From NCBI GenBank assembly GCA_013824245.1, contig PNNN01000039.1:75250-139249 (forward strand): a DNA stretch of 64,000 bases, in the 5' to 3' direction. Each line of letters starts with the position of its first letter. Position 1 is the stretch's first letter. Positions 1 through 64,000 of the stretch are shown piece after piece. The notes under the pieces are model-generated. The model did no database searches, had not been told where the DNA came from, and saw only the letters and a list, made by a program, of their open reading frames with translations. The stretch comes from Chlorobiaceae bacterium (GTDB lineage Bacteria > Bacteroidota > Ignavibacteria > UBA10030 > SZUA-254). The position numbers and the translations under genes were made by a program.

Positions 1-746
1 TTCTGAATTGCGGTTTGTAATTGGCTTTCGAATTCTTTTTTTAGCTCGTTCTCTCGCTCGGTAAATGATTTATGCTCATTCGATTCAACCTCACCGCGGT
101 TTAATTCAAGTTCTTTCTTAATACGGCTGATCTCGTTTTGATACTGAGAGGTTAACTTTTCTTTAATATCTTCTTCGAGCGCAGAGAGTTCCTTTTTGTG
201 TTGCAGAGATAATTTTTCCTCCAAAGCAGATGTTTCAGAAATAAGAAGTTTCTGAAATTCATCTTCTAACTGCTTGCGTGCTGTTGATATTTCATCTTCG
301 TAGCGTGCTTGAAGTAATTGCTGCTGTTGTTGAAGCGCAATTTGTTCTTCCTCAAGTAACTTGGCGGCTTGCTCCTCGGCTTTTCGAAGTTCTTCCGTGT
401 AGCGGGCTTTAAATTCTGCCTCGACGCTCTGCCGTAGTTGAAGTTCAATTATTTCGCGCGAAAGCGGTTCAGAAGTGGAGGATGATAGAACATTAGTTTC
501 GGGTTGTTTTTGTAACTCTGGTTCTTTGTGTGTTGGGGCTGGTTGTTTGTGAACGGTATTGATTTTATTTTCGAATAATGCTATTCTTTCCTCAAACGCT
601 ATGATGAAAGGATTACGAGTATCGATTTTTTTAGCTTCAGCGAGTTGCTGCTTTGCTTCTGTAAATTTTCCTTCAATAATGAATCTGTCTGCCTGCCGAA
701 GGCACTGACGGAAAATTTCACGAGATGATTCCGGTGCCTGATCCAT
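1..746 (-). CDS. Coiled-coil protein with N-terminal helical-repeat (TPR-like) segment; 3' end runs off the window; absent from the ORF track
   Basis: Manual translation from ATG at 746: MDQAPESSREIFRQCLRQADRFIIEGKFTEAKQQLAEAKKIDTRNPFIIAFEERIALFENK..., then an E/K/Q/L-rich heptad region (EAEFKARYTEELRKAEEQAAKLLEEEQ...); read as open to position 1. Confidence 0.75.
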   Translation of the reverse strand, partial: MDQAPESSREIFRQCLRQADRFIIEGKFTEAKQQLAEAKKIDTRNPFIIAFEERIALFENKINTVHKQPAPTHKEPELQKQPETNVLSSSTSEPLSREIIELQLRQSVEAEFKARYTEELRKAEEQAAKLLEEEQIALQQQQQLLQARYEDEISTARKQLEDEFQKLLISETSALEEKLSLQHKKELSALEEDIKEKLTSQYQNEISRIKKELELNRGEVESNEHKSFTERENELKKEFESQLQTAIQ

Positions 747-924
747 TTGATTTTTTGAAATATACTTCGAATTCTGCAAGTCGTTTCCCCTTTTCTATCA
801 ATATACTTTGCATCAATAAATTTTTACCTTGCTTCATATCATTCACAATGTTAATATATAAAAATAGAGTACAAATTCAAATGGTTTCAGACATTTGTCA
901 CTTTTCGTTTTTCCCAATTGAAAT

Positions 925-953
925 TTGACATTTGATAAAAAAAATTGTATTTT
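925..953 (+). promoter_or_regulatory. sigma70-type promoter for the SPOR gene
   Basis: TTGACA (925-930), 17 bp, TATTTT (948-953), about 40 bp upstream of ATG 996. Confidence 0.55.
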
Positions 954-995
954 TTGCTCAAATTCACCGTTTCGATAATATAGGGGATTCAGTGC

Positions 996-1718
996 ATGCG
1001 ATATGTGCAGTTTCGGCTTCTTTTCGCTCTTTTGTTCGTTTTGCTTGCTAATTCTGTTCTTTACTCTCAAGTATATGAACGGAAGATTATCGAATATGTG
1101 CGTCTTATTTCAGAAGGGAAAAGCGATCTTGTAGAACCGAAAGTATCGGATCTGCAGAGAAAAATTCCACGTACAGCGGGCATCATCTATGTTGAAGGTT
1201 TGATCGCTACAAATGAACATGAATCTATCAGATGTTTTAGAACGATAATAGATAGTTTTCCGAAAAGCGAATGGGCTGACGATGCTCTGGCGCGCTTGTT
1301 CGAATACAACCTTCAGTCCGGCACCTTCTCGGAGGCGGAACAAAGTTTTAAAAAATTAGAAAGCACCTATCCATCGTCACCTTATGTTACCACCGGATAT
1401 TTAAATCAGCAAAGATTTAATCAGGACAATTTAGCATCAAGGAATACTCAGCCGCGTGCGCAAGGTGAAGAATGGGCTGTTCAGATAGGAGCGTTTTCGT
1501 TAAAAGAAAATGCAGTCAAGCTTCAGCAAAAACTTATTTCCAACGGGTATCGGTCATCTGTTTACGAAAATTTACTCGACGGAAAAAATTTACTCTATCT
1601 TGTTTGGGTAGGATCTTTTGATACTGCCGATGAAGCCCGCCCATTATTAAAAGAATTGAAAACAAAGTTTAACATCAACGGTGTTTTAAGGATGCGGACG
1701 AGTTGGAAGAAATGGTGA
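996..1718 (+). CDS. Exported TPR-like plus C-terminal SPOR-domain protein
   Basis: Signal peptide; FPKSEWADDALARL and YPSSPY (BamD/TPR-like); C-terminal WAVQIGAFSLKENAVKL...YLVWVGSF SPOR motif. Confidence 0.85.
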   Translation: MRYVQFRLLFALLFVLLANSVLYSQVYERKIIEYVRLISEGKSDLVEPKVSDLQRKIPRTAGIIYVEGLIATNEHESIRCFRTIIDSFPKSEWADDALARLFEYNLQSGTFSEAEQSFKKLESTYPSSPYVTTGYLNQQRFNQDNLASRNTQPRAQGEEWAVQIGAFSLKENAVKLQQKLISNGYRSSVYENLLDGKNLLYLVWVGSFDTADEARPLLKELKTKFNINGVLRMRTSWKKW

Positions 1719-1846
1719 TATAGCTGCAATTTAATATTTATCTATCAGGTTAAATCAACCATTTCTAATTGATCTGCTGTCTTTGTATCTCCCCTAAAAT
1801 TTATTAAATTAACAAATCAACAAACACCCGATCTAATTTTTAACTC

Positions 1847-2386
1847 ATGATACTTACTGACAAACAAATATTAAGCGAGATTAAAAAAGGAACAATTGTT
1901 ATTTTTCCGTTTAACCGAAGCAATCTCGGTTCGAATAGTTACGATGTTCATCTCGGCGATTGGTTGTCGATGTATAAGTGTGAAATTCTCGATGCAAAAA
2001 AACATAATCCGGTTCGCACATTCAGAATTCCCAAGGATGGATTAATCCTTGTACCGAGCAAATTATATCTTGGTGTTACAAAAGAATACACCGAAACATA
2101 TAATCACGTTCCATTCCTCGAAGGTAAAAGCAGTATCGGGCGGCTTGGAATAGATATTCATGCAACTGCCGGAAAAGGTGATATCGGATTTAAAAACACA
2201 TGGACGTTAGAAATTTCAGTCCGTCAACCGGTCTGGATATATGCTGGTATGCCGATTGGTCAGTTGATTTATTTTGAAATCAACGGCGAAGTCGAGGTAC
2301 CTTACTTCAAAAAGAAAAACGCTAAATACAATAAAAGAACAAATAAACCCGTTGAATCTATGATGTGGAAAAATTTTTTGAGATAA
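1847..2386 (+). CDS. dcd: dCTP deaminase
   Basis: SNSYDVHL, EGKSSIGRLG, AGKGDIGF, TLEI and GMPIGQL motifs of the trimeric dUTPase/dCTP deaminase family. Confidence 0.92.
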   Translation: MILTDKQILSEIKKGTIVIFPFNRSNLGSNSYDVHLGDWLSMYKCEILDAKKHNPVRTFRIPKDGLILVPSKLYLGVTKEYTETYNHVPFLEGKSSIGRLGIDIHATAGKGDIGFKNTWTLEISVRQPVWIYAGMPIGQLIYFEINGEVEVPYFKKKNAKYNKRTNKPVESMMWKNFLR

Positions 2387-2428
2387 ATGACTGAGTTTAA
2401 CAACACATTGAAAAGAAAGGATTTTAAA

Positions 2429-4489
2429 ATGAAGAGATTGATTGTCATACTTACTTTGCTCTTGGCAATAACATCAATTATGGTCGCTCAGACCAAGCGG
2501 CCGCTTGAAATTGAAGATATGTTCAGAATAAAAAGAGCGAGCGACCCTCAGGTTTCTCCTGATGGAAAATGGATTTGCTTTGTAATTACAGCAGTGGATA
2601 AAGAAGCGAACAAAATGAACAGCGATTTATGGTTGATGCGGTCATCGGGGGGTGAATTGAAACGCCTTACCACCAATCCGGGCAGCGATGCGAATCCGCG
2701 ATGGTCGCCAAATAGTAAAACAATCGCATTTATTTCTTCCAAATCTGGTGACGGACAAATATGGTTGATAGATGTTGATGGCGGAGAAGCTCGTCAGTTT
2801 ACCACATTATCCACGGGGGCTTCAAACCCCGTTTGGTCACCCGACGGAAAAAAATTGGCTTTTGTTTCAACTGTTTATCCTGAATTCTCCGATAAACCAT
2901 TCAAAGAAAGTGATGAGTTGAATCAAAAGAAGGAAAATGCCAAGGCGAAAAGCAAAGTCAAAGCACGCGTGATGACAAAACTTCTTTACAAACATTGGAA
3001 CGCGTGGGTAGATGATAAACGACAGCATATTTTTGTACAAGGAATTGATGGCGGTGAACCGAAAGATATCACTCCGGGCGATCGCGATGCAGTGCCAACA
3101 TCATCAACATTTTCTGCCGGCGATGATTTTGCTTTCTCGCCTGATGGAAAAGATATTGCATACACCGCAACGCCGACCGAAAACGAAGCATGGAATACAA
3201 ACCACGATATTTACACCGTTTCAGTAAGCGGGACGAACCGAAAACAAATCACAACAAATCCAGCGGCAGACGGTTTCCCGAGATATTCCAACGATGGAAA
3301 ATATATCGCGTTTCGCGCCCAGCGCACACCCGGTTTTGAAGCCGATAAATTTGAGTTAATGCTTTACAACCGGGCAACCGGAAACATTGAGAGTATATCA
3401 GAAAAATTCGATGCGTCGGTTGGGGCATTTCAATGGACGGATGATGACGGTAAAATTTATTTCACTTCGGAAGAAAAAGCCAATCAACAAATGTATTCTC
3501 TTTCTTTAAAAGATCGAAAAATTATAAAAGTAGTTGAAGGAGGAGTGAATGGCGAAGTTACTCTTTCAAAAGACGGTAAATCGATTTGTTTTTCAAAACA
3601 TACACTGTCACATCCGGCAGAAATATTTCTTGCAACATCTGAAGGAAAAAATATTAAGAAGCTCACCAATATCAACGACGAACTTTTCTCAAACATCACA
3701 ATAAATGAAGCGGAGAGCATTACGTACACCGGCGCTGCCGGCGCTACAATACAAGCTTGGCTCATTAAACCGCCGAACTTTGATGCCGCAAAAAAATATC
3801 CGTTGGTTCTTTTAGTGCACGGCGGACCTCAGGGGGCATGGGAAAACGGATGGCATTACAGATGGAATGAACAATTGTGGGCTTCACAGGGTTATGTTAT
3901 TCTCGCGCCAAATCCACGAGGTTCAACGGGTTTCGGACAAAAATTTGTCAACGAGATTACAGGCGACTGGGGTGGAAAGGCATACGAAGATGTCATGAAA
4001 GGTGTTGAATATGTAGAGAAGTTGCCATACATAGATAACAACAAGATGGCAGCGGCAGGTGCTTCGTACGGCGGTTACTTTATGAACTGGCTGGCAACGC
4101 AATCCGGAAAATTTAAAACTATAATCACTCATGCGAGCATCTACAATTTCTTTTCGATGTATGGTACGACCGAGGAAGTTTGGTTCGACGAATGGGAACA
4201 TGGCGGAACCCCGTGGGACGCACCGGATGAGTATAACAAATTTTCTCCGCACGCTCACGCAAAAAATTTGCTGAAATATAAAACCCCGATGCTTATAATT
4301 CATAACGAGCTTGATTACCGCGTTCCTGTTTCGGAAGGAATGCAGTTGTTCACCACTCTTCAGCGCATGGGAATTAAATCAAAGTTTTTATCTTTTCCGG
4401 ATGAAGGACACGGAGTTTTAAAACCGCAGAATAGCGAGTTCTGGCATCAAACAGTGTTCGAATGGCTTGCAGATTTTTTGAAGAGATAG
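2429..4489 (+). CDS. S9 family peptidase (acylaminoacyl/dipeptidyl peptidase) with PD40/TolB-type propeller
   Basis: Signal peptide from MKRLIV (2429); WSPD/SPDG repeats; VHGGPQG; nucleophile GASYGG; ELDYRV (Asp); DEGHG (His). Confidence 0.92.
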   Translation: MKRLIVILTLLLAITSIMVAQTKRPLEIEDMFRIKRASDPQVSPDGKWICFVITAVDKEANKMNSDLWLMRSSGGELKRLTTNPGSDANPRWSPNSKTIAFISSKSGDGQIWLIDVDGGEARQFTTLSTGASNPVWSPDGKKLAFVSTVYPEFSDKPFKESDELNQKKENAKAKSKVKARVMTKLLYKHWNAWVDDKRQHIFVQGIDGGEPKDITPGDRDAVPTSSTFSAGDDFAFSPDGKDIAYTATPTENEAWNTNHDIYTVSVSGTNRKQITTNPAADGFPRYSNDGKYIAFRAQRTPGFEADKFELMLYNRATGNIESISEKFDASVGAFQWTDDDGKIYFTSEEKANQQMYSLSLKDRKIIKVVEGGVNGEVTLSKDGKSICFSKHTLSHPAEIFLATSEGKNIKKLTNINDELFSNITINEAESITYTGAAGATIQAWLIKPPNFDAAKKYPLVLLVHGGPQGAWENGWHYRWNEQLWASQGYVILAPNPRGSTGFGQKFVNEITGDWGGKAYEDVMKGVEYVEKLPYIDNNKMAAAGASYGGYFMNWLATQSGKFKTIITHASIYNFFSMYGTTEEVWFDEWEHGGTPWDAPDEYNKFSPHAHAKNLLKYKTPMLIIHNELDYRVPVSEGMQLFTTLQRMGIKSKFLSFPDEGHGVLKPQNSEFWHQTVFEWLADFLKR

Positions 4490-4549
4490 AAAAAAACGGA
4501 TTTATGGAATGTTGGATTTCTGGATTTGTGGAAAATATAGAGTGGAACC

Positions 4550-5374
4550 ATGATGCGATTTCTTGAAAAGTTAAAACTTATTCAAAATGAAAACAATTCA
4601 TTGCTTTGCATCGGGTTGGATACGGATGTTTTAAAAATTCCACCATCGCTCCAAAATTCCAATAATCCACAATTAGAGTTTAACAAACGTATAATCGAAG
4701 TTACATCCGATTTCGTATGCGCGTACAAACTTAATCTTGCCTTCTACGAATCGGCAGGTGAGCGGGGATATGAAACGATACACAAAACGCTGGAATGTAT
4801 TCCAAAAGAAATCATTACAATAGCCGATGGGAAACGAGGAGACATTGGAAACACTGCCGAGCAATATGCAAAAATTATTTTTGATGATTGGAAATTCGAT
4901 GCGGCTACTGTGAATCCTTATATGGGGAAAGATTCGGTTGAACCGTTTATTAAGAATAAAAATAATTGTGCATTCATTCTCGCATTGACATCAAATCCGG
5001 GGTCTCACGATTTTCAGTATTTGGAAGTGAGCGGCAGACCGCTTTATGAGCATGTAGTTGCGAAAGCCACTAGCTGGAATGTAAAGAAAAATATCGGTCT
5101 TGTGGCTGGCGCTACGCATCCGGAAGAATTGAAGCGAATCCGCGCGATGGTTCCAGAAATGCCGCTGTTAATTCCCGGCATCGGTACACAGAAAGGCGAT
5201 ATGGAAGCGACAGTCCGTAATGGCTGTGATAAAAACGGATTGCTCGCGCTCATAAATGTTAGCCGGGGAATTATCTTTGCATCCGGTGGAAATGATTTTG
5301 CCGCTCGTGCGCGTGAATCGGCTATCAAAATTCAAAATGAAATTAATGTGATAAGAAATAATTATTTCGGATAA
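4550..5374 (+). CDS. pyrF: Orotidine-5'-phosphate decarboxylase (subfamily 2)
   Basis: LCIGLD, AYKLNLAFYE, DGKRGDIGNT, TVNPYMG, LTSNPGS, LIPGIGTQKG, NVSRGII. Confidence 0.95.
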   Translation: MMRFLEKLKLIQNENNSLLCIGLDTDVLKIPPSLQNSNNPQLEFNKRIIEVTSDFVCAYKLNLAFYESAGERGYETIHKTLECIPKEIITIADGKRGDIGNTAEQYAKIIFDDWKFDAATVNPYMGKDSVEPFIKNKNNCAFILALTSNPGSHDFQYLEVSGRPLYEHVVAKATSWNVKKNIGLVAGATHPEELKRIRAMVPEMPLLIPGIGTQKGDMEATVRNGCDKNGLLALINVSRGIIFASGGNDFAARARESAIKIQNEINVIRNNYFG

Positions 5375-5397
5375 CTAAAATTTCATGAGGAGGAAAC

Positions 5398-6927
5398 ATG
5401 AAATCAAAAAATCAATCTTACAATATTCCGGAGCGGTTTTTGAGGCAACTCTGGATAAATCGACAATTCTCGGCGCTGAAATTACGAACAACCGATAATC
5501 AACCGATAGAAGTAATAACTACCGGTAAATCAAACAGCGATGCTGGTCCCGATTTTTCAGATGCCAGAATACGAATCGGCGGGGTGCTATATCGGGGTGA
5601 TGTAGAAATACACCAACGAAATCAGGATTGGTTCCAACATAAACATCACAAAGATTCAAAATATAATTCTGTGATTCTACACGTTGTGTTCGACGTAGAT
5701 CAAGAAATAACCTCTCCTGTTACAAAGAGTAAAAGAGAAATACCTGTTCTTCAACTTGAAAAACAATTGAGCGCATCACTGCGTTCTACATGGGAAAGGA
5801 TGATACTTGATGAACGCGCTGAACGACTGTCGACATTGGAATGTTATTCAAAAAACCAAAGTGTAAATCCGGAAATAATACAAAGATGGTTAACAAAACT
5901 CGCGATGGAACGAATAGAGTTGAAAATTAGACGTTATGAAGAACGGCTAAAAGAGTTGATAGGCGAGAATCAACTTCATGTGAAAGAACCACTGTCCCAG
6001 TATGGAGAAATACCTTTCGGACTCAATCCTGAAGAACTGCCGGCGCCAGATCAAAAATATTCTATTGACGATTTCAGAAAAATTTCATTCTGGGATCAAA
6101 TTCTTTATGAAGGAATAATGGAGGCACTGGGTTATTCGAAAAATCAAGAACCTTTTCTCAATCTGGCACGGAACATGCAACTAAAAAATATCAAAGAGTT
6201 TCTGGATGGTAATTTATCCGAGAGACGTTCGGTTCGGGTTGAATCAATTCTATTCGGTGCGGCAGGGTTACTCTTATCTCCAAAGAAAACTATGGATACG
6301 GATAGTAAAAAATACCTTCGTACATTGCGATCGATCTGGAAAAATAATAGTGCAGGATATACTCAAACCCGTTTGAATCTATCGGAATGGCAATTCTTTA
6401 GACTGCGACCCGATAATTTCCCGACAATTCGTATTGCAGGTGCATCTCGGTTGATATGTAATATGGTTGTACAGGGTTTATTTAAATCAGTCGCTATAGT
6501 TTTAAAAAATAATGAAATCGACACCCGCGCTAAATATCGCCTTCTTCAATCCATGTTTTTAATTTCCGCAGACGAATTCTGGAAATCTCATTACAGATTC
6601 GGAGAACAAACGAGTAAAGGTATTACAACGCTGATCGGTAAAAACCGCGCAGACGATATAGTTCTAAATGCAGTCGTTCCGATTACGCTTCTATATGCGA
6701 GAATATTCAAAGATAAAGATGTGCGACAGAGTGTCCTAAGAATTATTGAAGAGTTTCCCGCTTCTGCCGAAAATACCATTACAAAAATAATTGACCGACA
6801 AATAATTCGGGAAAAATTTAAACTCAAATCAACAATGTTGCAACAAGGCACTCTGCAACTTTATAAATTTTATTGTGTCGAAGGAAAATGCAGCGAGTGT
6901 CAAATCGGCAAATCTATTCAATTATAG
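5398..6927 (+). CDS. DUF2851 family protein
   Basis: GKSNSDAGPDF...GDVEIH...DWFQHKHHKDSKYNSVILHVV; RLRPDNFPTIRIAG; C-terminal CVEGKCSECQIG. Confidence 0.85.
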   Translation: MKSKNQSYNIPERFLRQLWINRQFSALKLRTTDNQPIEVITTGKSNSDAGPDFSDARIRIGGVLYRGDVEIHQRNQDWFQHKHHKDSKYNSVILHVVFDVDQEITSPVTKSKREIPVLQLEKQLSASLRSTWERMILDERAERLSTLECYSKNQSVNPEIIQRWLTKLAMERIELKIRRYEERLKELIGENQLHVKEPLSQYGEIPFGLNPEELPAPDQKYSIDDFRKISFWDQILYEGIMEALGYSKNQEPFLNLARNMQLKNIKEFLDGNLSERRSVRVESILFGAAGLLLSPKKTMDTDSKKYLRTLRSIWKNNSAGYTQTRLNLSEWQFFRLRPDNFPTIRIAGASRLICNMVVQGLFKSVAIVLKNNEIDTRAKYRLLQSMFLISADEFWKSHYRFGEQTSKGITTLIGKNRADDIVLNAVVPITLLYARIFKDKDVRQSVLRIIEEFPASAENTITKIIDRQIIREKFKLKSTMLQQGTLQLYKFYCVEGKCSECQIGKSIQL

Positions 6928-6940
6928 ACCCCGAAACAAG

Positions 6941-7020
6941 ACTTCGTCAAGCTCAGCCGAGGCGTTCATGGTAACTCCTGGAGAATTTTTCTGAAGTCTC
7001 AACTCACAAGTCACAACTAA
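6941..7020. repeat. REP-like half element (CTTCGTCAAGCTCAG) plus TTTTTCTGAAGTCTC end motif and periodic CTCACAA/GTCACAA units
   Basis: CTTCGtCAAGCTCAG resembles the CTTCGACTTCGCTCAG arm at ~8705; ttctgaagtctc resembles the inverted-repeat end at 46811-46823. Confidence 0.45.
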
Positions 7021-7259
7021 CCAAATATTGCGTAACTTCGGCTTGATGCGATAGTGGAGATAATTAAAAATTGAGGTTCCCCTACCGTTTTACTAAATAT
7101 TTGTTTTTCCCGGATCACGAGGTGGTGGATAATCCGCCACTGAGTGGTTGATTATCATCCATTGATTTATTTCTCAGTATTTTATGATGTGAATAATTTA
7201 CCGCTGAGGCGCGGAGAACACGGAGGAAAATTTAAAGCCCTTACCTTTTATTATAAGAC

Positions 7260-7288
7260 TTGCGACTTACAACATTGTAAGTTACATT
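7260..7288 (+). promoter_or_regulatory. Promoter with a palindromic operator in the spacer, upstream of the DUF1016 gene
   Basis: TTGCGA (7260-65), 17 bp, TACATT (7283-88); 8-bp inverted repeat ACTTACAA-CA-TTGTAAGT at 7265-7282. Confidence 0.45.
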
Positions 7289-7310
7289 AATGTAGGAAAT
7301 TTGGAATTTT

Positions 7311-8411
7311 ATGAAAGTTCACCCAACACACATTTCGAAAGTTAAAGGAGTTTTAAACGCCCGGCTCTTGCGTGACATTACTTCATACATCGAAGATGCA
7401 CGTTCACGGGCGGCGGTCTCGGTCAATGAAATTCTCACGCTTCGCAATTGGCTAATTGGTGATCGAATTCAAAAAGAATTTCTCAAGAAAAGACGTGCTG
7501 AATACGGCGAGCAAATTGTCGCGACGCTGTCGCAACAATTGACTGAAGCGTATGGATCTGGTTTTACCCGTGATTCACTTTTTCGGATGATACAATTTGC
7601 AAAGCATTTTCATCAGAAGGATATTGTCGTGACGCTGTCCCGACAATTGAGCTGGAGCCATTTTGTAGAACTCGTTGCGCTTGAAGATAATTTGAAACGC
7701 GAATTTTATACGGAGCTTTGTCGAGGGGAGCGCTGGAGCGTGAGAACACTCCGGCAAAAGATGGATGGTCTGTTATACGAGCGTACAGGTATTTCACGCA
7801 AGCCGGCTTCACTTGCGAAGAAAGAGCTTGCACTTCTGCGTACAGATATGAAGATGTCACCTGATTTGGTTTTTCGGGACCCATACTTTCTGGATTTCCT
7901 TGGTTTGAAAAATTCCTACAGCGAGAAAGATCTTGAAACGGCCATCCTTCATGATATAGAAAATTTCATTTTGGAGTTTGGGAAAGATTTTGCTTTTGTT
8001 GCACGGCAAAAACGAATTACAATCGATCATGTAGATTATTATATCGATTTGTTATTTTACCATCGCGGTATGAAGCGGCTTGTTGCAATAGATATTAAAT
8101 TAGGGAAATTTCAAGCGGCAGATAAGGGGCAAATGGAGCTGTACCTGCGATGGCTTGATCGTTATGAAAGACGAATCGGCGAGAAGAATCCTCTGGGTTT
8201 GATACTTTGTGCCGATAAATCCGATGAGCACATTCAATTGCTTCAACTTGAGCGTAGCGGTATCCGGGTTGCACAATATTTAACCGTGTTACCGCCGAAA
8301 AAGATTTTAATGCAAAAACTGCATGATGCAATTCATATGGCACAGGAGCGTTATAACTATCGGCAATTGCCAAAAGGTATAAATATAGTAAACGGAAATA
8401 AACAATCCTGA
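7311..8411 (+). CDS. YhcG/DUF1016 family PD-(D/E)XK nuclease-domain protein
   Basis: NWLIGDRI...EYGEQIV; LSWSHFVEL; WSVRTL; FRDPYFLDFL; ELEFGKDFAFVARQKRI-type segment; YIDLLFYH; IDIKLGKF...GQMELYL. Confidence 0.9.
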   Translation: MKVHPTHISKVKGVLNARLLRDITSYIEDARSRAAVSVNEILTLRNWLIGDRIQKEFLKKRRAEYGEQIVATLSQQLTEAYGSGFTRDSLFRMIQFAKHFHQKDIVVTLSRQLSWSHFVELVALEDNLKREFYTELCRGERWSVRTLRQKMDGLLYERTGISRKPASLAKKELALLRTDMKMSPDLVFRDPYFLDFLGLKNSYSEKDLETAILHDIENFILEFGKDFAFVARQKRITIDHVDYYIDLLFYHRGMKRLVAIDIKLGKFQAADKGQMELYLRWLDRYERRIGEKNPLGLILCADKSDEHIQLLQLERSGIRVAQYLTVLPPKKILMQKLHDAIHMAQERYNYRQLPKGINIVNGNKQS

Positions 8412-8487
8412 TTTCTATATTATGCTCAAGTTTCGGCATTTTCTTTGATTTTAATATTATACTTCTTACTTTATACAACAAATTTTC

Positions 8488-8569
8488 CTGTCATTCCCGC
8501 GAAGGCGGGAATCCAGAAACAAAGTTACATCCGATATAGATTCCCGATAAAAGCATTCGGGAATGACAG
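8488..8569. repeat. REP/dRS3-like palindromic element (GTCATTCCCGCGAAGGCGGGAATCCAG ... GGGAATGAC)
   Basis: Terminal inverted arms ctgtcattccc/gggaatgacag, each arm with an internal hairpin; sibling at 11502-11585. Confidence 0.75.
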
Positions 8570-8649
8570 AATTAACAAAAACCCATAAAACAAATAAACA
8601 ACTACAATTAACTGAGAACTAATAACTTATAACTAACAACAAAATAAAT

Positions 8650-8869
8650 TAGCGTAGCCCCGCTTCTTCCGATATGCGGAATCAGCGGGATTTCTCCCGC
8701 CATCCTTCGACTTCCTGCCCGTCCGGCAGGCGGGCGCTCAGGATGACGGGATCAACTTCGGCTGCTTATGCGAAGCTGAGAAATTTAATGAAAAATTAAT
8801 TAACAAGGTATACTCAAATACTAATAGACTAAACTACTAACATACTTAAATAGCGTAGCTTCGGCTGCT
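8650..8869. repeat. Nested repeat cluster: filled and empty copies of TAGCGTAGCTTCGGCTGCT
   Basis: Empty site 8851-8869. At 8650-8766 the same site is split by ~100 bp containing CCTTCGACTT..CGCTCAGGATGAC, itself interrupted by the palindrome CTGCCCGTCCGGCAGGCGGG. Confidence 0.65.
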
Positions 8870-8899
8870 GTCTTGACTTAAAAACGTGGAAATTTTTCA

Positions 8900-8961
8900 G
8901 CCAACAAGATGGAGCCAGCATACGCCCCGAAAGGGGCGTGGCTGGTGTATCCTTTGTTGGC
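8900..8961 (+). other. Solitary attC-like (59-base-element-like) imperfect hairpin
   Basis: GCCAACAA...CCAGC..ACGCCCC-GAAA-GGGGCGT..GCTGG...TTGTTGGC; 62 bp with AAC/GTT outer cores and inner paired boxes. Confidence 0.45.
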
Positions 8962-9103
8962 GGGCATCCACGTGCCTCAAGTCAGAGGGTTATCGGTTTC
9001 ACGCCCTTTGTTTTTCTGAGACACTTTATTTTGCACGCCAAATGGTTCAGCCGATCTTAAAAGAAGCTGGACTGCACCGAAGCTCTGCAGATAAACAGAG
9101 CAT

Positions 9104-11491
9104 ATGCCACAATCAGAAGCCTTTTCCCGTGTACTCATTGACCGTGCGTTGACAGACAGCGGATGGGATTTGCTTGATTCTCATTCAGTTGAATTTGAAC
9201 ATCATTCAATCGATGGACGCGCGGACTATATCTTAAAAGATAAGTATGGACGTGCACTATGTGTAATCGAGGCAAAGAAGGAAGAACTTGATCCGTACGA
9301 CGCAAAAGAACAGGCACGCGGGTATGCTGCGAATCGTAATGCACCATTTGTTATTCTCTCCAATGGCATTGTTCATTACTTCTGGAATCTTCAGCAAGCC
9401 GCACACCAAGATGCATATCGCATTGAACGGCTACCCTCTAGAGAGGATTTAGAACGACAACTTCTTAAGAACCTTAACCCTCCACGCCAATTACAAACAG
9501 AGCGCATAACTCCTGAGTACCTCAAACTATTGCGGAATGATTTAACACTTCGGGGTTATCAAATCCGGGCAATGGATGTGATTGCACAGCAGTTCGATAC
9601 TTTAGGAAAACGAAAGTTTCTTCTTGAGATGGCAACAGGAACCGGGAAAACACTACTTTGTGCTGCCATGATAAGAAGATTCCTTTTAACAAGAAATGCC
9701 GAACGAGTTCTTTTTATTGTTGACCGCATCGAACTCGCCAAACAGACAATGGAAGATTTCAATGTTATTCTTCCTGAGTATAAACCAGTCATATATAAAA
9801 CAGCAAGGCGAACAGGTGAGTTATTGGGTTCATCTGTCGTTATCGCAACCATACAATCTTTACTGATGGATCGAAGATATCGCGAGGAATTCACTCCGTT
9901 TTATTTTGACCTCGTAATCAACGATGAAGCTCATCGTTCTATCTATGGTGATGCTCGTGAGGTGGTTCAATTTTTCCAGGGGACACGCATCGGATTGACG
10001 GCAACACCAAAGGCATATTTAAAGAATGTGGACATGGCAAAGCTTGTTCAGGAAAATCCCAAAGCATTAGAAGCACGTCTCTTGCGGGATACATACCACT
10101 ATTTTGGTTGTGAACCGGGAGAACCGACCTACCGGTACGACATCATCGATGCTGCAAATGATCCGGAGGGACCGTTTCTTTGCCAACAGAAAATCTTTGA
10201 TGTGCGTTCGGATATCACTACACAAGCTCTTGAAGAAGCCGGATGGACTGTAACGATCAATGAGCAGGAAGAAACGTACAAGATTCAAGACCTTGAAAGA
10301 AAAATATTTACTCCCCACCGCAATTATGTAATGTGCGATGCGTTCTTACAAAACGCGCAACGATCGCCCGATGGACAGATTGGTAAGTCCATTATCTTTG
10401 CAGTGAACCAAACCCATGCAACCGCTATTACAAAAATAATGAATGAATTGCGTCCGGGTATTGCGCTTACCATTACTTCACGAATTCCAGATGCTTCCTC
10501 TATGGCAAAGGAATTTCGCGACGGCAGACGATCAGAGCGTGTCGCTGTTTCAGTTGACATGCTTTCAACAGGATACAATTGCAGAGACCTTCTCAATGTT
10601 GTTTTAATGCGGCCTATCTTTTCCCCGACAGAATATATCCAGATCAAAGGTCGAGGTACAAGAAGATATACCTTCGTCATAAACAATGCAGAGTACGAGA
10701 AGAAGTATTTTTTCCTATTAGATTTCTGCGCTGTCGCCGAGTACTTTGCAGAAAAATATGATTACTCAGCACCACTCAAGGTTCGCACTTCCGGCGGTTC
10801 TTCTTCTACGCCGGTTCGTTATCAACCGCCTGAAGGCGGCGGGATTATCAGCGATACTGGTGAAACATACAGCCCAAGAACAGATATTCCCATCTGGGAA
10901 GGTACCGACCGCGTTATAAAACAGGAAGTGCGCATCGTCGGGCCAAACGGCGAAAAAGTCGATGTGATGACATTCCGCGGATCGTTTGAACGAGATATAA
11001 AAGATTACATACAGACGGATGGAGAACTTCAGCAAGCTGTGGACACAGAAGATGACGATTCCATTGAAACAATTGTTCAGGAACGATTCTATCATCGTCC
11101 GGAAATGTTCTATTCGCCCGATAAGCTAATTATTTCATACGGTGTTCCTGCTACAACTCCAGCATTTGTATATAATGCACTTGGTAAGAAACCGTTGCCG
11201 ACTAAGCAGGAAATCATTTCGGATACTGTTGATTCTATCGCGGCACAGTTTAACCTTCGCTACAATGAACAAAAATGGCTGAATGCTACTGCCGAACTTG
11301 TTGCAGACGATCCGGCCGCATTGAAGGACTTCTTAGAAGGAAAGACCACCATCTTTGAGCGAAGTCAATTTCGGTTACTAGGTGATCTTCATGCTTTGAT
11401 GCAATTCAGAGAGCGCGATGCTGCCTTTGAAGCTCTGCGACAGTCATTGTTAGTACGGCAAGTATCGTTAACAGCAGGAACAACAACATAG
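9104..11491 (+). CDS. hsdR: Type I restriction endonuclease subunit R (EcoAI/EcoEI-like, ~800 aa)
   Basis: ADYIL...VIEAKK nuclease motif; MATGTGKT Walker A; INDEAHRS; GLTATP; SVDMLSTG; QIKGRGTR. Confidence 0.92.
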   Translation: MPQSEAFSRVLIDRALTDSGWDLLDSHSVEFEHHSIDGRADYILKDKYGRALCVIEAKKEELDPYDAKEQARGYAANRNAPFVILSNGIVHYFWNLQQAAHQDAYRIERLPSREDLERQLLKNLNPPRQLQTERITPEYLKLLRNDLTLRGYQIRAMDVIAQQFDTLGKRKFLLEMATGTGKTLLCAAMIRRFLLTRNAERVLFIVDRIELAKQTMEDFNVILPEYKPVIYKTARRTGELLGSSVVIATIQSLLMDRRYREEFTPFYFDLVINDEAHRSIYGDAREVVQFFQGTRIGLTATPKAYLKNVDMAKLVQENPKALEARLLRDTYHYFGCEPGEPTYRYDIIDAANDPEGPFLCQQKIFDVRSDITTQALEEAGWTVTINEQEETYKIQDLERKIFTPHRNYVMCDAFLQNAQRSPDGQIGKSIIFAVNQTHATAITKIMNELRPGIALTITSRIPDASSMAKEFRDGRRSERVAVSVDMLSTGYNCRDLLNVVLMRPIFSPTEYIQIKGRGTRRYTFVINNAEYEKKYFFLLDFCAVAEYFAEKYDYSAPLKVRTSGGSSSTPVRYQPPEGGGIISDTGETYSPRTDIPIWEGTDRVIKQEVRIVGPNGEKVDVMTFRGSFERDIKDYIQTDGELQQAVDTEDDDSIETIVQERFYHRPEMFYSPDKLIISYGVPATTPAFVYNALGKKPLPTKQEIISDTVDSIAAQFNLRYNEQKWLNATAELVADDPAALKDFLEGKTTIFERSQFRLLGDLHALMQFRERDAAFEALRQSLLVRQVSLTAGTTT

Positions 11492-11501
11492 TCCTCTATT
11501 C

Positions 11502-11585
11502 TGTCATTCCCACATGTTTTAAGTGGGAATCCAGGACAAGGGTTACACTTCTCTGGATTCCCTATAGAAGCATAGGGGAATGACA
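11502..11585. repeat. REP/dRS3-like palindromic element between hsdR and hsdM
   Basis: tgtcattcccacatgttttaagtgggaatccag...ctggattccctatagaagcataggggaatgaca; same architecture as 8488-8569. Confidence 0.75.
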
Positions 11586-11612
11586 AAAAGGAAAAAGAAA
11601 CAAACAAACATT

Positions 11613-13115
11613 ATGCAAAACGGAACAACAAAAAAAACGAATGGCTCAAATTTCTTCTCCTCAGGATTGCGCGAAAAGATCGACCGCCTGATGAATGTCC
11701 TTTGGGCTGGTGGCGTCAATAACCCGATGGATTCCATCGAACAGCTTTCATATCTCGTCTTTCTGCGCCTGCTTTCCGAGCGGGACGATATGCAAGCCGC
11801 ATTGGATAAAAAGTATAAACGTATCTTCTCAGGTGATTGGGCAAAGTATGCATGGGGCAACTTTGTTACGCTTACCGGCGATGCATTGTTCGATGCAGTT
11901 CGTGGAGCAATAGAGAAGTTCCAGGAGCTTCCCGCACTCTCTCAAACCGGAAAATTACTCTTCAACCGTGCTACATTGAAAATCTATGAACGGTCAACGT
12001 TGCGCACGGTGATACAGGAACTGAATGAAATGGCTCTCTCTTCACACGACGGACAGGATTTAAAGGGAGATATGTATGAGTATCTTCTAAGCAAGCTTGC
12101 ACAATCGGGCACCAATGGACAGTTCCGCACACCGCGCCATATTATTGATATGATCGTTACAATGGTTGATCCGAAACCTAAAGACCGTATCTGCGACCCG
12201 GCATGCGGAACGGCGGGATTTCTTATTTCAGCTTATACCCACATTCTACAAAAACATACAAAGCCTGCTGATCTTACACGTGGCGTGAAAGACGGAAGTT
12301 TGTTAAGCCCAGCGGAATTCAAATTTCTTGAAGAGCAGGCATTTACCGGATATGACAACGACTCCGGCATGGTGAAGATTGCTATAATGAATCTGTATCT
12401 GCACAAATTGGATAAGGCAAATATCGAAATTCATAATCCGCTTATAGCAAACAAAGGCGGTTCGTATCCCGGTATGTTGTACGATGTGATTCTTGCTAAT
12501 CCGCCGTTTGCCGGAAAGATAAATAAGGAAAGCATTCTTGCGGACATCGGTTTAGAGACGCGCGATACGGAATTGCTATTTGTGAAATGGTTCATCGACC
12601 ATTTAACGCCCGGCGGGCGTGCCGGTGTGATTGTGCCGAACGGCGTACTCTTTGGTTCCAGCAAGGCAGATAAGAAAGTGCGCGAGCTTCTCTTAACAAC
12701 ATGCGAGTTGCAGGCAGTGATTAGTTTACCTTCGGGCGTGTTCAAGCCGTATTCCGGCGTTGGCACGGCGGTGCTCATTTTTCAAAAACAACCTCACCAT
12801 AAATTCGTCTGGTTCTACGAACTGACTGCCGACGGATATTCGTTAGATGATAAACGTACGCCGATAGAAGCCAATGACATTCCCGATATTCTTGCCAAAT
12901 GGCAGGCAAAAGAAGAAGGGCCAAATAGTTTCTGCGTTCCAATTGAGCGGATACAGGAAAACAATTGGAACTTGATGGCAGGTCGATACAAACCGATAAT
13001 CGTTTCGACCGTAAAGCACGATTCGCCGGACAAAATTCTTGGAGAGATTATAGAACTTGAAACAACTATTGCCAGCCGTGCAGCGAAACTCCAAGAGGCA
13101 TTGAAGAAGAAATGA
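11613..13115 (+). CDS. hsdM: Type I RM N6-adenine methyltransferase subunit M
   Basis: GQFRTPRHI; DPACGTAGFL (motif I); ILANPPF (motif IV); LPSGVFKPY. Start moved to 11613 because ATG 11580 lies inside the repeat. Confidence 0.93.
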   Translation: MQNGTTKKTNGSNFFSSGLREKIDRLMNVLWAGGVNNPMDSIEQLSYLVFLRLLSERDDMQAALDKKYKRIFSGDWAKYAWGNFVTLTGDALFDAVRGAIEKFQELPALSQTGKLLFNRATLKIYERSTLRTVIQELNEMALSSHDGQDLKGDMYEYLLSKLAQSGTNGQFRTPRHIIDMIVTMVDPKPKDRICDPACGTAGFLISAYTHILQKHTKPADLTRGVKDGSLLSPAEFKFLEEQAFTGYDNDSGMVKIAIMNLYLHKLDKANIEIHNPLIANKGGSYPGMLYDVILANPPFAGKINKESILADIGLETRDTELLFVKWFIDHLTPGGRAGVIVPNGVLFGSSKADKKVRELLLTTCELQAVISLPSGVFKPYSGVGTAVLIFQKQPHHKFVWFYELTADGYSLDDKRTPIEANDIPDILAKWQAKEEGPNSFCVPIERIQENNWNLMAGRYKPIIVSTVKHDSPDKILGEIIELETTIASRAAKLQEALKKK

Positions 13116-14260
13116 CCCAACAGTTATCAACACGACTTGGAGATGTTTGTACGTTTCGAAAAGGGAAAAAACCCTCGATAACATTTGATGAACAAGTTGC
13201 TGGCTCACAACCATATCTACTGATTGAAAGCTTCGATGGAACTAGGGAAAATTTTACAAATGATTTAAGTTGTGTGCTTTGCTCTGAGGACGATACTTTA
13301 ATAGTTTGCGATGGAGCAAGAAGTGGTTTAACAAGTTTTGGGCATCGAGGATACGTGGGTTCAACTATTGCTGCACTTGTACCAGATAAGGGCAAAATAT
13401 TTCCAGGATTCCTTTATCACTTTGTTAATTCCCGATATGAATTTCTCAATAAGAGTGTTCATGGTGCTGCTGTTCCGCATATCGAACGTCAATTGTTGCT
13501 TGGGCTTAGATTTCATCTTCCTCCGCTTACTGAGCAAGAGCGCATTGTTCGCATACTGAATGAAGCAGAAGAAATGAAGCGGCTTCGCGCCCAAGCCAAC
13601 AACCGCACCACTGACTTTATCCCCGCTTTGTTTGATGAGATGTTTGGAGATCCGGTGAAGAATGAAAAAAGATGGACATTGAAATCCGTTGGAGAACTCT
13701 TGACATTATGTGAATATGGAACAAGTGAGAAGGCAGATGATGATTCTACAGGAATTCCCATGTTACGAATGGGCAATGTTTCAGTAACCGGAGAATTGAT
13801 ATTAAATGACTTAAAGTATATCAAGTTGAATGAATCGGACAAGAAAAAATATCTTTTACAAAAAGGAGATATTCTTTTCAATAGAACAAATAGCCGAGAA
13901 TTAGTAGGAAAGACCGGTATGTGGGATGGGCGCTTTGATGCTGTTGCCGCTTCATATTTTATTCGGTTACGCTTTGATGAACAATTAGAAAGCCCTCTCC
14001 ACTTCACTGTTTTTATGAATTTAGCACTGATGAAACAACGCCTTATGAGTATGGCACGAGGCGCTGTTGGTCAAGCAAATATTAATGCTAAGGAACTGCA
14101 ATCGATTATGGTGCCAGTTCCACCAATTGAACTTCAAAATGAATTTGCCGCTAGAGTGGAAGAAATACGCATCCTCGAATTAGACCAGTTCGTTGGAGAG
14201 CAAAAGGTCGAATCTCTTTTTCAATCACTTCTACACCGTGCATTTGAAGGGGAGTTATGA
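13112..14260 (+). CDS. hsdS: Type I RM specificity subunit S
   Basis: Two TRDs with conserved LPPLTEQERIV and VPPIELQNEF helices; GAAVPHI and GAVGQANIN; ATGA overlap with hsdM. Confidence 0.92.
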   Translation: MTQQLSTRLGDVCTFRKGKKPSITFDEQVAGSQPYLLIESFDGTRENFTNDLSCVLCSEDDTLIVCDGARSGLTSFGHRGYVGSTIAALVPDKGKIFPGFLYHFVNSRYEFLNKSVHGAAVPHIERQLLLGLRFHLPPLTEQERIVRILNEAEEMKRLRAQANNRTTDFIPALFDEMFGDPVKNEKRWTLKSVGELLTLCEYGTSEKADDDSTGIPMLRMGNVSVTGELILNDLKYIKLNESDKKKYLLQKGDILFNRTNSRELVGKTGMWDGRFDAVAASYFIRLRFDEQLESPLHFTVFMNLALMKQRLMSMARGAVGQANINAKELQSIMVPVPPIELQNEFAARVEEIRILELDQFVGEQKVESLFQSLLHRAFEGEL

Positions 14261-15090
14261 TCGGGAATTTGAGAAATCATTGGAGCTATACAGTCCAGGA
14301 AATCTGGGAACCGCTTTTATCACATACAAATGCACCCGAAGATTTATTTATTGCCTTGTTTGACGCTGTAGAAAGACATCTTGGTGTTGAAACACCGGCA
14401 GTATTGTATGAACAAATCAGAAACGATCCTGTGACCGCGCTAGTCGAATTCGAAAATCTAAAGGGAACGGATTTCAAATCAGAATCTTCCATCGCACAAT
14501 TCATCGAAGACGCATATCCGGTTATAGAAGACTATGGAGTTAGTGGTTATGGTGAAAAATTCAAGTCTCTTTTACGAACCTTCATTACAAAATATAACTT
14601 ACGCTATCGACTGGATGATCCGTTTGAATTGAGGTTCCTATTACCCGGTTCGTTTGCAAATCTGTATAATGATCTGAGGAGAATTAATGCAACGAGTCCT
14701 ACGCTTGTTAGTCTGATGTCTGATTTTGAATATGCTTTTAATCAATTCTCGAGAACACTTACTCAAGCTGACTTGAAAACTTGCATTGCTAAGGCGAGCA
14801 ATTATGCAGAAGGACTTGCTTCTTTTACAAACGGGAATCCAACAGCAGGAAACACGCTAGGTGCTCTCTGCAATCTAATGAATACTTGGCCGCATGATAA
14901 AGTGAAGGAATCCATCGTCAACCTCTATCACTTTTGTTCAGACTATCCAGGGTTACGCCATGGCGGCTCTCCAATTGGTGTTCGAAGAGGGCTAAGTAAT
15001 GAAGATCCTATTCTCGTTTCAATTCTTCTCTTTGCATTCTCAGGATACCTGACTACGAATTTGAACAAGCAAGAAGTACTGGGGGCGTGA
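14257..15090 (+). CDS. AbiJ/Abi_C-like putative abortive-infection protein coupled to the RM operon
   Basis: ATGA overlap with hsdS; C-terminal TLGALC...HDKVKESIVNLYHFCSDYPGLRHG...FAFSGYL resembles the TLGxxL..H..LY.x.SD..GIRH pattern of AbiJ-type proteins. Confidence 0.55.
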   Translation: MIGNLRNHWSYTVQEIWEPLLSHTNAPEDLFIALFDAVERHLGVETPAVLYEQIRNDPVTALVEFENLKGTDFKSESSIAQFIEDAYPVIEDYGVSGYGEKFKSLLRTFITKYNLRYRLDDPFELRFLLPGSFANLYNDLRRINATSPTLVSLMSDFEYAFNQFSRTLTQADLKTCIAKASNYAEGLASFTNGNPTAGNTLGALCNLMNTWPHDKVKESIVNLYHFCSDYPGLRHGGSPIGVRRGLSNEDPILVSILLFAFSGYLTTNLNKQEVLGA

Positions 15091-15273
15091 GCCACTCTTG
15101 ACATTAGACAATCGGTGAGCTTCACCTATCTCACCGGAAAATATCCAACTTTCGTTACAATCTTAAAAATCAATCTTGAAACTCCGCTCCACATCCTATT
15201 TTCTATTTTGAAAACCAAACCTCAAAATCTCTCCAATTTTCAACTTTTTTAATCAAAATCCAACATTTATCAC

Positions 15274-15288
15274 TGGCATAATAGTTGA
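15274..15288 (+). promoter_or_regulatory. Candidate sigma54 (-24/-12) promoter for the merR-psr operon
   Basis: TGGCAT-N5-TTGA; correct GG spacing but GA instead of GC at -12; 25 bp before ATG 15314. Confidence 0.45.
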
Positions 15289-15313
15289 TATTTATAAATA
15301 TCAACTTTAGCCT

Positions 15314-15778
15314 ATGAGATCAGAAATTATTCAAAATCAGGATACACCTCTCTATTCAATCAGCACTGCGGCGAAGATGCTCGGCATCTCCGTGCATACG
15401 GTGAGGATGTACGAGCGTGCCGGATTAATCCTACCGTTTCAAAAAGAATCGAGCCACCGGCTTTACTCGCAGTCGGATATTGAGCGGTTGAATTGTATCC
15501 GCCGCGCGATCAACGAAGATAAAATCGGCATAGCAGGTATACAGCGAATCCACGCTCTGATTCCTTGCTGGGAAATTGTTTCATGTTCCCAAAAGGATCG
15601 TGAACAATGTGAGGCGTACAGAAATCATACTAAAGCATGCTGGACTTTCGACCATCCGAAAAATACCTGCAAGACTCGTGAATGCAGAACTTGTCCTGTC
15701 TATAAAGAATCAATCGACTGCACGAAAATAAAAAACAGAATTATCGGGATAACGGAGAAATATGAATCCACTATCTAG
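15314..15778 (+). CDS. MerR-family regulator with C-terminal Cys-rich two-CW domain
   Basis: LYSISTAAKMLGISVHTVRMYERAGLI..HRLYSQSD HTH; C-terminal PCWE..C..C..CW..C..CRTCPVY..C (8 Cys); stop overlaps psrA start. Confidence 0.85.
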   Translation: MRSEIIQNQDTPLYSISTAAKMLGISVHTVRMYERAGLILPFQKESSHRLYSQSDIERLNCIRRAINEDKIGIAGIQRIHALIPCWEIVSCSQKDREQCEAYRNHTKACWTFDHPKNTCKTRECRTCPVYKESIDCTKIKNRIIGITEKYESTI

Positions 15779-17951
15779 AAGAAAATTTTTAAAAATATCC
15801 GGCGCGACTATTGCCGCCGCGGCAGCGGTAGGCACTGTATCTAAAGCGTTGGAAAAAACCGGCGCTGCAAAACAAAAAGGTGTACAAAAAATTCCGACAT
15901 ACTGCGACATCTGTTTCTGGAAATGCGGAGCAATAGCTTATGTACGCGACGGTAAACTCTGGAAGATCGAAGGTAATCCACTTGATCCTCTAAGCCGAGG
16001 TCGATTGTGTCCGCGCGGCACGGGCGGCATAGGCGCGCATTACGACCCGGATAGATTACGCTCACCGTTGATTCGCACGCAAGAGCGCGGAAAAGAAATA
16101 TGGAAGGAAGTAACCTGGGATGAAGCTCTCGGTTACATAGCCGATAAAATGCAGAAGATAAAATCGCAGTACGGACCGGAATCTGTTGCGGCGTTCAGTC
16201 ATGGCATTGGCGGGAATTTTCTAAAACACACACTTAAAGCATACGGCGCCATCAACCTTGCCGCACCGTCGTTTGCTCAATGCCGCGGACCAAGAGATGT
16301 CGGATTCAGATTGACATTCGGTGAAGATGTAAGCTCGCCGGAACGAACGGATATAAAAAATGCTCAGTGCCTTGTGCTGATTGGAAGTCATCTTGGCGAG
16401 AACATGCACAACACGCAGGCACAGGAATTTGCCGATGCAGTAGGAAACGGTGCTTCAATTATTGTCGTCGATCCGAGATTCTCTGTCGCCGCTGGTAAAG
16501 CAAAATATTATCTTCCAATCAAACCCGGAACCGATCTCGCATTGCTTCTTGCATGGATGAATGTTATCGTTTCTGAAAATCTTTATGATAAAGAATATGT
16601 TGAGAAGTACGGATTCGGATTCGAGCAGTTCAAGGCAGAGCTTTCATCTTATACTCCTGAGTGGGCTTATCCTGAAACAGGGATCGAACCAAAAATAATT
16701 CGAGCAACCGCACGCGAAATGGCGCGTTATAAACCGGCAACGCTAATTCATCCCGGTAGGCACGTTACGTGGTACGGCGACGATGCACAGCGAAGCAGAG
16801 CTATCGCTTTGCTCAATGCGCTCATGGGAAGCTGGGGAAGAAAAGGCGGTTTCTATTATCCGGTCAGCATGGATGTACCGGGTTATCCTTATCCGGCATA
16901 TCCAACTCCAACAAAAGAGAAAGTTGATAATCCCAATAAAAAATATCCGTTCGCTCACGAGGCAATAACGACCGGAATTCGTGAAGCGACTCTCACAGGA
17001 AATCCATATCCTGTCAAAGGGTGGTTCGTCTATGCTACCAATCTTCTTCAAGCATTGCCGAATGAAGAAATAACCAAGAAAGCAATTCAGAATTTAGATT
17101 TGCTCGTGGTTATTGATGTTATTCCAAGTGAGATCGCGGGATGGGCGGATGTTGTGCTTCCTGAGTCGGTTTATCTTGAGCGGCATGATGATATCAATGT
17201 CGAGTGGTTCCGTGATTCGTTCGTTGGATTGCGGCAACCGGTAGTCGAATCACCGCACGATCAAAAACCGAATTGGTGGATTGCAAAAAAGCTTGCAGAA
17301 AAATTAGGGCTTGGAAATTATTATCCCTGGAAAGATGTCGAAGAGTATATCAGTCACCGCATGACAGCCGCAGGTTTAAGTTATGATGAGTTGAAAAAGA
17401 ACGGCATTATACTTGGCGCCAAACAGCCGAATTATTTTGATGAAGGTGTGCCTGCAGAATTTCAAACTCCATCAGGGAAGATTGAATTTTATTCACTTCA
17501 ACTTCAACAAGCGGGATTCGATCCAGTTCCAAAATATAAACGACCGACTAGCGGTCCCGCTGGATCATTCAGATTATTATACGGCAGGGCGCCGGTGCAT
17601 TCATTCAGCAGAACCCAGACCAATAGAATTTTATCCGACATGATGCCGGAGAATGAAGTCTGGTTGAATGCTAATATCGCCGAGCGTTACGGTTTGAAGA
17701 GCGGTGATTACGTCAAATTAAAAAATCAGGATGGAGTGGTGAGTAATAAAATCAAAGTGAAAGCGACAGAAAGAATCAGGCAGGACTGTGTTTACATGGT
17801 GCACGGTTTTGGTCATACGGCGAAGGGGTTGAAACACGCGTTTGGTAAAGGAGCGAGCGATTCACAATTGCTGACGCGCTTTGAAATTGACCCGCTCATG
17901 GGAGGAACCGGCATGAATATGAATTTCGTAACAATCGAGATGGAGGCATAA
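15762..17951 (+). CDS. psrA: Polysulfide/thiosulfate reductase catalytic subunit (bis-MGD molybdoenzyme, Tat-exported)
   Basis: SRRKFLK Tat motif; CDICFWKC...RLCPRG [4Fe-4S]; PSFAQCRGPR Mo-ligand Cys segment; D-loop VVVDPR; C-terminal GRAPVHSFSRT. Confidence 0.9.
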   Translation: MNPLSRRKFLKISGATIAAAAAVGTVSKALEKTGAAKQKGVQKIPTYCDICFWKCGAIAYVRDGKLWKIEGNPLDPLSRGRLCPRGTGGIGAHYDPDRLRSPLIRTQERGKEIWKEVTWDEALGYIADKMQKIKSQYGPESVAAFSHGIGGNFLKHTLKAYGAINLAAPSFAQCRGPRDVGFRLTFGEDVSSPERTDIKNAQCLVLIGSHLGENMHNTQAQEFADAVGNGASIIVVDPRFSVAAGKAKYYLPIKPGTDLALLLAWMNVIVSENLYDKEYVEKYGFGFEQFKAELSSYTPEWAYPETGIEPKIIRATAREMARYKPATLIHPGRHVTWYGDDAQRSRAIALLNALMGSWGRKGGFYYPVSMDVPGYPYPAYPTPTKEKVDNPNKKYPFAHEAITTGIREATLTGNPYPVKGWFVYATNLLQALPNEEITKKAIQNLDLLVVIDVIPSEIAGWADVVLPESVYLERHDDINVEWFRDSFVGLRQPVVESPHDQKPNWWIAKKLAEKLGLGNYYPWKDVEEYISHRMTAAGLSYDELKKNGIILGAKQPNYFDEGVPAEFQTPSGKIEFYSLQLQQAGFDPVPKYKRPTSGPAGSFRLLYGRAPVHSFSRTQTNRILSDMMPENEVWLNANIAERYGLKSGDYVKLKNQDGVVSNKIKVKATERIRQDCVYMVHGFGHTAKGLKHAFGKGASDSQLLTRFEIDPLMGGTGMNMNFVTIEMEA

Positions 17952-17953
17952 TC

Positions 17954-18493
17954 ATGGCACGGTTTGGAATGGTAATCGATACGAAAAAATGCGTCGGATG
18001 TATGGATTGTGTTGTTGCGTGTAAAACGGAAAACGATGTGCCGGAAGCATTCAATCGCGATTGGATTGTGCAGGATGTGCGCGGAAAAAATCCCGATCTT
18101 CATATGGAAATCAGAACGGAGCGGTGCAATCATTGCGATAATTCTCCGTGCGTTTACTGCTGTCCCACAGGCGCAAGTCATGTGCACGATCTTGGCGGCA
18201 TAGTCCTCGTAACTCACGATTTATGTATAGGTTGTAAGGCGTGTCTCGCTTCATGTCCGTACGATGCAAGATTCATTAATCCTGACGGATACGCGGACAA
18301 ATGTACTTTCTGCGTTCACCGGGTTGAGAAGGGTTTGGATCCTGCGTGTGTTTCGGTCTGTCCGACACATTGCATGTACTTCGGAGATCTCGACGATCCG
18401 AACAGTCAGGTAAGCAAGCTTCTTGCATCAAGAAAAAATCATTCATTGATTCCCGAGGCAGGAACAAAACCACAAATATTTTATTTAGTGTGA
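17954..18493 (+). CDS. psrB: Psr/Phs iron-sulfur subunit (4x[4Fe-4S])
   Basis: CVGCMDCVVAC; CNHCDNSPCVYCCP; CIGCKACLASCP; CTFC...PACVSVCP. Confidence 0.92.
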   Translation: MARFGMVIDTKKCVGCMDCVVACKTENDVPEAFNRDWIVQDVRGKNPDLHMEIRTERCNHCDNSPCVYCCPTGASHVHDLGGIVLVTHDLCIGCKACLASCPYDARFINPDGYADKCTFCVHRVEKGLDPACVSVCPTHCMYFGDLDDPNSQVSKLLASRKNHSLIPEAGTKPQIFYLV

Positions 18494-18499
18494 GGTGAT

Positions 18500-19444
18500 A
18501 TGAACGAATATACAACAACACGTCATAACGAATTAGTCGATCCTTCGCTTCATATTTGGGGATGGGAAATTCCGGTCTATCTTTTTATCGGCGGATTAGT
18601 TGCGGGGATGATGATTGTTACCGGATATTTTATCTTCAAAGGAAAATACAAAGATAAAGCATGTGTATGCAGAGTGCTTCCGCTGTTAGGAATGATAATT
18701 TTAAGCGCGGGTATGTTTGCGTTGTTCCTCGATCTTGAGCATAAGTTATATACGTGGAGATTGTATTTAACATTCAAAGTAGCTTCTCCAATGTCGTGGG
18801 GTGCGTGGATTCTTATTGTAGTTTACCCGGCAATGATTGCGAGTTTCCTTGTCAACGTACCAGAATATTTCTCGAATAAATTTCCATGGATGGATAAGAT
18901 TTCCGAAAAACTTCAACAGCATAAATACGCGGTTAAGAATATCGGTGTTGTCAATATGTTGTTGGGCGGATTGCTCGGTATTTACACCGGAGTACTTTTA
19001 AGCGCGTTAGGCGCGAGGCCCTTGTGGAACAGCCCGATGCTCTGGCTTCTCTTTTTAGTTTCGGGATTATCTGCCGCATCGGCATTTGTGCATATGGTTG
19101 CTAAAAGAGTAGATGAAAGAGAACTGCTTGCGAAAGCAGATAACGGTTTTTTGATACTCGAATTATTTGTAATCGCTTTGTTTTTTATCGGAATGGTTAC
19201 ATCTACAAAAGTTCATATCGATTCGGCGCTTGTACTTTTAAGCGGAATATATGCGCCCGCGTTCTGGGTTTTTGTTCTTGCGCTGGGGATTGTGATTCCG
19301 CTGATTATTCAATTATTGGCTGTCGATCATAAAATCAAACACACACCGGTTGCACCGATTATGGTAATTGTGGGCGGATTAGTTTTGAGGTTCGTCATTG
19401 TTTACGCCGGACAGTATACGCGTTGGGTAGATGCAGCATTTTAA
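18500..19444 (+). CDS. psrC: NrfD/PsrC membrane anchor
   Basis: WGWEIPVYLFIGGL; LFLDL; SPMSWGAW; YTGVLLS; RPLWN; GGLVLRFVIVYAGQ. Confidence 0.9.
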   Translation: MNEYTTTRHNELVDPSLHIWGWEIPVYLFIGGLVAGMMIVTGYFIFKGKYKDKACVCRVLPLLGMIILSAGMFALFLDLEHKLYTWRLYLTFKVASPMSWGAWILIVVYPAMIASFLVNVPEYFSNKFPWMDKISEKLQQHKYAVKNIGVVNMLLGGLLGIYTGVLLSALGARPLWNSPMLWLLFLVSGLSAASAFVHMVAKRVDERELLAKADNGFLILELFVIALFFIGMVTSTKVHIDSALVLLSGIYAPAFWVFVLALGIVIPLIIQLLAVDHKIKHTPVAPIMVIVGGLVLRFVIVYAGQYTRWVDAAF

Positions 19445-19451
19445 AAAACTG

Positions 19452-19509
19452 TTGCGATCTTTGCGTCTTGGCGTGAAATATTTTCTCGCAAAGGACGCTA
19501 AGATCGCAA
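19452..19509. repeat. Intergenic palindromic repeat inside the psr operon
   Basis: ttgcgatctttgcgtctt...aaggacgctaagatcgcaa; a related half copy is at ~35107-35130. Confidence 0.6.
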
Positions 19510-19542
19510 AGAGATTATCTAAAGTTTAATTAATATAAAAGG

Positions 19543-20094
19543 ATGAAATTTATGCAATCAACATCAACTGAAGTTCAACACGCTCCGAAGCCGTACTGGA
19601 ATCCGTATCTTTCCGGTATCGGTTTAGGACTTGTGCTTCTTTTATCGTACGTCATCATGGGGCGCGGGCTTGGTGCGTCAGGTGCATTCTCATCGCTTGT
19701 AGCGACGGGTGTCAGCACAATCGCACCTGAACATGCGAAGGCAAATGAATTCTACAATGAATATCTCGCAGATACAACGAAGAGTCCACTCAAAGACTGG
19801 CTCGTCTTCGAAGTGCTCGGAGTATTAGTTGGCGGATTTATCTCCGGTGCGCTCGCAGGGAGAATTAAAACGACAGTCGAGAAAGGTCCTCGCATTTCCG
19901 TTAAAGGCAGATTGTTCTACGCCTTCATTGGCGGAACAATTATGGGCATCGGCGCAAAACTTGCCCGCGGCTGCACCAGCGGTCAGGCGCTGACCGGTGG
20001 CGCGGTTCTTAACGTAGGCAGTTGGGCATTTATGCTTGCTGTCTTTGGTGGAGCTTACATGATTGCATACTTTTTTAGGAGACAATGGAAATGA
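19543..20094 (+). CDS. YeeE/YedE sulfur-compound transporter, half-size subunit 1
   Basis: WNPYLSGIGLG; GRGLGASG; GAKLARGCTSG. Confidence 0.88.
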   Translation: MKFMQSTSTEVQHAPKPYWNPYLSGIGLGLVLLLSYVIMGRGLGASGAFSSLVATGVSTIAPEHAKANEFYNEYLADTTKSPLKDWLVFEVLGVLVGGFISGALAGRIKTTVEKGPRISVKGRLFYAFIGGTIMGIGAKLARGCTSGQALTGGAVLNVGSWAFMLAVFGGAYMIAYFFRRQWK

Positions 20095-20690
20095 ACATAC
20101 CATTTTTTAAATATGGATTATTTGGTGATGATGTCAGTTTGGTCATCGCATTTATCATCGGTATTGGGTTTGGATTTTTCCTGGAGCGTGGCGGATTCGG
20201 CAATGGTAGAAAATTAGCCGCCCAATTCTACTTCAACGATTTAACTGTTTTCAAAGTAATGTTCACCGCAATCATTACTGCAATGGTCGGGATCTATTAT
20301 TTATCTGTAATTGGTTGGATGGATTTGTCGCTCGTATATGTAAGTCCAACATACATCGTTCCTCAAACAATCGGTGGATTGGTGCTCGGATTTGGATTCG
20401 TAATCGGTGGGTATTGTCCCGGCACTTCATGTGTATCAGCCGTAACGGGCAAGATCGACGGAATGGTTTATCTGCTCGGAATTGTTGTAGGAATTTTCGT
20501 CTTCGGAGAAATTTATCCGCTCGTGAGTAACTTTTATAACTCAACACCGATGGGGCAGATTACACTATCGCAGTTATTCAACATTCCGTACGGAATATTA
20601 GTGTTCGCCGTTGTGTTGATGGCAATCGGTGGATTTGCCGCTGCTGAATGGGCAGAAAAAAAACTTGGTAATAAAATAGTGGAGCCATAA
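20091..20690 (+). CDS. YeeE/YedE sulfur-compound transporter, half-size subunit 2
   Basis: GIGFGFFLERGGFG; FKVMFTAI; GGYCPGT; ATGA overlap gives start 20091. Confidence 0.88.
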   Translation: MNIPFFKYGLFGDDVSLVIAFIIGIGFGFFLERGGFGNGRKLAAQFYFNDLTVFKVMFTAIITAMVGIYYLSVIGWMDLSLVYVSPTYIVPQTIGGLVLGFGFVIGGYCPGTSCVSAVTGKIDGMVYLLGIVVGIFVFGEIYPLVSNFYNSTPMGQITLSQLFNIPYGILVFAVVLMAIGGFAAAEWAEKKLGNKIVEP

Positions 20691-20692
20691 TT

Positions 20693-21346
20693 ATGAAAAA
20701 CTATTTCCCAAAACTTTCGATGAATAAAAAACTTGCACTGATTGCATTTGTTCTCGGTTTGATTGCAGTCTTTGCCGGAAATCCTTATCGCGGAAATTCA
20801 GTTACAATGGACGCAAAAGAACTGGCGCTTATTATTGACAAACAAGCAGATCACGTATCTTCCGAAGAACTTGCCGATTGGATTGTTCAGGGAAAGAGCG
20901 ACTTCAAGCTTCTCGATCTTCGGACAGAAAGGGAGTTCAACGAATACCATATTCCTTCTGCAGAACTTGTTCCAATGACAGAATTGAATGAATATCCGCT
21001 TCTGCGAAACGAGAAACTCGTGTTGTATTCCGAAGGCGGAATCCATTCTGCACAAGCATGGATGTTGCTGAGAGCTAAAGGATACAAAGCAGTGTATATG
21101 TTGTTTGGCGGATTGGAAGAATGGACAGATAAAATTCTTTTCCCGAAGCTCGCACAAAACGCAACACCCGACCAGACTGCCGCATTTGAAAAGATGAAAG
21201 AAGTTAGCAAATTCTTTGGTGGCTCACCACAAGTCGGCGGTACGGCAGAAGAAATTTCTGCGAAGAAACTAATGCCAAAACTTGAAATGCCAAGCGGAAC
21301 ATCTGCGCCAACTGCGGGAAAGAAGAAAAAGAAAGAGGGTTGTTGA
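20693..21346 (+). CDS. Membrane-anchored rhodanese-like protein; Ser at the usual catalytic Cys position; ends KKKKKEGC
   Basis: N-terminal TM/signal; LLDLRTEREFNEYHIP; LVLYSEGGIHS; YMLFGGLEEW. Confidence 0.82.
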   Translation: MKNYFPKLSMNKKLALIAFVLGLIAVFAGNPYRGNSVTMDAKELALIIDKQADHVSSEELADWIVQGKSDFKLLDLRTEREFNEYHIPSAELVPMTELNEYPLLRNEKLVLYSEGGIHSAQAWMLLRAKGYKAVYMLFGGLEEWTDKILFPKLAQNATPDQTAAFEKMKEVSKFFGGSPQVGGTAEEISAKKLMPKLEMPSGTSAPTAGKKKKKEGC

Positions 21347-21382
21347 AACATTGTTGCAAATGAGGCAGGTAATATATATCTT
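21344..21382 (+). promoter_or_regulatory. Promoter with an overlapping metalloregulator-type palindrome
   Basis: TGAAACATTGTTGCA (21344-58), one mismatch from a TGCAAC-N3-GTTGCA palindrome, overlaps TTGCAA (-35, 21354-59); 17 bp; TATCTT (21377-82). Confidence 0.45.
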
Positions 21383-21388
21383 TAAACA

Positions 21389-21670
21389 ATGAAAAAGTTA
21401 CTTCCAAGCTTACTTGTTTTATATCTTATAGTTTTAATAGCTGGGTTATCTATTCATGTTCATGCAGATAATTTGAATGGACAGGAAGATAACTGTCCTG
21501 CCTGCCTTTTAGTACGAACAATTTATAATGCTTTGGTTCTTCAGCAGACAATTATTTTTATTCTGCAAATTCTGTTTGGTGTATCTTGCACCATCCTTTT
21601 ATTTTTTACCCCTCCATCAATACGCCTCTCACACGAAAGAGCGCCCCCATTCTCGACCCGTTACATTTAA
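21389..21670 (+). CDS. DUF2946-like small protein / putative regulatory leader (CxxC plus RAPP)
   Basis: Hydrophobic N-terminus; HVH..CPAC; C-terminal HERAPP; directly upstream of a metal-uptake operon. Confidence 0.65.
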   Translation: MKKLLPSLLVLYLIVLIAGLSIHVHADNLNGQEDNCPACLLVRTIYNALVLQQTIIFILQILFGVSCTILLFFTPPSIRLSHERAPPFSTRYI

Positions 21671-21775
21671 TTTAGATAATTATAAAATATTTGTTGGATC
21701 TTGACGAGGAATTACATTCTCGTTATCTGACATTTTTCGTTACTTAAATAAATTTTTTATAAAGGGGAAACAAAT

Positions 21776-23056
21776 ATGAATAAGTTGCCTTTTATTCTTA
21801 TTGCTCTTAGTATTTTAATAAATGTAAATCTTCCGGCTCAAACAGAACAACAATCGGGCGACAATCCGTTTTCACAATCTAAATTCGTCCCGGATATATC
21901 ATTCATTCTCGATGTATCATATTTGTATCGTGATATAAAGAATGATGACTACAATCTATTTGAAGTGCCGGGTTTGATTCACTCGACTCTAGAAGAATCT
22001 GCTCATGGTCATGAGCACGCCGAAATGAATGCAAGATCCGGATTTAATCTTAATTATGGTGAACTGGTTGTTGCCTCAACCGTGGATCCGTATTTTGATC
22101 TATTCGGAATATTCCATTTATCTTCTGAAGGATTTGGAATAGAAGAGGGTTATTTTTTAACCCGCTGCTTACCTCTCGGATTTCAGATTAAAGGCGGAAA
22201 GTTTTTAAGCAGCTTCGGACGAATCAACGAACAACACGCGCATTATTGGGCGTTTGCAAATATGCCTCTCGTCTATAAATCTTTCTTTGGCTCTCACGGA
22301 CTTAGTGAAATAGGTATGCAAATAAATTGGGTTGCGCCAACTGATTTTTATTTAATGTTCGGTAGTGAAATTCTTCAGGGAAATAATGAGGTAAGCTTTG
22401 GTGCAGACGGTTTTCAGGATCTTTCAGGTTCTATCAAAGTAAGCAGCAGCGATGCTCCGAATCTTTATACAGGTTTCATGAGAACATCGATTGATGTTGA
22501 CAACCTTACAGTGCTTGCCGGTATATCAGGAGCTTTTGGAAAAAGCCGATTGAATCACGGCATTGATACCGATGCACCCGATGGTCATGCGGCTTATGAA
22601 GATGCGAAAATCCTGAATGCTAATCTTACTTTGAAATATATTATTGAATCATACAGAGATATTACTTTTCAGACTGAGTTTCTTAATAAAATAACAAAAG
22701 GAGATTTATACTATAAAGATTCTATAGGAACCACTATGAAAGGAGATATAAGTAAGGATCAATCGGGCTTGTATTCGCAGTTGGTTTATAAATTTTCACA
22801 ATACTGGAGAATCGGTTTTCGCTACGATCTTTTAATGAAAAATGAAATTGTTAGAAACAGCAGCACGCTCGACCTTCCAGATTTTATGCCTCAATTATCG
22901 AGTATGATAGAATACAACCCCACCGAGTTTTCCCGCATCAGATTGCAGTATAATCATGATCGGACTAAATATTTCGAAGATAATCTAAAAATAAATAATG
23001 AAATTTTGCTGCAAATCAATTTAGCAATCGGCGCCCACGGCGCTCATTCTTTTTAA
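21776..23056 (+). CDS. Outer-membrane beta-barrel of the zinc-regulated receptor/porin type, with a His-rich loop
   Basis: Signal peptide; HGHEHAE; GFNLNYGEL; EEGYF; GKFLSSFGRINEQHAH; PTEFSRIRLQY; C-terminal IGAHGAHSF. Confidence 0.8.
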   Translation: MNKLPFILIALSILINVNLPAQTEQQSGDNPFSQSKFVPDISFILDVSYLYRDIKNDDYNLFEVPGLIHSTLEESAHGHEHAEMNARSGFNLNYGELVVASTVDPYFDLFGIFHLSSEGFGIEEGYFLTRCLPLGFQIKGGKFLSSFGRINEQHAHYWAFANMPLVYKSFFGSHGLSEIGMQINWVAPTDFYLMFGSEILQGNNEVSFGADGFQDLSGSIKVSSSDAPNLYTGFMRTSIDVDNLTVLAGISGAFGKSRLNHGIDTDAPDGHAAYEDAKILNANLTLKYIIESYRDITFQTEFLNKITKGDLYYKDSIGTTMKGDISKDQSGLYSQLVYKFSQYWRIGFRYDLLMKNEIVRNSSTLDLPDFMPQLSSMIEYNPTEFSRIRLQYNHDRTKYFEDNLKINNEILLQINLAIGAHGAHSF

Positions 23057-23072
23057 TTTGAAGGAGAAAAAA

Positions 23073-23966
23073 ATGAAAAACATAATGATCGTATTAATAA
23101 GTTTAATTCTTACAGGTTCAGTATTTCCAGATGAACTAAATGTTGTAACAACGTATCCGTATATCGCAAGTATCGTAGAGCAAATCGGTAAAGATAAGGT
23201 GAATGTTTTTGCTTTGGCGAATGGCGAATGGGATCCACATACTATAATACCCAAGCCATCATTCATAGCCAAACTTCGTAAAGCGGATATCCTGATATTA
23301 AATGGTGCACAACTTGAAATCGGTTGGTTGCCGCCATTGATGCGGCAGGCGAATAATTCTAAAATTCAAGTAGGCACACCGGGCATACTCGATTTATCGA
23401 AATATGTCGAGCTGATCGAAGTTCCTACTGCCATCTCACGTGCACAAGGCGATGTTCATCCCGATGGAAATCCACATTTCCATCTGGATTTTAAAAACAT
23501 TCCCAAAATTTCTACAGCTATTGCACATAAATTATTGGAAATCGATCCGGTTAATAAAGCAACCTATGAACAAAATAACAACGCATTTCTCGAAAAATTT
23601 TATCAGAAAGAAAAAGAATGGACTGCGGCGCTGGAAAAACTCAGGGGTACGAAGGTCATTGAATACCATAAGATTTATGATTACTTACTTCAAAGAGTCG
23701 GTTTCCAACTTGTGGGAACAATAGAACCCGTGCCGGGAATTTCTCCAACCTCGCGTCATATTGAATCGTTGGAGAAAATAATTTCTTCAAACGATGTAAA
23801 ATATATTTTGCAAGATGTTTATCACCCGGATGATGCTTCAAAATATCTTTCATCGAAACACAAGATTAAAATGATAATTATTCCCCATGACATCGGGTCT
23901 GTGAGTAATACAAATAATATCTTTGAATTTTTTGATGAAATTGTAAGGAGATTAATCGATGACTGA
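23073..23966 (+). CDS. Cluster A-I (ZnuA/TroA-like) metal-binding protein
   Basis: WDPHTI; NGAQLEIGWL; GDVHPDGNPHFHLD; IEPVPGISPTSRH. Confidence 0.88.
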   Translation: MKNIMIVLISLILTGSVFPDELNVVTTYPYIASIVEQIGKDKVNVFALANGEWDPHTIIPKPSFIAKLRKADILILNGAQLEIGWLPPLMRQANNSKIQVGTPGILDLSKYVELIEVPTAISRAQGDVHPDGNPHFHLDFKNIPKISTAIAHKLLEIDPVNKATYEQNNNAFLEKFYQKEKEWTAALEKLRGTKVIEYHKIYDYLLQRVGFQLVGTIEPVPGISPTSRHIESLEKIISSNDVKYILQDVYHPDDASKYLSSKHKIKMIIIPHDIGSVSNTNNIFEFFDEIVRRLIDD

Positions 23967-24714
23967 TATTCTGTTATCTGCATTTATTCTCTCCGTTGTT
24001 CTCGTCGGGATACATTCATATTTTGGATTAGAAATTATCCGTCGCGGCATAATTTTTACCGACCTTGCTATCGGACAGATGTCGGCAGTTGGTGCCGCTG
24101 TTTCTCTTTTATTCTTCGATGGCAATTATCTTTACCCCATTTCTCTTGCCTTTGCTCTCGTTGGCGGATACTTAATCGCTTACGTAACGAAAAAGGCAAA
24201 TAATGTTGAAGCATTTATCGGTCTTATGTATGCGTTGGGTGTTTCGGCTGTTTATATTATATTGTCAAAGACTCAACATGGAATGGAAGAATTCCAAAAA
24301 CTTATGGCGGCGGACATATTATTCACCCCTCTTGAAGAGATTGGAAAGGTAGCAGTAATCTATTCTATCCTTGGTGTATTTATTCTATATTTTCACCACA
24401 AGACAAAAGGTTTTATTAGAGACCTTCTTTTTTTTGTAACATTTTCGATTACTGTTACAAGTTCGGTAAAACTTGCAGGAGTTTTGGTTGTCTTTGCAAT
24501 TCTGGTTTCACCTTCTCTCATATCGTTATATATTGGGGAAAAAATGCTGCTTGCGAAGGCGTGGTTAATCGGAACATTAATAAATCTCATAGCGATAATA
24601 TTATCGTATAATCTTGATTTTCCAACAGGTTATGCTATAGTATTTTGCAACGCGTTTACGGCAGTTGCCGTTGCTTTGACGTCTAAGAAAATGAAAACCA
24701 TCGAAGTCTCTTAA
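23959..24714 (+). CDS. ZnuB/ABC-3-type metal permease
   Basis: HSYFGLEIIRRGIIFTDLAIGQ; EAFIGLMY; KLAGVLVVFAILVSP; DFPTG. Confidence 0.82.
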   Translation: MTDILLSAFILSVVLVGIHSYFGLEIIRRGIIFTDLAIGQMSAVGAAVSLLFFDGNYLYPISLAFALVGGYLIAYVTKKANNVEAFIGLMYALGVSAVYIILSKTQHGMEEFQKLMAADILFTPLEEIGKVAVIYSILGVFILYFHHKTKGFIRDLLFFVTFSITVTSSVKLAGVLVVFAILVSPSLISLYIGEKMLLAKAWLIGTLINLIAIILSYNLDFPTGYAIVFCNAFTAVAVALTSKKMKTIEVS

Positions 24715-24716
24715 AA
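24684..24716 (+). repeat. 33-bp direct repeat, copy 1 (permease 3' end)
   Basis: taagaaaatgaaaaccatcgaagtctcttaaaa; copy 2 at 28079-28111 with one mismatch. Confidence 0.85.
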
Positions 24717-25528
24717 TGAATAAAATAACCGTTTGTTTCTTGTGTGTATTAGTTTACATTTCTCAAATCTGTGCTACTGAAAAATCTAAGCATCTCGGAG
24801 ATAAATTTACAATAATGGAAGTGACTCCAATACGAGATTTAAATTCCTATCCTCAGAAGTATTACAATAAAAATGTTAAAATAGAAGGTATCATTGCTTC
24901 AGTGTGTAATGAAGAAGGTTGTTTTATTGAGGTCGTCCCGAAAGATGGTGATGGCGAAGGAATTTTAGTTAATTTCGATGGGTTGAAAGAAAAATTTCCC
25001 ATTGATTGTATTGGACGCATAGTTATTGTTGAGGGAATGTTTTATCAGAAAGTATATCCTGCTTCACGTGTAAAACACTGGCAGAAGCATTCATTTCGCA
25101 TGGGGAAAATAGTACCGGAATTTTCACTTATTAAACGAATTCTTGCAAAAGCTGTTTTAATCGAAGAACAAAAAATACCGTTACCGGATATAAATGAAAT
25201 AAGCGATTTTTCCCACACTAAAATAAATCTCAACATTATGGAATTCGAAACTGATGGATTTGGAATCGGTAAGAAAATTTTAAAACAAGGCGAAGTTACT
25301 GAGATGCACAATTCAGGTAATTATAGAGAAATTATCATTTGCCTGGAAGGTATAATCAGCGTGTCGAAATCAACAAATGAATCTATTAACCTTGCATCAG
25401 GTGAGATGACTTATATCCCGCCTGACACAAAACACGAGATAAAGAATATTTCAGATACAACCTCTGTATATATTTTTGTGAATTCAAGAAAACCAGAAAA
25501 TGAAAAAAGAATCACACACATTAAGTGA
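24716..25528 (+). CDS. DUF4920-like OB-fold domain fused to a C-terminal cupin
   Basis: VKIEGIIASVCNEEGCFIEV (DUF4920-like); HNSGNYREIIICLEG...GEMTYIPPDTKHEIKN cupin. Confidence 0.6.
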   Translation: MNKITVCFLCVLVYISQICATEKSKHLGDKFTIMEVTPIRDLNSYPQKYYNKNVKIEGIIASVCNEEGCFIEVVPKDGDGEGILVNFDGLKEKFPIDCIGRIVIVEGMFYQKVYPASRVKHWQKHSFRMGKIVPEFSLIKRILAKAVLIEEQKIPLPDINEISDFSHTKINLNIMEFETDGFGIGKKILKQGEVTEMHNSGNYREIIICLEGIISVSKSTNESINLASGEMTYIPPDTKHEIKNISDTTSVYIFVNSRKPENEKRITHIK

Positions 25529-25543
25529 ATATTTTTATGACAC

Positions 25544-25660
25544 TCAGAAGAGGTATCTACGAAATTGAATCAACCGTTGTACAAGTTATGAGCAAGTTTA
25601 CGAGAAATGACAAACGCTAGTCTTGTAAAATCTGAAGTTGATAAATATATCATTACTGAA
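25544..25660 (+). pseudogene. Decayed copy of the small wHTH gene at 29295-29510
   Basis: Translates SEEVSTKLNQPLYKL*ASLREMTNASLVKSEVDKYIITE versus AEDVSAKLNQPLFKVRASLREMTDAGLIKSEGDKYIITE; TGA at 25589. Confidence 0.8.
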
Positions 25661-25696
25661 GCTAGAAAGAATCATGAAAACCTAAAAAGAGTAAAA

Positions 25697-28024
25697 ATGA
25701 AATACTATAATATATTACGAGAATTCATAATCATTATTATGTTATTTCTTTCAACTAACATTTGGGCGACCAGCTTTACTGAGACTGAAAATAGTCGAAC
25801 GAGAGTAATCAGTGGTCGAATTATAAATGCCGATACTAAAGGACCTTTAGTTGGAGCGAATCTATTCGTTAAAAAAACAAATCGTGGTACTTACTCCGAT
25901 GAAGCAGGTTATTTTACTATTAAATTTACACCAGTAACCGACATAGAATTAAATATTTCATTGGTTGGTTATAAATCTATTGTAGTACAAATTCCGGCAG
26001 GTATTGAAAATATCGAAAATTTAATTCTTGAATTAAAACAAGGTATTATTGAAATGGGCGCCGTTGTAATTACCGGCACTATTTCTCCTCATCTTTACGA
26101 AGATAATCCTGTTAAAACAGAGGTAATTCCAAGAAGTGTGATTGAACAGCAGAGCGCTTGCAATCTTGCTCAGGCTTTGGGTTTGCAGACAGGCGTTTCT
26201 GTAGAAAACGATTGTAACAATTGCAACTTTACTCAAGTTAGAATACTTGGCTTTGAAGGTAAATATACTCAAATTCTTATTGACGGCGATCCAGTTATCA
26301 GTTCTTTAGGAGGGGTTTACGGTTTAGAGCATTATCCACAAGAAATGATAGAACAAATCGAAATAGTCAAAGGCGGCGGGTCGGCTCTTTACGGGGGCGG
26401 TGCTATTGCCGGAACGATTAATTTAATAACTAAAAAACCGGCATTTAATAGATCAAGAATCAATTATTTCGGAGGCTCAGTTGGCAGTTCTTATGATCAG
26501 CAAATCAGCGCTACTGCCGAGATGGTTAACAATGATAATACTTCTGGATTTTTTGTCTATGGTTCTACACGTTCAAGAAATCCTTACGACCGTAATGGAG
26601 ACGACTTTTCCGAACTTGGTGAACTCAAGAACGAAACTATTGGGTTTGACTGGTACTCTAATCCGTTTGAAGGGACCGAACTTCAAACTTCTTTTCATAG
26701 AATTTTTGAAGAAAGACGCGGCGGCGACAATTTCGATAGACCCGTTCACGAAGCCGGGATTGCCGAATGGATTCAACACTTTAAATATGGCGGTAAAATA
26801 AGATGGTCCCACAAATTAAGTCCGGTTTTTGAATATAGAATTAACTATGCTTTCAGCTTGCTGCGCAGGAATTCTTATTACGGCGGGCTTTCTGATACTA
26901 CCGTAGAAGCTCGTTTACAAGCTCTTAATTATTACGGTTTTTCAAATAATCCTTTGCATACCGGCGGCATTCAGTTAAACTATATTTCCGGTTCTCATTC
27001 TATCACCGGTGGTGTTCAATATGATAACGATAGGATTGATGATAAAAGTGTTTCTAACTCTGCTTATTTCGTTAAAGAAACTTTCAAAAACTTAGGCATT
27101 TTTGTTCAGGATGATTTTTTAGTTGAAAAACTTAATTCATTACAAGTAGTTGCAGGCATACGCTTTGATCAACACTCTGCGCTTGATAATTGGATTATCA
27201 GTCCCCGACTTAATTTAAGTTATGAACTAACCAAAGGATTGAAACTACGTGCAGGATACACGACCGGCTTCAAGGCTCCACAGATATTTGACGAAGATTT
27301 ACATATATGTGGATTAGAAGGGACGCAGCGTGTAATTCGTAATTCGCCCGGTTTAAAAGAAGAGAGAAGTAACTCCTTTACAGTAGGCGCCGAGTTTCAA
27401 GATTTTGTTAACGACATCCCTTTATTGATTGGTGTAACCGGATTTTATACAAAATTAGATGGAGCTTATACAAATCGATTTATTTCTTCGAGTGGAACAA
27501 TAGAATACTGGGAGCGGATCAACAGTATTGGCGCTGATGCTAAGGGAATTGAAGTTGATATCGGAATTAAACCTATCGATAATTTAGAGTTAAAAATAGG
27601 AATTACTCTGAAAGAAAATAACTATAAGGATTTTCTAACTGATTTCCATACGAAGAACTTTTTAAGAACTCCAAATTCATTTGGATACTTACGCTCTACG
27701 TACAATTTTACTTCAGAATTCAACGCCTTTTTCTCGATGAAGTATACTGGTAAGATGGATGTTCCCCACGAAATAGTTGTTGGAGGACAAGATGAACCGC
27801 TTCTTGTTTTATCAAGAAGTCAAAACTTTTTTGAATTCGACTTTTCAGCCAGATACAAGTTTGAAATATTTAGCGATCTTTCTGCCAATGTTACTACCGG
27901 AATAAAAAATTTAACCGATACTTATCAAAAAGATTTGGATTACGGAATAAAGAGAGACCCGGGATATGTTTATGGACCATCATCACCAAGAACTTATTTT
28001 GTTTCATTAGAATTAAATATGTGA
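25697..28024 (+). CDS. TonB-dependent receptor with N-terminal carboxypeptidase-regulatory-like domain and CNNC/HICG metal motifs
   Basis: ISGRIINADTKGPLVGAN; ENDCNNCNFTQVRILG; IEIVKGGGSALYGGGAIAGTIN; DEDLHICG; C-terminal YVYGPSSPRTYF. The ORF-track start 25607 is the pseudogene relic. Confidence 0.9.
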   Translation: MKYYNILREFIIIIMLFLSTNIWATSFTETENSRTRVISGRIINADTKGPLVGANLFVKKTNRGTYSDEAGYFTIKFTPVTDIELNISLVGYKSIVVQIPAGIENIENLILELKQGIIEMGAVVITGTISPHLYEDNPVKTEVIPRSVIEQQSACNLAQALGLQTGVSVENDCNNCNFTQVRILGFEGKYTQILIDGDPVISSLGGVYGLEHYPQEMIEQIEIVKGGGSALYGGGAIAGTINLITKKPAFNRSRINYFGGSVGSSYDQQISATAEMVNNDNTSGFFVYGSTRSRNPYDRNGDDFSELGELKNETIGFDWYSNPFEGTELQTSFHRIFEERRGGDNFDRPVHEAGIAEWIQHFKYGGKIRWSHKLSPVFEYRINYAFSLLRRNSYYGGLSDTTVEARLQALNYYGFSNNPLHTGGIQLNYISGSHSITGGVQYDNDRIDDKSVSNSAYFVKETFKNLGIFVQDDFLVEKLNSLQVVAGIRFDQHSALDNWIISPRLNLSYELTKGLKLRAGYTTGFKAPQIFDEDLHICGLEGTQRVIRNSPGLKEERSNSFTVGAEFQDFVNDIPLLIGVTGFYTKLDGAYTNRFISSSGTIEYWERINSIGADAKGIEVDIGIKPIDNLELKIGITLKENNYKDFLTDFHTKNFLRTPNSFGYLRSTYNFTSEFNAFFSMKYTGKMDVPHEIVVGGQDEPLLVLSRSQNFFEFDFSARYKFEIFSDLSANVTTGIKNLTDTYQKDLDYGIKRDPGYVYGPSSPRTYFVSLELNM

Positions 28025-28078
28025 TTAAAATATAGAAAATTTACATCACTCTTATTTTACTCTAATCATTAATAGAAG

Positions 28079-28111
28079 TAAGAAAATGAAAACTATCGAA
28101 GTCTCTTAAAA
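28079..28111 (+). repeat. 33-bp direct repeat, copy 2
   Basis: taagaaaatgaaaactatcgaagtctcttaaaa. Confidence 0.85.
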
Positions 28112-28129
28112 GAAAATAGGGTTGATTTT

Positions 28130-28570
28130 ATGAAGTTACCTGAAAAAACAACACAAACCGATAAAACAAATATAACTGAAAGTACAAACGTGTTTCACTC
28201 GACATGTTTTTCGTGTGGACCAAAAGTTCCCCATGGTTTGCACTTAAATTTTCAACAAGATGGTAAATCCATAAGGTGTTCTACGGTGATAACCGATTCA
28301 TTTCAAAGTTACGAAGGAATCGTTCACGGCGGCATTATTACTACTATTATCGATGCTGCTCTGGTCAACTGCCTCCATAATATTTTTAATCAAGATCCAT
28401 TTACAGGCCGTCTCGATGTTCGCTTCCTTCACAGTATTCCTACTAATGTAAAGATTGATATTCAAGCACATTTTGTATCGAGGAGGAAAAATCTATGTGT
28501 AGGAGAAGCGATGATATATCGAGACAACCAGCTTCAAGTGCGAGCAGTTGGTACGTTTATGTTACGATAA
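28130..28570 (+). CDS. PaaI-family hotdog thioesterase
   Basis: CFSCG...HGLHLNF; GIVHGGIITTIID; VRFLHSIP. Confidence 0.85.
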   Translation: MKLPEKTTQTDKTNITESTNVFHSTCFSCGPKVPHGLHLNFQQDGKSIRCSTVITDSFQSYEGIVHGGIITTIIDAALVNCLHNIFNQDPFTGRLDVRFLHSIPTNVKIDIQAHFVSRRKNLCVGEAMIYRDNQLQVRAVGTFMLR

Positions 28571-28613
28571 ATAATTCACTTTAATATTAAAATATTTATA
28601 AGGAGATTTCTAT

Positions 28614-29282
28614 ATGGAACAAATCAATATTCATCAAGAAAATGTTGTAAATAGCTTTCCCCGGATCGGCTCACCGGCTCCGCAGTTTGAAGCTGTTACA
28701 ACACACGGTAACCTTAAGTTATCCGATTTTAAAGGCACATGGCTTATCATGTTTTCACACCCCGCCGATTTTACACCTGTCTGCACTACCGAGTTTCTTG
28801 CGTTTGCACAGATTCATCCGGAACTAAGAAAAATGAATTGCGAACTGCTTGGATTGAGTATCGATAGCGTGTACTCGCATATAGCATGGGCAAGAAATGT
28901 TGAGGAAAAATTTAATCAAAAAATAACTTTTCCAATCATTGCCGATTTGAATAAAGAGGTTGCAACGTTGTACGGCATGATTATGCCGGGCGAAAGCAAA
29001 ACGGAAACATCGCGTTGTGTTTTTGTTATCGACGACAAACAAATGATCCGTGCAATTATATACTATCCGCTTACAACAGGAAGAAACATGGATGAAATAT
29101 TACGCCTCATGCAGGCGCTGCAAACCACGGATAAGCACGGTGTTGCAACACCAGCAAATTGGAGACCGGGTGATCAGGTAATTGTTCCGCCACCCAAAAC
29201 TCAAGAAATGGCGGAAGAAAGAGTAAGAGATAAAACAGCATCGTGTAAAGACTGGTATTTCTGTAAGAAAGATTTAAAGTAA
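28614..29282 (+). CDS. Peroxiredoxin (Prx6/archaeal-bacterial type with C-terminal CxDWYFC)
   Basis: FSHPADFTPVCTTEF; GRNMDEILR; TPANWRPGD; CKDWYFC. Confidence 0.93.
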   Translation: MEQINIHQENVVNSFPRIGSPAPQFEAVTTHGNLKLSDFKGTWLIMFSHPADFTPVCTTEFLAFAQIHPELRKMNCELLGLSIDSVYSHIAWARNVEEKFNQKITFPIIADLNKEVATLYGMIMPGESKTETSRCVFVIDDKQMIRAIIYYPLTTGRNMDEILRLMQALQTTDKHGVATPANWRPGDQVIVPPPKTQEMAEERVRDKTASCKDWYFCKKDLK

Positions 29283-29294
29283 AGGCAAAAAACA

Positions 29295-29510
29295 ATGGCG
29301 TGTGTAAATCCTGACGGAACACTTTCTCCTTCGGCAAAAGGAGTACTCGCGATTCTTAATCAAGCATTAACAGCGGAAGATGTATCTGCAAAATTGAATC
29401 AACCGTTGTTCAAGGTGAGAGCAAGCTTGCGAGAGATGACAGATGCCGGGTTAATAAAATCTGAAGGCGACAAATACATTATCACTGAAATTGGGAGAGG
29501 TAAACTTTAA
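29295..29510 (+). CDS. Small winged-HTH protein (MACVNPDG N-terminus)
   Basis: LTAEDVSAKLNQPLFKVRASLREMTDAGLI...YIITEIG wHTH pattern; 12 bp after the Prx stop. Confidence 0.7.
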   Translation: MACVNPDGTLSPSAKGVLAILNQALTAEDVSAKLNQPLFKVRASLREMTDAGLIKSEGDKYIITEIGRGKL

Positions 29511-29615
29511 CAGATCTCCCAAATTTATCTCATGGCGATCCAACTATTATCCTCTGCTATGAGATGCAAGAATTTGTTTCGCCCTCTTTGCCAATGGACA
29601 TTCTTTCAATGAAAT

Positions 29616-29666
29616 TTGACATTCAAAGTCTATCTTCATATATTTGTTATGAGCATATGCTCATAA
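29616..29666 (+). promoter_or_regulatory. sigma70 promoter plus a perfect 20-bp operator for the DUF134 operon
   Basis: TTGACA (29616-21), 17 bp, TATATT (29639-44); TTATGAGCAT-ATGCTCATAA at 29647-29666. Confidence 0.8.
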
Positions 29667-29697
29667 TGATAAAGATTCAAATATTAAAGAGTTAGCA

Positions 29698-30108
29698 TTG
29701 GCAAGACCACATAAATGTCGACATGTTCAGATTATTCCAGGGGTTGCTTACTTCAAACCTCGCGGAATACCTATGTCTTCTTTGGAAGAGGTAAAGTTGA
29801 CAGTTGATGAATTCGAAGCCCTTCGTCTTGCCGATTTTGAAGCTCTCTCTCATGAACAAGCCGCTGAAAATATGAAAATATCACGTGCAACATTCGGACG
29901 TATTATCGAAAAAGCGCGTCATACGGTTGTCGATGCATTGCTGAACGGTAAGGCAGTTCTTATCGAAGGCGGTAATTATCGTACCGGGGAATTTCGTGAG
30001 TTTCATTGCAGGAAATGTAACCGAAAGTGGTCCTTAACAACTTTTACCAAGAATAATGAGAACTGCCCACACTGCAAACAAATAGGGGAGCCATTATGTA
30101 CACAATAA
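29698..30108 (+). CDS. DUF134 family HTH protein with C-terminal zinc ribbon
   Basis: MARPHKCR; YFKPRG; DEFEALRLADFE; AAENMKISRATFGRI; CRKC...CPHC. Confidence 0.9.
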   Translation: MARPHKCRHVQIIPGVAYFKPRGIPMSSLEEVKLTVDEFEALRLADFEALSHEQAAENMKISRATFGRIIEKARHTVVDALLNGKAVLIEGGNYRTGEFREFHCRKCNRKWSLTTFTKNNENCPHCKQIGEPLCTQ

Positions 30109-30938
30109 TTTTAAAAGTGATTTCCGAAACCATAAAAATATCACTTCTCGTTGTTGTGATGATGATTGTGGTAGATGTTGTAAATGTTTGGACAAGAGGA
30201 AAAATTGGAAAATTTCTGAAGCATGGTAAACAGTTCCGACAATATATCACATCCTCCCTTATCGGAACAATACCTGGTTGTATAGGCGGGTTTACGAACG
30301 TTTCACTTTATATACACGGCATGATAAGTTTTGGTGCGCTGGTGGGAGCGATGGCGGCTGTCTCCGGAGATGAAGCATTTGTCATGCTTGCGATGTTCCC
30401 CAAAACTGCGATTTTATTATTTGCAATTCTATTTATAATCGGAATAATAATCGGTTGGATAACGGATTGGGCGGTAAAGAAATGGCACATCCCTACGTGT
30501 AAAGATTGCCAATCAGAACTGATTCACCCCGACCATAAAGGTATTAAGCATTATATCAAAGAACACATTTGGAAACATATAGTTAAACGACATCTTTTAA
30601 AAACCGCCCTCTGGACTTTCGGCGCTCTTCTCATCGTCGAAATTGGATTACACTTTTGGAATCTTGAAACGCTCATACCACGATATACATTACTTCTTTT
30701 ATTCGTAAGCGCATTTATTGGCTTGATCCCCGAATCAGGTCCCCATCTGATTTTTATTACTTTGTTTGCGAATGGATTAATTCCTTTTTCAGTTCTTTTA
30801 ACAAGCTCAATCGTACAAGATGGACACGGGATGCTGCCGATGTTAGCATATTCGGTGAAAGATTCATTGCTAATTAAAGGTTTCAATATGTTATTCGGGT
30901 TAACTATTGGACTAATTGTATATTCACTCGGATGGTGA
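30096..30938 (+). CDS. Putative manganese/arsenic-type membrane permease
   Basis: GTIPGCIGGF; SGDEAFVML; GLIPESGPH; QDGHGMLP. Confidence 0.75.
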   Translation: MYTIILKVISETIKISLLVVVMMIVVDVVNVWTRGKIGKFLKHGKQFRQYITSSLIGTIPGCIGGFTNVSLYIHGMISFGALVGAMAAVSGDEAFVMLAMFPKTAILLFAILFIIGIIIGWITDWAVKKWHIPTCKDCQSELIHPDHKGIKHYIKEHIWKHIVKRHLLKTALWTFGALLIVEIGLHFWNLETLIPRYTLLLLFVSAFIGLIPESGPHLIFITLFANGLIPFSVLLTSSIVQDGHGMLPMLAYSVKDSLLIKGFNMLFGLTIGLIVYSLGW

Positions 30939-31068
30939 TTTTGATGGATGACAGATGCTGGTTTTATAGAAACAGAAAAAGATTATCTACGTTCTTTAGT
31001 ATCGTTAGAAGGAATATACTTGCTTATTAATTAATCGGTAGACGCGATTTTAAACTGAAATAAATTTT

Positions 31069-31899
31069 ATGGACCAACTAGACAAACAAAAAGCTTTTGA
31101 AGAAGAAACAAAAAGAATCTCAGAAACTGTTTCCAAAATAAAACATCGCATCGCTGTCTTTAGTGGTAAGGGTGGCGTTGGAAAAACTACTGTTAGCGTT
31201 AATCTAGCTTATGCTTTCCACATGAATGGATTCTCGATCGGAATTCTTGATGCTGATATTACAGGTCCAAATGTGCCTAAAATGCTTGGAGTGGACGGTA
31301 AACCAATAGTATTGAGTAATAAATTTCTCCCCTTTGAAAAGTTCGGCGTAAAAATGATTTCAATAGCTTCGTTAATTCAATCTGGTCAGCCCGTCATTTG
31401 GCGCGGACCGATGCGCTCGAAAGTGATTAATCAATTTCTTGCCGATGTCGATTGGGGAGAACTTGATTATATGATTGCCGATCTCCCTCCTGGAACCGGC
31501 GATGAAATATTAACAATTGCACAACAGATGAAGCCGGATTATGCCGTAGTGGTAACAACACCGCAGGAAGTCTCTGTCCTCGATGCTGAGAGAGCAATCA
31601 ACATGGCAAGGAAACTTGATATTCCGTTTGTCGGCGTGGTTGAAAATATGTCGGGATTTATTTGTCCGCATTGCGGCGCAGTTCTTAACATTTTTGGCGA
31701 AGGCGGCGGAAAAAAATTAGCCGACGATTGCGGCGTTCCTTTTCTCGGCTCAGTCCCTATTGATATGGATGCAAGGATTCTTGGTGATAAAGGCAAACCT
31801 ATTGTTCTTGAAAAACCAAACTGCGAAGTAACAAACGCTTTTAAATCTATTTCGAATTTGATTCAAGAACATTATCAAAAAGAATCACAAGCAAAGTGA
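31069..31899 (+). CDS. mrp: Mrp/NBP35 (ApbC) Fe-S scaffold ATPase
   Basis: SGKGGVGKTT; LDADITGP; VIWRGP; DLPPGTGD; ENMSGFICPHC. Confidence 0.92.
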   Translation: MDQLDKQKAFEEETKRISETVSKIKHRIAVFSGKGGVGKTTVSVNLAYAFHMNGFSIGILDADITGPNVPKMLGVDGKPIVLSNKFLPFEKFGVKMISIASLIQSGQPVIWRGPMRSKVINQFLADVDWGELDYMIADLPPGTGDEILTIAQQMKPDYAVVVTTPQEVSVLDAERAINMARKLDIPFVGVVENMSGFICPHCGAVLNIFGEGGGKKLADDCGVPFLGSVPIDMDARILGDKGKPIVLEKPNCEVTNAFKSISNLIQEHYQKESQAK

Positions 31900-31943
31900 T
31901 TGAATTAACAAAAAACTTCGGCAATAAAAAATATGAGACTCAC

Positions 31944-33299
31944 ATGTTAAACAAAATATTAATTGCTCTTTTTCTAGGCAGTGTTACACTGTTTGGTCAA
32001 TCTCATAAAGATTTGATTCAAGGACCTTTTGCGACTCCACAAGACGTAACAAAAACGTGCTTAACCTGTCACGAATCTTCCGCACAACAAATAATTAAAA
32101 CCAGTCATTGGACCTGGATGGATGAAAAATATGAGGATAGCCGACACAATGTAAAACAGTTTGGCAAAAAGAACTTTATAAATAATTTCTGCCTTGCCGT
32201 TACGTCCAACTATCCACGATGCACAAGTTGTCATGTTGGATATGGATGGAAGGATGTCACATTCGATTTTACTAAAGAAGAAAATGTTGATTGTTTGGTG
32301 TGCCACGATCAATCCGGAACATACAAAAAAAATCCAACCGGAGCCGGAATGCCGGAAAAAAATGTTGATCTCCTAATCTCTGCACAAAGTGTTGGGAAAC
32401 CGACAAGAAAGAATTGCGGAATGTGCCATTTTGATGGCGGTGGCGGAACCGGAGTGAAACATGGCGATATGGATGATAGTTTATATGATCCCAAACCGGA
32501 GACAGATATTCATATGGGTAAACTTGGATATCATTGCACAGAATGTCATAAAACTAACGAACACAAAATTATGGGTGCGAGTCACGGCTCAATGGCTGCG
32601 AATGCAAACCATATTTACTGCACGGATTGCCACAAAGATGCGATCCATAAAAACGAAACTCTGAATAAACACATAGCATCGATTGCTTGTGAAACTTGTC
32701 ATATTCCAGAATTTGCGCGGGTTGAACCAACAAAGGTTTGGTGGGATTGGTCGAAAGCCGGCGAAGACAGACCGGAATCCAAAGATGAATTTGGCAGAGA
32801 AACCTACAATAAAATGAAGGGTGAATTTAAATGGGCAAAGAGCGTTATACCCACATATAAATGGTATAACGGCAGCGCTTTATATTATTCAGCGGGAGAT
32901 AAGATTGAGCCGACAAAAATTGTTCTGCTCAATACACTCAACGGCGATATTAAAGACCCCCAAGCTAAAATTTCACCGTTCAAAGTTATGCGCGGCAGTC
33001 AAATCTATGATTCTCAAAACAATTATTTGGTTGTGCCTAAACTTTTTGGCGAAGGCGGGTACTGGAAAAATTATGATTGGAATTTAGCTTCGCAACTTGG
33101 TATGAAAGAATTGAGTTTACCTTATTCGGGAAGTTATTCATTTATCGAAACGGAAATGTACTGGCCAATCAACCATATGGTAGCGCCCAAAGAAAAAGCT
33201 TTGAAGTGTAATTCTTGCCATAGCAAAGAAGGGCGATTAAACTGGAAAGCTTTAGGTTATTCCGGTGATCCTATGAAAGTTAAAGGAAGAAAATTTTAA
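31944..33299 (+). CDS. otr: Octaheme tetrathionate reductase family cytochrome c
   Basis: 8 CXXCH (CLTCH, CTSCH, CLVCH, CGMCH, CTECH, CTDCH, CETCH, CNSCH); HWTW; GKKNFINNFC; KHGDMD; WPINHMVAPKE. Alternative GTG start at 31896. Confidence 0.9.
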   Translation: MLNKILIALFLGSVTLFGQSHKDLIQGPFATPQDVTKTCLTCHESSAQQIIKTSHWTWMDEKYEDSRHNVKQFGKKNFINNFCLAVTSNYPRCTSCHVGYGWKDVTFDFTKEENVDCLVCHDQSGTYKKNPTGAGMPEKNVDLLISAQSVGKPTRKNCGMCHFDGGGGTGVKHGDMDDSLYDPKPETDIHMGKLGYHCTECHKTNEHKIMGASHGSMAANANHIYCTDCHKDAIHKNETLNKHIASIACETCHIPEFARVEPTKVWWDWSKAGEDRPESKDEFGRETYNKMKGEFKWAKSVIPTYKWYNGSALYYSAGDKIEPTKIVLLNTLNGDIKDPQAKISPFKVMRGSQIYDSQNNYLVVPKLFGEGGYWKNYDWNLASQLGMKELSLPYSGSYSFIETEMYWPINHMVAPKEKALKCNSCHSKEGRLNWKALGYSGDPMKVKGRKF

Positions 33300-33311
33300 T
33301 AAGGTATAATT

Positions 33312-33758
33312 ATGAATAACAAAGTAAAAATCGGAATCATCATTTGCGACAGATATAAAAGCTGTGCAGGTGGTAAATGTTTTAGAGCCGTGAAAGAAAG
33401 AGCAGGCGCGTTTGATGTTTATAAAGACAAAGACGTTGAACTTGTTGGCTACACAACTTGCGGCGGCTGTCCGGGTGGTAATATTGAATATGCGCCGGAA
33501 GAATTGAAGAAAAACGGCGCGGAGGTAATTCACCTTGCAACCGGGATGGTAGTTGGATATCCTCCTTGTCCTTACATTGCGGATTTTAAAAATTTTATTG
33601 AAACAAAGTACAAATTAAAAGTAGTGGTTGGCACGCATCCGATTCCGGAGAAATACTATTTAGCACATTCTGAGATGAACACATGGACAACAACAGAATG
33701 GCGGGAATTAATTAATCCGACTCTTAAAGATAAAGAAGTAAGATTGGCTTATGATTAG
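33312..33758 (+). CDS. CGGC-domain putative metal-binding protein
   Basis: IIICDR..CAGGKCF; TTCGGCPG; PPCP; VVGTH. Confidence 0.9.
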   Translation: MNNKVKIGIIICDRYKSCAGGKCFRAVKERAGAFDVYKDKDVELVGYTTCGGCPGGNIEYAPEELKKNGAEVIHLATGMVVGYPPCPYIADFKNFIETKYKLKVVVGTHPIPEKYYLAHSEMNTWTTTEWRELINPTLKDKEVRLAYD

Positions 33759-33791
33759 TCGTTGTAAAATTAATTCAAGGGCGAGAGAAGT

Positions 33792-34730
33792 ATGATTGTG
33801 TTCGGACCTATCCCATCGCGCAGATTAGGCAGATCCTTAGGCGTCAACAATATTCCGCCGAAGGTTTGCAGCTATTCATGTATTTACTGTCAGGTTGGGG
33901 CAACCGATTCTATGACAATGAAAAGAAAAGAATTTTTCTCGCCGGATGAAATTTACAATGAAGTATCGGAGAAGATTAGCCAAATAGAAAAAGCCGGAGA
34001 GAGAATTGATTATATAACTTTTGTTCCCGATGGTGAACCAACTCTCGATATAAATCTTGGCAAAGCAATAGAATTGTTAAAGCCATTCGGAATAAAAATC
34101 GCAGTTATAACTAATTCATCTTTGCTTTGGGATAAAGAAGTTAGAAACGATTTGATGAAAGCTGATTGGGTTTCGATAAAAACTGATTCCGTTTATGAAA
34201 ACATCTGGCGTAAAATCAACAAACCTCACGGTTTACTCGAGCTTCAAAAAATAATCACCGGAATCAAAGAATTCGCTTCTTCTTTCAAAGGATTGTTGGT
34301 AACTGAAACAATGCTTGTGAAGGGTGTCAACGATAACAAAGAATCCCTCAGTGAAACTGCTCAAATGATAAGCAAAATAAAACCGCATAAATCTTATATC
34401 TTAGCACCTACCCGCCCACCGACCGAAAATTCAGTTGAAGAGCCGTCGGAAGAAATTATGAACATGGCTTATCAAATTTTCAGCAGTTTAATAAACAATG
34501 TAGAACTTATTGCTTCTAACGAAGGAACGGACTTCAGCTACTCTTCCGATGCCGCAAAAGAATTAACGAGTATTCTTGCAGTTCATCCAATGCGTAAAGA
34601 TGCTGTCGAAACGTTTTTATCAAAATCAAATTCTACTTGGGATTTGATTAACAATTTAATTAACCAAAACGTATTACGAGTTGTTGAATACTCTGGTAAT
34701 ACATATATCATAAAAAATATAAGGAGATAA
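33792..34730 (+). CDS. Radical SAM protein (COG0731-like)
   Basis: FGPIPSRRLGRSLGVN; CSYSCIYC; DGEPTL; ETMLVKGVND. Confidence 0.88.
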   Translation: MIVFGPIPSRRLGRSLGVNNIPPKVCSYSCIYCQVGATDSMTMKRKEFFSPDEIYNEVSEKISQIEKAGERIDYITFVPDGEPTLDINLGKAIELLKPFGIKIAVITNSSLLWDKEVRNDLMKADWVSIKTDSVYENIWRKINKPHGLLELQKIITGIKEFASSFKGLLVTETMLVKGVNDNKESLSETAQMISKIKPHKSYILAPTRPPTENSVEEPSEEIMNMAYQIFSSLINNVELIASNEGTDFSYSSDAAKELTSILAVHPMRKDAVETFLSKSNSTWDLINNLINQNVLRVVEYSGNTYIIKNIRR

Positions 34731-34734
34731 AACA

Positions 34735-34977
34735 ATGCCTAACTTAGATAGAACAGGACCCAACAATCAAGGACCTATGACCGGTAGAAAAAGAGGTCGC
34801 TGCCGCGATACAGAATCGGTTCAAAATGTCAAAACTGAAAGCCAGTCCAAAGAAACGAATGAAGTTATTTACGGAGTTGGTCGCGGCGGAAGACCGCGTG
34901 GCGGCGGAAAAGGAAACTGCTATGGCGGCGGACAAGGCCAAGGCAGAGGACGCGGACGAGGTCTCGGAAACAAATAA
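34735..34977 (+). CDS. DUF5320-like Gly/Arg-rich small protein
   Basis: MPNLDRTGP...GPMTGR..GRC; GRGGRPRGGGKGNCYGGGQGQGRGRGRG. Confidence 0.75.
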   Translation: MPNLDRTGPNNQGPMTGRKRGRCRDTESVQNVKTESQSKETNEVIYGVGRGGRPRGGGKGNCYGGGQGQGRGRGRGLGNK

Positions 34978-35026
34978 ATAAATAATGAGAAATTTCTAAA
35001 GTATTAAGGAATAAAATCTCACGTAG

Positions 35027-35190
35027 AAGTCGCCCGCCTGTAAAAGAACTTGTTCAACGGGCGGGCAACGACCTCGAAGGTAAGAAAAAAAACAAATGGC
35101 GAACGTTGCGTCCTTGGCGCCTTTGGGACGAGAAACCATTTTTCAGATGTTTCTGATGAATGAAATAAATTCCCCTATGCGGGGAAGTAA
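35027..35190. repeat. Intergenic cluster of short palindromes
   Basis: gtcgcccgcctg...cgggcgggcaacgac; ttgcgtccttggcgcctttg (19452 family); ttcccctatgcggggaa. Confidence 0.5.
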
Positions 35191-35224
35191 ACCATTATAA
35201 ATTTAACAATAAAGGAAAATAATA

Positions 35225-35611
35225 ATGAATCGAAGATTAGCAGTAGCAATCGAAGAAAACGGCACCCAAGAATTAGTTGCTCAACATTTTGGAAGATGTT
35301 CAAAATTCAACGTGTGTGAAATTGATGAAAATAAAAATATTTTGAAGAAAGAAACATTTGCTAACCCGTTGATCGGTGAACACGGGGGCGCTTGTCAATT
35401 ACCGGGTTACGTGAAGCAATTAAATGTGAATACAATCATTGCAGGTGGAATGGGACAAAAAGCTGTTTCCAATTTTTTATCGTTCGGTATTGATGTAATC
35501 ACTGCTCCCGGACTTCAATATGAAGAAGCGGTTAAGCGTTTCATTCAAGGAGAACTGGTTGGTTATGATGCTTGCAAGCACAATCATGATGACGGACATA
35601 ATTGCCATTAG
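35225..35611 (+). CDS. NifB/NifX family FeMo-cofactor-binding-domain protein
   Basis: VAQHFGRCSKF; IIAGGMG; His-rich C-terminus CKHNHDDGHNCH. Confidence 0.88.
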   Translation: MNRRLAVAIEENGTQELVAQHFGRCSKFNVCEIDENKNILKKETFANPLIGEHGGACQLPGYVKQLNVNTIIAGGMGQKAVSNFLSFGIDVITAPGLQYEEAVKRFIQGELVGYDACKHNHDDGHNCH

Positions 35612-35620
35612 AGATTTACT

Positions 35621-36478
35621 GTGATAATTTCTGTTGCCTCCGGAAAAGGAGGAACCGGCAAAACAACCGTTGCAACTTGTCTTGCGGCAGCAATTGAAAA
35701 TGCTGTGTATATGGATTGCGATGTTGAAGAACCGAACGGACATATTTTATTGCATCCTGAATTTTATTCGAAAACCCCTTCACAGAAAATGCTGCCGAAA
35801 ATTGATTATGTCAAGTGCACGTTCTGCGGCAAATGCGTGGAGGTTTGTGAGTACAACGCGTTGATCAATTTGAAAACAGAAATTATGCTCTTTGACGGAA
35901 TGTGTCATGGCTGCGGTGCATGTACATATTTTTGTCCTGAGAAGGCAATCACGGAAGTTGCAAAAACGATTGGCTATGTGCGCGAGGGCGCTTCAAGAAT
36001 CAATAATATTCAATTTTATGATGGGGTATTAAATATAGGCGAAGAAATGGCTGCTCCATTAATAAAAAGTGTGAAAGCAAAAATAGATATTGATAAAACA
36101 ACTATCATTGATTCACCGCCGGGCACATCCTGTTCGATGGTGGAATCTGTCAAGGATTCCGATTTCTGTATTCTCGTTACTGAATCCACTCCGTTTGGAC
36201 TGCATGATTTACAACTTGCGATCGAGGTATTAAAAATCATCGACATGCCGTATGGAGTTGTGATTAATAAATATGATAAGTCGTTTGTGGAAATGGAAGA
36301 TTACTTTGATCGTAATGGGATTGAAGTTCTCCTTAAAATCCCATTCGATAGAAAAATTGCAGAATCGTATTCTAAAGGTATTCTTCCGATTATTAATTTC
36401 CCTGAATTTAAAAATGAATTCGTTTTGCTTTATAATAGAATCAAAGAAAAGCTTGAAATGGAAAATGTAGATGCATGA
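35621..36478 (+). CDS. MinD-superfamily P-loop ATPase with inserted 2x[4Fe-4S] ferredoxin (COG1149), paralog A
   Basis: SGKGGTGKTT; DCDVEEPN; CTFCGKCVEVC; CHGCGACTYFCP; DSPPGTSC; EVLLKIPFD. Confidence 0.9.
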   Translation: MIISVASGKGGTGKTTVATCLAAAIENAVYMDCDVEEPNGHILLHPEFYSKTPSQKMLPKIDYVKCTFCGKCVEVCEYNALINLKTEIMLFDGMCHGCGACTYFCPEKAITEVAKTIGYVREGASRINNIQFYDGVLNIGEEMAAPLIKSVKAKIDIDKTTIIDSPPGTSCSMVESVKDSDFCILVTESTPFGLHDLQLAIEVLKIIDMPYGVVINKYDKSFVEMEDYFDRNGIEVLLKIPFDRKIAESYSKGILPIINFPEFKNEFVLLYNRIKEKLEMENVDA

Positions 36479-37313
36479 CAAATCTTACATGCAAATAACG
36501 GTGTTAAGCGGGAAGGGCGGAACAGGTAAAACAACCTTTACTGCTTCGTTTGCCAAGCTTTTACAAAAAAAAGTAGTAATCGACTGCGATGTTGATGCCG
36601 CAAATTTGCATCTGCTTCTTAATCCGGAGATAATAATGGAAAAGGAATATTACGGAGGCAGGAAAGCGGAAATTGATTTGTTAAAATGTACCGATTGCGG
36701 GTTGTGTGAAAATCTGTGCAGATTTCAAGCTATCAAAGAATTGAAGGTAGATCCTATTAGCTGCGAAGGGTGCGGTTTGTGTGTTAGAGCGTGTCCCGAA
36801 AATGCAATTTCATTTGAACTAAAAAAAAGCGGAGTTTATTTTAGAGGCAACCTCGAAGATAAATCAGAATTTTATTACGCAAAACTTTTCCCGGGAGAGG
36901 GAAACTCCGGCAAACTTGTTAGCGAGATAAAGAAGGAAGCGACCGGTTTTATTACTGAGGAAACAGAATGGATTTTAGTTGATGGACCTCCGGGAATCGG
37001 ATGTCCGGTAAATGCAAGTTTAGCAGGAACAGATTACGTTGTATTGGTTACAGAGCCAACTCTTGCCGGTTTACACGATTTAAAGAGATTGATTGATCTG
37101 TTAAACACGTTCAAATATCGTTACGGAATAATTGTCAATAAGTATGATCTAAATGAAGATATAACAAAAGAAATAATCGATATCACGGAAAAAACCGACA
37201 CAGCTTTACTCGGGCTTATGCCATTTCATGAAGATTTTGTACATTCACTTCAGCAGGGTAAAACCATAGTTGAATATAACCCGGCAAAGTGGCGCCGGAC
37301 CGAAAGCGGCTGA
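36471..37313 (+). CDS. COG1149 ATPase paralog B with its native C-terminus replaced (deletion junction at 37284/37285)
   Basis: SGKGGTGKTT; DCDVDAANL; CTDCGLCENLC; CEGCGLCVRACP; DGPPGIGCP; after ...IVEYNP the DNA switches to nifX-like sequence. Confidence 0.85.
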   Translation: MHDKSYMQITVLSGKGGTGKTTFTASFAKLLQKKVVIDCDVDAANLHLLLNPEIIMEKEYYGGRKAEIDLLKCTDCGLCENLCRFQAIKELKVDPISCEGCGLCVRACPENAISFELKKSGVYFRGNLEDKSEFYYAKLFPGEGNSGKLVSEIKKEATGFITEETEWILVDGPPGIGCPVNASLAGTDYVVLVTEPTLAGLHDLKRLIDLLNTFKYRYGIIVNKYDLNEDITKEIIDITEKTDTALLGLMPFHEDFVHSLQQGKTIVEYNPAKWRRTESG

Positions 37314-37476
37314 ACTTATAATCAATAAAGGTGCGCAAGTATTGTTAACAGGTCATGTTGGCGATAAAGCAGAAGATGTGCTAAAAAAAGGCAACATTAA
37401 AATTGTAACCGGGCTTAATGGCAATATGAAAGTTAATGAAGCCCTTAATCTTTATCTTAACTCTAAGCTCAGTTAA
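37285..37476 (+). pseudogene. 3' half of a NifB/NifX-family gene
   Basis: Near-identical to 38267 onward ([31 protein letters not shown]); the 5' half is missing. Confidence 0.8.
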
Positions 37477-37490
37477 AATTTATTTATTGT

Positions 37491-37910
37491 ATGGAAGAAA
37501 CAGAATATCATCCGTTTAATATACTTCAAAACATAGGTTACTCGAAGAAAGCATCTCTTCTTCTCGACCAGCAATTGAACTTCGGTAGAATGGAAAAACC
37601 CGATATCACAATTAGGCATCAATCGGATTGCGGCGATCTATTGATTCTCTATTTGAAAATTGATAAAGAAAATATCCTTAACGCGCAATATGAATATATC
37701 GGATGCAGAGGATTACAGGCGGCGGCATCTGCTTTAACTGAATTAATTAAAGGAAAAACTTTTAACGAAGCATCTAAAATCGAATTTCAAGATATACTGA
37801 ATTTTCTAGAAGGAGTTCCTGAAGCAAAATATGAGTGTATCCATCTGGCACTTAATACGTTGGGGGAAGGAATGAAAAATTATTACGAAAAAGGTGGATA
37901 CTACAAATAA
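37491..37910 (+). CDS. NifU/IscU N-terminal-domain scaffold protein
   Basis: NFGRME; SDCGD; YIGC; ECIHLA (three conserved Cys). Confidence 0.82.
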   Translation: MEETEYHPFNILQNIGYSKKASLLLDQQLNFGRMEKPDITIRHQSDCGDLLILYLKIDKENILNAQYEYIGCRGLQAAASALTELIKGKTFNEASKIEFQDILNFLEGVPEAKYECIHLALNTLGEGMKNYYEKGGYYK

Positions 37911-38118
37911 ATACAATCAGGTGGTAATTTTAACCGGTAAAGGCGGTACAGGTAATAAAACCGGTGCAGCTTTACTTGGGATTATACCATTTCATGAAGA
38001 TTTTGTACATTCACTTCAGCAGGGTAAAACCATAGTTGAATATAACCCGGAAATAAAAAAGCAGATCGAAAATGTTTGGTCGGAAATAATCGTTCAAACT
38101 AAAACAAGAATAAATTGA
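37894..38118 (+). pseudogene. Internally deleted COG1149 ATPase remnant
   Basis: QVVILTGKGGTG fused directly to the C-terminal ...FHEDFVHSLQQGKTIVEYNPEIKKQIENVW; 37957-38050 repeats 37191-37284. Confidence 0.8.
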
Positions 38119-38128
38119 AGGAATTAAA

Positions 38129-38461
38129 ATGAAAATTGCAGTAACATCAACAGGCGGATCGATGGATGCCCTTGTTAGCGAACAATTTGGGCGGTGTCAA
38201 TATTTTTTAATTATCGATTCGGAAACAATGAAATTCGAAGCTGTATCAAATCTGGGCGAACAGATACAAAGTGGCGCCGGACCGAAAGCGGCTGAACTTA
38301 TAATTAACAAAGGTGCGCAAGTATTGTTAACTGGTCATGTTGGCGATAAGGCAGAAGATGCACTAAATAAATCCGGAATTAAAATAGTGGCAGGTTATAA
38401 AAATACAATAAAGGTTAAAGACGCCGTTGAAAATTATTTATCTAAATTAAAAGGAGGATAA
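38129..38461 (+). CDS. NifB/NifX family protein (intact)
   Basis: MKIAVTSTG; FGRCQYF; SGAGPKAA; TGHVG. Confidence 0.9.
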
Positions 38462-38462
38462 A

Positions 38463-39008
38463 TTGTATATACCAACAAAAATATTTTTCACAAAAGGTGT
38501 AGGAAGACACAAAGATTATCTAAGTTCTTTCGAGCTTGCTCTTAGAAATGCAGGTGTTGAAATATGCAACTTAGTAAATGTCAGCAGTATATTCCCGCCG
38601 GGATGCAAAAGGATTAGTAAAGAGGAAGGATTGAAAGAATTAAGTCCGGGTCAAATTACTTTTGCCGTAATGGCACGAAACGCCACCAACGAACCTAACA
38701 GGTTGATCTCTGCATCTATTGGTGTCGCGATTCCTGCAGATAATACTCAACATGGATATTTGTCGGAACATCATCCATTCGGTGTTACGGAGCGGAATAC
38801 GGGTGATTACGCAGAAGACTTAGCGGCACAAATGCTTGCCACAACTCTTGGTGTTGAATTTAATTCCGATGTAGACTGGAATGAAAGAGAGCAAGTTTTT
38901 AAAATGTCGGGGAAGATTGTAAAAACGTTTAATATAACACAATCTGCAGAAGGCGATAAAAATGGTCTGTGGACGACCGTGATAGCAGTGGCGATCCTAT
39001 TACCTTGA
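38463..39008 (+). CDS. pdaD: Pyruvoyl-dependent arginine decarboxylase
   Basis: FFTKGVG; [12 protein letters not shown]; [12 protein letters not shown] self-cleavage site; GYLSEHH; WTTVIA. Confidence 0.9.
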
Positions 39009-39062
39009 GTAGCTAATTATATTTAATCAAATTATATCAACAATAAATTAGGAAAAATTTAA

Positions 39063-40256
39063 ATGAAAACTGACAAAGCAGGATTTAATACCAAGTTAAT
39101 TCACGCAGGTGAGATACACGATCAATTTCACAGCGCAACAACACCAATATATCAAACTTCAACTTTCGGTTTCCCAAGCGCTGAAGAAGGTGCCAAATGT
39201 TTTGCGGGCGAAAGCGATGGCTACATCTACACACGTATTGCCAATCCGACAATAAATGCGCTTGAACAGCAAATTGCAACGCTCGAAAACGGATACGGAG
39301 GCATTGCTGTTAGTTCGGGGATGGCGGCAGTAACTACTATATATTTAGCATTGATGAGCAGCGGCGATCATATTGTTAGCACTGATGCAATTTACGGACC
39401 CGCACGCGGCGTTATGGAAAAACAATTCATACGATTCGGTTTTCAATCTACATATATCAACACAACAAATATTGATAACATTAAAAATGCTATTCGTCCG
39501 AACACAAAAATTTTGTACATCGAAACTCCTGCAAATCCTACAATGGACATAACCGATATTGCCGCCTGTGCCAAAATTGCACATGAGCATGGTATTTTAT
39601 TAGTTGTAGATAACACATTTTGCAGTCCGTATTTACAGAACCCGTTAGACCTCGGAGCCGATATCGTTTTTCATTCCATGACTAAATCTATTAACGGCCA
39701 TGCAGATGTTGTAGCCGGAATTATAATTGCAAAAGAAAAAAACATCTACACTCAACTGCGAAGCATGATGATTAATCTCGGCTGTAATATGGACCCACAT
39801 CAAGCATACTTAGTATTACGTGGACTGAAAACATTGGGCATCCGTATAGAGAGGGCACAACAAAGCGCTCATCGGGTTGCTCAATTCCTCGAGCAACATC
39901 CCAAAGTAGAATGGATAAAGTATCCGGGGTTGGAATCTCATCCGCAATATAATCTTGGGAAAAAACAAATGCGCGGCAGTGGTTCGATGATTAGCTTCGG
40001 ATTAAAAGGCGGTTTCGATGCAGCCAAAATTTTAATGAATAATGTGCACTTAGCTTTATTAGCTGTTTCGCTTGGTGGTGTGGAAACGTTAATCCAGCAT
40101 CCGGCATCTATGACACATTCAAAAGTATCGAAAGAAGACAAACTTAAAGCCGGTATTACTGATGATTTAATAAGATTATCGATCGGTATCGAGGATGTTG
40201 AAGATATAATTGCAGATTTGGAAAATGGATTAAATATGATGAAAAAGGAAAAATGA
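39063..40256 (+). CDS. megL: PLP-dependent trans-sulfuration enzyme, probably methionine gamma-lyase
   Basis: PIYQTSTF; YTRIANPT; SSGMAA; ETPANP; VDNTF; HSMTKSINGHAD; AVSLGGVETLIQHPASMTH. Confidence 0.75.
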   Translation: MKTDKAGFNTKLIHAGEIHDQFHSATTPIYQTSTFGFPSAEEGAKCFAGESDGYIYTRIANPTINALEQQIATLENGYGGIAVSSGMAAVTTIYLALMSSGDHIVSTDAIYGPARGVMEKQFIRFGFQSTYINTTNIDNIKNAIRPNTKILYIETPANPTMDITDIAACAKIAHEHGILLVVDNTFCSPYLQNPLDLGADIVFHSMTKSINGHADVVAGIIIAKEKNIYTQLRSMMINLGCNMDPHQAYLVLRGLKTLGIRIERAQQSAHRVAQFLEQHPKVEWIKYPGLESHPQYNLGKKQMRGSGSMISFGLKGGFDAAKILMNNVHLALLAVSLGGVETLIQHPASMTHSKVSKEDKLKAGITDDLIRLSIGIEDVEDIIADLENGLNMMKKEK

Positions 40257-40873
40257 TCAACGAAAACAAAGATCACTGGTATGACGGCTGGTTTTACGAT
40301 AAGTTCATAGCTCCAAGCCAAGATAAATTATTTCAACAGATAAAAAATCTTATCGAACCCAACTCAAAAATTATTGATGTCGGCTGCGGGACGGGGCGAT
40401 TCTCTTTTTCTGTTACTGATAAATGTAAGGATGTTTTAGGAATAGATTTATCAAGTAGAAATATTGACAGAGCTAATCTGACACTTTCAGAAAATCCAAA
40501 TAATAAAATTTCTTTTCAGCATAAAAGTGTAGGTGAAATAATTTTCGCCGGTCAAGAACATTTTAATTATGCAGTTTTGACTTATGTTGTTCACGAAGTA
40601 AATATAGATGAACGAGTAAAACTTCTAAAGGAAATAACAAGAGTTGCAGATAAAATTATAATCGGTGATTATCTTGTTCCTAAACCAAATTGCTTTGGGA
40701 GTATGTTGAACGAAGTGATTGAATTTGCTGCCGGTTCGCAACATTACAGAAACTATAAAAGCTATGTGGCAAACGGAGGCATGTATGATTTGGCAAACAA
40801 AGCCGGACTTAAAATTATTACTGAAATAAAAAATCAACCCTCAACGAGTCATATAGTAATGTTGACAGAATAA
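40253..40873 (+). CDS. Class I SAM-dependent methyltransferase
   Basis: IIDVGCGTG; GIDLS; YVVHE. Confidence 0.88.
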   Translation: MINENKDHWYDGWFYDKFIAPSQDKLFQQIKNLIEPNSKIIDVGCGTGRFSFSVTDKCKDVLGIDLSSRNIDRANLTLSENPNNKISFQHKSVGEIIFAGQEHFNYAVLTYVVHEVNIDERVKLLKEITRVADKIIIGDYLVPKPNCFGSMLNEVIEFAAGSQHYRNYKSYVANGGMYDLANKAGLKIITEIKNQPSTSHIVMLTE

Positions 40874-40889
40874 AAGGATATAACCATCT

Positions 40890-41372
40890 GTGAACGAAAA
40901 AATTTGTTTTAAACCAATCGGGATAATTCATTCACCTTTTACCGAAATATCGGGTGTTCCGATTCAACCGCTCAACGCTAAAGGCATTAAAGGTACAATT
41001 GAATTAAATCCTGATTTTATAGAAGGTTTAAAAGATATCGAAGGATTTTCACATATTACTTTGATTTATATTTTTCATTTAACATCCAAGTTTTCTTTGC
41101 AGGTGATACCTTTCATGGATGATAAACCACATGGAATATTTGCAACTCGGTCGCCTTCTCGACCGAACCCCATTGGCATTTCAACAGTTCGCTTAATAAG
41201 TGTTGAACGAAACATTTTGCATATCGAAGAAGTTGATATTATAGATGGAACACCGTTGTTGGACATAAAACCCTTTTATCCGAAATTTGATAATCGAATT
41301 ACTGATAAAGTAGGATGGTTGAAGGGTAAAGGAAATTTAGATGGGGTTCAATCAGATAATAGATTTAAATAA
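40890..41372 (+). CDS. tsaA: TrmO/TsaA-family SAM-binding methyltransferase (single-domain form)
   Basis: FKPIGIIHSPF; GFSHITLIY.FH; GIFATRSPSRPNPIG; DIIDGTPLLDIKP. Confidence 0.88.
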   Translation: MNEKICFKPIGIIHSPFTEISGVPIQPLNAKGIKGTIELNPDFIEGLKDIEGFSHITLIYIFHLTSKFSLQVIPFMDDKPHGIFATRSPSRPNPIGISTVRLISVERNILHIEEVDIIDGTPLLDIKPFYPKFDNRITDKVGWLKGKGNLDGVQSDNRFK

Positions 41373-41388
41373 AATATATAAAACCACA

Positions 41389-42009
41389 ATGCAAGATTTT
41401 TCTAAGTTAATCGCATCGATTTCACTTACTGATAGCGACAAGTTATTGCAAGGTTGGGGATACAACTTAGCTGCTGAGTATTATGAAATCCTCAGTCATG
41501 CCACATTAGATACCCACCAGCCGATACTCGAACTGGCTACGGGAACGGGAAGAATGTCGGCTGTGCTAACTCGGCTCGGGTGCGATGTAGTCACAGGCGA
41601 TGTTTCAACCGAAGACAGAAAAAATGCTGAGCTGCGCATTACAAAAGAGTATCTTCATAAGGTAAAGCTTCTTACAATCGACATGGAATCGTTGCCCTTT
41701 GATAATGGTAGTTTTCCATCAGTAATATCGATGAATACTTTTCATCATCTTGAGCACCCGGAGGTTTGTCTAAATGAACTCATCCGTGTACATTCAGGAA
41801 AGAATTCACTGATAATTGGCGACTTCAATGAAACGGGTTTTGCCGAGCTTCAAAAAGTTTATCAAATACTTTATAAAAAGGATCATCCTCAAGGGAAAAT
41901 GACTCTGGATAAATTAAAACCGCTTCTAGAAACAGACTATCACGAAGTTAAAGAAATTCACACACAATTAAATGTTACATTAATCGCATCAGGTAAGAAG
42001 AAAAAATAA
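41389..42009 (+). CDS. Class I SAM-dependent methyltransferase
   Basis: LELATGTG; DMESLPF; NTFHHL. Confidence 0.85.
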   Translation: MQDFSKLIASISLTDSDKLLQGWGYNLAAEYYEILSHATLDTHQPILELATGTGRMSAVLTRLGCDVVTGDVSTEDRKNAELRITKEYLHKVKLLTIDMESLPFDNGSFPSVISMNTFHHLEHPEVCLNELIRVHSGKNSLIIGDFNETGFAELQKVYQILYKKDHPQGKMTLDKLKPLLETDYHEVKEIHTQLNVTLIASGKKKK

Positions 42010-42534
42010 ATGGAACACATCGAAAAGTTGAGTAAAGATGAATTAATTAAGCTACTTAAAGTGTACGCAAAAAATTGGTTGGCTCACGATGGTTGTTGGT
42101 TTTTAGCGGCAGAAGAAAAATATGGAATAGAAGCAGCAATTGAACTTGATACGAAATCGTGGAACAGGTTCGCAGTTGCAGAAGCTCGACGGATTATGAA
42201 GGAATTTAACATTCCCGAAAACGGCGGTTTGAAAGCACTGGCGCGGGCGTTCGATTACCGTCTGTATGCTGCAATCAATAAACAAGAAATTGAATGGATG
42301 GATGATAAGACAATGGTATTTAGGATGGTGGAATGTCGGGTACAAAAAACCCGCACAGAAAAAAAACTTGCACCTTTTCCCTGTAAATCAGTAGGTATGG
42401 TTGAGTTTAGTCAGTTTGCCAAAGCCATCGATCCACGTATTCAAACCCGTTGTATCAGTTGTCCGCCAGATCCAATTACCAATACATATTGTGCTTGGGA
42501 ATTTACAATTGGGGATGAAAAGAAAACATATTAG
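42010..42534 (+). CDS. DUF6125-like protein
   Basis: NWLAHDGCWFLAAE; CRVQ..R...FPCKSVG; IDPRI..RC..CPPD...CAWEF. Confidence 0.75.
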   Translation: MEHIEKLSKDELIKLLKVYAKNWLAHDGCWFLAAEEKYGIEAAIELDTKSWNRFAVAEARRIMKEFNIPENGGLKALARAFDYRLYAAINKQEIEWMDDKTMVFRMVECRVQKTRTEKKLAPFPCKSVGMVEFSQFAKAIDPRIQTRCISCPPDPITNTYCAWEFTIGDEKKTY

Positions 42535-42598
42535 CATTAATCTGTTTTGTGTGGGATGTTAAAATAAATTATATTGTAATCAACAAGTTCTTTAATAA

Positions 42599-42740
42599 TA
42601 TCTCCGAGTCTGTTTACCTAAATTCGATAATATGGTAACAGACCAGTAAGCCGGTTGCGGCTTCCCGTCCCGAAAACTTTCGGGACGGGACGGGTTCACT
42701 GAGAAATTAGTGTGCCTCCCCTGTTTGGAAAGGAGAGAAA
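42599..42740 (+). ncRNA. Moco (molybdenum-cofactor) riboswitch/RNA motif
   Basis: CTCCGAG..ACCTAA..GATAATATGGT..GCCGG..GGGTTCACTGAGAAATTAGTG-TGCCTCCC-CTGTTTGGAAAGGAG. The 3' end matches the recalled E. coli moaA leader GCCTCCCGTATTTGGAAAGG; P1 is ctcc/ggag; Mo-related neighbours. Confidence 0.8.
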
Positions 42741-42827
42741 TATATTTATTGATTGTATCATTGAATCATTGACTGATTGAACAAATGAATCAATGGCTCA
42801 ATGATCAAGTGAGTCAATAAGCCAATT

Positions 42828-42866
42828 TCCCCATTCTGCTTTTTCAGGGTGGGGATTTTTGCTTTT
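42828..42866 (+). terminator. Intrinsic terminator in the leader (likely riboswitch expression platform)
   Basis: tccccattctg-cttttt-cagggtgggga followed by tttttgctttt, about 50 bp before the first gene. Confidence 0.7.
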
Positions 42867-42914
42867 ATGCAAGTTGGTATAAATAAATAAGTATCAGTCA
42901 GAATAATAAAACAA

Positions 42915-44633
42915 TTGAAACACGATATCGACAAAATAAAACCAATATGGGTTCAAGCGGCGTTTCTCGGCAGTATGTGGGGATCAATTGAGATCATCGT
43001 CGGCAGTTTTCTGCATAATCTTCGGTTACCATTTACAGGCACAATACTATCAGCAATAGGTGTAGCCCTGTTAATCGGAGGACATTATATCTGGAATGAA
43101 AAAGGATTGGCGTGGCGAGCCGGTTTAGTCTGTGCGTTAATGAAGTCGATATCTCCGAGTGCTGTAATAATTGGACCGATGATAGGTATTATGTCTGAAG
43201 CGTTTGTGATTGAATTATTTTTACGTATTTCCGGTCGATCCCCAATCGGTATGTTAATAGGGGGTGCAGTTGCCACGTGTTTGCCTTTTATTCAAAACAT
43301 TCTAAATCTCATTATAACTTTTGGTTTTAACATTACATATCTTTATGTCGAATTGTATAAATTCATTGTGAAGAATTTGGGAATCGAAGGAATCGGTTCA
43401 TATGAAGCAATAGGTTTGTTGTTTTTATTATACGCAATCTTCGGTGTGGGGGCTGCATCTCTCGGCATTATTGTTGGAAAAAAAGTGAACTCGTTACCAT
43501 GGACTCCACCCAGTGTTGCCAGTATTGATAAAACATTATCATTGCAGTCTGTTAATCCTTCACAAAAATTTTCTCTTGCATCGTTGTTGATAAATATAAT
43601 TTCGATCCCTATTATTTTGTTTATCGTTAGCGAATTGTCATTATTATGGTCTTCCTCGATAGTGGGCGGTTACATCATAGTTTTAATATTTCTTTATCCT
43701 AATTCATGGAAAAGATTTTCCAGACCAAAGATTTGGATAGAATTGTTTCTGATTTCAATTCTTGCGGGGTTCTTGTTAGGTGAAATGACTAATCACCATG
43801 CCGGCTGGTCGTGGAGCGGATTATTGGTGGGTGTTCAAATGGTTTTAAGAGCTTCGTATATGATTGTTGTATTTAATATCATCGGTATCGAGTTGAGAAA
43901 TCCCAGAATTATGAACTGGTTTTTTAAAATGGGTTTCGGTCAACTATCTTTTGCCATGGAAATTGCATTCGATGCTTTACCAACAATGATTTCATTCCTT
44001 GGGGATCAGAGAAATGTACTGCTTCGCCCAATTTTGTCACTTACAAGATTACTGCATGTTGTAAAATATAGACTAAGCCAGTTTGAGAAATCGAAACACA
44101 TGACGGGTAAAATATATATTTTGACAGGAAGAAAAGGAATAGGAAAAACTACGCTTCTCGCAAAACTCGTTCAAGATTTTACTAACAAAAATGTGACTAT
44201 TGGTGGAATTCTATCACCTGCAGTGTATCAAGATTTATCTCGCATCGGTTATGATGTCGTTAATATCAAAACTAATGAGAAAAAAATTCTCTGCCGGAAC
44301 GATATTAAAACAGAAGGTGTCAAGCTGGGGGATTTCACTTTCAGCGAGGAGGGTGTATTATTCGGAAACGAGGCAGTTCCAAAAGCCGCCGACTGCAATC
44401 TAATCGTTATCGATGAAGTTGGTCCTCTCGAGCTAAATGGAAAAGGGTGGGCACCTTCTCTTGATATGATAATAAATAATTCAGCATTTCCATTGTTGTT
44501 GGTTGTGAGGGAAAATATTTTAGAGAAAACACAGAAACATTGGAATTTTATTCCGGATTCGATATGGAACTTAAACAATACCAAGTCTGAGCAAATACTT
44601 TCAGATATGGTAAAAGTGATTGTGCCGGATTAA
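42915..44633 (+). CDS. Polytopic membrane protein (ECF S-component-like N-terminus) fused to a C-terminal NTPase_1/DUF2478-type P-loop domain
   Basis: Many TM segments starting AAFLGSMWGSIEIIVGSFLH; C-terminal ILTGRKGIGKTT, GYDVV, IDEVGPLE..GKGW; TTG start. Confidence 0.72.
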   Translation: MKHDIDKIKPIWVQAAFLGSMWGSIEIIVGSFLHNLRLPFTGTILSAIGVALLIGGHYIWNEKGLAWRAGLVCALMKSISPSAVIIGPMIGIMSEAFVIELFLRISGRSPIGMLIGGAVATCLPFIQNILNLIITFGFNITYLYVELYKFIVKNLGIEGIGSYEAIGLLFLLYAIFGVGAASLGIIVGKKVNSLPWTPPSVASIDKTLSLQSVNPSQKFSLASLLINIISIPIILFIVSELSLLWSSSIVGGYIIVLIFLYPNSWKRFSRPKIWIELFLISILAGFLLGEMTNHHAGWSWSGLLVGVQMVLRASYMIVVFNIIGIELRNPRIMNWFFKMGFGQLSFAMEIAFDALPTMISFLGDQRNVLLRPILSLTRLLHVVKYRLSQFEKSKHMTGKIYILTGRKGIGKTTLLAKLVQDFTNKNVTIGGILSPAVYQDLSRIGYDVVNIKTNEKKILCRNDIKTEGVKLGDFTFSEEGVLFGNEAVPKAADCNLIVIDEVGPLELNGKGWAPSLDMIINNSAFPLLLVVRENILEKTQKHWNFIPDSIWNLNNTKSEQILSDMVKVIVPD

Positions 44634-44679
44634 CAAAACTCAATTTATAAACTATACATAAATCTATTCAACTTTTAAG

Positions 44680-46698
44680 ATGAATAAAATTAAAACAATC
44701 CTATATTTCTTTTTGATTTCACTCGGCATATTATTTGACCGGGTGTTTTGTGGTGTTGAAGAACCCTCAGACAGTGCAAAAATATTTTATCTCGGTGAAA
44801 TTATTATAGTAGGTAATGGGATGGAAGGATCTACACCATTCCAACAAGATGCCATTCAGCAAAACGAAATGATGAAGCAATACCTTCTGAACACTTCTCA
44901 TGCGTTGAACATTCTTCCCGGTGTTAATATCTCGAATGTCGGCGGCAGGAATGAATCTATGGTTTATGTGCGTGGTTTTGATTTAAGACAGATCCCTGTT
45001 TTTCTCGACGGGATTCCACAGTATGTGCCGTACGACGGATATGTAGACCTTGCACGTTTTACAACATTCGATCTTTCAAGGATCACAATAAATAAAGGTT
45101 TTTCGTCCATTCTTTATGGAGCAAACGCTATGGGGGGTGCAATCAATTTAATCTCAAGGAAACCCTCCTCAGAGCTTGATTACGAATTTTTATCTGGTAT
45201 CATGAATAGCGGAGGATATAATTACTTGGTCAATCTTGGAATGAATAGACAGTCTTACTACCTGTCGGGGAATATTTCTAAATCAGTTCAGAATTCTTTT
45301 CCTCTCTCACAATCTTATACCACAACCCAAAATGAGAATGGAGGAGAGCGCGATAATTCTTACAGGAGCGATTTGAAATATGGAATCAAAACAGGTTATA
45401 CACCAAATGAGACCGATGAATACACATTTAGTTTTATGAATCAGCATGGTGAAAAGGGAAATCCGGTTTATTCTGGGGCAAATCCGTTGGGAATTGTTCG
45501 TTATTGGCGTTGGCCCAACTGGGATAAAATTAGTGAATATTTTATTTCTAAAACAGTATTCGGTGACGAAAGTTTACACAACGGTGTGCTTGTTAAAACA
45601 CGGTTCTTTCATGATAAATTTAAAAACACACTGCACTCATACGATGACGCTTCATACAGCACACAAAGCAAAAAAAGCTCTTTTAAAAGTTATTATAATG
45701 ATGACTCGTGGGGAGCAGTTCTTGAGGGCGTTTCAAGAATTTTAAGGAATCATCAAATTACAATTGCTTCCTATTACAAGTACGATATACACAGAGAAAA
45801 TAATTTCGGGGAACCGGCGAGAACGATAAGTGATGCTGCAATATCCGCAGGCATTGAAGATGTGTATTTATTGAGGGAAGATGTTTCGTTGATTGGCGGA
45901 GTAAGTTATGATTTACGAAAAAGCTTAGAGGCACAGGATTATAATTCTAAGACTAACACGCTGTCGGATTTTCCGAAAGATGACGCCCATGCGTTGAATA
46001 TCCAAATTGGAGGAATTTATTCTATTTCATCCGTCAGTAAAGTTACATTTGGCATTGCAAGAAAAACACGTTTTGCTACGATGAAAGACCGTTATTCATA
46101 TAAACAGGGATCAGCCATCCCGAATCCTTATCTTTTGCCTGAATATGCAGTCAATTATGATATTTCATATCATGAAATGATCGATGCTCGTGGATTTTTC
46201 AAAGTGAGTGCTTTTTATAACGATATCAGAAATGTGATAATGCAAATTACTAACATTCAAGGAACTCTTTCACAAATGCTGAACTTTGGTAAAGCAAGAT
46301 ATTTCGGTGCCGAAGCAGAATTTGAATTGAACCCTATTCCCTTCATGAATACAGGTATGAATTATACATTCTTAAAGCGTGATAATATTTCCGATCCCGG
46401 TATAAAATTTCTCGATACTCCGGAACATAAAATATTTTTTTATACTACAATTTTACCGATATCAACAATCGATGTTACTCTCGGAGTTGAATATAATTCA
46501 CCGAGATACAGCACCAGCGATGGTTTGTATAATGCGCCAGCGTATACAATCTTCGATGTAAAATCTTCCCTGACATTGTTTGATCATGTCCTGATAAATT
46601 TTGGGGTTACAAATATTTTTGATCGTAATTACTGTATTATGGAAGGATATCCGGAAGCAGGGAGAACGGGTTATCTTAACGTTCGATTTAGTAATTAA
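44680..46698 (+). CDS. TonB-dependent receptor
   Basis: LPGVNI..GGRNE..VYVRGF; DGIP; ITINKGFSSILYGANAMGGAINLI; C-terminal NIFDRNY...GYPEAGRTGYLNVRF. Confidence 0.9.
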   Translation: MNKIKTILYFFLISLGILFDRVFCGVEEPSDSAKIFYLGEIIIVGNGMEGSTPFQQDAIQQNEMMKQYLLNTSHALNILPGVNISNVGGRNESMVYVRGFDLRQIPVFLDGIPQYVPYDGYVDLARFTTFDLSRITINKGFSSILYGANAMGGAINLISRKPSSELDYEFLSGIMNSGGYNYLVNLGMNRQSYYLSGNISKSVQNSFPLSQSYTTTQNENGGERDNSYRSDLKYGIKTGYTPNETDEYTFSFMNQHGEKGNPVYSGANPLGIVRYWRWPNWDKISEYFISKTVFGDESLHNGVLVKTRFFHDKFKNTLHSYDDASYSTQSKKSSFKSYYNDDSWGAVLEGVSRILRNHQITIASYYKYDIHRENNFGEPARTISDAAISAGIEDVYLLREDVSLIGGVSYDLRKSLEAQDYNSKTNTLSDFPKDDAHALNIQIGGIYSISSVSKVTFGIARKTRFATMKDRYSYKQGSAIPNPYLLPEYAVNYDISYHEMIDARGFFKVSAFYNDIRNVIMQITNIQGTLSQMLNFGKARYFGAEAEFELNPIPFMNTGMNYTFLKRDNISDPGIKFLDTPEHKIFFYTTILPISTIDVTLGVEYNSPRYSTSDGLYNAPAYTIFDVKSSLTLFDHVLINFGVTNIFDRNYCIMEGYPEAGRTGYLNVRFSN

Positions 46699-46702
46699 TC
46701 AA

Positions 46703-46823
46703 AGAGACTTCTGAAAAATCCCTCTAATTGTCACCCTGAACGAAGTGAAGGGTCTCAAATTCTTTAGAATCGAGATGTTTCGCTTCGCTCAACATGACAA
46801 AAAAGAATAATTCAGAAGTCTCT
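46703..46823. mobile_element. 121-bp MITE-like element: 13-bp terminal inverted repeats around a REP doublet
   Basis: agagacttctgaa (46703-15) and ttcagaagtctct (46811-23); inside gtcaccctgaacgaagtgaagggtct...gagatgtttcgcttcgctcaacatgac; lies between convergent genes. Confidence 0.55.
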
Positions 46824-46835
46824 CAAATATGTTTT

Positions 46836-47546
46836 TTAGATTTTTTTAAATAGGCAAACCGGCTCGATACCATTAATAAATTTAGACATTCTAACACCCT
46901 GCGTAACAGACTTAACAAGTGTATGTTTATCTACAACCCTGACGCCGGCAATTATGTCGGCTCCATATTCGAATAAAACGGGTGATAGAGGAGTTGTGGG
47001 TCCTAAAACGATATTAATTCCATTTTGCCCAAGCTCCAGCAGACGCTGTAGAGAGTGATTGATTAACGATGTGCCGGAAATGACGTTGATATCTGATTGT
47101 GGAAGTAATTCTTCACATGCAAAACTTGGTAATTCATCTCCCTCCGGATTAATCTCAAGCAGATATGATTTTTTGGCAATGGCAGAGATATCGGCATAGA
47201 ACGGAAACCTGCCGATAAAAGTAACGGTTTTTCCACGGCTTTTATCCTTGATGAAATCTTTGATATTTCCTATTTCACCACGAGGTTCGATTAGAGAATT
47301 AATCGCAGCTACCCCGAGAGAAGCTTCAATCGGTATCCATGATAAGATACGGTTAGTGAGATTTGAAATTGTGCACGAGGATAAATCTCCCGCATTCTCG
47401 ATGTTAATTGTTGTTTTTGAATTATACGTGTGGCTAATCCCGATAAAACTCGATTCGACGGCTGTCCATGTGAGACCAATCCAGACCCCCTTAACCTGAG
47501 GTTCTATACCATTTACACTTTTTATTAATGCTTCTTCAAGTTTCAT
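46836..47546 (-). CDS. DUF364/DUF4213 family (Rossmann-like putative metal/pterin-binding) protein
   Basis: VWIGLTWTAV; EASLGVAAINS; TFIGRFPF; ISGTSLINHSL; LGPTTPLSPVLF.YG. Confidence 0.85.
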   Translation of the reverse strand: MKLEEALIKSVNGIEPQVKGVWIGLTWTAVESSFIGISHTYNSKTTINIENAGDLSSCTISNLTNRILSWIPIEASLGVAAINSLIEPRGEIGNIKDFIKDKSRGKTVTFIGRFPFYADISAIAKKSYLLEINPEGDELPSFACEELLPQSDINVISGTSLINHSLQRLLELGQNGINIVLGPTTPLSPVLFEYGADIIAGVRVVDKHTLVKSVTQGVRMSKFINGIEPVCLFKKI

Positions 47547-47681
47547 CGTACTTTTAAAAATAATTTTGATTTGATTCTTTTATCAAAGATAATATTTTAT
47601 AAATGAACAAACAAAGAATAAACATCTGTTCTAATAGAGCATGATTTTGTAACTACAACCTATTTGCTTTATATTCATAAT

Positions 47682-48281
47682 ATGGAAATTGAAAATAAAA
47701 ACAGATCTATTACTGGTGTTATTTTAGCAGGGGGTAAAAGTCATCGGATGGGTCAGGATAAGGCGTTGCTTGAATATCGCGGCAAACCGTTCATTCAACA
47801 TATTGCTGAAATACTAAAAGGAATTTTCGATAAAGTAATTATCATTTCAGATGATGGTGAAAAATATAATTTTATAAACCTTCCGATCTATAGCGATATT
47901 TATAAAAATTGTGGACCACTTGCCGGTATTCATGCTGCGCTAAAACAAAATCAATATGATATATTTGTAACTTCGTGTGATACACCAGTCATAGAAAAAA
48001 AAGTTATCCAAACATTACTTAAGATCTCAACCGAAGGAGAAATATTCACATTTTCGATAAACAAAAGAATAGAACCTTTTCCGGGAATATATAAGTTTGA
48101 TTGTCTTAATCGGTTAGAATCTGAAATTGACAGTGGAAATCTTTCGGTTCAAAAATTCATCAAAAAATGTAAATCAAAAGTTTTCCCCTTCGAAAAATAT
48201 TTCCCGATAAGCAAAGAAGCAGTTCTCAAGAATATTAACACTCCAAATCAATATAAATCACTCCTAAAATCGGATATATAG
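47682..48281 (+). CDS. mobA: Molybdenum cofactor guanylyltransferase
   Basis: GVILAGGKSHRMGQDKALL; GPLAGI; TSCDTP; NINTP. Confidence 0.88.
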   Translation: MEIENKNRSITGVILAGGKSHRMGQDKALLEYRGKPFIQHIAEILKGIFDKVIIISDDGEKYNFINLPIYSDIYKNCGPLAGIHAALKQNQYDIFVTSCDTPVIEKKVIQTLLKISTEGEIFTFSINKRIEPFPGIYKFDCLNRLESEIDSGNLSVQKFIKKCKSKVFPFEKYFPISKEAVLKNINTPNQYKSLLKSDI

Positions 48282-48353
48282 TTTTTTCTGCTTTTCAGAT
48301 AATCACATCTTATTAAATCATCTATTTATTCAAAAATAGCTCAAAATCAACGA

Positions 48354-48369
48354 TGCGTGATTTAACGCA
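48354..48369. promoter_or_regulatory. Palindromic site upstream of the sensor kinase
   Basis: TGCGTGATTTAACGCA; same 16-bp pattern as TGAGTTATTTAACTCA at 51332. Confidence 0.45.
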
Positions 48370-48402
48370 ACAAAATTAATAAAATTTTCTTATCTTTATT
48401 AA

Positions 48403-49929
48403 GTGCATATCAATAATATCAAAATAATTAAGCTCCTTGATAAGCTATTCCCCTCTTTAACGGCAAAAATCGCTGTTGCGATGCTGTTTGTATTTCTTTT
48501 AGCGGGCGGGGGATTCGTATATTTTGCCCATTATACCGGTTTTAAAATGCTCGAGAGAAGTTCACAATCTCAAGCCCATGGTGTAGCCGAGTTCAGCAAA
48601 GCTATACTTGAGCATATTATGTTGAATGGGGAAAATCGGCAACTACAATCAGCATTGAACAGAATTGTTTCTTCGCGGCATGCAACCGATATTCTTATTC
48701 TTCGGGAGGATGGTGAAATAGCGATGCGTGTCAGTTCGGGGGTTACATCGGAAAAATTACCACTCGAAAAATTTCGAGAACTTCCCGAATACCCGGGCGA
48801 GAAATTCTTATTCATCAACGAGAATGGATCGACATATCAATACATCATAACACCCATAAAGAAGAGGACAGATTGTTATCAATGCCATTCTGAGCCATTG
48901 GCGACCCAAGGTTTTCTTGGTGTAAAGATTTCTATGGATGATATCCGAGGTGTTGCACTACAGCATCGAACAACTAATATCATTATGACGATCATTACAT
49001 TCGTGGGACTTGGTGCGATGCTTTTTATAGCTCTTCTAATTGTAGTTTTACGGCCTATAAAAAAATTACGTTACCAGATCGGTGAAGTCGATCAACAAAT
49101 CGATAGATATGAAAAAGGAGAACGCGTACAGTTCGATAAATTGTTTATTTCAGACAGGGAAGATGAGGTAACAAGCGTAATGCGTGCATTCAACCGATTG
49201 ATACATCGGTTGAACGATGCAAACGAAAAAATTCGCGACCTTCACCAAATACAAATGGAACATGCAGATCGATTAGCGACAACCGGAGAAATGGCGGCGG
49301 GTATTGCGCATGAAATAAAAAATCCGATTACCGGCGTACTCGGAGCCCTTCATGTTTTCGATGGTGAAATGGAAGAAAGTGACGAACGGAAAGAAATTAT
49401 TGCTGAAATGATAGCTCAACTTGAACGGGTTAATTATGCGATTAACGATCTGTTGAGTTATGCGAGACCGGTTAATCCTGAATTTACCGAAACAGATATA
49501 GCTGAAATCGTGAGAAGAACAATTGGACTGTTGTCTCCTCAGAGCAAACAGCTAAACGCTGATATTCGAACGAATCTGACAGAAAATAAAATTTTAATAA
49601 ATGCCGATAAAAAACAAATCCAACAAATATTATGGAACATAACATTAAATGCACTCCAGGCGTTGGATGGTAAGGGAGTTGTCAATGTTCTTGTTGAGGA
49701 AGATGATGTAAGAGTTAAAATTCAAGTTAAAGATACCGGCAGAGGAATTCCAGACGAACATTTAAACTGCATTTTTCAACCATTCTTTACAACCAAGCAT
49801 AAAGGTACAGGTCTTGGTATGACGATCACGAAAAGAATAATTGAACAACATGGTGGAACAATTTCAATAGAAAGCCGTGTGAATGCGGGTACCACAGTAA
49901 TTATAATACTTCCAAAGAAACAAAACTAA
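48403..49929 (+). CDS. Sensor histidine kinase with periplasmic c-type heme (CYQCH), HAMP, HisKA and HATPase
   Basis: Two TM segments flanking a domain with CYQCH; AHEIKNP H-box; NALQA; DTGRGI; PFFTTK; GTGLG. Confidence 0.9.
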   Translation: MHINNIKIIKLLDKLFPSLTAKIAVAMLFVFLLAGGGFVYFAHYTGFKMLERSSQSQAHGVAEFSKAILEHIMLNGENRQLQSALNRIVSSRHATDILILREDGEIAMRVSSGVTSEKLPLEKFRELPEYPGEKFLFINENGSTYQYIITPIKKRTDCYQCHSEPLATQGFLGVKISMDDIRGVALQHRTTNIIMTIITFVGLGAMLFIALLIVVLRPIKKLRYQIGEVDQQIDRYEKGERVQFDKLFISDREDEVTSVMRAFNRLIHRLNDANEKIRDLHQIQMEHADRLATTGEMAAGIAHEIKNPITGVLGALHVFDGEMEESDERKEIIAEMIAQLERVNYAINDLLSYARPVNPEFTETDIAEIVRRTIGLLSPQSKQLNADIRTNLTENKILINADKKQIQQILWNITLNALQALDGKGVVNVLVEEDDVRVKIQVKDTGRGIPDEHLNCIFQPFFTTKHKGTGLGMTITKRIIEQHGGTISIESRVNAGTTVIIILPKKQN

Positions 49930-49939
49930 TAACGATAAA

Positions 49940-51307
49940 ATGTATTGTAAAAAAATATTGATTGTTGACGACGAACGTTTAATTCGATGGTCAGTGAAAC
50001 AAGAATTAATTAAGAGCGGATTCGAAGTTGTCGAAGCAGATTCGGTTAAATCTGCTCGTCAGGCAATTGTTGATGATGATCCCGACATAATGATTTTAGA
50101 TCAGATGTTACCCGATGGCACAGGAATAGATCTATTAACCGAGATACAGAACACCAATAGGATAATGCCGGTGATCATGTTGACGGCAGTTGATAAGTCG
50201 CATACAGCCGTTAAAGCTTTGAAACTTGGGGCTTTTGATTATGTAACAAAACCGGTAAATATTGAAGAGTTAATAATTATTATCGAGAGGTGTTGCGAAG
50301 CTACACGTTTGAAACGTCAGGTTGCTCAATTGATGAAAGATCAAGAAAAAACGGGTGGATTTTCCGGTTTACTCGGATCCTCTGCGCCAATGAAGAATGT
50401 TGGGGAACATATTAATAAAATTTCTCAGAGTAACTGCACAACCGTTCTGATTACCGGTGAGAGCGGAACAGGAAAAGAACTTGCAGCAAAAGCGATTCAT
50501 TTCCTCAGCGACAGGCGCGATAAACTTTTTTTACCTGTAAATTTTTCAGCTCTCACCGAGACCATTGTTGAAAGCGAGCTATTCGGACACGAAAGAGGCG
50601 CCTTCACAGATGCGAGGCAGCAGAAAAAAGGGATATTTGAACTGGCTGACAGCGGAACGATCTTACTTGATGAGATAGGTAATATATCTCCAAAAGTTCA
50701 AGTTAGATTGCTAAGAGTGTTGGAGCAAAAGATATTTCAGAGAGTTGGCGGGACTCAGGATATAAGCGTTGATGTCCGTATAATCGCCGCAACAAATCAG
50801 CCGCTTGAGCAGCTTGTGAAGGAAGGTAAATTTCGCTCCGATTTATATTACCGGTTAAATGTAGCGACTATTCAAATGCCACCTCTGCGTGACCGCGGTG
50901 ATGATATAATAACGCTTGCTGAATTTTTCATTCATGAATTCAACATTGCTTTTCATAAAAACTTTAAAGGCATTACCGAGGAAACAAAACAAATATTTTT
51001 AAGATATGATTGGCCCGGCAATGTACGTGAGTTAAGAAATGTTGTTGAACGTGCTGTGTTGATGGATGACGGCGAATATATATTCTCTCATTCCGTTGAA
51101 TTAGGACACATCCATAAATTGGGACACGAAAAACCAGAACTTGCGTTCGAGCTTGGTTCCTTGGGGCAATCATTAGACGATATAGAAAAACAGGTTTTAA
51201 CAAAAGCGCTGGAAAAAACAAACAAGAACCAATCTCAAGCTGCAAAGATTCTCAAGATCAGCCGAGACACTCTACGATACAGAATGAAGAAGCATGACCT
51301 GCTCTGA
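49940..51307 (+). CDS. NtrC-family sigma54-dependent response regulator
   Basis: Receiver (VDDE, LDQMLPDG); GESGTGKEL; ESELFGHERGAFTDA; WPGNVRELRN; Fis-type HTH. Confidence 0.95.
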   Translation: MYCKKILIVDDERLIRWSVKQELIKSGFEVVEADSVKSARQAIVDDDPDIMILDQMLPDGTGIDLLTEIQNTNRIMPVIMLTAVDKSHTAVKALKLGAFDYVTKPVNIEELIIIIERCCEATRLKRQVAQLMKDQEKTGGFSGLLGSSAPMKNVGEHINKISQSNCTTVLITGESGTGKELAAKAIHFLSDRRDKLFLPVNFSALTETIVESELFGHERGAFTDARQQKKGIFELADSGTILLDEIGNISPKVQVRLLRVLEQKIFQRVGGTQDISVDVRIIAATNQPLEQLVKEGKFRSDLYYRLNVATIQMPPLRDRGDDIITLAEFFIHEFNIAFHKNFKGITEETKQIFLRYDWPGNVRELRNVVERAVLMDDGEYIFSHSVELGHIHKLGHEKPELAFELGSLGQSLDDIEKQVLTKALEKTNKNQSQAAKILKISRDTLRYRMKKHDLL

Positions 51308-51313
51308 AATAGA

Positions 51314-51347
51314 TGAGGCGAATCACTCGGTTGAGTTATTTAACTCA
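51314..51347. promoter_or_regulatory. Tandem palindromes, candidate enhancer (UAS) for the bEBP
   Basis: TGAGGCGAATCACTCG (51314-29) and TGAGTTATTTAACTCA (51332-47), about 90 bp upstream of a -24/-12-like site. Confidence 0.45.
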
Positions 51348-51419
51348 CGTTATTTTAAAATTCAAATTTGAAATTTATTTTATTATTGTTTTCTGTTCTA
51401 TTTTGTGATATAAGATTGA

Positions 51420-51434
51420 TGGCATGAACTTTGT
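51420..51434 (+). promoter_or_regulatory. Candidate sigma54 promoter for the single-domain receiver
   Basis: TGGCAT-N5-TTGT; -12 is imperfect. Confidence 0.4.
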
Positions 51435-51452
51435 CATATATCGAAGCCAGCC

Positions 51453-51860
51453 ATGAATCTCAAAGAAGTAATGACCAAAAAACAAAGTTCACTGATACAG
51501 GTTTTAATCGTCGAAGATGAAGCTCTTATCGGATGGTCTTTGTCTCGTATCTTACAGAAAGCTGGATTTGCAGTTACTGTTGTTAATACTGGAGAGAAAG
51601 CAATAGAAAAATTTTGTGCCTCACATTTTGATATTGTACTTACTGATTACAAACTGCCTAAAATTGACGGTTATGTAGTTGCATCGAAAATTAAAGCAAA
51701 TTCCCCTCTAGTTCCGGTAATCCTCATGAGTGCTTACGATAATTATCCGGCTGGTAATAACATTCTACGATCTTCAATCGATCAATTCATAGAAAAACCT
51801 TTTACTTTATCTGAAATTACAAATGTACTACGTGCGTTCACTGTGAACCTTAAAAAGTGA
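51453..51860 (+). CDS. Single-domain (CheY-like) response regulator
   Basis: LIVEDE; LTDYKLP..DG; LMSAY; EKPF. Confidence 0.9.
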   Translation: MNLKEVMTKKQSSLIQVLIVEDEALIGWSLSRILQKAGFAVTVVNTGEKAIEKFCASHFDIVLTDYKLPKIDGYVVASKIKANSPLVPVILMSAYDNYPAGNNILRSSIDQFIEKPFTLSEITNVLRAFTVNLKK

Positions 51861-52025
51861 ACTGGATGATTGTTAACCTTTAAATCCGATAACTTAATAT
51901 ATAATCACGATTTACCCGTTCTCAACCTTGAAGAGGTATTACAATAATGATTGGGTGTTATGCCACAGCAGATAATAGGTTGATAAAAAAATAGTCGAAA
52001 TGCTCTAATAAATCGACAAAAAATT

Positions 52026-52041
52026 TGGCATTAAACATGCA
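52026..52041 (+). promoter_or_regulatory. sigma54 promoter for the multiheme cytochrome operon
   Basis: TGGCAT-TAAAC-ATGCA with GG and GC at canonical spacing, about 35 bp before ATG 52075. Confidence 0.65.
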
Positions 52042-52074
52042 CAAATAATTAAGGCGCTCTATATAATTATACAA

Positions 52075-53298
52075 ATGATATCTAAATATCTCACAATATC
52101 AATTTTATGCGTTCTCGGTGTTGTCTGTTTTTTAGGCGATACACCGCGATCTTCTTTGACGATTTTGGCTCCAGTTTATCCCGATTCGCTTGCTTATGAT
52201 CAGGGTCAACTATTTTTAATCACTTGTTCCAAAGAACAAACAACCGGTTTAATGATATCCACTCAATGGGCTGTTGAGAAGTTGATCGATATAGGCAGTA
52301 AGGCAAACAAAGATAATTTTGCCAAAGAAGTTTTTAAATTATTTCCAGCTAAGTCAACTCTTGAATTAGTCTCTACTTCTTTTCTGTTTTACAATGGATT
52401 CTCAAAAGCGGATTCCATTAGTTTCCCTTACATCGATACTATAACTGTTCGGTTTTTCTGGCAATTACCTCAGTTTGCCGAAATCATTCGTCAGGTACAA
52501 AATATCAATGCATCCCATGTTTTGCTTCAGATGCGAGGTTGGAAAGATACCGTTTATACTTCAACTCATCCCGATCCTATTAATCCCGATCAGGTATTAT
52601 ATCGCGCGTCAGTACAATTGTTGCCCGGTGCAAACAGGATATATTTTGCGAGCAATGGGATGAAAAATGAGGCAGAAGAATTTTTTGTTAACTTCGTGAC
52701 CAAAGCACGTAAGAGCGAATCTTACGATGTACAATTCCATGGTTCTCCCCTTGCTGTATCTTGTGCAAAATGTCATAAGGAATTGCCGAGCGAAACAAAT
52801 GCTGATGGTGAACGCGATAAATGCGGATTGTGTCATAACGAAATTGCAGGCGGTTTAATGAAACATGGTCCCGCGGCAGAACCGAAAGAATGTTCCACAT
52901 GTCATGAACGTTCTACAGAAAAAAATATTGAAATTGTTCCAAAAGGTGTTCCGGGTGTTTGTTTCGATTGCCATACCGAGAAGAAAGATGAAGTTGAGAC
53001 TTCGGCAGTAAAACACAAAGTTGCACACGATTGTGTAATTTGCCACTCACCGCACGCAACCGATCAGCCGAAATTTTTGAAGAATGATGTCTATCGTTTG
53101 TGCACCGGATGTCACCCGAACCATCTTATCAGTCATCCCGTCGATAAACACCCCATGCGATTTTCAAAATTAAATAAAGACTCAAACGAAGAAATTTCAT
53201 GTGTAAGTTGCCACAAGCCGCATGGTTCCGAAAACCGATCTTTATTAAAAGCCAGCGGTGGTTCAATGGCAGTGTGTATGCAATGTCATCAAAAGTGA
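52075..53298 (+). CDS. Octaheme cytochrome c (paired-CXXCH type) with a non-heme N-terminal domain
   Basis: Signal peptide; CAKCH, CGLCH, CSTCH, CFDCH, CVICH, CTGCH, CVSCH, CMQCH. Confidence 0.9.
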   Translation: MISKYLTISILCVLGVVCFLGDTPRSSLTILAPVYPDSLAYDQGQLFLITCSKEQTTGLMISTQWAVEKLIDIGSKANKDNFAKEVFKLFPAKSTLELVSTSFLFYNGFSKADSISFPYIDTITVRFFWQLPQFAEIIRQVQNINASHVLLQMRGWKDTVYTSTHPDPINPDQVLYRASVQLLPGANRIYFASNGMKNEAEEFFVNFVTKARKSESYDVQFHGSPLAVSCAKCHKELPSETNADGERDKCGLCHNEIAGGLMKHGPAAEPKECSTCHERSTEKNIEIVPKGVPGVCFDCHTEKKDEVETSAVKHKVAHDCVICHSPHATDQPKFLKNDVYRLCTGCHPNHLISHPVDKHPMRFSKLNKDSNEEISCVSCHKPHGSENRSLLKASGGSMAVCMQCHQK

Positions 53299-54212
53299 AT
53301 TCATATCGAATATTCTGTTTCTTGTTTGCGATGGCATCAATTGCCACCGCGCAAACAACATTCACCGATTTAGGAATTTCGGGCGGATCAAGTATCGTTA
53401 TGGCTCCTACAATTTCTGTTGCCCCCACTTCGCAGTTACGCGTTCATATGGGTCGAGTTGATTTTCTTCGCGGTGGCATGAAGGGATATAATGTATTCGG
53501 TCTGCAGGGTGGATTTTCAACCAACCTCGAAACATTCATTTCGATGTACAGCGAGCAAACCGGCTCAATTAATTCAAATGTATCATATGGAATTGGCGGC
53601 AAGCTTCTTTTGCCGTTCCGTGTTCCAGCGATTGGGAATCTCGCACTTTGGGGCGAAACGATCTCATCTACATTTTCATCCGAGAATGGAATGTTGCCAC
53701 AGAATATCACGCGGTTTTACATTATTGGGGGTAGATCTATTGGAAACTTTAACCCAATAATAATCGCCGGAGCAATGAATATTGACCATAAGTATTTACC
53801 GATAGCCGCTGTTGGAGGAACATTTCCTCTGAGCAGTGAAATAAAAATAGGCGGCGAAGGCATTTACAATTATTTCGGGATGAGAGAAAAACAAGGTATG
53901 CTGACCGGGATGATGAGAATTTTATCTAACATCAGTGTTCAGGTTAGCGGTGGATACATTCATTCCCAGCCGATGTCATCATGGATTTTTTCTGCCGGAC
54001 TTTCACTGGCAACAGCCGACTTGAATTTGTCTCCAAAGCCACAGGCAGCGCCAAAGGTTATTGTTCCGTCTTTTGAAGAGATGGAAAAAATGTCGATGGA
54101 GGAAAAAGGTATTGGACAAACTGTTCCACCTGTGCCGCCTGAGCAGGAAGAGAAAAAGCCGGAAACCCCGGAAGATAAGAAAGATGAAAAACAAAATGAT
54201 CCGCATAAATAA
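53295..54212 (+). CDS. Putative outer-membrane beta-barrel (YjbH-like) with Pro/charged tail
   Basis: GTG overlapping the upstream stop gives the signal peptide MNSYRIFCFLFAMASIATA; GISGGSSIVMAPT; alternating amphipathic strands; PPVPPEQEEKK tail. Confidence 0.55.
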   Translation: MNSYRIFCFLFAMASIATAQTTFTDLGISGGSSIVMAPTISVAPTSQLRVHMGRVDFLRGGMKGYNVFGLQGGFSTNLETFISMYSEQTGSINSNVSYGIGGKLLLPFRVPAIGNLALWGETISSTFSSENGMLPQNITRFYIIGGRSIGNFNPIIIAGAMNIDHKYLPIAAVGGTFPLSSEIKIGGEGIYNYFGMREKQGMLTGMMRILSNISVQVSGGYIHSQPMSSWIFSAGLSLATADLNLSPKPQAAPKVIVPSFEEMEKMSMEEKGIGQTVPPVPPEQEEKKPETPEDKKDEKQNDPHK

Positions 54213-54230
54213 GATAAAGATAATTTGATT

Positions 54231-55247
54231 ATGAAAGATATATTGAAAAAAATATTGTTAGTTGTGATAATAATTGGCGCTAATTCATTTTATGGGTGTG
54301 GTTCAAAAAATATTCAGAAGGAAGATATTGCATGGCCCAGTCCGCCCGATGAACCTCGCATAAGATATATAAAGACATATGAAAGCGAAGATGATTTTCT
54401 TTCAAAGTTTGGAATTTTTGCACAGAGCTTAACCGGAAAAGGCGGAACTATCTCGCTTAGTCGTCCTTTCGATGTTTGTAGTGACGGTAAAGGACGAATT
54501 TTTGTAACCGATGTTGCGCAAGGAATTATTGTTTTCGATGAAAACCAGAAGAAAGTATTAGCTCTCGGAGAAAATATTCCTGTTCCGCTCGGCAACCCGC
54601 TCGGAATTGCTTATGGAGATAATAAATTATTCGTCGGCATAGCGGAAATAGGGCAGGTTGTTGCTATGACTCCCGAAGGAAAATTCCTCAATCTTATCGG
54701 AAAATCTGGTTCTTTCCCTAATCCGGTTGATGTTGATTATGATAAATTAAACAAACGAGTGGTGGTTGTCGATAATAAAAACCATCAGGTATATATTTAT
54801 TCTGAAGGTGGAGATTCACTGCTGACGATAGGTAAGCGCGGCGATGCTGATGCTGAATTCAATTATCCTCAAAGCGTGGCAGTTGATACTGCCGGGAATA
54901 TTTATGTGGTAGATGCGTTCAACTTCCGCATACAGGAATTCGACTCGCATGGTAAGTTTATACGAAAATACGGACAGCAGGGAAATGTCTTCGGTACATT
55001 TGCACGCCCGAAGGGTATTGCTCTTGATATGTATCAGAATATTTATGTTGTCGATGCGATGCATCAAAATTTTCAAATATTCAATCAAAATTTCGAACTG
55101 CTTCTTTTTGTAGGCAAATTCTCGAATAAAGATAATTGGGGGTTTCAAAATCCAATTGGAATCTCCGTTGATCAAAACAATACAATTTATGTTGCAGACC
55201 AGTTGAACCAGAGGATACAGGTGTTTCAACTGTTAAAACCAGATTAA
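54231..55247 (+). CDS. NHL-repeat six-bladed beta-propeller lipoprotein (copy 1)
   Basis: FYGC lipobox; WPSPPDEPRI; FNYPQSVAVD, FARPKGIALD, FQNPIGISVD, NQRIQVF repeats. Confidence 0.9.
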   Translation: MKDILKKILLVVIIIGANSFYGCGSKNIQKEDIAWPSPPDEPRIRYIKTYESEDDFLSKFGIFAQSLTGKGGTISLSRPFDVCSDGKGRIFVTDVAQGIIVFDENQKKVLALGENIPVPLGNPLGIAYGDNKLFVGIAEIGQVVAMTPEGKFLNLIGKSGSFPNPVDVDYDKLNKRVVVVDNKNHQVYIYSEGGDSLLTIGKRGDADAEFNYPQSVAVDTAGNIYVVDAFNFRIQEFDSHGKFIRKYGQQGNVFGTFARPKGIALDMYQNIYVVDAMHQNFQIFNQNFELLLFVGKFSNKDNWGFQNPIGISVDQNNTIYVADQLNQRIQVFQLLKPD

Positions 55248-55353
55248 TTCTAAAAAATAAAAAATCCACTTCCTCAATGCCTCATGAGGGAAAGGATTAT
55301 GTTCAATCACGAGGCAGTAAAAAACAAAATCATTAATCTAAGGAGTAATTAGT

Positions 55354-56013
55354 ATGAAACAACTTTTAGTTGTAGCAGTGATGATACTTGTTGCCGCATC
55401 TTTCGTTATGGGACAAACGTTAGGAATGGCAACCAGCAAGCACAACTTTGCATTATCTTCAACGAACACCATCAAAGGCGCTTCGGAGAAGGTTTGCGGA
55501 TATTGCCATACACCACACGTTCCGGCAACCGGAATTAAAGCACCGCTATGGTCACGTGCGAAATTAGTATCGACCGGTTACGGTGTATATTCAAGTCCAA
55601 CAATGGATGCTACGCTAACCGCACTTGATGCAGGTCAGGATAATGTTAGCTCTATGTGTATGAGCTGCCACGATGGCAGCGCATTATTTGCTTCAGCGGC
55701 TTATGTGAAACGTCCACACGCTGGATCAGTCGTGTGGGATCCATACATAGCGACAACAGTTGGTGATGCAGCAAACCTGCATGCCGGAACAAAGTATGGT
55801 ACAGGTTTATCACACACACATCCGGTGAATTTCGCCTATAATGCAGCATTAGTAACTGCCGACGGTGGATTACAAGGGACGCCGTTGAACAATTTACCGC
55901 TATACAACGATATGATGCAATGCGGAAGCTGCCATAATCCGCATCTCACGAGCAAAATGACTCGTGTTACAAGCGATGGCGGTTTACTCTGTATTTCATG
56001 TCATGTTAAGTAA
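55354..56013 (+). CDS. OmcE-like tetraheme cytochrome c (copy 1)
   Basis: SKHN..CGYCHTPH..PLWSR..YSSPTM..CMSCHDG..HPVNF..CGSCHNPH..LCISCHVK; strong RBS AAGGAG. Confidence 0.8.
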   Translation: MKQLLVVAVMILVAASFVMGQTLGMATSKHNFALSSTNTIKGASEKVCGYCHTPHVPATGIKAPLWSRAKLVSTGYGVYSSPTMDATLTALDAGQDNVSSMCMSCHDGSALFASAAYVKRPHAGSVVWDPYIATTVGDAANLHAGTKYGTGLSHTHPVNFAYNAALVTADGGLQGTPLNNLPLYNDMMQCGSCHNPHLTSKMTRVTSDGGLLCISCHVK

Positions 56014-56031
56014 GTAACGATTAATATTGTG

Positions 56032-56059
56032 CGACTCATCCCGATAACGGGATGGGTCG
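56032..56059 (+). terminator. Strong hairpin after the cytochrome gene (stabiliser or partial terminator)
   Basis: cgactcatcccg-ataa-cgggatgggtcg; no U-tract. Confidence 0.45.
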
Positions 56060-56084
56060 TACAAATAAATTGGCAAGGGGAAAA

Positions 56085-57758
56085 GTGAAGCGAGTATTCA
56101 TTATAGCGCTTTTATTAGTGCTATCTATTTATAGTGGCGTCAGTCAGCTTTCGTCGATCAACGGTGAGCTGCGTTATCAGCATCAGTATCAGGATGCTTA
56201 TAGCGGTGGCGCTTTTTATAAACTAATCCGGAAAAATCCGCAGTTTATTTTCGGTACAATGGGTTATATTTTATCCCCCATGATTTTTTCCTTCGATGTC
56301 CGCACCAACATCAACTTAAACTATAACAATTCATCTTTCGCCGGCGTCAACAGTTCTTTCAAGCAAACCATTATAGGGTTTTATGACCTGAATGTTAATG
56401 CTCTGCAACGATTGCCGGTTCGTGTCTCGTTTTCTGCCCGTGATCAGCAGATCAAATCATCTTCGCAATTCAGTAAATTCAATGTCGGTTTCGATGATTA
56501 CAGGCAGCAGCAACAGCGTATCGAATTTTCGACGATGAATTTGAAGTTTTTACCAGCTACCTCTTTTGCATATCAACGTATCCGCAATTGGTCCGATATA
56601 TCATTGAACCGCTTTAATCAGCTTATGCAAGAACTTACACTGAATATGTCTCAATCCACACAAGATGCATCGGTGAGTTTATCGGGATCACTCAGCGAGA
56701 ATTATGAGAGTTTTACAAACAACAGGTTAAGGTACCTACGTTTTCAGATGAGCGGTAACAAAGAATTTTCAGCCAATCACCGCGCAGATATATCTTCCGA
56801 ATATTATAAATTCGAAAATACATCGATGATAAATGCCAATGGCATTTACAACGGCACGCTATTCGAGAAATTCCGATTCAACACCAATATTTTAGCTCGA
56901 AATGCGAACTCTCAATCGGCATCATCAACAACACTCGGATTAGGACAGACTATCCAGTTTCTCCAGAATGAAAATTTTAATTATTCGGTTTCTTTTAATA
57001 ATCAATCCACATACGACATCTACATTCAGGAGAATAACAGTTACAAACAACGTACCGATAATTTGGCGGGATCGGGAACGATTCAACATATGAGGTCTAT
57101 CAGCGATATCACATTTTCTAACGGAATATCTTTCGGCTATGCGAAGCAAGATTCCCGTTTAGGGCAGAGGTCGTACAACGGCGGGCTGACAAACAGTTTT
57201 CAAACCACTTCCGGCGGTTATCAAATAAATGCAAATCAAATGTTTAGCATGACAAGAATTAAAGGATATCTCGGGCGAGATGAAATCAACAACTTAGTGA
57301 ACATGATGATTGGTAAAACTTTGCCGTACCAAATCAATTCTCAGACAGGTATCGAGTTTCGGAATGAACGCCGGTCGAACACGAATGAGCTTTTTTATAA
57401 ATATCAAACAATCCAATTGCGACAACATTTAAATACGTCTATCTATATATATAGTCCGTTTACCGTTTCTGTTGAAGGAACAATGAATTGGATATCAAAC
57501 GGCGTTAAAGGGCATATGTACGGAATAACGGCAAACATAAACAGCGGTCGTTTCTTTTTACAAAATTTATCTATGAATTATCGTCTAAGTCGGACGTACG
57601 ATATATATTATAGAAGACCGTATATGGAGCAGACAATTGAGTTTACATATAACTGGCGCGCTCTTGCATTCCAGCTAAGGTTACAGGAATTCAGGTTCAT
57701 CGATACGCGTCATGATGTCTGGTTCAGTGTAACAAGACCGTTTAACATTGGATTATGA
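56085..57758 (+). CDS. Large putative outer-membrane beta-barrel (porin of a porin-cytochrome complex?)
   Basis: Signal peptide from GTG 56085; S/N/Q/T-rich with alternating aromatic/hydrophobic strands throughout; no heme motif. Confidence 0.6.
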   Translation: MKRVFIIALLLVLSIYSGVSQLSSINGELRYQHQYQDAYSGGAFYKLIRKNPQFIFGTMGYILSPMIFSFDVRTNINLNYNNSSFAGVNSSFKQTIIGFYDLNVNALQRLPVRVSFSARDQQIKSSSQFSKFNVGFDDYRQQQQRIEFSTMNLKFLPATSFAYQRIRNWSDISLNRFNQLMQELTLNMSQSTQDASVSLSGSLSENYESFTNNRLRYLRFQMSGNKEFSANHRADISSEYYKFENTSMINANGIYNGTLFEKFRFNTNILARNANSQSASSTTLGLGQTIQFLQNENFNYSVSFNNQSTYDIYIQENNSYKQRTDNLAGSGTIQHMRSISDITFSNGISFGYAKQDSRLGQRSYNGGLTNSFQTTSGGYQINANQMFSMTRIKGYLGRDEINNLVNMMIGKTLPYQINSQTGIEFRNERRSNTNELFYKYQTIQLRQHLNTSIYIYSPFTVSVEGTMNWISNGVKGHMYGITANINSGRFFLQNLSMNYRLSRTYDIYYRRPYMEQTIEFTYNWRALAFQLRLQEFRFIDTRHDVWFSVTRPFNIGL

Positions 57759-57767
57759 TGTTACCTC

Positions 57768-57945
57768 GAAAGACTCCAGATATCAGACATCAGATTAAAA
57801 ACCTCTCTTCGCAATCCCCCTTGCCAGAGAGAAGGGATTGGAGTTGTCCGCTTATGGCGGACTCTCCAATTCCGTATGTTTTTGGGGGATTTGGCGCTGT
57901 GATATTTAACGGAAATATTATAGTCAGTGATCTGGGGAATTGCAA
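57768..57945. repeat. Repeat-derived spacer inside the cytochrome operon
   Basis: cagatat/cagacat periodic units; aatcccccttg..aagggatt; ttggagttgtccgcttatggcggactctccaa; gggaattgcaatattccc. Confidence 0.5.
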
Positions 57946-58000
57946 TATTCCCATAAATGATATAAGTTTTATAGGTACCAAAATTGGCATTAATAAAATC

Positions 58001-59008
58001 ATGAAGTTATTCATAATTACATTTTTATCGTTTTACATGCTGTTATTATTTGGTTGCGGAACGTCGAAGGAAGCAATTCCCGATTACGTTTGGCCCCCAC
58101 CGCCCGAAAAAGCCCGGATTAAATTTGTGAACATTATTAAGGGGAAAGATTATTTCGAATCATCAGGAATAGATAAGGTGTTGAGTGTTCTTGCGGGCGA
58201 GCATACAGGTACAACTTTTGAGCGTCCTTATGCGGTAGCTGTTGATGCAACAGGAAATATTTATGTATCCGACACAAGCTTGAAGAAAGTTTTTGTGTTC
58301 GATGTTACTCAAAAACAAATTCGCACGATCGGCGATAAAGGAAGTGCAAAACTTCAATCTCCCATCGGGATTGCAATTGCATCCTCAAATAAAATATTCA
58401 TAGCCGATTCAAAAGTAAGACGTGTTTTTGCGTACGACTTAGAAGGTAATTTACTTTTCGGAATTGGTGAAGAAAACGAATTTGCATCGCCAACCGGTTT
58501 GGCTTTCGATTCATCCTCAAGCCGACTTTATGTGGTTGATACAAACAATCATCTGGTTAGAGTGTACAATGATGAAGGAAAATTTTTATTCACGTTCGGC
58601 AAACGCGGTGGCGACGACGGTGAGTTTAATTTTCCAACAAACATCACTGTACATAAAGGAAAAGTGTATGTTGTAGATACTATTAACGGACGAGTTCAGA
58701 TTTTCGATCTGGAAGGGAAATTTGTTTCGAAATTCGGGCAACTTGGAAATACGCCAGGATATTTCTCGCGTCCAAAGGGTATCGCGCTCGATTCATTCGG
58801 ACATATCTATATAGTAGATGCTGCGTTCGATAATTTTCAGTTGTTCAATGAAAAAGGGGAGGCGCTGATGTTCATCGGACAAGCCGGCGCAGGTATTGCA
58901 GAATTTCAATTGCCCGCGGGGATTTTCATTGATAAAGATAATTATATTTATGTTGTCGACCAGCTCAACGCGCGCGTACAGGTTTTTCAATTCATCGGTA
59001 AAGAATAA
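58001..59008 (+). CDS. NHL-repeat beta-propeller lipoprotein (copy 2)
   Basis: LLFGC lipobox from ATG 58001; WPPPPEKARI; FNFPTNI, FSRPKGIALD, FQLPAGIFID, NARVQVF. Confidence 0.9.
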   Translation: MKLFIITFLSFYMLLLFGCGTSKEAIPDYVWPPPPEKARIKFVNIIKGKDYFESSGIDKVLSVLAGEHTGTTFERPYAVAVDATGNIYVSDTSLKKVFVFDVTQKQIRTIGDKGSAKLQSPIGIAIASSNKIFIADSKVRRVFAYDLEGNLLFGIGEENEFASPTGLAFDSSSSRLYVVDTNNHLVRVYNDEGKFLFTFGKRGGDDGEFNFPTNITVHKGKVYVVDTINGRVQIFDLEGKFVSKFGQLGNTPGYFSRPKGIALDSFGHIYIVDAAFDNFQLFNEKGEALMFIGQAGAGIAEFQLPAGIFIDKDNYIYVVDQLNARVQVFQFIGKE

Positions 59009-59043
59009 TAAAATAAATTAATTTCATCATTAAGGAGTTACAC

Positions 59044-59730
59044 ATGAAGTACTTACTAATCGTCATTACACTGATTTTGATTGTTGCGGTGATAGGATCT
59101 GCACAGATCAGAAATAGTAAACACGATTTATCATTCGGTTCAACAACAACCGGTCCGAAAACCACAACCAGCACTTATACCGAGGTTTGCGTTTTCTGTC
59201 ATACACCACACTCTACACAGAGCACAAGTTTACTTTGGAACCGAACTGCTTCTACTGCATCGTACGCAGTTTATTCCAGTCCGACCATGGAACAAACAGT
59301 TCCGCAGCCGGGTGCAGTTTCTAAAAACTGTCTTAGTTGCCACGATGGTACCATAACATTGGCAAGCGTTGTTAATAATCCGGGCAGTAGTGGTGGAATA
59401 GCTCCGGTTTTCACCGCTCCGGGTAAAATTGATACCACAGTATTCACAGGAATTGGAACAAACCTCACAAACGATCATCCTATCGGTTTTGTTTACAACA
59501 CAAGTCGTTCAACTGACGCGGATTTACGAACCGAAACAGTTGCCGGTATAAAAGTAACCGTCAATGCTACTTCTCCGACCAGATCATTAACACTTTACGG
59601 TACAACCGCTGCCAGTGCAACACTCGAGTGCGGAACCTGTCATGATCCTCACGGAGTAACCGGTGTTCCAACATTCTTAAGAGTATCGAATAGCAACAGC
59701 GAACTCTGCTTTACGTGCCATGTTAAGTAG
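59044..59730 (+). CDS. OmcE-like tetraheme cytochrome c (copy 2; closest to OmcE as recalled)
   Basis: IRNSKHDLSFGS..VCVFCHTPH..LLWNR..YSSPTM..CLSCHDG..GTNLTNDHPIGF..TLECGTCHDPH..FLRVSNSNSELCFTCHVK; RBS AAGGAG. Confidence 0.85.
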   Translation: MKYLLIVITLILIVAVIGSAQIRNSKHDLSFGSTTTGPKTTTSTYTEVCVFCHTPHSTQSTSLLWNRTASTASYAVYSSPTMEQTVPQPGAVSKNCLSCHDGTITLASVVNNPGSSGGIAPVFTAPGKIDTTVFTGIGTNLTNDHPIGFVYNTSRSTDADLRTETVAGIKVTVNATSPTRSLTLYGTTAASATLECGTCHDPHGVTGVPTFLRVSNSNSELCFTCHVK

Positions 59731-59785
59731 CAAAGAAACTTTAAACACAGCTTTGTTCCGATACAAGAAAATATTATAATTAAGC

Positions 59786-60781
59786 ATGATAAAATTTTGC
59801 CGAATTATATTATTACTTAGCACTATTTTCTTTATGGAACAAGCGGCGGCTCAAAGTTCTTCCACCGAACTTGTTTGGCCCCCCCCGCCGCAAAAAGCGC
59901 GAATACAACATCTTCGTACAATTTCAAATTTGAACGAAGTAGCATCTGAGCAGGGATTTTTTTCTCGCGTGATGAATTTCTTGTTTGGTGGAACAGAATC
60001 CCGGCATGGATTCGTTCAACCGGTTGGTATCGCTGTTTCTCAATCGGGCGTTATCTACATTGCCGACCCGGGTGCAAATTGCGTTCATATTCTGAATTTA
60101 GATGAAAAAGAATATTCTGTCGTTTCAGAAACAAAAGCCGGAAAACTAAAATCACCTGTTGGTTTGGCTTCAGCTTCGAATGGTTATCTATACATCTCTG
60201 ATTCGGAACGGAAAGAAATTTTGGTTTTAGACGAAGACCTTTCATTTCAATTCGTAATCCGGAATAATTTTGTGAGACCAACAGGTATTCAGATTATAAA
60301 TGGAAAGTTATTCATTGTTGATACGGGTCAGAATAAAATTTTTATTTTCGATCTTAACGGAAAGTTTATTTCGGAATTCGGAAGACGCGGAAGTGGAGAC
60401 GGAGAGTTTAATTATCCGGTACAATTATGCGCCCGCAATTCAATTTATATTGTCGATGCACTGAACTTTCGAATTCAAATGTGTGATGTATCCGGTAAGT
60501 TCGCCGGTCAATTTGGAGGAATAGGTAACAGCGCGGGGAGCTTTGCCAATCCCAAATCGATTGCACTCGATTCCGAAGGTCACGTTTACGTAACCGATGC
60601 GTTGATGGATAATTTTCAAATATTCGATAGTCAGGGACAGCTATTACTCGTTGTTGGAAGCAAAGGAAACGGAGATGGTGAATTTATGAGTCCAAGCGGT
60701 ATAGCAATAGACGCAAATGATACAATTTATATTGTTGACTCACTTAATAAGAGATTACAAATATTCAGGTATATGAAGTGA
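59786..60781 (+). CDS. NHL-repeat beta-propeller (copy 3; Sec signal, no lipobox)
   Basis: WPPPPQKARI; FNYPVQL, FANPKSIALD, FMSPSGIAID, NKRLQIF. Confidence 0.9.
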   Translation: MIKFCRIILLLSTIFFMEQAAAQSSSTELVWPPPPQKARIQHLRTISNLNEVASEQGFFSRVMNFLFGGTESRHGFVQPVGIAVSQSGVIYIADPGANCVHILNLDEKEYSVVSETKAGKLKSPVGLASASNGYLYISDSERKEILVLDEDLSFQFVIRNNFVRPTGIQIINGKLFIVDTGQNKIFIFDLNGKFISEFGRRGSGDGEFNYPVQLCARNSIYIVDALNFRIQMCDVSGKFAGQFGGIGNSAGSFANPKSIALDSEGHVYVTDALMDNFQIFDSQGQLLLVVGSKGNGDGEFMSPSGIAIDANDTIYIVDSLNKRLQIFRYMK

Positions 60782-62670
60782 AAATAAAATTGTTAAAAAT
60801 ATTATTAATTGTGTCCGTATCGCTTATAACGTTCGGTCAGGTATTTTCCCAAACGAGCATCGTAAGCTCGAAGCATAATTTAAGCACAACCGGAACAGGT
60901 ACTATTAAGGCAACAAGCGAAACTCAAGTTTGCGTTTTTTGCCATACCCCACACAGTAAGCAAGTTACGTCTCAATTGTGGAATCATCAACCAACCACAG
61001 CTACATATACATTATACAGCAGTGATTATCTTACATCGAAAAGTTATCCTGCTTCAACACAGCCGGGTACAAAATCAAAACTGTGTTTAGCATGTCACGA
61101 TGGTACAATCGCAATCGGTGCCGTTTATAATACCACAGGATCCAGTTCTGCCGGAACCATTACAATGGCAAGCGGTATAACGACATTACCATCGGGTCAA
61201 TCGACAAATGTAGGTACATCTTTAGTGAACGATCATCCGGTGGGATTTGCATACGATGCTACAAAAGATCCGGAATTGGTATCAAGAACATGGCCCTGGA
61301 ATAGTGCAATTAAATTAGATCCCGATGCTTCAAATGGCAAAGTCGAATGCACGTCGTGTCATGAACCGCATCATAATACAAACGGGAAGTTCTTACAAAT
61401 CTCTAACACGAATGCGGCACTTTGCACATTTTGTCATAATAAAACTAATTGGGCGGCTTCGATTCATAAAACTTCTACTCAAAGTTATACACCATCCGGC
61501 TCCACAACCACTACAGTTGGCGAATGGTCTTGCCGCAATTGTCATCGATCTCACAATGGACAAGGAGTCCCTTATCTGTTAAATCTCGTAGAAGAAAATA
61601 CCTGTTACCAATCAAGCTGTCACGGTTCAACAACTCCCGGAATTAATACGAAAGATATTCAAACACAGGCAAATAAAACTTATAAACATCCAACAAATAC
61701 AGTGAGCGGCAAGCACAAGAATCCTGATAACTCGACAAGTTTAAATGTCCCGAATCGTCACGCCGAATGCTATGATTGCCATAACAGCCATCAGGCGAAA
61801 GATGGATTGCATACGTTGAAAAGCAATGCTGTTTCAAATGTATTAACAGGTGTTTGGGGTGTTACACCCGGTACAGCTACAATATGGACTCAACCAACAA
61901 CGTTCACCATAATAAATCCGGTTACAAAGGAGAATCAGATTTGTTTTAAATGCCATTCATATAATGCTTTTGGATTTGCGTTAAACGGCGTTACAACCAT
62001 TGTTGGACCATCCGGGGTGAATATCACCGATCAAGCGATGGAGTTTAACACGGCAAATAAATCAGCACATCCGGTTGTAGTATCAACGAACAACCAAACA
62101 GGATCAACGGCACCAAAGGCGCTCACTACAACGCAAATGAGTACGACTTGGAATAGTGTTGGAACACAGACAATGTATTGCGGCGATTGCCACGGTAACG
62201 ATCAAGCTACTTCTGCAACTGTTCCTCAGGGTCCGCATGGGTCGAACGCGAAATTCATATTAACAGGTACGGCAAAATATTGGCCCCTTAACGCTTCCGG
62301 AAATCTCTGGTCGCTTAATGACTTAAGGAACAATCTTAATAATTGGTCTACGAATCTTTTTTGTGTAAATTGTCATCCGATTTATAGCGGTGGAAGTTTT
62401 AAAAACAACACCCATTCCAGAAATCAACATCAGGGTGTCGCCGTCAAGTGCGTTGCCTGTCATGTAACAGTACCGCATGGAGCGAAGCGATCGCGCCTGA
62501 TTGGTTATCGAACTGATGTTTATCCGTATAATTACAATGGCGCCGGACAGTTTGAAAAATTAGTGATCAGTGGGTTTCGGAAAGCATCGAGTCCGAATAA
62601 CTACATCAAAAGTGATTGCACTTTCACTAGCGGTTGTCATGGTACACAAAGCGGTACATATGAACCATAA
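60778..62670 (+). CDS. Multiheme cytochrome c: N-terminal OmcE-like tetraheme module plus ~8 further hemes
   Basis: 10 CXXCH (CVFCH, CLACH, CTSCH, CTFCH, CRNCH, CYDCH, CFKCH, CGDCH, CVNCH, CVACH) plus CYQSSCH (CX4CH) and CTFTSGCH (CX5CH); T/S/N-rich. Confidence 0.88.
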   Translation: MKIKLLKILLIVSVSLITFGQVFSQTSIVSSKHNLSTTGTGTIKATSETQVCVFCHTPHSKQVTSQLWNHQPTTATYTLYSSDYLTSKSYPASTQPGTKSKLCLACHDGTIAIGAVYNTTGSSSAGTITMASGITTLPSGQSTNVGTSLVNDHPVGFAYDATKDPELVSRTWPWNSAIKLDPDASNGKVECTSCHEPHHNTNGKFLQISNTNAALCTFCHNKTNWAASIHKTSTQSYTPSGSTTTTVGEWSCRNCHRSHNGQGVPYLLNLVEENTCYQSSCHGSTTPGINTKDIQTQANKTYKHPTNTVSGKHKNPDNSTSLNVPNRHAECYDCHNSHQAKDGLHTLKSNAVSNVLTGVWGVTPGTATIWTQPTTFTIINPVTKENQICFKCHSYNAFGFALNGVTTIVGPSGVNITDQAMEFNTANKSAHPVVVSTNNQTGSTAPKALTTTQMSTTWNSVGTQTMYCGDCHGNDQATSATVPQGPHGSNAKFILTGTAKYWPLNASGNLWSLNDLRNNLNNWSTNLFCVNCHPIYSGGSFKNNTHSRNQHQGVAVKCVACHVTVPHGAKRSRLIGYRTDVYPYNYNGAGQFEKLVISGFRKASSPNNYIKSDCTFTSGCHGTQSGTYEP

Positions 62671-62764
62671 TGAAATTTACATCGAACAGTCATTATACAG
62701 TTAATAAAGTAAAGTATATTTTCTTAATGCCCCGCAAAATAAAATTAAAAACAAGGTACATGTT

Positions 62765-64000
62765 ATGAAGCGAAAAATATTAATTCTTTTTTCCTTAACA
62801 ATATTATTCCTACTCTCCTTAGTTACGATGGGATACGGTCAGGAAAATGTGAAGCAGTCATGTATAACAGCTAAGTGTCATGTGAATTTTGGGAAAGCAA
62901 AATTTGTCCATGGACCGGTTGCGGTAGGTGAATGTATCTCGTGTCATCAGCTTCTCCCGAAGGAAGATCATAAATTCCAGCCGATAAAAAATGTAGAAGA
63001 ACAATGCAATAAGTGCCACGAACCGATGGCGAAGAAAGGGACTGTGCATGCGCCGGTTGCGAAGGGCGAATGTGCTAAATGCCACGATTCTCATCAGTCG
63101 GACAGGCAATTTCAGTTAAAGAAATCTTCTACGAGCGACTTGTGCTTTTCATGCCATCCAAAAAATCTGATAACTAAAAAGTTTACACATGGTCCGGCAG
63201 CAGATGGCGAATGTTTATCGTGCCACCTGCCGCACATGAGCGAGAAACCGCAATTATTAACAAAAGCATCTAACGATCTGTGCTTTCAATGCCATACCGA
63301 TTTTCAGGAATCTTTCGCAGCGGCAAAAAATATTCATAAACCGGCAGGTGAAAATTGCGCGCAATGCCATAATCCACACAGCGCCGATGCAAGATTTTTA
63401 CTTGCAAGCAATACACCCGATCAATGTTATACATGCCATGCTGCTATTCAGACATCGGCAACGAAATCTACAGTGAAGCATGTTGCGCTCGATGAAGAGA
63501 AAAAATGTTTAGCTTGTCATTCCCCACATACCGCAAATCATATCAAACAATTAACAGAAGAACCGATGGCACTTTGTTTAAAATGCCACGACAAATCGCT
63601 GGTTGAAAAGGGGAATAAGCTTTCGGATATGAAAACACTGTTCGATAAAAATATTAATTGGCACGGACCGATACGCGAACGCGATTGCTCCGGTTGTCAT
63701 GAAGTTCATGGCTCACAAAATTTCCGGCTATTAACCCAAACATATCCGCCGGAATTTTATACACCATATGCTTCTGAAAAATATGAACTATGTTTTAACT
63801 GCCATCAAAATACGCTTGCGCAGGATCCGACAACCATGACTTTAACTGGTTTTCGAGATGGAAGTCGGAATCTTCATTATCTTCATGTCAATAAAAAAGT
63901 TAAGGGAAGAACTTGTCGTGCATGCCATGAAACCCATGCGAGTAATAACGACAGGCATGTCCGCGAGTTGGTTCCATTCGGACAATGGATGTTGCCGGTA
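62765..64000 (+). CDS. High-heme paired-CXXCH cytochrome c, truncated by the window edge; absent from the ORF track
   Basis: Manual translation from MKRKILILFSLTILFLL: CITAKCH (CX4CH) plus 13 CXXCH (CISCH, CNKCH, CAKCH, CFSCH, CLSCH, CFQCH, CAQCH, CYTCH, CLACH, CLKCH, CSGCH, CFNCH, CRACH); GFRDGSRNLHYLHV..KGRTCRACH. Confidence 0.9.
   Translation, partial: MKRKILILFSLTILFLLSLVTMGYGQENVKQSCITAKCHVNFGKAKFVHGPVAVGECISCHQLLPKEDHKFQPIKNVEEQCNKCHEPMAKKGTVHAPVAKGECAKCHDSHQSDRQFQLKKSSTSDLCFSCHPKNLITKKFTHGPAADGECLSCHLPHMSEKPQLLTKASNDLCFQCHTDFQESFAAAKNIHKPAGENCAQCHNPHSADARFLLASNTPDQCYTCHAAIQTSATKSTVKHVALDEEKKCLACHSPHTANHIKQLTEEPMALCLKCHDKSLVEKGNKLSDMKTLFDKNINWHGPIRERDCSGCHEVHGSQNFRLLTQTYPPEFYTPYASEKYELCFNCHQNTLAQDPTTMTLTGFRDGSRNLHYLHVNKKVKGRTCRACHETHASNNDRHVRELVPFGQWMLPV

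Follow-up and report, generated by a model that had tools for sequence, protein, structure and literature searches.

We propose that the 64-kb stretch of DNA analysed here (the window) encodes a riboswitch-repressed system that would acquire molybdenum or tungsten (Mo/W) across two membranes through a novel NTPase-coupled inner-membrane component, a reading to which we give a probability of roughly 0.55. The operon behind the riboswitch encodes a polytopic membrane protein fused to a P-loop NTPase (FUS) and a TonB-dependent receptor (TBDR) (Table 1); FUS is most likely a new kind of inner-membrane importer for Mo/W supply. The Mo/W link, raised in an initial annotation of the window, is supported much more strongly than the window alone had shown, by riboswitches, ModE-like regulators, DUF364, MobA and the occurrence of the TBDR beside ModABC.

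Table 1. Features of the window discussed in the text (coordinates in nucleotides of the window).
Feature	Position	Strand	Basis
PsrABC-like bis-MGD molybdoenzyme: catalytic subunit, 4Fe-4S subunit, NrfD anchor	15762..19444	+	Molybdopterin, Molydop_binding, Fer4_11, NrfD (Pfam)
Moco riboswitch aptamer, P3-containing class	42590..42751	+	Rfam RF01055 covariance model
Expanded P3 region, two hairpins (42649-42662 and 42663-42690)	42649..42690	+	MFE fold; Rfam alignment
AT-rich imperfect palindrome with repeated TCATTGA/TCAATGA, hairpin between aptamer and terminator	42745..42820	+	MFE fold
Intrinsic terminator (expression platform): 11-bp stem, 6-nt loop, U-tract	42828..42865	+	Terminator scan; MFE and centroid folds
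FUS ORF, 572 aa, TTG start	42915-44633	+	
FUS membrane domain, aa 1-395	42915..44099	+	AlphaFold2, alignments
FUS C-terminal THEP1/NTPase_1 P-loop domain	44100..44633	+	PF03266, Foldseek, invariant columns
TBDR, 46 nt 3′ of FUS, one operon with FUS	44680..46698	+	Plug and barrel domains
DUF4213+DUF364 protein, convergent to the operon	46836..47546	-	Pfam; PDB 3l5o
MobA-like molybdenum cofactor guanylyltransferase, divergent from DUF364	47664..48281	+	NF001457, PF12804

The RNA upstream of FUS is a genuine Moco riboswitch with a terminator platform. RF01055 matches it over the full model (positions 1-135 of 135) with 68.5 bits (E 2.2e-14; gathering score 36) as the sole Rfam match within the window, and our own covariance models score the aptamer at 134-169 bits. 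The initial annotation had placed the start of a Moco-type RNA at 42599, a few bases inside this match, and had named a covariance-model search as a check; the score above the gathering score bears it out. In six homologous RNAs located 5′ of FUS homologues, 94.4% of cells are paired, as against at most 44% in slid controls, and 25 of 47 pairs show compensatory changes, with support for the P1, P2, P4 and P5 helices, when counted on an alignment fitted to the RF01055 model. P4 carries a GAAA tetraloop (42703-42706), and the Rfam alignment places a 45-nt insertion at the P3 position; P3-lacking (“Tuco-type”) RNAs, including the P3-deleted homologues at loci L145 and L008, have a deletion where the window RNA has this expanded P3. 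The intrinsic terminator is present as the initial annotation had reported, its stem (42828-42855) being followed by TTTTT, and locus L001 has a comparable hairpin with U6. The palindrome between aptamer and terminator is possibly an antiterminator or a protein site; no such hairpin was seen in L001 or L082. Score, helices, platform and a position 5′ of Mo/W-linked genes all place the RNA within RF01055. Members of this family switch expression off, in many cases by means of a terminator (Regulski 2008, PMC2408646).

This arrangement recurs. Moco RNAs lie 5′ of FUS in eight loci including the window, in three lineages, the outcome of a check that the initial annotation had proposed for homologous gene pairs: five are P3-containing, two are P3-lacking (“tungsten-type”) and one, a 3′ fragment (L081), is at a contig end. 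Those directly upstream of FUS score 72.8 (L082), 71.2 (L124), 62.9 (L001), 68.3 (L145) and 46.4 bits (L008) with Rfam, and 115.7 bits (L167) with our own covariance model. In about ten other loci the FUS operon is led by a ModE-N-like gene, typically in the order ModE-like, TBDR, DUF364, FUS. A ModE-like gene and a Moco RNA never occur together at one FUS locus; they are two independent Mo-specific regulators of FUS. The cobalamin-riboswitch association that the initial annotation had named as a refutation did not appear: an Rfam scan of 47 homologous loci gave no such riboswitch.

The neighbourhood of FUS points in the same direction. Of 160 FUS loci, 67 have one or more of the following within 4 kb: DUF364, a TBDR of the subfamily seen in the window, MobA, a ModE-like gene, ModB and a Moco RNA. 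Among the 103 loci whose upstream flank reaches 3 kb or more, the number is 54. The other 93 of the 160 have no Mo-linked neighbour, and many of these have short flanks. DUF364, the commonest partner outside the window, lies within 4 kb in 32 of the 160 loci, and in 26 it immediately precedes FUS; it is reported as a conserved neighbour of genes for molybdate uptake and as showing cofitness with nifH (bioRxiv 10.1101/2024.03.05.583561). MobA lies within 4 kb in 21 of the 160 and directly upstream on the same strand in 11. Genes for NifX-like, xanthine-dehydrogenase-type and rhodanese proteins also occur near FUS.

FUS belongs to a large, widespread and uncharacterised family, which forms 795 clusters at 50% identity and spans eight or more bacterial lineages. 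The succession of FUS by a TBDR, flagged as an uncharacterised pair in the initial annotation, proves to be conserved. The membrane and NTPase modules are either fused or encoded by separate adjacent genes (L166), and about a quarter of the best 150 FUS representatives are of membrane-only length. AlphaFold2 models the membrane domain with confidence (pLDDT 83.8, pTM 0.82) and with about ten helices, in bundles at aa 10-193 and 221-327 followed by amphipathic helices at 330-395. Alignments reveal invariant residues, described here as polar, at E26, H34, N35, W60, W67, C73, K77, S78, S80, P81, E95, R312 and E326-L-R-N-P330; invariant polar residues that are buried include a KSxSPS motif between two helices. 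The label “ECF-S-like” given to this domain in the initial annotation finds no support: a Pfam search of 14 family members at E<=10 gave no match, a profile search of PDB sequences returned flagellin noise only, the best Foldseek match in the PDB was MFS-type noise (E 0.012, TM-score below 0.2), and no ECF S or T chain was among the 50 Foldseek PDB matches listed. We therefore rejected assignment as an ECF S component or EcfT. Assignment as an ABC transporter was likewise rejected, with no ABC_tran or BPD_transp Pfam match and an EcfA match at the P-loop level (E 0.55) as the sole relation.

The C-terminal domain is a THEP1-type NTPase: residues 402-538 match PF03266 (NTPase_1/THEP1) with 92.3 bits (cut-off 23.9), Walker A (G405-x4-GKT412) and Walker B (D500-E501, inside an invariant DEVGPLE motif) are invariant in the alignment, and the best Foldseek matches are 2i3b (E 6e-6, TM-score 0.70 on target) and 1ye8 (E 3e-5, TM-score 0.77). 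Given that the score against the NCBIfam equivalog PRK13695 (88) is below its cut-off (156), we regard it as a divergent THEP1 member. Of the description “THEP1/DUF2478-like” in the initial annotation the first half stands, whereas the match to DUF2478 (PF10649; 18.7 bits) is below the cut-off of 22.3; precomputed PF10649 matches are present in some FUS homologues. MobB was also rejected as an assignment, PF03205 giving 18.9 bits (cut-off 26.6) over residues 402-432 only and TIGR00176 16.5 (cut-off 76.2).

The TBDR matches PF07715 (74.9 bits) and PF00593 (76.8 bits), and its N-terminus reads as signal-peptide-like with a TonB-box-like EIIIVG. Assignment to a BtuB, siderophore or haem equivalog was rejected: TonB-B12 scores 97.8 against a cut-off of 599.7, and all other NCBIfam models are far under theirs. 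Orthologues adjoin FUS in other phyla (31-58% identity), and receptors of the cultured Bacteroidota F. johnsoniae, Chryseolinea, Spirosoma and Fibrisoma are 44-47% identical across 94% or more of the length. Three of these four lie behind a ModE-like gene; the Chryseolinea orthologue clusters with ModA (TIGR01256, 205 bits), ModB and ModC under a ModE-like regulator; and the F. johnsoniae receptor is 50% identical to the TBDR of a ModE-like, TBDR, DUF364, FUS operon. Given these contexts, we infer that FUS fills the slot of the inner-membrane partner; the TBDR is linked to FUS in 32 loci, most of which have no other inner-membrane carrier. By full-length orthology to TBDRs encoded behind ModE-like regulators or beside ModABC, the criterion of a Mo-regulon subfamily that we propose here and that is not a curated one, the window TBDR belongs to this subfamily. 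In cultured Bacteroidota the subfamily is paired with ModE-like regulators and, in one case, with ModABC, which suggests molybdate, tungstate or a chelate as the substrate.

Elsewhere in the window, the DUF364/DUF4213 protein (PF04016/PF13938, 108.2 and 52.3 bits; 3l5o, E 3e-17) is cytoplasmic with no signal peptide; in the close relatives L082 and L167 a DUF364 gene lies 3′ of the TBDR on the same strand. The neighbouring MobA and the PsrABC-like molybdoenzyme named in the initial annotation are both present: MobA scores 139 bits against NF001457, under the equivalog cut-off of 164, with PF12804 also matching, and the PsrABC-like enzyme is possibly a client of the Mo supply. The absence of ModABC noted in that annotation agrees with a tblastn search of the window that gave no match with ModA, ModB and ModC queries, and the sole ABC system seen among the window ORFs scanned, a part of the total, is ZnuA/ABC-3.

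Under the preferred reading, binding of plentiful Moco to the aptamer would lead the terminator to halt transcription, and FUS and the TBDR would be produced when Moco is scarce. The TBDR would then move a Mo species (molybdate, tungstate or a chelate) over the outer membrane, driven by TonB, and FUS would carry it over the inner membrane: the ten-helix domain with its buried invariant residues, including KSxSPS, may form the path; the THEP1-type NTPase may power transport or act as its gate by way of the cytoplasmic ELRNP/amphipathic-helix region; and cytoplasmic DUF364 and MobA may receive the metal and complete the bis-MGD cofactor of molybdoenzymes, the Psr-like reductase being one example. 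Several observations weigh against this reading. The FUS membrane domain is unlike any known transporter in sequence or fold; ModB/ModC-like genes lie at four FUS loci, which means that FUS does not just take the place of ModBC, and the 93 loci with no Mo-linked neighbour count against it as well; in a close relative (L168, 52% identity) FUS stands by itself, with neither riboswitch nor TBDR; and the DUF364 and MobA genes of the window fall outside the riboswitch-controlled unit.

MobA directly upstream of FUS fits cofactor maturation equally well. Instead of being a transporter, FUS could be membrane-bound and serve Moco maturation or insertion, as a MobB-like P-loop adaptor working with MobA (MGD synthesis) and DUF364, for example in loading membrane-bound or exported molybdoenzymes, with the TBDR independent of it; we regard this as rather unlikely. 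The same-strand adjacency of the two genes resembles mobA-mobB, FUS has a weak P-loop-level match to MobB (18.9 bits; NF011057), ModBC-like genes stand beside it in the four loci above, and Moco biosynthesis genes are also under Moco RNA control (Regulski 2008, PMC2408646). However, the MobB scores are under cut-off and confined to the P-loop, a highly conserved 395-aa domain of ten helices, whose buried polar residues are in part invariant, goes far beyond what an anchor requires, and the TBDR linkage would be left unexplained.

Salvage of an organic pterin (Moco, molybdopterin or cPMP), the reading preferred in the initial annotation, has been weakened by the ModE-like and ModABC contexts of the TBDR subfamily, and we consider it improbable. 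The TBDR would take up the pterin, FUS would bring it into the cytoplasm and MobA would convert it to MGD; since MobA acts after Mo insertion, MobA and an importer would be enough. TBDR substrates are typically too large for porins, and the gene after the TBDR orthologue in cultured Bacteroidota encodes a small protein that matches Oxidored_molyb, a molybdopterin-binding domain. Against this, free Moco is extremely labile, the Chryseolinea TBDR clusters with the molybdate-specific ModABC, and DUF364 is tied in the literature to molybdate uptake genes. Uptake of molybdate, tungstate or a chelate is thus favoured, salvage being less likely.

A cargo other than Mo/W (iron-siderophore, cobalamin or another metal), with the riboswitch association as a lineage-specific accident, is very improbable: the source annotation of the TBDR is “iron complex outermembrane receptor”, its best partial PDB and NCBIfam matches are BtuB and siderophore receptors, and the loci lacking Mo-linked neighbours are numerous, but the equivalog scores and the cobalamin-riboswitch scan speak against it, and it would make coincidences of the two unrelated Mo-specific regulators (Moco RNA and ModE-like) and of MobA and DUF364 as well. 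Although transport direction cannot be read from sequence, it is hardly credible that FUS is an exporter or detoxifier lowering cytoplasmic Mo/W, as a Moco OFF switch and ModE-type repression would silence the genes at high Mo or Moco, just when an exporter would be needed, and the partner TBDR is an importer.

Compared with known Moco/Tuco riboswitches (RF01055; Regulski et al. 2008), which lie 5′ of modABC, moa and tup operons, the window aptamer is a clear member with a terminator-type OFF platform 5′ of Mo-supply genes, and FUS homologues follow variants with P3 as well as variants without it. It differs in its P3, expanded to two hairpins (~42 nt), and in its targets: a TBDR and a membrane-NTPase fusion instead of ModABC/TupABC/WtpABC, Moco biosynthesis or molybdoenzymes. 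The model case in which one type of riboswitch controls both a TBDR and an inner-membrane importer is BtuB with BtuCDF under the cobalamin riboswitch. The logic is shared, a cofactor-sensing RNA repressing a TBDR and a presumably NTP-dependent inner-membrane component; the window, however, has no counterpart of the periplasmic binding protein gene, ABC permease or ABC ATPase, FUS is one polypeptide with a THEP1-type NTPase and no known fold match, and the ligand class would be Mo/W, not corrinoid. With ModABC/TupABC/WtpABC, FUS shares regulatory inputs (Moco RNA, ModE-type repressor), a TBDR-subfamily partner in Chryseolinea and presumably its role, whereas it has no homology to them, no ABC signature, BPD_transp_1 or binding protein, and sometimes stands beside ModBC-like genes. 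ECF S and T components resemble it only in size and general look (a ~190-aa helix bundle, a second helical module, an NTPase), and its NTPase is not an EcfA-type ABC ATPase. Within THEP1/NTPCR (PF03266; Aquifex aeolicus 1ye8, human 2i3b), the C-terminal 175 residues of FUS are a bona fide member with intact Walker motifs; known THEP1/NTPCR and DUF2478 members are small and soluble, whereas this domain is fused or adjacent to a 395-aa membrane domain in Mo/W contexts, and we know of no THEP1-family NTPase that drives transport. FUS may be likened in principle, by analogy and not homology, to ABC transporters or to FeoB. FeoB differs in its reversed domain order, its sequence and fold, and its TRAFAC GTPase as opposed to a THEP1/RecA-like domain, but as a non-ABC P-loop NTPase covalently joined to a metal-linked permease domain it offers the nearest precedent for a possible FUS mechanism.

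The RNA upstream of FUS, the 572-residue protein that joins a membrane domain of about ten helices to a C-terminal THEP1/NTPase_1 P-loop domain, is an ordinary member of the molybdenum/tungsten cofactor (Moco) riboswitch family, though expanded in the aptamer stem P3: the Rfam aptamer model RF01055 matched over its whole length with a score of 68.5 bits (gathering score 36; E = 2.2e-14) and was the sole structured RNA that Rfam returned in the 64 kb. The MFE fold recovers the aptamer, with two hairpins in the position of P3; the same fold and a terminator scan identify an 11-bp GC-rich hairpin with a U-run directly 3′ of it; and the z-score of the riboswitch-region fold against shuffles is −8.4. 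All that the initial annotation had observed here was borne out, namely the Moco RNA, the terminator, FUS, the TonB-dependent receptor (TBDR) encoded after it, and no ModA, ModB or ModC detected in the window. An AT-rich imperfect palindrome forms a long hairpin between aptamer and terminator; it is not present in the relatives L001 and L082, and may serve in antitermination or bind a protein. As for the operon that stops just 5′ of the riboswitch, its genes had counterparts near FUS elsewhere only as a methyltransferase match in locus L080 and a weak PLP-enzyme match (28% identity) in locus L020.

Positions of features in the window and at comparison loci (L handles: loci of FUS homologues or of TBDR orthologues in cultured Bacteroidota; percentages are FUS identity to the window protein)
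Sequence	Feature	Position	Strand	Remarks
Window	Type I restriction-modification system	9104-14260	+	HsdR-like, HsdM, HsdS
Window	PsrABC-like bis-MGD enzyme	15762-19444	+	Catalytic, 4Fe-4S and NrfD subunits
Window	PsrABC-like genes, then two YeeE/YedE-type sulfur-transport half-proteins and a rhodanese	15762-21346	+	Looks like a sulfur-compound respiration module
Window	ZnuA, ABC-3 permease, cupin/DUF4920 protein, second TBDR with CarboxypepD_reg domain	23058-28024	+	Separate TonB-dependent uptake cluster, probably Zn/Mn-type
Window	Cys/Met-metabolism PLP enzyme, SAM methyltransferase, TrmO/TsaA-like, second SAM methyltransferase (weak TehB-like match), DUF6125	39063-42534	+	Operon ending 55 nt 5′ of riboswitch; possibly for methylation of small molecules (S/Se/Te?)
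Window	RF01055 aptamer	42590-42751	+
Window	Two hairpins at P3 position	42649-42690
Window	Imperfect palindrome	42745-42820	+	Repeated TCATTGA/TCAATGA
Window	Terminator hairpin	42828-42855
Window	FUS	42915-44633	+	572 aa, TTG start, begins 60 nt past terminator hairpin
Window	TBDR	44680-46698	+	Plug and barrel; 46 nt after FUS
Window	DUF4213+DUF364 gene	46836-47546	-	Convergent; cytoplasmic; related to PDB 3l5o
Window	MobA-like gene	47664-48281
Window	Sigma-54 two-component pair			Beyond TBDR, with DUF364 and MobA-like genes
Window	Multihaem c-type cytochromes (paired CXXCH) interspersed with NHL beta-propeller proteins	52075-62670	+	After sigma-54 two-component system; one cytochrome with MtrC/MtrF-like domain match and NapC/NirT-like region; may serve extracellular electron transfer
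L082	Moco RNA			53%; Rfam 72.8 bits
L124	Moco RNA			59% (partial); Rfam 71.2 bits
L001	Moco RNA			52%; Rfam 62.9 bits
L145	Moco RNA	1332-1463		36%; Rfam 68.3 bits
L008 (Lentisphaeria)	Moco RNA	7857-7982		38%; Rfam 46.4 bits
L167	Moco RNA			51%; own model R2, 115.7 bits
L081	Moco RNA, 3′ fragment at contig end			53%
L166	Split FUS	1409-3097
L168	Solitary FUS	10001-11752		52%
L161	TBDR-downstream region	10014-10610
L163	TBDR-downstream region	9989-11608
L164	TBDR-downstream region	10019-11615
L165	TBDR-downstream region	10016-10513

The expectation that homologous genes elsewhere would also lie behind Moco RNAs held for seven further loci and failed for the other ~150, on which Rfam (38 loci) and our own covariance models of FUS-upstream RNAs, R1 and R2 (all loci), gave none. 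Compensatory changes are plentiful among the FUS-upstream RNAs; P3 is enlarged in those of the window's clade and deleted in those of the distant L145 and L008. P3-containing RNAs track Moco and P3-lacking RNAs the tungsten cofactor, and the motif is an OFF switch (Regulski et al., PMC2408646). A simple terminator scan overlooked platforms in the relatives; folding places a terminator in L001 (hairpin and U6) as in the window, and no obvious expression platform in L082 or L124; the aptamer of L008 adjoins the start codon, ending ~18 nt before it, which suggests translational control. Such differences between loci are as expected of functional riboswitches.

We retrieved 160 FUS-homologue loci, plus a few through exact-protein look-up. 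Rfam searches of two batches of 20 loci yielded no Moco RNA in the first and only the two close relatives in the second, and regular-expression and nhmmer searches returned close relatives only. R1 proved too narrow, giving just 22–25 bits for L008 and L145; both were confirmed by R2 and Rfam, and the 160 loci yielded no further Moco RNAs. A riboswitch accompanying the whole FUS family was rejected, as the RNA is absent from most loci. The riboswitch is restricted to a few lineages, yet FUS has acquired it on at least three occasions. A cobalamin riboswitch, which would have spoken against the initial annotation, was absent from the loci scanned with Rfam. In L168, a close relative of FUS stands alone, 77 nt past an amidohydrolase gene and near dnaA/dnaN/gyrB, with no Moco RNA, TBDR or DUF364; therefore, partnership in an operon is not obligatory even in the window's clade.

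We show that FUS operons are also associated with another Mo-linked regulator. In ten other loci, a small gene resembling the N-terminal HTH of ModE leads the operon, usually in the order ModE-like, TBDR, DUF364, FUS; its reference homologues reach 87–88 bits with TIGR00637, which models the repressor domain of ModE, and it never occurs at the same FUS locus as a Moco RNA. Profile searches within 4 kb of FUS revealed further conserved linkages: DUF364 in 32 of the 160 loci (directly upstream and on the same strand in 26), a TBDR of the window's subfamily likewise in 32 (adjacent in 18), MobA in 21 (adjacent in 11) and a ModB-like gene in four. With RNA and ModE-like genes included, 67 of the 160 loci have at least one Mo-linked feature, as do 54 of the 103 whose upstream flank reaches 3 kb or more; among neighbouring ORFs, Pfam counts add NifX-like (Nitro_FeMo-Co) proteins, xanthine-dehydrogenase-type molybdoenzymes and rhodaneses. 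DUF364 is reportedly kept beside molybdate uptake genes, and in Methanococcus maripaludis a DUF364 gene is part of a modABC operon cofit with nifH (bioRxiv 10.1101/2024.03.05.583561). FUS as a strict replacement of ModBC was not upheld, given the ModB/ModC-like genes near it in four loci. The same four loci, together with the frequent adjacency of MobA and FUS, fit the main rival to a transport function, in which FUS would be a maturation factor akin to MobB and bound to the membrane.

Family models assign the window TBDR to no characterised receptor group (e.g. 97.8 bits on the BtuB model vs. a cut-off of 599.7). It has full-length orthologues, 44–47% identical, in cultured Flavobacterium, Spirosoma, Fibrisoma and Chryseolinea, and three of the four genomes examined carry a ModE-like gene directly 5′ of the orthologue. 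The receptor of F. johnsoniae shares 50% identity with the TBDR of an operon encoding ModE-like protein, TBDR, DUF364 and FUS; therefore, these receptors form one orthologous group, and the subfamily is under Mo-responsive control by two unrelated regulatory systems. In Chryseolinea soli the TBDR cluster runs on into ModA (TIGR01256, 205 bits, above cut-off), ModB and ModC. As the subfamily partners with either ModABC or FUS, we infer that FUS fills the slot of the inner-membrane carrier. Downstream of the orthologue in cultured Bacteroidota lies a protein of ~166–198 residues resembling Oxidored_molyb (molybdopterin-binding domain), and two genomes also encode a MauG/MbnH-family di-haem enzyme (TIGR04039, 262 bits, under cut-off); this arrangement recalls the MbnT-MbnP-MbnH modules for copper uptake, and differs from them in its ModE-like regulator. 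The small molybdopterin-domain-like protein would fit the salvage of Moco or molybdopterin proposed by the initial annotation; however, the partnership with ModABC and the lability of free Moco leave salvage a low probability, and for these reasons we favour molybdate or tungstate, or a chelate releasing it, as the substrate.

Residues 402–538 of FUS are an NTPase_1/THEP1 domain (PF03266, 92.3 bits); assignments to MobB or DUF2478 were rejected, with scores under the cut-offs. The polytopic domain (residues 1–395) was matched by neither Pfam nor NCBIfam. The window protein has over 100 full-length homologues (36–87% identity), annotated at most as "nucleoside-triphosphatase THEP1", and relatives occupy at least 564 loci among one-genome-per-species references and at least 464 in JGI metagenomes; with just the membrane domain as query, an exhaustive HMMER search gave 795 clusters at 50% identity (288 at E ≤ 1e-30). 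A metagenome scan queried with the single window protein gave no matches; repeated with a clade alignment, it gave 80 loci, with close relatives (53–59% identity) only in L081, L082 and L124. Most carriers belong to Bacteroidota, with further ones in Ignavibacteriota, Acidobacteriota, Desulfuromonadales, Elusimicrobia, Lentisphaeria and KSB1, and a single Thiohalospira.

Alignments show that the architecture is kept along the full length of the homologues. Invariant residues in the membrane part are E26, GSFLHN30–35, W60, W67, C73, K77-S-x-S-P81, P88, M89, E95, R312 and E326-L-R-N-P330; those in the NTPase are Walker A (G405...GKT412) and Walker B (D500-E501 inside DEVGPLE). Roughly one in four of the 150 best family representatives has just 360–440 residues, and in L166 a 393-residue membrane gene is followed, after its stop codon and 7 nt, by a separate THEP1-type NTPase gene (37% identity to the window NTPase domain). 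Thus, the two modules, whether fused or split, form a conserved functional pair, as subunits of a single machine usually do. A MobA-like gene upstream in L166 is itself broken into two ORFs.

AlphaFold2 modelled FUS with confidence: the full-length model has a pLDDT of 83.5, and that of residues 1–395 alone a pLDDT of 83.8 and a pTM of 0.82. Foldseek against the PDB identified the C-terminal domain as THEP1 (TM-scores on target of 0.70 for 2i3b and 0.77 for 1ye8) and matched only this domain when given the full-length protein; for the membrane domain it returned only MFS-type noise (best E 0.012, TM-scores < 0.2, RMSD > 20 Å). A sequence profile of the domain matched none of the PDB chains, and in 14 family members Pfam gave no match to it at E ≤ 10. 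The designation "ECF-S-like" is therefore unsupported, and the fold is without a detectable solved relative. The topology, estimated only from where the helices lie and how K and R are distributed, would be N-in/C-in with about ten helices, with the ELRNP motif and three amphipathic helices at the cytoplasmic face, leading into the NTPase.

The best-supported reading of these data is riboswitch-controlled acquisition of Mo or W: a Moco-sensing OFF switch would end transcription at ~42860 when the cofactor is sufficient; Mo limitation would lead to production of TBDR and FUS; the two would carry a Mo/W species through both membranes, with transport by FUS putatively coupled to its THEP1 domain; and DUF364 and MobA would act downstream after hand-off. 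That FUS and TBDR serve an unrelated metal would require two Mo-specific regulators, MobA, DUF364 and a ModABC-linked TBDR all to be coincidence. More tentatively, with a probability of roughly 0.4, the acquisition reading may extend to FUS as founder of a novel class of inner-membrane transporters, driven by NTP and acting on molybdate/tungstate (or a chelate), with a fold unlike solved transporters and a THEP1-type NTPase either fused or separate.

Mo and W enzymes power nitrate, sulfur, formate and aldehyde metabolism, and the known uptake systems for these metals are the ABC systems ModABC, TupABC and WtpABC and a few permeases; we know of no established TonB-dependent route dedicated to them. 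In the open literature we found no description of the FUS family or of a Mo-regulated TBDR like this one, the only related items found being the note on DUF364/modABC cofitness and the original riboswitch paper. If our reading is correct, a family that counts several hundred or more members at species level, now named only "nucleoside-triphosphatase THEP1", is a component of Mo/W acquisition, and the TBDR subfamily, which occurs in tractable strains of Flavobacterium and Spirosoma, is a candidate outer-membrane Mo receptor. On the more tentative reading of a new transporter class, FUS, this dedicated TBDR subfamily and DUF364 would make up an entire route for TonB-dependent uptake of Mo/W that many Bacteroidota, Ignavibacteriota, Acidobacteriota and Desulfuromonadales share. 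DUF364 and THEP1-type NTPases would thereby gain a testable function. To our knowledge, no physiological role is known for the THEP1/NTPCR NTPases, which include the human "cancer-related NTPase", and the role proposed here would be the first for that family, its human member included. The double regulation, by riboswitch or ModE-like repressor, opens the hypothesis to ordinary genetics.

The window operon shares its system logic with BtuB/BtuCDF under a cobalamin riboswitch and with ModABC under a Moco RNA or ModE, and differs from BtuCDF and ModABC in that its inner-membrane component, FUS, lies outside known transporter families; the nearest mechanistic precedent for FUS is FeoB, which is not a relative.

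Follow-up and report, generated by a model that had tools for sequence, protein, structure and literature searches.

The locus described here is, judged by its gene content, a complete gene cluster of the OmcE nanowire kind in an Ignavibacteriales-like bacterium, and in our view it is probably an operon under sigma54 control that encodes a porin-anchored extracellular cytochrome system of the OmcE/Uet type.

Gene content and layout of the locus

The stretch of DNA analysed (the window) is 64,000 nucleotides long, and its positions 52075-64000 hold ten secreted-protein genes, A to J, running in one direction on the + strand (Table 1). Five of the products are cytochromes, with 8, 4, 4, 12 and at least 14 heme motifs; the others are three NHL propellers, a barrel predicted to have 28 strands (E) and a small protein (B). 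Putative signal peptides could be read off the N-termini of all ten products (10/10). An earlier sequence-only reading of this DNA had proposed these open reading frames, which we recovered in place and all on the + strand. Its heme counts (8, 4, 4, about 12 and at least 14) agree with motif counting, which gives 8, 4, 4, 12 and 14 in the window, and its three NHL propellers correspond to C, F and H, which match Pfam NHL with E-values of 2e-23 to 1e-29. Gene starts were re-set by comparison with orthologues: B probably starts at 53283, E probably about 11 codons downstream of 56052, and F at 58001 (orthologues of 333-335 aa), leaving a 242-nt gap between E and F. Close relatives in synteny are Ignavibacteriales MAGs, and the syntenic orthologues in an 'Ignavibacteriales bacterium' MAG, with 85-88% identity, bear out the earlier call of an Ignavibacteria-like host. 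Operon integrity and regulator synteny are kept in three relatives.

Petersen et al. 2025 (bioRxiv 10.1101/2025.10.22.684050) took OmcE homologues as nanowire-capable when a large barrel and a beta-propeller lipoprotein were encoded nearby, and described a minimal cluster of OmcE, a barrel, two propellers and two multiheme cytochromes. All of this gene content is present here: barrel E beside D, propellers C, F and H (with lipoboxes on C and F), and the multihemes A (8), I (12) and J (at least 14). The OmcE-like neighbourhood proposed earlier thus agrees, in gene content, with an OmcE nanowire cluster as published. The locus had also been called a full conduit; the term overstates it, since no inner-membrane quinol oxidase was found within the window.

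Table 1. Features of the locus and its upstream region (positions in the window)
Feature	Position	Strand	Remarks
Sensor histidine kinase	48403..49929	+	Pfam HisKA, HATPase_c; syntenic in L083
NtrC-type sigma54-dependent response regulator (enhancer-binding protein)	49940..51307	+	Pfam Response_reg, Sigma54_activat (E 9e-65), HTH_8
Stand-alone receiver-domain protein	51453..51860	+	Pfam Response_reg (E 4e-25); syntenic in L081, L083, L084
Sigma54-type -24/-12 promoter element TGGCATTAAACATGCA	52026..52041	+	34 nt before the start codon (ATG) of A
A, secreted octaheme cytochrome	52075..53298	+	~210-aa heme-free N-terminal domain, then 8 paired-CXXCH hemes
B, secreted ~309-aa protein	53283..54212	+	Narrow uncharacterised family; Pro/Glu/Lys-rich tail
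C, NHL-repeat beta-propeller lipoprotein	54225..55247	+	Pfam NHL (E 2e-23); lipobox FYGC
D, OmcE-like tetraheme cytochrome	55354..56013	+	4 CxxCH; paralogue directly before the barrel gene
E, large outer-membrane beta-barrel	56052..57758	+	UetC/OmcE-cluster barrel family; directly downstream of D
Conserved structured intergenic element	57797..57896	+	Sequence-invariant hairpin, then 18-bp covarying hairpin, then U-rich tail
F, NHL-repeat beta-propeller lipoprotein	58001..59008	+	Pfam NHL (E 1e-29); lipobox LFGC
G, OmcE-like tetraheme cytochrome	59044..59730	+	4 CxxCH; nearest of the three to solved OmcE
H, NHL-repeat beta-propeller	59786..60781	+	Pfam NHL (E 6e-28); signal peptide without lipobox
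I, dodecaheme cytochrome, UetJ-type	60778..62670	+	630 aa; OmcE-like four-heme module (~25-222) fused to ~400-aa eight-heme C-terminal domain
J, paired-CXXCH cytochrome	62765..64000	+	Runs past the window end; 13 CxxCH and one Cx4CH, 14 motifs in the window

The OmcE-like tetrahemes D and G

Sequence comparison identifies D and G as full-length homologues of the OmcE nanowire subunit in which every heme ligand is kept. Only two OmcEs have solved filament structures, those of G. sulfurreducens (PDB 7TFS; Wang et al. 2022) and D. soudanensis WTL (PDB 9YUQ; Petersen et al. 2025, bioRxiv 10.1101/2025.10.22.684050), bundles of G. metallireducens being at most consistent with the same subunit. Over its full length, G matches 7TFS (E 4e-37) and 9YUQ (E 6e-32), and so does D (E 4e-20 and 7e-18), while residues 20-222 of I match 7TFS with E 3e-29, or E 4e-47 when the family profile is used. 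9YUQ ranked second for all three queries, the PDB search returned no significant match beyond the two OmcE subunits, and the OmcE likeness asserted earlier for D, G and the head of I is seen end to end. G shares 38-39% identity with either solved OmcE, and D and G together span 38-43%; between the solved pair the identity is 41%.

In the alignment with both solved OmcEs, the columns C49/C52/H53, C96/C99/H100, C196/C199/H200 and C222/C225/H226 are invariant, as are H27, H56, H145 and H203, so that all eight heme-ligating histidines are kept. The order of motifs is invariant too in D, G, the N-terminus of I and both solved OmcEs: K-H, CxxCH-TPH, LW, Y, CxxCHDG, HP, CxxCHxxH, LCxxCH. The motif order that the sequence-only reading had noticed in D, G and I is exact in this alignment, and the OmcE likeness that it proposed held up in this direct comparison. 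These heme and histidine columns are conserved at 99-100% in 130 homologues of I and also in 14 relatives of D.

D (219 aa) and G (228 aa) have hydrophobic N-termini, their mature ends align with that of OmcE, and G has exactly eight histidines for four hemes. A distance tree groups D with the tetrahemes of loci L037 and L057 and places both D and G outside the small clade holding the solved OmcEs. The invariant N-terminal K-H histidine is a candidate inter-subunit heme donor, and homology together with the adjacent barrel suggests an extracellular location of D and G. By these resemblances the subunits of the present locus would polymerise and lie at the cell surface, and the system would reduce metals or electrodes. 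Even for Geobacter it is disputed whether extracellular electron transfer (EET) physiologically needs cytochrome filaments; a paper in mBio from 2024 (PMC11077965) reportedly found no physiological evidence for them as conduits of EET.

The dodecaheme cytochrome I

The 12 heme motifs of I (10 CxxCH, C276-x4-CH and C614-x5-CH) are all kept at 97-100% in 130 homologues, and the protein shares 31-35% identity with undecahemes from uet-ordered loci and from Desulfuromusa. All 37 fused OmcE-like heads lie in one clade of the distance tree; I is of a single ancient lineage, found together with the tetrahemes. It keeps the donor histidine H33 and has 14 conserved non-motif histidines for 12 hemes, which is enough for its acceptor heme to be closed internally; a candidate for this ligand is the invariant H230, which comes directly after heme 4. 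The AF2 model of I has a pLDDT of 51, too low for use.

An anchor or tip protein was not found in OmcE operons by Petersen et al. 2025 (bioRxiv 10.1101/2025.10.22.684050). We tentatively put forward, as an idea with a lower chance of being right than wrong, that OmcE-headed, UetJ-type proteins such as I could be dedicated terminal subunits of OmcE-type nanowires. The head would dock on the filament end by a histidine-heme handshake, the acceptor heme would be closed internally, and the eight-heme tail would wire the filament to the 28-strand barrel and an MtrA-like rod, or to mineral.

Barrel E, protein B and the rods A and J

The AlphaFold2 model of E, of moderate confidence (mean pLDDT 64), shows a signal helix and then 28 beta-strands, and Foldseek returned large outer-membrane barrels only, with TM of at most 0.38. 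The family profile of E aligned with UetC-like barrels in hhalign with 99.1% probability (E 2e-18). By iterated HMM, an E-family member adjoins the OmcE-like gene in 39 of the 80 loci, Desulfuromusa included, and E matches the barrel of the Desulfuromusa cluster with E 7.5e-27, a value to be read bearing in mind that iterated profiles can drift. E is a member of the family of large barrels found beside OmcE and UetA genes in various phyla. Of the two barrels proposed by the sequence-only reading, E is upheld by its 28 strands and its UetC-type profile match, but B is not established as one: it has no Pfam or NCBIfam match, and its PDB matches, to autotransporter barrels, are insignificant. The B family counts just 51 clusters among 1.84 billion representatives, and B is possibly a small outer-membrane barrel.

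By their domain and PDB matches, A and J are MtrA-like paired-CXXCH rods, A being putatively periplasmic. Both match Paired_CXXCH_1 (A, with 8 CxxCH, E 3e-24; J, E 2e-67) and have MtrA (6R2Q_A) as top PDB match (E 1e-8 and 1e-15, respectively). Orthologues of A stand first in the clusters L037, L057, L058, L014, L081 and L083. Those of J have 445 aa and 15 motifs, and CSPGCH is the 15th in the full-length orthologue of L081.

Promoter, regulators and intergenic element

Taken alone, the TGGCATTAAACATGCA pattern is not significant (13 matches vs 8 expected). The element is identical in L083 and L084, and its GG/TG cores occupy the same position in the divergent L081. The sigma54 promoter proposed earlier therefore draws its support from cores kept in three relatives and an activator gene upstream, not from the pattern count. 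The gene of this NtrC-type activator is syntenic in L081 and L083. The sensor kinase has hydrophobic segments at residues 15-43 and 191-222, i.e. two transmembrane segments around a periplasmic domain of ~150 aa, in which a CxxCH motif (C158-YQ-CH) is kept in the L083 orthologue; such a motif suggests that the kinase is probably a heme-c redox sensor.

The intergenic element between E and F was compared in 7 distinct sequences: 98.4% of cells are paired, compensatory changes occur in 12 pairs, and Rfam gave no match. Lying between the operon halves, it is a candidate attenuator, terminator or protein-binding site.

Relation to known systems

A four-part core made of a stand-alone tetraheme, a barrel, NHL proteins and an OmcE-headed 10-12-heme protein was found in at least 21 of the 80 sampled loci/species, from about nine phylum-level groups. 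The OmcE-like family comprises 4490 clusters in at least 584 species. The OmcE-type architecture is much more widespread than the sequence-only reading assumed, and the cluster type is not rare.

The present locus resembles the OmcE cluster of Desulfuromonadia in its tetraheme, of the same length and with four CxxCH, four extra histidines and an N-terminal I-x-x-[ST]-K-H, and in what adjoins it: a large beta-barrel, a pair of NHL beta-propellers and additional multiheme cytochromes. OmcE-headed 10-heme and J-like 13-heme proteins are encoded at the Desulfuromusa locus L048 as well. It differs in its host, since Bacteroidota/Ignavibacteriales lie outside the five phyla reported, in its two tetraheme paralogues and three propellers, and in having the 8-heme A (with its heme-free N-domain) and the narrow-family B in place of a small 5-heme cytochrome. 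A glycosylation gene island does not follow it, whereas sigma54 and heme-sensor two-component control and a conserved RNA-like intergenic element are particular to it. D and G, 38-43% identical to the solved OmcEs, sit on other tree branches and are putative filament subunits.

The second related system is uetABCDEFGHIJ (undecaheme electron transfer) of Ca. Tenderia electrophaga and Tenderiales (bioRxiv 10.1101/2022.05.06.490989), also present in some Gallionella (PMC10734462). We compared it through loci with the exact uetA-J order (L038, L067 and L077). In these loci the tetraheme is 35-38% identical to G, the last cytochrome 31-34% identical to I, and the barrels are homologous to E. The four-part core is common to both systems, as extracellular OmcE-like tetraheme (UetA), ~600-aa predicted 28-strand barrel (UetC), two NHL proteins (UetH/I) and large extracellular cytochrome (UetJ), the last being homologous to I over ~530 residues, OmcE-like head included; ccsBA cytochrome-maturation genes adjoin the cluster in both, here in the relative L083. 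However, I has 12 conserved heme motifs vs 11, the gene order differs, and domain searches of the ten products found no peptidyl-prolyl isomerase UetB, triheme c7 UetDEG or cupredoxin UetF. The present locus is therefore not a strict uet cluster, and the core alone is common to both. In the literature searched, no paper mentions Uet proteins together with OmcE.

With MtrCAB of Shewanella (6R2Q) the locus shares MtrA-like paired-CXXCH rods (A and J), a large barrel able to sheathe a rod, and an extracellular multiheme partner. Unlike in MtrCAB, the barrel E has no sequence relation to MtrB (28 predicted vs 26 strands; TM 0.38), and the OmcE-type tetrahemes and NHL propellers have no Mtr counterpart. 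An MtrCAB-type complex was considered and rejected: A and J match MtrA partially, with DmsE-family scores below cut-off, E is unrelated to MtrB in sequence, and no MtrC/OmcA-type decaheme was found, PF22113 matches being weak or sub-threshold. OmcS of G. sulfurreducens has in common with OmcE the principle of an insulated linear heme chain in which a histidine of one subunit ligates a heme of the next; it is a hexaheme without sequence or fold similarity, and nothing in the window resembles it.

Proposed mechanism and alternatives

In the mechanism that we favour, the sensor kinase, through its putative periplasmic heme c, and the NtrC-type regulator would turn the operon on via sigma54 when the redox state calls for an external acceptor. 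Electrons of the quinol pool, delivered by an oxidase encoded outside the window, would pass to the periplasmic rods A and/or J, one of which would sit inside the 28-strand barrel E as MtrA does in MtrB. Outside the cell, G and/or D would polymerise head to tail, each subunit using its conserved N-terminal K-H histidine to complete a heme of its neighbour, as in OmcE, and the result would be an insulated heme wire. I would join one wire end by its OmcE-like head, its eight-heme tail leading to the barrel conduit (as an anchor) or to mineral (as a tip). The NHL propellers may be assembly or stabilising scaffolds at the outer membrane, and the hairpin/terminator-like element between E and F may set how much of the conduit half (A-E) is made relative to the filament half (F-J).

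The same proteins could form a compact, non-polymeric conduit of the Mtr/Uet type, with A or J in barrel E, I as an MtrC-like extracellular partner, and D and G as monomeric surface or periplasmic carriers, so that no micrometre-long filament would exist. We hold this to be possible and on balance unlikely. The Uet model (bioRxiv 10.1101/2022.05.06.490989) indeed places UetJ and UetA extracellularly on the barrel UetC and requires no polymers, A and J resemble MtrA, and filaments have been demonstrated for just two or three OmcE homologues, to whose clade D and G do not belong; the OmcE-like family is moreover so large that polymerisation of its every member is unlikely. However, all residues of the OmcE heme chain are invariant here, the N-terminal K-H would have no obvious partner heme in a four-heme monomer, the eight histidines of G for four hemes are the open-ended arithmetic expected of a polymerising subunit, and the cluster has the neighbours by which nanowire-capable homologues were recognised. 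A purely periplasmic multi-cytochrome module for redox or detoxification, with no EET role, NHL proteins acting as enzymes and an ordinary solute porin as barrel, would find some basis in the lactonases and arylesterases among NHL/SGL propellers, to which weak Pfam matches were seen; it appears very improbable, given that genes for the tetraheme, the barrel, the NHL proteins and the OmcE-headed cytochrome stay linked in about nine phylum-level groups, that the solved homologues are extracellular filaments, and that a 28-strand barrel is far above solute-porin size and resembles protein-housing barrels.

The direction of electron flow is a separate matter. Since the homologous Uet cluster, from aerobic autotrophs, was proposed to work inward, either direction is possible for the present locus, and reverse operation would mean electron uptake from Fe(II) minerals, cathodes or partner cells. 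The four-part core, which the present locus shares with the uet genes of electroautotrophic Ca. Tenderia electrophaga and with loci in Gallionella, Sulfuritalea and other iron oxidisers, speaks for it, as does the reversibility of multiheme conduits known from the Mto/Mtr literature. Against it, the known Ignavibacteria are organoheterotrophs for which Fe(III), As and nitrate reduction is reported, they include Fe(III) reducers and are enriched on anodes, the window encodes anaerobic reductases (PhsA-like and of the octaheme tetrathionate-reductase family) and holds no carbon-fixation or uptake-linked oxidase genes, and the nearest functional precedents, the OmcEs of Geobacter and Desulfuromonas, work outward. 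Uptake is quite unlikely in our judgement.

Significance

Cytochrome nanowires have been solved from few organisms, and their secretion, anchoring, start and stop are an openly stated gap. The present locus extends the OmcE cluster to Ignavibacteriales, which are recurrent on anodes and in iron-rich habitats and for which Mtr/Omb-type conduits only had previously been noted. Together with its relatives, it gives the OmcE cluster and the Uet uptake cluster one conserved four-part core in common, by which an iron-reducer system is tied to an iron-oxidiser/cathode system. The heme-sensor kinase, the sigma54 control and the structured intergenic element offer regulatory handles, all unlike Geobacter descriptions. 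The conserved 10-12-heme protein with an OmcE-like head is a candidate filament anchor or cap; if its tentative role as terminal subunit were true, the anchor or tip protein missed by Petersen et al. would already be encoded in OmcE operons, and Uet uptake conduits and OmcE nanowires would be one ancient, phylum-spanning porin-anchored cytochrome-filament system. If filaments form here, Bacteroidota of sediments and the subsurface would have nanowire electron transfer as a general trait.

The A-J operon and its gene products

ORF calling placed ten genes (A to J), all on the + strand and in the same direction, within 52075-64000. Judged from orthologues, the start of B is at 53283 and that of F at 58001; after the F start was corrected, 242 nt separate E from F, and the remaining spacers range from -16 to 106 nt. 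All ten products carry hydrophobic N-terminal signal sequences, with lipoboxes in C and F. The sequence-only reading had counted 8, 4, 4, about 12 and at least 14 hemes in five cytochromes, in agreement with the motifs found in A, D, G, I and J, and its three NHL propellers are C, F and H, which match the Pfam NHL family (E 2e-23 to 1e-29). The 12 motifs of I are all conserved at 97-100% among 130 homologues, and a full-length J orthologue (445 aa) has a 15th motif. The best solved relative of both A (E 1e-8) and J (E 1e-15) is MtrA of the Mtr complex (6R2Q chain A). No inner-membrane quinol oxidase was found among the genes of the 64-kb window.

Features of the locus and copies of the E-F element in related loci
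Feature	Position	Strand	Description
A	52075-53298	+	8 CxxCH
D	55354-56013	+	4 heme motifs
G	59044-59730	+	4 heme motifs
I	60778-62670	+	12 heme motifs: 10 CxxCH, C276-x4-CH, C614-x5-CH
J	62765 to window end	+	14 heme motifs in window: 13 CxxCH, one Cx4CH
Histidine kinase	48403-49929		directly upstream of operon; ~150-aa periplasmic loop with CxxCH between two transmembrane segments
NtrC-type sigma54 activator	49940-51307		directly upstream of operon
Stand-alone receiver	51453-51860		directly upstream of operon
Sigma54-type element TGGCATTAAACATGCA	52026-52041		34 nt before ATG of A; correct GG-N10-GC spacing
E-F element	57797-57896	+	structured, 100 nt; between barrel gene and next NHL gene
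E-F element copy	L081 6794-6893
E-F element copy	L083 11716-11825
E-F element copy	L086 2202-2311
E-F element copy	L089 9035-9136	-
E-F element copy	L037 8865-8964
E-F element copy	L057 8835-8936

E (568 aa) and B have no match in Pfam or NCBIfam. An AF2 model of E built from seven sequences, of moderate confidence (pLDDT 64), has a signal helix and, after it, 28 antiparallel strands, and Foldseek returned large outer-membrane barrels only (LptD, TonB-dependent transporters, ushers and MtrB; TM 0.2-0.38), a result that supports the class of large barrel for the predicted fold and singles out no particular relative. The B family is narrow (51 clusters in an exhaustive search); it contains no Pfam domain and matches nothing in the PDB significantly. 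Thus, of the two barrels previously proposed, E stands, by its 28-strand model and barrel-family profiles, while for B the assignment is a guess.

Several other systems are encoded elsewhere in the window. A type I restriction-modification set (HsdR-like helicase, HsdM methylase and HsdS specificity subunit) occupies 9104-14260 (+). The stretch 15314-19444 (+) encodes a MerR/HspR-like regulator and then a PhsA-like molybdopterin oxidoreductase, an NrfC-like Fe-S subunit and an NrfD-like membrane subunit, which together resemble a quinol-linked reductase of the thiosulfate/polysulfide type. Behind an ApbC/Mrp-like Fe-S carrier gene, 31896-33299 (+) encodes an octaheme cytochrome that belongs to the tetrathionate-reductase family (TIGR04315, 610 bits). 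Finally, a molybdenum-cofactor riboswitch (Rfam RF01055, 68.5 bits, E 2e-14) at 42590-42751 (+) stands upstream of ORF 42915-44633; a TonB-dependent receptor gene comes next, with MobA-like and Moco genes nearby.

D and G are homologous to OmcE

Since neither Pfam nor NCBIfam holds an OmcE-specific model and only generic paired-CXXCH and c3/c7 matches were returned, OmcE membership was tested on PDB sequences. Among all PDB sequences, only 7TFS and 9YUQ were significant relatives of D, G and residues 20-222 of I, and they aligned end to end. Against 7TFS, the filament subunit of G. sulfurreducens OmcE, E values were 4e-20 (D), 4e-37 (G) and 3e-29 (I, 20-222), bearing out the OmcE kinship proposed by the sequence-only reading. 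9YUQ is a 218-aa multiheme cytochrome; its 16 chains fit the OmcE bundle that Petersen et al. solved from D. soudanensis, with which it is probably identical. In a five-way alignment, the four CxxCH motifs and H27, H56, H145 and H203 (G numbering) are invariant, as are the LW, Y, DG and HP positions, so that the motif order described as common to the tetrahemes and the head of I holds. G shares 38-39% identity with each of the two solved OmcEs, which are 41% identical to each other. The full-length PDB matches, the invariant heme ligands, these identities and the profile of the I family against OmcE (E 4e-47) together establish, at the level of sequence, the homology of D, G and the I head to OmcE.

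OmcE hemes are bis-His, with eight histidines per four hemes, and a histidine of the neighbouring subunit completes one heme. G contains exactly eight histidines. By analogy with OmcE, G and/or D may polymerise into a filament, with the N-terminal K-H histidine as the candidate bond between adjacent subunits. The histidine count was rejected as a "stopper" test because it does not discriminate: D has a ninth histidine (H154, kept in its five closest orthologues), yet G. sulfurreducens OmcE also has nine.

A dodecaheme cytochrome with an OmcE-like head

In a crude neighbour-joining distance tree of 115 OmcE-like domains, drawn without support values, all 37 fused heads and the I head of the window fall within one clade of 45; this confinement points to a single old paralogue lineage, co-inherited with the stand-alone tetrahemes. 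I keeps the N-terminal K-H (H33). Outside the motifs of its 12 hemes, 14 histidines are conserved at 97% or more, among them the invariant H230, which lies ten residues past the heme-4 motif, where OmcE itself ends. With these residues, I could give a histidine to an adjoining OmcE-type subunit while its own acceptor heme is closed, as a terminal subunit would. Compared with its counterpart in L081, a syntenic relative, I of the window is 94% identical in the C-terminal domain and 86% over the entire protein, indicating that the N-terminal head is less conserved; exposure at the surface would be expected of such a head. Heme-rich coil proteins give poor models without cofactors, and the AF2 model of I (mean pLDDT 51 from 49 sequences) was set aside as unusable as structural evidence.

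What initiates, ends or tips the filament is a question raised by Petersen et al., according to whom OmcE operons encode no such candidate (bioRxiv 10.1101/2025.10.22.684050). An I-like protein is encoded in the Desulfuromusa locus. OmcE-like parts inside larger cytochromes are not wholly new, as a survey of Desulfuromonadia groups "OmcE/OmcP".

Regulation and a structured element between E and F

The CxxCH in the periplasmic loop of the kinase is conserved in its orthologue, and the kinase is probably a heme-c redox sensor controlling the sigma54 activator. The sigma54 pattern is not enriched in the window (13 matches against 8 expected), but the element ahead of A is conserved in three relatives, being identical in two, with the divergent L081 keeping TGGCA...TG between drifted flanks. 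We accept it as a probable sigma54 promoter, as first proposed. By pattern scan and by eye, no second sigma54 promoter with proper GG-N10-GC spacing was found ahead of F.

The E-F element, a structured intergenic sequence, consists of two hairpins. The stem of the first (CUCUC.GCAA...UUGC..GAGAG) is invariant, and the second, of 18 bp and usually followed by a U-rich tail, shows compensatory changes at 12 pairs among seven distinct sequences; 98.4% of its cells are paired, a value reached by none of 500 shuffles. The element has no Rfam match. A covariance model built from five sequences independently found it in two further loci, L037 (E 4e-22) and L057 (E 9e-18). Its position is constant, 3' of the barrel gene and 5' of the NHL gene that precedes the OmcE-type gene, and it was found solely there, in Bacteroidota-type clusters. 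A repeat or mobile element was ruled out, since the window has just one copy and the place in the operon never varies. The 21-nt core gave 15 metagenome matches, most of them alike in the core alone and probably unrelated. The element may serve as a transcriptional attenuator or terminator, placed between the operon's conduit and filament halves; alternatively, the invariant palindrome could be a protein-binding site.

Relation to the OmcE and Uet clusters

Petersen et al. regard as "nanowire-capable" an OmcE with a large beta-barrel and a beta-propeller lipoprotein nearby, describe a minimal cluster in which OmcE and a large barrel are accompanied by two multiheme cytochromes and two propeller lipoproteins, and report it from five phyla, Bacteroidota not among them (bioRxiv 10.1101/2025.10.22.684050). 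Every element of this minimal set was found in the window, in line with the OmcE-like neighbourhood initially proposed.

The uetABCDEFGHIJ cluster of Ca. Tenderia electrophaga, proposed to serve electron uptake from cathodes, comprises the tetraheme UetA, a PPIase, the barrel UetC (28 strands predicted), three trihemes, a cupredoxin, two NHL proteins and the extracellular undecaheme UetJ. The exact uetA-J gene order occurs in three gammaproteobacterial MAG loci (L038, L067 and L077), whose tetraheme is OmcE-like and 35-38% identical to G, and whose last cytochrome is homologous to I, OmcE-like four-heme head included. By sequence comparison, UetA-type tetrahemes are OmcE homologues and the UetJ-type undecaheme has an OmcE-like module of four hemes at its N-terminus, so that the OmcE and Uet clusters share one common core. 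The E profile also matches the barrels of the uet-ordered loci (99.1% probability, E 2e-18, 498 columns). In contrast to uet, the window lacks the PPIase, trihemes and cupredoxin and is therefore not a uet cluster in the strict sense. In the literature searched, we found no paper treating UetA or UetJ together with OmcE.

Two features of the syntenic relatives were also observed. In L083, I and the J-like gene are separated by ccsB/ccsA, for system II cytochrome maturation, and by a B12/radical-SAM gene (16660-20331), an arrangement that echoes the uet cluster. L081 encodes, on the opposite strand just downstream (14489-14959, -), a 156-aa three-heme protein resembling OmcE minus its first heme.

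Host and distribution

The taxon of the window was judged from MAG orthologues. An E orthologue, 85% identical, is annotated "Ignavibacteriales bacterium" (GCA_016214905.1), on a syntenic contig with Moco genes, kinase, activator, receiver and A-I, then ccsBA, a radical-SAM gene and a J-like cytochrome. The order of A-J is unchanged in MAG GCA_964581995.1, where I is 86% identical, and the further named close matches are Bacteroidota, Ignavibacteriae or Ignavibacteria MAGs. The Ignavibacteria-like host suggested earlier was therefore right. In the genome-collection scan, the best match to the window was 58% identical.

For prevalence, one genome per GTDB species was scanned with the peptide C[VG][FY]CHTPH, and gene content was scored in the 80 best loci. 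At least 584 species encode an OmcE-like relative. Within the 80 loci, NHL genes lie beside the OmcE-like gene in 74, an OmcE-headed large cytochrome in 37, and an E-family barrel in 39 (exactly one member each by an HMM iterated from E, Desulfuromusa locus included), or more once UetC-type barrels are counted. Tetraheme, NHL, barrel and OmcE-headed cytochrome occur together in 21 of the 80, from Acidobacteriota, Gammaproteobacteria, Binatia, Desulfobacterota, Bacteroidota (Ignavibacteriaceae, Melioribacteraceae and one "Chlorobiaceae" MAG), Gemmatimonadota, Planctomycetota, Calditrichota and Schekmanbacteria. With its four-part core spread over these lineages, the locus belongs to a widespread system and is no rarity.

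Discussion

The homologies, gene content, synteny and conservation of the locus are observed; localisation, polymerisation, rod-barrel pairing, the role of I and the direction of electron flow are proposed here as a working scheme. The heme-sensor kinase and its activator would switch on sigma54 transcription of A-J. Electrons would pass through the 28-strand barrel E via the MtrA-like rods A and/or J, and outside the cell polymerised G and/or D would form an OmcE-type insulated heme wire, joined at one end by I, which would couple it to the conduit or to a substrate. The NHL propellers would act as an assembly scaffold. The main rival to a filament is a compact, non-polymeric Uet/Mtr-like conduit, and electrons could also flow inward, as proposed for Uet. 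The evidence supports the OmcE-type nanowire reading as a candidate.

The locus is a new Ignavibacteriales version of a known, widespread OmcE/Uet-type system. Its worth lies less in the host than in the common core of the OmcE and Uet clusters, in the OmcE-headed dodecaheme, a candidate anchor or cap that can be tested, and in its distinct regulatory set-up.

Follow-up and report, generated by a model that had tools for sequence, protein, structure and literature searches.

Two classes of NHL propellers paired with OmcE-like cytochromes in a putative extracellular cytochrome gene cluster of a Chlorobiaceae bacterium

What does an NHL β-propeller do beside an OmcE-like cytochrome, and why does the combination occur three times in one locus? 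In the window (the whole stretch of 64,000 nucleotides that was analyzed), the genes on the + strand follow in the order NHL1 to Cyt1, BAR, NHL2 to Cyt2, and NHL3 to Cyt3. The preliminary description had seen here a three-fold module with each propeller 5′ of its own OmcE-like cytochrome. The open reading frames, Pfam, and phmmer searches against the PDB bear out this order. The repeat of gene order stands, but not the equivalence of three modules: there are two ancient classes of pair and one extra pair of the first class. The paralogs of the window share 32–41% protein identity, so the repetition lies in gene order, not in DNA; the DNA repeats in the window reflect NHL blade motifs only.

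Cyt1 (55354–56013, + strand; 219 aa) and Cyt2 (59044–59730, + strand; 228 aa) are tetraheme OmcE-like proteins with four CxxCH motifs each (T type), Cyt1 being divergent. Cyt3 (60778–62670, + strand; 630 aa) is an undecaheme protein (F type) with 10 CxxCH motifs and one CX4CH; the latter (C276–H282) is invariant across the F family. All three match the G. sulfurreducens OmcE filament (7tfs_A) in phmmer searches against the PDB (E 4.2e-20 for Cyt1, 4.1e-37 for Cyt2, and 3.3e-29 for Cyt3) and also the filament chain 9yuq_N (E 5.6e-32 for Cyt2). Cyt1 aligns to 7tfs_A over its full length, with 4/4 CxxCH and 4/4 distal His conserved, and Cyt2 contains exactly eight His in total. In Cyt3, the match is confined to residues 20–222, an OmcE-like head with four hemes; a heptaheme tail follows (residues 226–630), similar to heptahemes that stand alone where the locus is split (E 5e-13 to 7e-10). 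The F-family profile matches 7tfs at E 2.6e-44. None of the eight heme-ligand His, including that of the N-terminal K-H arm, varies within the T or the F family. The cytochrome structure model was of low confidence (pLDDT 36.5).

Between the first and second pairs lies BAR (56052–57758, + strand; 568 aa), without match in Pfam, NCBIfam, or the PDB. With an iterated HMM, it is found in single copy in 61 of 80 surveyed genome loci, there always between T and the second propeller class (NHL-B). It has a weak likeness to the barrel of the Geobacter omcE cluster (hmmsearch 28 bits, hhalign probability 62%). By analogy with the omcE clusters described in the literature, BAR is a putative outer-membrane β-barrel.

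The propellers NHL1 (54231–55247; first possible start, a TTG at 54225), NHL2 (58001–59008), and NHL3 (59786–60781), all on the + strand, match Pfam NHL (PF01436; E 2e-23, 1e-29, and 6e-28, respectively). A long ORF starting at 57755, considered as a form of NHL2, is unlikely to be real. The motif WPxPPxxxRI is indeed present in all three, as WPSPPDEPRI, WPPPPEKARI, and WPPPPQKARI, in that order. Likewise, the reading of two lipoproteins and one soluble propeller agrees with the N termini as read by eye, with lipoboxes in NHL1 (..FYGC/GSK) and NHL2 (..LFGC/GTSK) and a plain signal peptide in NHL3. In a neighbor-joining tree, the six-bladed NHL1 falls in clade A, with about 40% identity to every other A-type propeller. 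NHL2, also of clade A, is 59% and 56% identical to NHL-A of loci L003 and L004; in other Bacteroidota, the canonical NHL-A is its ortholog. Cyt2 shares 53% identity with T of L003. NHL3 groups in clade B with the fusion-preceding propellers of other Bacteroidota. Across the surveyed loci, most NHL-A propellers are lipoproteins, and most of the NHL-B class are soluble.

The AF2 model of NHL2 (pLDDT 89) has six blades and an N-terminal strand at 40–46. Its nearest solved folds in Foldseek are eukaryotic TRIM-NHL domains (Thin, TRIM2/3/71, Brat), with E 1e-25 to 1e-17, TM 0.79–0.89 normalized by target (0.85–0.89 for the TRIM and Thin NHL domains matched by NHL2), and 18–30% identity. The fold is that of a protein- and ligand-binding NHL propeller. 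The TRIM-NHL domains are six-bladed like the propellers of the window, but they bind RNA or protein inside eukaryotic cells and have neither lipobox, nor WPxPP N-terminal segment, nor link to cytochromes. In the propeller alignment, no His, Cys, or Ser is invariant; the invariant residues are Gly, Pro, Asp, Asn, and Arg of the blade motif. These are structural residues, which speaks against a metal or catalytic site.

Is the adjacency more than chance? Two surveys were made, one of 80 genome loci retrieved by propeller sequence alone and one of 80 metagenome loci retrieved by OmcE-like sequences alone. In the first, 105 of the 136 NHL genes with readable downstream sequence have an OmcE-domain gene within 500 bp downstream. 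In the second, an NHL gene adjoins 26 of 28 fusion-type genes (upstream) and 42 of 55 tetraheme-type genes. The adjacency holds in both search directions and in more than 10 phyla. Most of the 80 genome loci share a core of multiheme cytochrome, NHL-A, T, barrel, NHL-B, and F; this core "m A T BAR B F" occurs in Bacteroidota, Acidobacteriota, Nitrospirota, Campylobacterota, Aquificota, Binatia, Poribacteria, and others. The reverse order, T before A, is that of Aquificota, Campylobacterota, and some Nitrospirota.

The pairing is specific to the paralog. The NHL clade matches the clade of the neighboring cytochrome in 97 of 97 adjacent pairs (49 A–T, 48 B–F, no mixed pair). In a tree-free test, 94 of 97 propellers share the architecture of the downstream cytochrome with their nearest relative from a different locus (permutation null 50.6 ± 5.6). 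The NHL–cytochrome pair was inverted as a whole in L045, and it is the duplicated unit in the window with L001 and L002, in L016, and in L069. NHL3 and Cyt3 overlap by 4 bp (gap −4); such a B–F overlap occurs in 15 of 49 pairs, and the spacing is −8 to +60 bp in 32 of 40, which suggests coupled translation. On this sequence evidence, A–T and B–F appear as two ancient gene pairs, stable across many phyla. Propellers in omcE clusters are already published; for the paralog-specific pairing and the OmcE head of F we found no published description.

For A, the distance-matrix correlation is 0.73 with the cognate T and 0.85 with the noncognate F; for B, it is 0.86 with the cognate F and 0.83 with the noncognate T. 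The bootstrap difference between cognate and noncognate is −0.07 (95% −0.18 to +0.06). The co-phylogeny check proposed in the preliminary description thus gave no cognate-specific signal. In the trees, the NHL clade B is obtained in 70/100 bootstraps, and the F clade, from a short cytochrome alignment, weakly in 24/100. The whole cluster is inherited as a block. Nor is the pairing obligate: 13 of the 55 T genes have no adjoining NHL gene, and in eight Nitrospira-type loci NHL-A stands beside an m9/m11 gene and the barrel with no T gene. The proposal that each propeller is the cognate partner of one subunit is thus partly supported, by stable paralog-specific pairing but neither by cognate co-variation nor by obligate association; chaperone, nucleator, and anchor are roles that sequence does not separate.

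We give a probability of about 0.5 to the following reading as a whole, propeller role included. The region would be the core of a gene cluster for an OmcE-type extracellular cytochrome ("nanowire") and an outer-membrane electron conduit in a probably Bacteroidota/Ignavibacteria-like organism, composed of A–T and B–F pairs, one large barrel, MtrA-like periplasmic multihemes, and an extra divergent A–T pair. Each propeller would bind the OmcE-fold protein of the adjacent gene, as an escort or a dock without redox or enzymatic activity. It could keep the subunit unpolymerized and export-competent, or dock it at the barrel. The A type, tethered to the membrane, would serve the polymerizing tetraheme, and the soluble B type the fusion protein, whose OmcE head could join the filament end while the heptaheme tail links to the conduit. 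That propeller and cytochrome touch, that the propeller is an escort or dock, where the proteins reside, and that filaments form in this organism is what we infer from the sequences. According to published genetics, NHL genes beside outer-surface cytochromes (GSU2505, Gmet_0556) are of importance when electrodes or Fe(III) oxide are reduced. Propeller lipoproteins have already been described in omcE and other outer-membrane cytochrome clusters.

Alternatively, the propellers might serve the outer-membrane conduit (octaheme, lipoprotein, and barrel) as generic structural subunits, like the BamB-type accessory lipoproteins of barrel machines. They would then not recognize individual OmcE-like proteins, and the adjacency would be a frozen operon order. 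An m8/m9 gene is directly 5′ of NHL-A in 31 loci, Geobacter included; NHL-A is beside the barrel even without T (the Nitrospira-type "m9 A BAR"); NHL-B is directly 3′ of the barrel gene in 31 + 8 of 52; and all four proteins co-vary equally. However, the two propeller classes never exchange cytochrome partners, and in the duplications and the inversion given above the propeller moves with the cytochrome, not with the barrel, of which there is a single gene per locus. In the window, no multiheme gene is upstream of NHL2. We consider this role rather unlikely.

The propellers could also be surface-exposed modules for adhesion or mineral binding, holding the cell or filament on Fe/Mn oxides or partner cells; their genes would then lie next to those of the cytochromes that they serve. 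Adhesion was proposed for Gmet_0556 in earlier papers, and binding of mineral nanocrystals for the NHL proteins beside an OmcE homolog in Geoalkalibacter. Lipoproteins, to which the A type belongs, can be surface-exposed in Bacteroidota. The B type, however, usually has no membrane anchor, and no metal-binding His or Cys is conserved. A protein partner, more than a mineral ligand, would account for the strict pairing by paralog and for the overlaps of 4 bp. A role in adhesion or mineral binding appears distinctly improbable.

Does the extra pair call for a function of its own? The gene order "A T BAR A T B F" is confined to the window, L001, and L002, and NHL1 and Cyt1 are on long branches. 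The three-fold pattern could thus be a by-product of tandem duplication of A–T, with the extra pair redundant or decaying. But NHL1 and Cyt1 are intact, with lipobox, WPxPP motif, heme motifs, and His ligands all kept, and they are conserved at 52–66% identity in L001 and L002. Cyt1 and Cyt2 are sisters in 0/100 bootstraps, and NHL1 and NHL2, weakly, in 24/100. Beyond the L001 and L002 orthologs, Cyt1 best matches betaproteobacterial T genes (37–38% identity). An intact and conserved pair, with Cyt1 not sister to Cyt2, is not a recent redundant copy, and we hold the by-product explanation to be very doubtful. The lineage of the window, with L001 and L002, carries one additional divergent A–T pair, NHL1–Cyt1.

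Some NHL and related propellers are enzymes. That those studied here mature the cytochromes, for instance as lyases, as lactonases, or by modifying them, is highly improbable: the Pfam matches to SGL/gluconolactonase and arylesterase families are weak, below or near curated cut-offs and under the NHL and DUF5128 matches, and PAL and virginiamycin B lyase are among the distant structural matches, but the best ones are non-enzymatic TRIM-type NHL domains, and the invariant residues, which are structural only, do not include the three-His zinc site of PAL.

The closest known system is the omcE nanowire cluster of Desulfuromonadia (G. sulfurreducens OmcE filament, PDB 7TFS; D. soudanensis OmcE bundles, PDB 9YUQ; bioRxiv 10.1101/2025.10.22.684050). 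There too, a tetraheme OmcE homolog retains every ligand and has a β-propeller lipoprotein (lipobox and WPP motif) directly 5′, a large barrel gene directly 3′, and octaheme and other multiheme genes 5′. The order m–m8–NHL–OmcE–barrel is that of the first unit of the window, and in G. sulfurreducens m8–NHL (lipobox, FWPPL)–OmcE–barrel follow in the same way. In contrast, the window has two T-type subunits with one propeller each, and it has neither the ccsB/resB nor the glycosyltransferase genes of those clusters. Neither NHL-B nor the OmcE-head fusion is present in the three Desulfuromonadia omcE loci compared. According to the same preprint, OmcE operons encode no OmcE-like candidate with extra hemes, whereas the clusters studied here encode one (F).

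In the Uet cluster of "Ca. Tenderia electrophaga" and Gallionella, UetA is an extracellular tetraheme, UetC a barrel, and two NHL proteins, UetH/I, directly precede the undecaheme UetJ in conserved order (bioRxiv 10.1101/2022.05.06.490989; PMC10734462). The heme counts of 4 and 11 are those of T and F, with UetA and UetJ likened by description alone. Unlike in the window, both NHL genes precede the undecaheme; the Uet prolyl isomerase, three triheme c7 cytochromes, and cupredoxin have no counterpart in the window cluster. In Desulfovibrio ferrophilus IS5 (DFE_448-451, DFE_461-465), propellers with homologs widespread in sediment bacteria were proposed to stabilize an outer-membrane cytochrome complex (PMC5815863); those cytochromes, compared by description alone, are larger outer-membrane multihemes, not OmcE homologs.

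A filament-forming cytochrome encoded with dedicated accessory proteins occurs also in the osc (omcS-companion) operon of G. sulfurreducens, where, as summarized in a later paper, OscH acts in folding, OscE/F/G in secretion, and OscD in morphology (Shen et al. 2025, cited in PMC13194489). The NHL gene GSU2505 adjoins omcS in that organism. By description alone, the hexaheme OmcS belongs to another filament family, and the window cluster has no PPIase. OscD may be propeller-like.

A functional analogy with chaperone-usher systems was raised in the omcE preprint (bioRxiv 10.1101/2025.10.22.684050). The two would have in common that a secreted subunit polymerizes, that its partner in the periplasm is encoded next to it, that the outer membrane has a large barrel, and that the minor subunits vary on the major one. 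Pfam and NCBIfam reveal neither a PapD-like chaperone nor an usher domain in the window cluster. The partner fold is here an NHL propeller, polymerization would proceed by His-heme ligation and not by donor-strand exchange, and the cluster is not a member of these systems. In chaperone-usher pili, every subunit has the same chaperone; against that background, an escort specific to one subunit would be unusual.

Directly 5′ of the cluster, and also in the public copy of the locus, are a histidine kinase (48403–49929; HisKA/HATPase_c), a σ54-dependent NtrC-type response regulator (49940–51307; Response_reg, Sigma54_activat, and HTH_8), and a single-domain receiver (51453–51860; Response_reg), all assigned by Pfam and on the + strand. 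A σ54-type −24/−12 promoter-like element, TGGCATTAAACATGCA (52026..52041, + strand), lies 34 bp 5′ of the first cytochrome gene; it has two mismatches to TGGCAC-N5-TTGCW, a pattern no more frequent in the window than expected by chance. In L001 and L002, the block TTTGGCAC..CATGCA is kept amid otherwise diverged intergenic DNA. The first cytochrome gene, MHC0 (52075..53298, + strand), encodes an octaheme DmsE/MtrA-like protein (8 CxxCH; Paired_CXXCH_1 E 2.7e-24; weak DmsE-family similarity) and is the m8 gene preceding NHL-A in many loci and in Geobacter. ORFx (53283..54212, + strand) encodes a secreted protein of 309 aa, in the public copy too, with a Pro/Glu/Lys-rich tail; it has no Pfam or NCBIfam match, and homologs were found only in L001 and L002. 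At the 3′ end, MHC13 (62765..64000, + strand), cut by the window end, is a DmsE/GSU2203-like cytochrome with at least 13 hemes (13 CxxCH; Paired_CXXCH_1 E 1.7e-67; decaheme-family similarity); an m13 gene is 3′ of F in L001–L004.

Between BAR and NHL2, two conserved hairpins precede a U-rich stretch (57805..57873, + strand; MFE −35.2 kcal/mol, z −4.8; z −6.5 in L001 and −8.6 in L002). Comparison with L001 and L002 reveals a compensatory change in the inner stem, and the element is probably a terminator, an attenuator, or an mRNA-stabilizing element.

From position 52075 to the end of the window, every large open reading frame lies on the plus strand. The series opens with an octaheme cytochrome (MHC0, 52075-53298) and ORFx (53283-54212), a secreted protein with no family match, followed by a first NHL propeller (NHL1, 54231-55247), a tetraheme cytochrome (Cyt1, 55354-56013) and a barrel-like protein of 568 aa (56052-57758). 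Then come a second propeller (NHL2, 58001-59008) with the tetraheme Cyt2 (59044-59730), a third (NHL3, 59786-60781) with the 630-aa cytochrome Cyt3 (60778-62670; 10 CxxCH motifs and one CX4CH), and a cytochrome with at least 13 hemes (MHC13, 62765-64000), the gene of which is cut by the window end. Three propellers, each preceding an OmcE-like gene, had been placed at these positions in the preliminary description, and ORFs, Pfam and phmmer agree with that placement. The barrel-like protein has no match in PDB, Pfam or NCBIfam, including none to the MtrB family in Pfam, and is weakly homologous to the Geobacter barrel. MHC0 and MHC13 score below the cut-offs of the DmsE and GSU2203 decaheme models (63.8 and 126 bits vs. 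192; 139 vs. 325). ORFx (309 aa), which sits between the octaheme gene and NHL1, has a Pro/Glu/Lys-rich C-terminal tail and, among the loci compared, is present only in the window and its two closest relatives, L001 and L002.

The three propellers score 81.5, 101.6 and 95.8 bits with PF01436 (curated cut-off 20) and 39-83 bits with DUF5128 (PF17170; cut-off 22.9). After their signal sequences occur the motifs WPSPPDEPRI (NHL1), WPPPPEKARI (NHL2) and WPPPPQKARI (NHL3), so that the WPxPPxxxRI of the preliminary description holds in all three. We define here a WPxPP-type NHL subfamily by a signal peptide or lipobox, the motif WPxPPxxxR(I/V), a propeller, and a gene adjoining that of an OmcE-domain cytochrome; the window propellers have all of these. 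W-P-x-P-P shows little or no variation among 18 proteins (the three window propellers and 15 relatives from many phyla), and WPxPPxxxR(I/V) is found in most of the 139 propellers of the loci compared. A lipobox-like Cys is present in NHL1 and NHL2 and absent from NHL3. The two propeller clades introduced below, NHL-A (A) and NHL-B (B), explain this pattern of two lipoproteins and one soluble protein: clade A propellers are lipoproteins in 65 of the 82 with the motif, and those of clade B mostly have a plain signal peptide.

The AF2 model of NHL2 (pLDDT 89, pTM 0.85) has 23 strands beyond residue 76 and an additional N-terminal strand at residues 40-46 (RIKFVNI), which belongs to the conserved motif; the WPPPP segment preceding it is confidently modeled. 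We read NHL2, from this model, as a six-bladed propeller with the final blade closed by the N-terminal strand 40-46. The closest solved folds are TRIM-type NHL domains (Foldseek TM 0.85-0.89, by target), which are binding modules rather than enzymes. In the 18-protein alignment, the invariant residues are the Gly, Pro, Asp, Asn, Arg and aromatics of the blade motifs, and there is no invariant His, Cys or Ser. An enzymatic role as the leading idea can be set aside, since catalytic residues are not conserved. Because of the TRIM-type fold and the lack of invariant His, Cys or Ser, we conclude that the propellers are binding proteins, with the ligand suggested by gene context.

That context was surveyed in both directions. 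With an alignment of 18 propellers, and no cytochrome in the query, 80 genome loci were fetched. Three HMMs were run on their ORFs, one for the propeller, one for the barrel and one for the OmcE domain, the last built from nothing but the three window copies. An OmcE-HMM match occurs in 79 of the 80. These loci contain 140 propeller genes, four of which, at a contig edge, were left out; an OmcE-domain gene follows within 500 bp downstream, on the same strand, in 105 of the remaining 136. In the reverse search, 80 metagenome loci were fetched by OmcE-like tetrahemes only: a propeller gene is directly upstream of 26 of 28 determinable fusion-type genes, those in which an OmcE-like head is fused to further hemes. 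Tetraheme genes have an adjoining propeller gene in 42 of 55 cases (27 upstream, 15 downstream) and none in 13. NHL genes might have been as common without OmcE-like neighbors as with them; for WPxPP-type propellers at about 41% identity to NHL2 or higher, they are not.

Trees were neighbor-joining distance trees only. The tree of 142 propellers shows a deep split, and clade B (53 propellers, 70/100 bootstraps) holds all 38 propellers that precede fusion-type cytochromes. In the tree of 134 OmcE domains, every fusion head falls in one clade, F, with the OmcE-like tetrahemes outside it denoted T; the exact membership of F has 24/100 bootstraps, as expected from a short, fast-evolving domain. 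The 97 adjacent pairs divide into 49 A–T and 48 B–F, with none mixed. Because clade definitions can be circular, a tree-free test was added: 94 of the 97 propellers share their downstream architecture with their nearest relative from a different locus (permutation null 50.6 ± 5.6, maximum 67), and the three exceptions all involve a single fusion gene truncated at a contig end. The propeller–cytochrome gene pairs are real, ancient and paralog-specific, and the propeller classes have kept their partners since before the lineages exchanged or inherited the cluster.

The commonest locus order is 'mN A T4 BAR B F10-12 (m13)', with mN a multiheme cytochrome of N hemes and BAR the barrel-like protein or a relative. 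It is found in phyla including Bacteroidota, Acidobacteriota, Nitrospirota, Campylobacterota, Aquificota, Binatia, Poribacteria and Thermodesulfobacteriota. The window order, 'm8 A T4 BAR A T4 B F10 m13', occurs only there and in L001 and L002, two relatives with 70% identity. In other Bacteroidota, the canonical A–T pair is orthologous to NHL2 and Cyt2 (identity to L003, 59% and 53%), and NHL3 with Cyt3 makes up the B–F pair. The remaining pair, NHL1 and Cyt1, is intact and divergent: NHL1 is about 40% identical to each A-type propeller, and the best matches of Cyt1, besides the L001 and L002 orthologs, are betaproteobacterial tetrahemes. We read the cluster, then, as two ancient pairs, A–T and B–F, with an extra A–T pair, and not as three equal modules. 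A recent duplication of modules at the DNA level is rejected, the DNA repeats being NHL blade motifs only. A sister relation is unsupported for NHL1 and NHL2 (24/100 bootstraps) and for Cyt1 and Cyt2 (0/100), and therefore the extra pair would be old or acquired, by an old duplication or by horizontal transfer. Additional A–T pairs were gained independently in loci L016 and L069. In L045, a unit of B propeller, F-clade tetraheme and heptaheme is inverted as one block. The propeller–cytochrome pair behaves as an evolutionary unit.

The preliminary description had taken each propeller as the cognate partner (assembly chaperone, nucleator or anchor) of one filament subunit. Part of this is supported, by the ancient, paralog-specific gene pairing (97/97). 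In a mirror-tree analysis of 23 non-redundant loci with both pairs, every pair of distance matrices correlates at 0.73-0.87, and the cognate values (A–T 0.73, B–F 0.86) are not higher than those of the non-cognate combinations A–F (0.85) and B–T (0.83), so that no cognate-specific signal is seen. The whole cluster is inherited as a block. The B→F adjacency is nearly universal, being found in 48 of 52 cases, and most of the others are cut off by a contig end; a 4-bp overlap joins the two genes in 15 of 49 pairs and likewise in the window pair. The A–T link is less strict: of 87 A-type genes, 69 lie within 1.2 kb of an OmcE-domain gene, which is at times upstream. In eight Nitrospira-type loci, the order is 'm9 A BAR' and the T gene is absent. 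A serious alternative is that the propeller is a subunit of the outer-membrane conduit instead of a partner of T, and it gains from the octaheme gene that often precedes NHL-A, in Geobacter as well. Were the propellers mere conduit subunits, the pairs would still improve the annotation of a widespread electron-transfer gene cluster. From the pairing of genes, we infer a physical and functional pairing of propeller and cytochrome.

In Nitrospirota, pentaheme OmcE-like genes lie upstream of NHL-A (L025, L031, L036, L052, L053, L061, L063, L072). They correspond to a class of five-heme OmcE-like proteins for which one exposed heme was predicted in a 2025 preprint from the groups behind the OmcE filament structures (bioRxiv 10.1101/2025.10.22.684050). 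Another kind of NHL propeller, the third, scores weakly (L007, 17265-20939; L017, 11999-15737; L040, L047 and L056, on the minus strand). It precedes other large multihemes (15 hemes) or belongs to a divergent operon that also has tri- and hexahemes; the pairing may reach beyond OmcE domains.

Against the G. sulfurreducens OmcE filament (7tfs_A), phmmer gives E values of 4.2e-20 for Cyt1 and 4.1e-37 for Cyt2, and Cyt3 matches over residues 20-222 only (3.3e-29). All three match chain N of the 16-chain filament entry 9yuq (9yuq_N), and a profile of the F family matches the OmcE filament 7tfs at 2.6e-44. Residues H27, C49/C52/H53, H56, C96/C99/H100, H145, C196/C199/H200, H203 and C222/C225/H226 are invariant, Cyt1, Cyt2 and G. 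sulfurreducens OmcE included, and the equivalent heme-ligand columns, with the N-terminal K-H arm, are invariant in 25 F-type proteins. The bis-His pairing of particular histidines with particular hemes in OmcE-like proteins is something we infer. By similarity and conserved ligands, the window cytochromes can be assigned to the OmcE family, and filament formation is predicted. Cyt2 contains exactly 8 His, as four bis-His hemes need, and Cyt1 contains 11, with the extra ones at RPHAG, NLHAG and SHTHP. These deserve attention because of the idea, in the 2025 preprint, of a 'stopper' subunit carrying an extra His.

In Cyt3, the CX4CH motif (C276-H282) is invariant in 25 relatives, and therefore Cyt3 is an undecaheme. 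All eight OmcE heme-ligand His are kept in its head, the N-terminal K-H arm included, so that the head could join the same OmcE subunit contact. A PDB search returned no solved relative of the tail (residues 226-630), and the AF2 monomer model of Cyt3 from a 25-sequence alignment is unusable (pLDDT 36.5). A search of 1.84 billion representative proteins gave 1217 matches to the heptaheme tail (window 61453-62667), of which 221 reach E ≤ 1e-30. The tail occurs fused to an OmcE head on its N-terminal side (about 620-720 aa), as a protein by itself (350-500 aa), or at the extreme C terminus of giant multihemes (1000-3800 aa). Always C-terminal, with variable heme domains on its N-terminal side, the tail would fit a docking or anchoring piece. 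Four giant multihemes with such a tail are in mixed gene contexts, and one of the four has an NHL-containing gene nearby: in L168, a 925-aa NHL-containing protein is encoded two genes upstream.

Ten clade B propellers precede stand-alone tetrahemes of the F clade, with a heptaheme gene next. The stand-alone heptaheme of these loci matches the Cyt3 tail at E values of 5e-13 to 7e-10, and the two genes are the undecaheme F in split form (4 + 7 = 11 hemes). The split form is present in L035, L043, L045, L055 and L057-L059 (Nitrospira-type) and in L014, L015 and L066. In such loci, two dodecaheme genes lie upstream and a T-type OmcE is missing.

The 2025 preprint takes a large barrel and a beta-propeller lipoprotein as the defining features of omcE clusters; the smallest clusters have, besides OmcE and the barrel, two propeller lipoproteins and two multihemes. 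The window cluster has the OmcE gene, the propeller lipoproteins, the putative barrel and the multihemes of that definition. Three Desulfuromonadia loci (one from G. sulfurreducens, where GSU0617 is the NHL gene beside omcE) have the order c7–resB–ccsB–m–m8–NHL–OmcE–barrel–glycosyltransferases, and in none of the three did we observe a B–F pair. The Geobacter omcE cluster is thus arranged as the first unit of the window, but it lacks the second. By description alone, the closest published wider form is the Uet cluster of 'Ca. Tenderia' (Tenderiales), with a tetraheme, a barrel, two NHL proteins and an undecaheme (bioRxiv 10.1101/2022.05.06.490989; PMC10734462). The window cluster shares with it the tetraheme, barrel-like, NHL and undecaheme components, but Uet has, in addition, a PPIase, three c7 trihemes and a cupredoxin; Pfam and NCBIfam show no PPIase, c7 or cupredoxin domain in the window genes at 52075-64000, which fall outside the Uet definition. 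NHL proteins beside outer-membrane cytochromes have been noted in Geoalkalibacter and in D. ferrophilus, with a stabilizing role proposed in the latter (PMC5815863). For GSU2505 and Gmet_0556, mutants with a phenotype have been reported, and accessory genes of OmcS have been proposed to act in folding, secretion and morphology (as cited in PMC13194489). In a literature search of incomplete coverage, we found no description of an OmcE-like head on an undecaheme or of paralog-specific pairing. The window cluster is best described, on its gene content, as a variant OmcE-type nanowire cluster, with an extra A–T pair and a B–F pair that is widespread but apparently undescribed.

According to the 2025 preprint, the export, start, anchoring and end of cytochrome nanowires, with OmcE secretion and assembly, are unanswered questions, and a chaperone-usher analogy is raised there. 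The common cluster form, in more than 10 phyla, has an OmcE-head undecaheme with its own soluble propeller and a tetraheme subunit with a separate lipoprotein propeller. With a probability of roughly one in five, OmcE-type nanowires beyond the Geobacter lineage would have a dedicated chaperone-usher-like assembly, with two subunit-specific propeller escorts and an F-type adaptor. NHL-A would pass the polymerizing tetraheme to the barrel, and the F-type undecaheme would be an adaptor subunit escorted by NHL-B. The OmcE head of the adaptor might cap or nucleate the filament by the same His–heme contact, while its heptaheme tail might plug the wire into the outer-membrane conduit or make a reactive tip. 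For the OmcE operons examined in the 2025 preprint, its authors report no OmcE-like protein with more solvent-exposed hemes that might serve as a tip or stopper. The two T subunits of the window, each with its own escort, could give two filament kinds, or a major and a minor subunit. The resemblance to chaperone-usher pili is a functional analogy alone: Pfam and NCBIfam detect neither a PapD-like Ig-fold chaperone nor an usher barrel with plug in the cluster proteins. Through the paired propellers, nanowire assembly and filament ends become directly testable, and a WPxPP propeller beside an OmcE domain gives a sequence rule for nanowire-type clusters in sediment, aquifer and deep-subsurface metagenomes.

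The longest NHL2 ORF begins at 57755, overlapping the barrel stop, and is used by one public gene call. We place the start at 58001 (MKLFII..LFGC), because the 82 added codons are not conserved in the L001 and L002 orthologs and contain conserved hairpins. At 57805-57873 (+), between the barrel gene and NHL2, there are two adjacent strong hairpins (z -4.8) followed by a U-rich stretch; both hairpins are kept in L001 and L002, where the inner stem has a compensatory change. They are probably a terminator, attenuator or mRNA stabilizer dividing the cluster in two units, read as [MHC0–ORFx–NHL1–Cyt1–barrel] and [NHL2–Cyt2–NHL3–Cyt3–MHC13]. A consensus promoter and terminator scan of 51300-64000 gave counts equal to the shuffled expectation and missed these hairpins, and an Rfam search gave no match inside the cytochrome cluster. 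Directly upstream of the cluster (48403-51860, +) are a histidine kinase, a sigma54-dependent NtrC-type response regulator and a receiver. A -24/-12-like sigma54 element, TGGCAT-N5-ATGCA, lies at 52026-52041 (+), 34 bp 5′ of MHC0. Matches to the pattern alone are no more frequent than by chance, and the element is credible only because of its conservation in L001 and L002.

A separate octaheme cytochrome with a PF11783 (Cytochrome_cB) domain (E 2e-70) is encoded at 31896-33299 (+), 19 kb upstream of the cluster. A molybdenum/tungsten cofactor riboswitch (RF01055) is present at 42590-42751 (+; Rfam, 68.5 bits, E 2e-14), preceding genes for an NTPase-domain protein, a TonB-dependent receptor, a DUF364 protein and a MobA-like protein.
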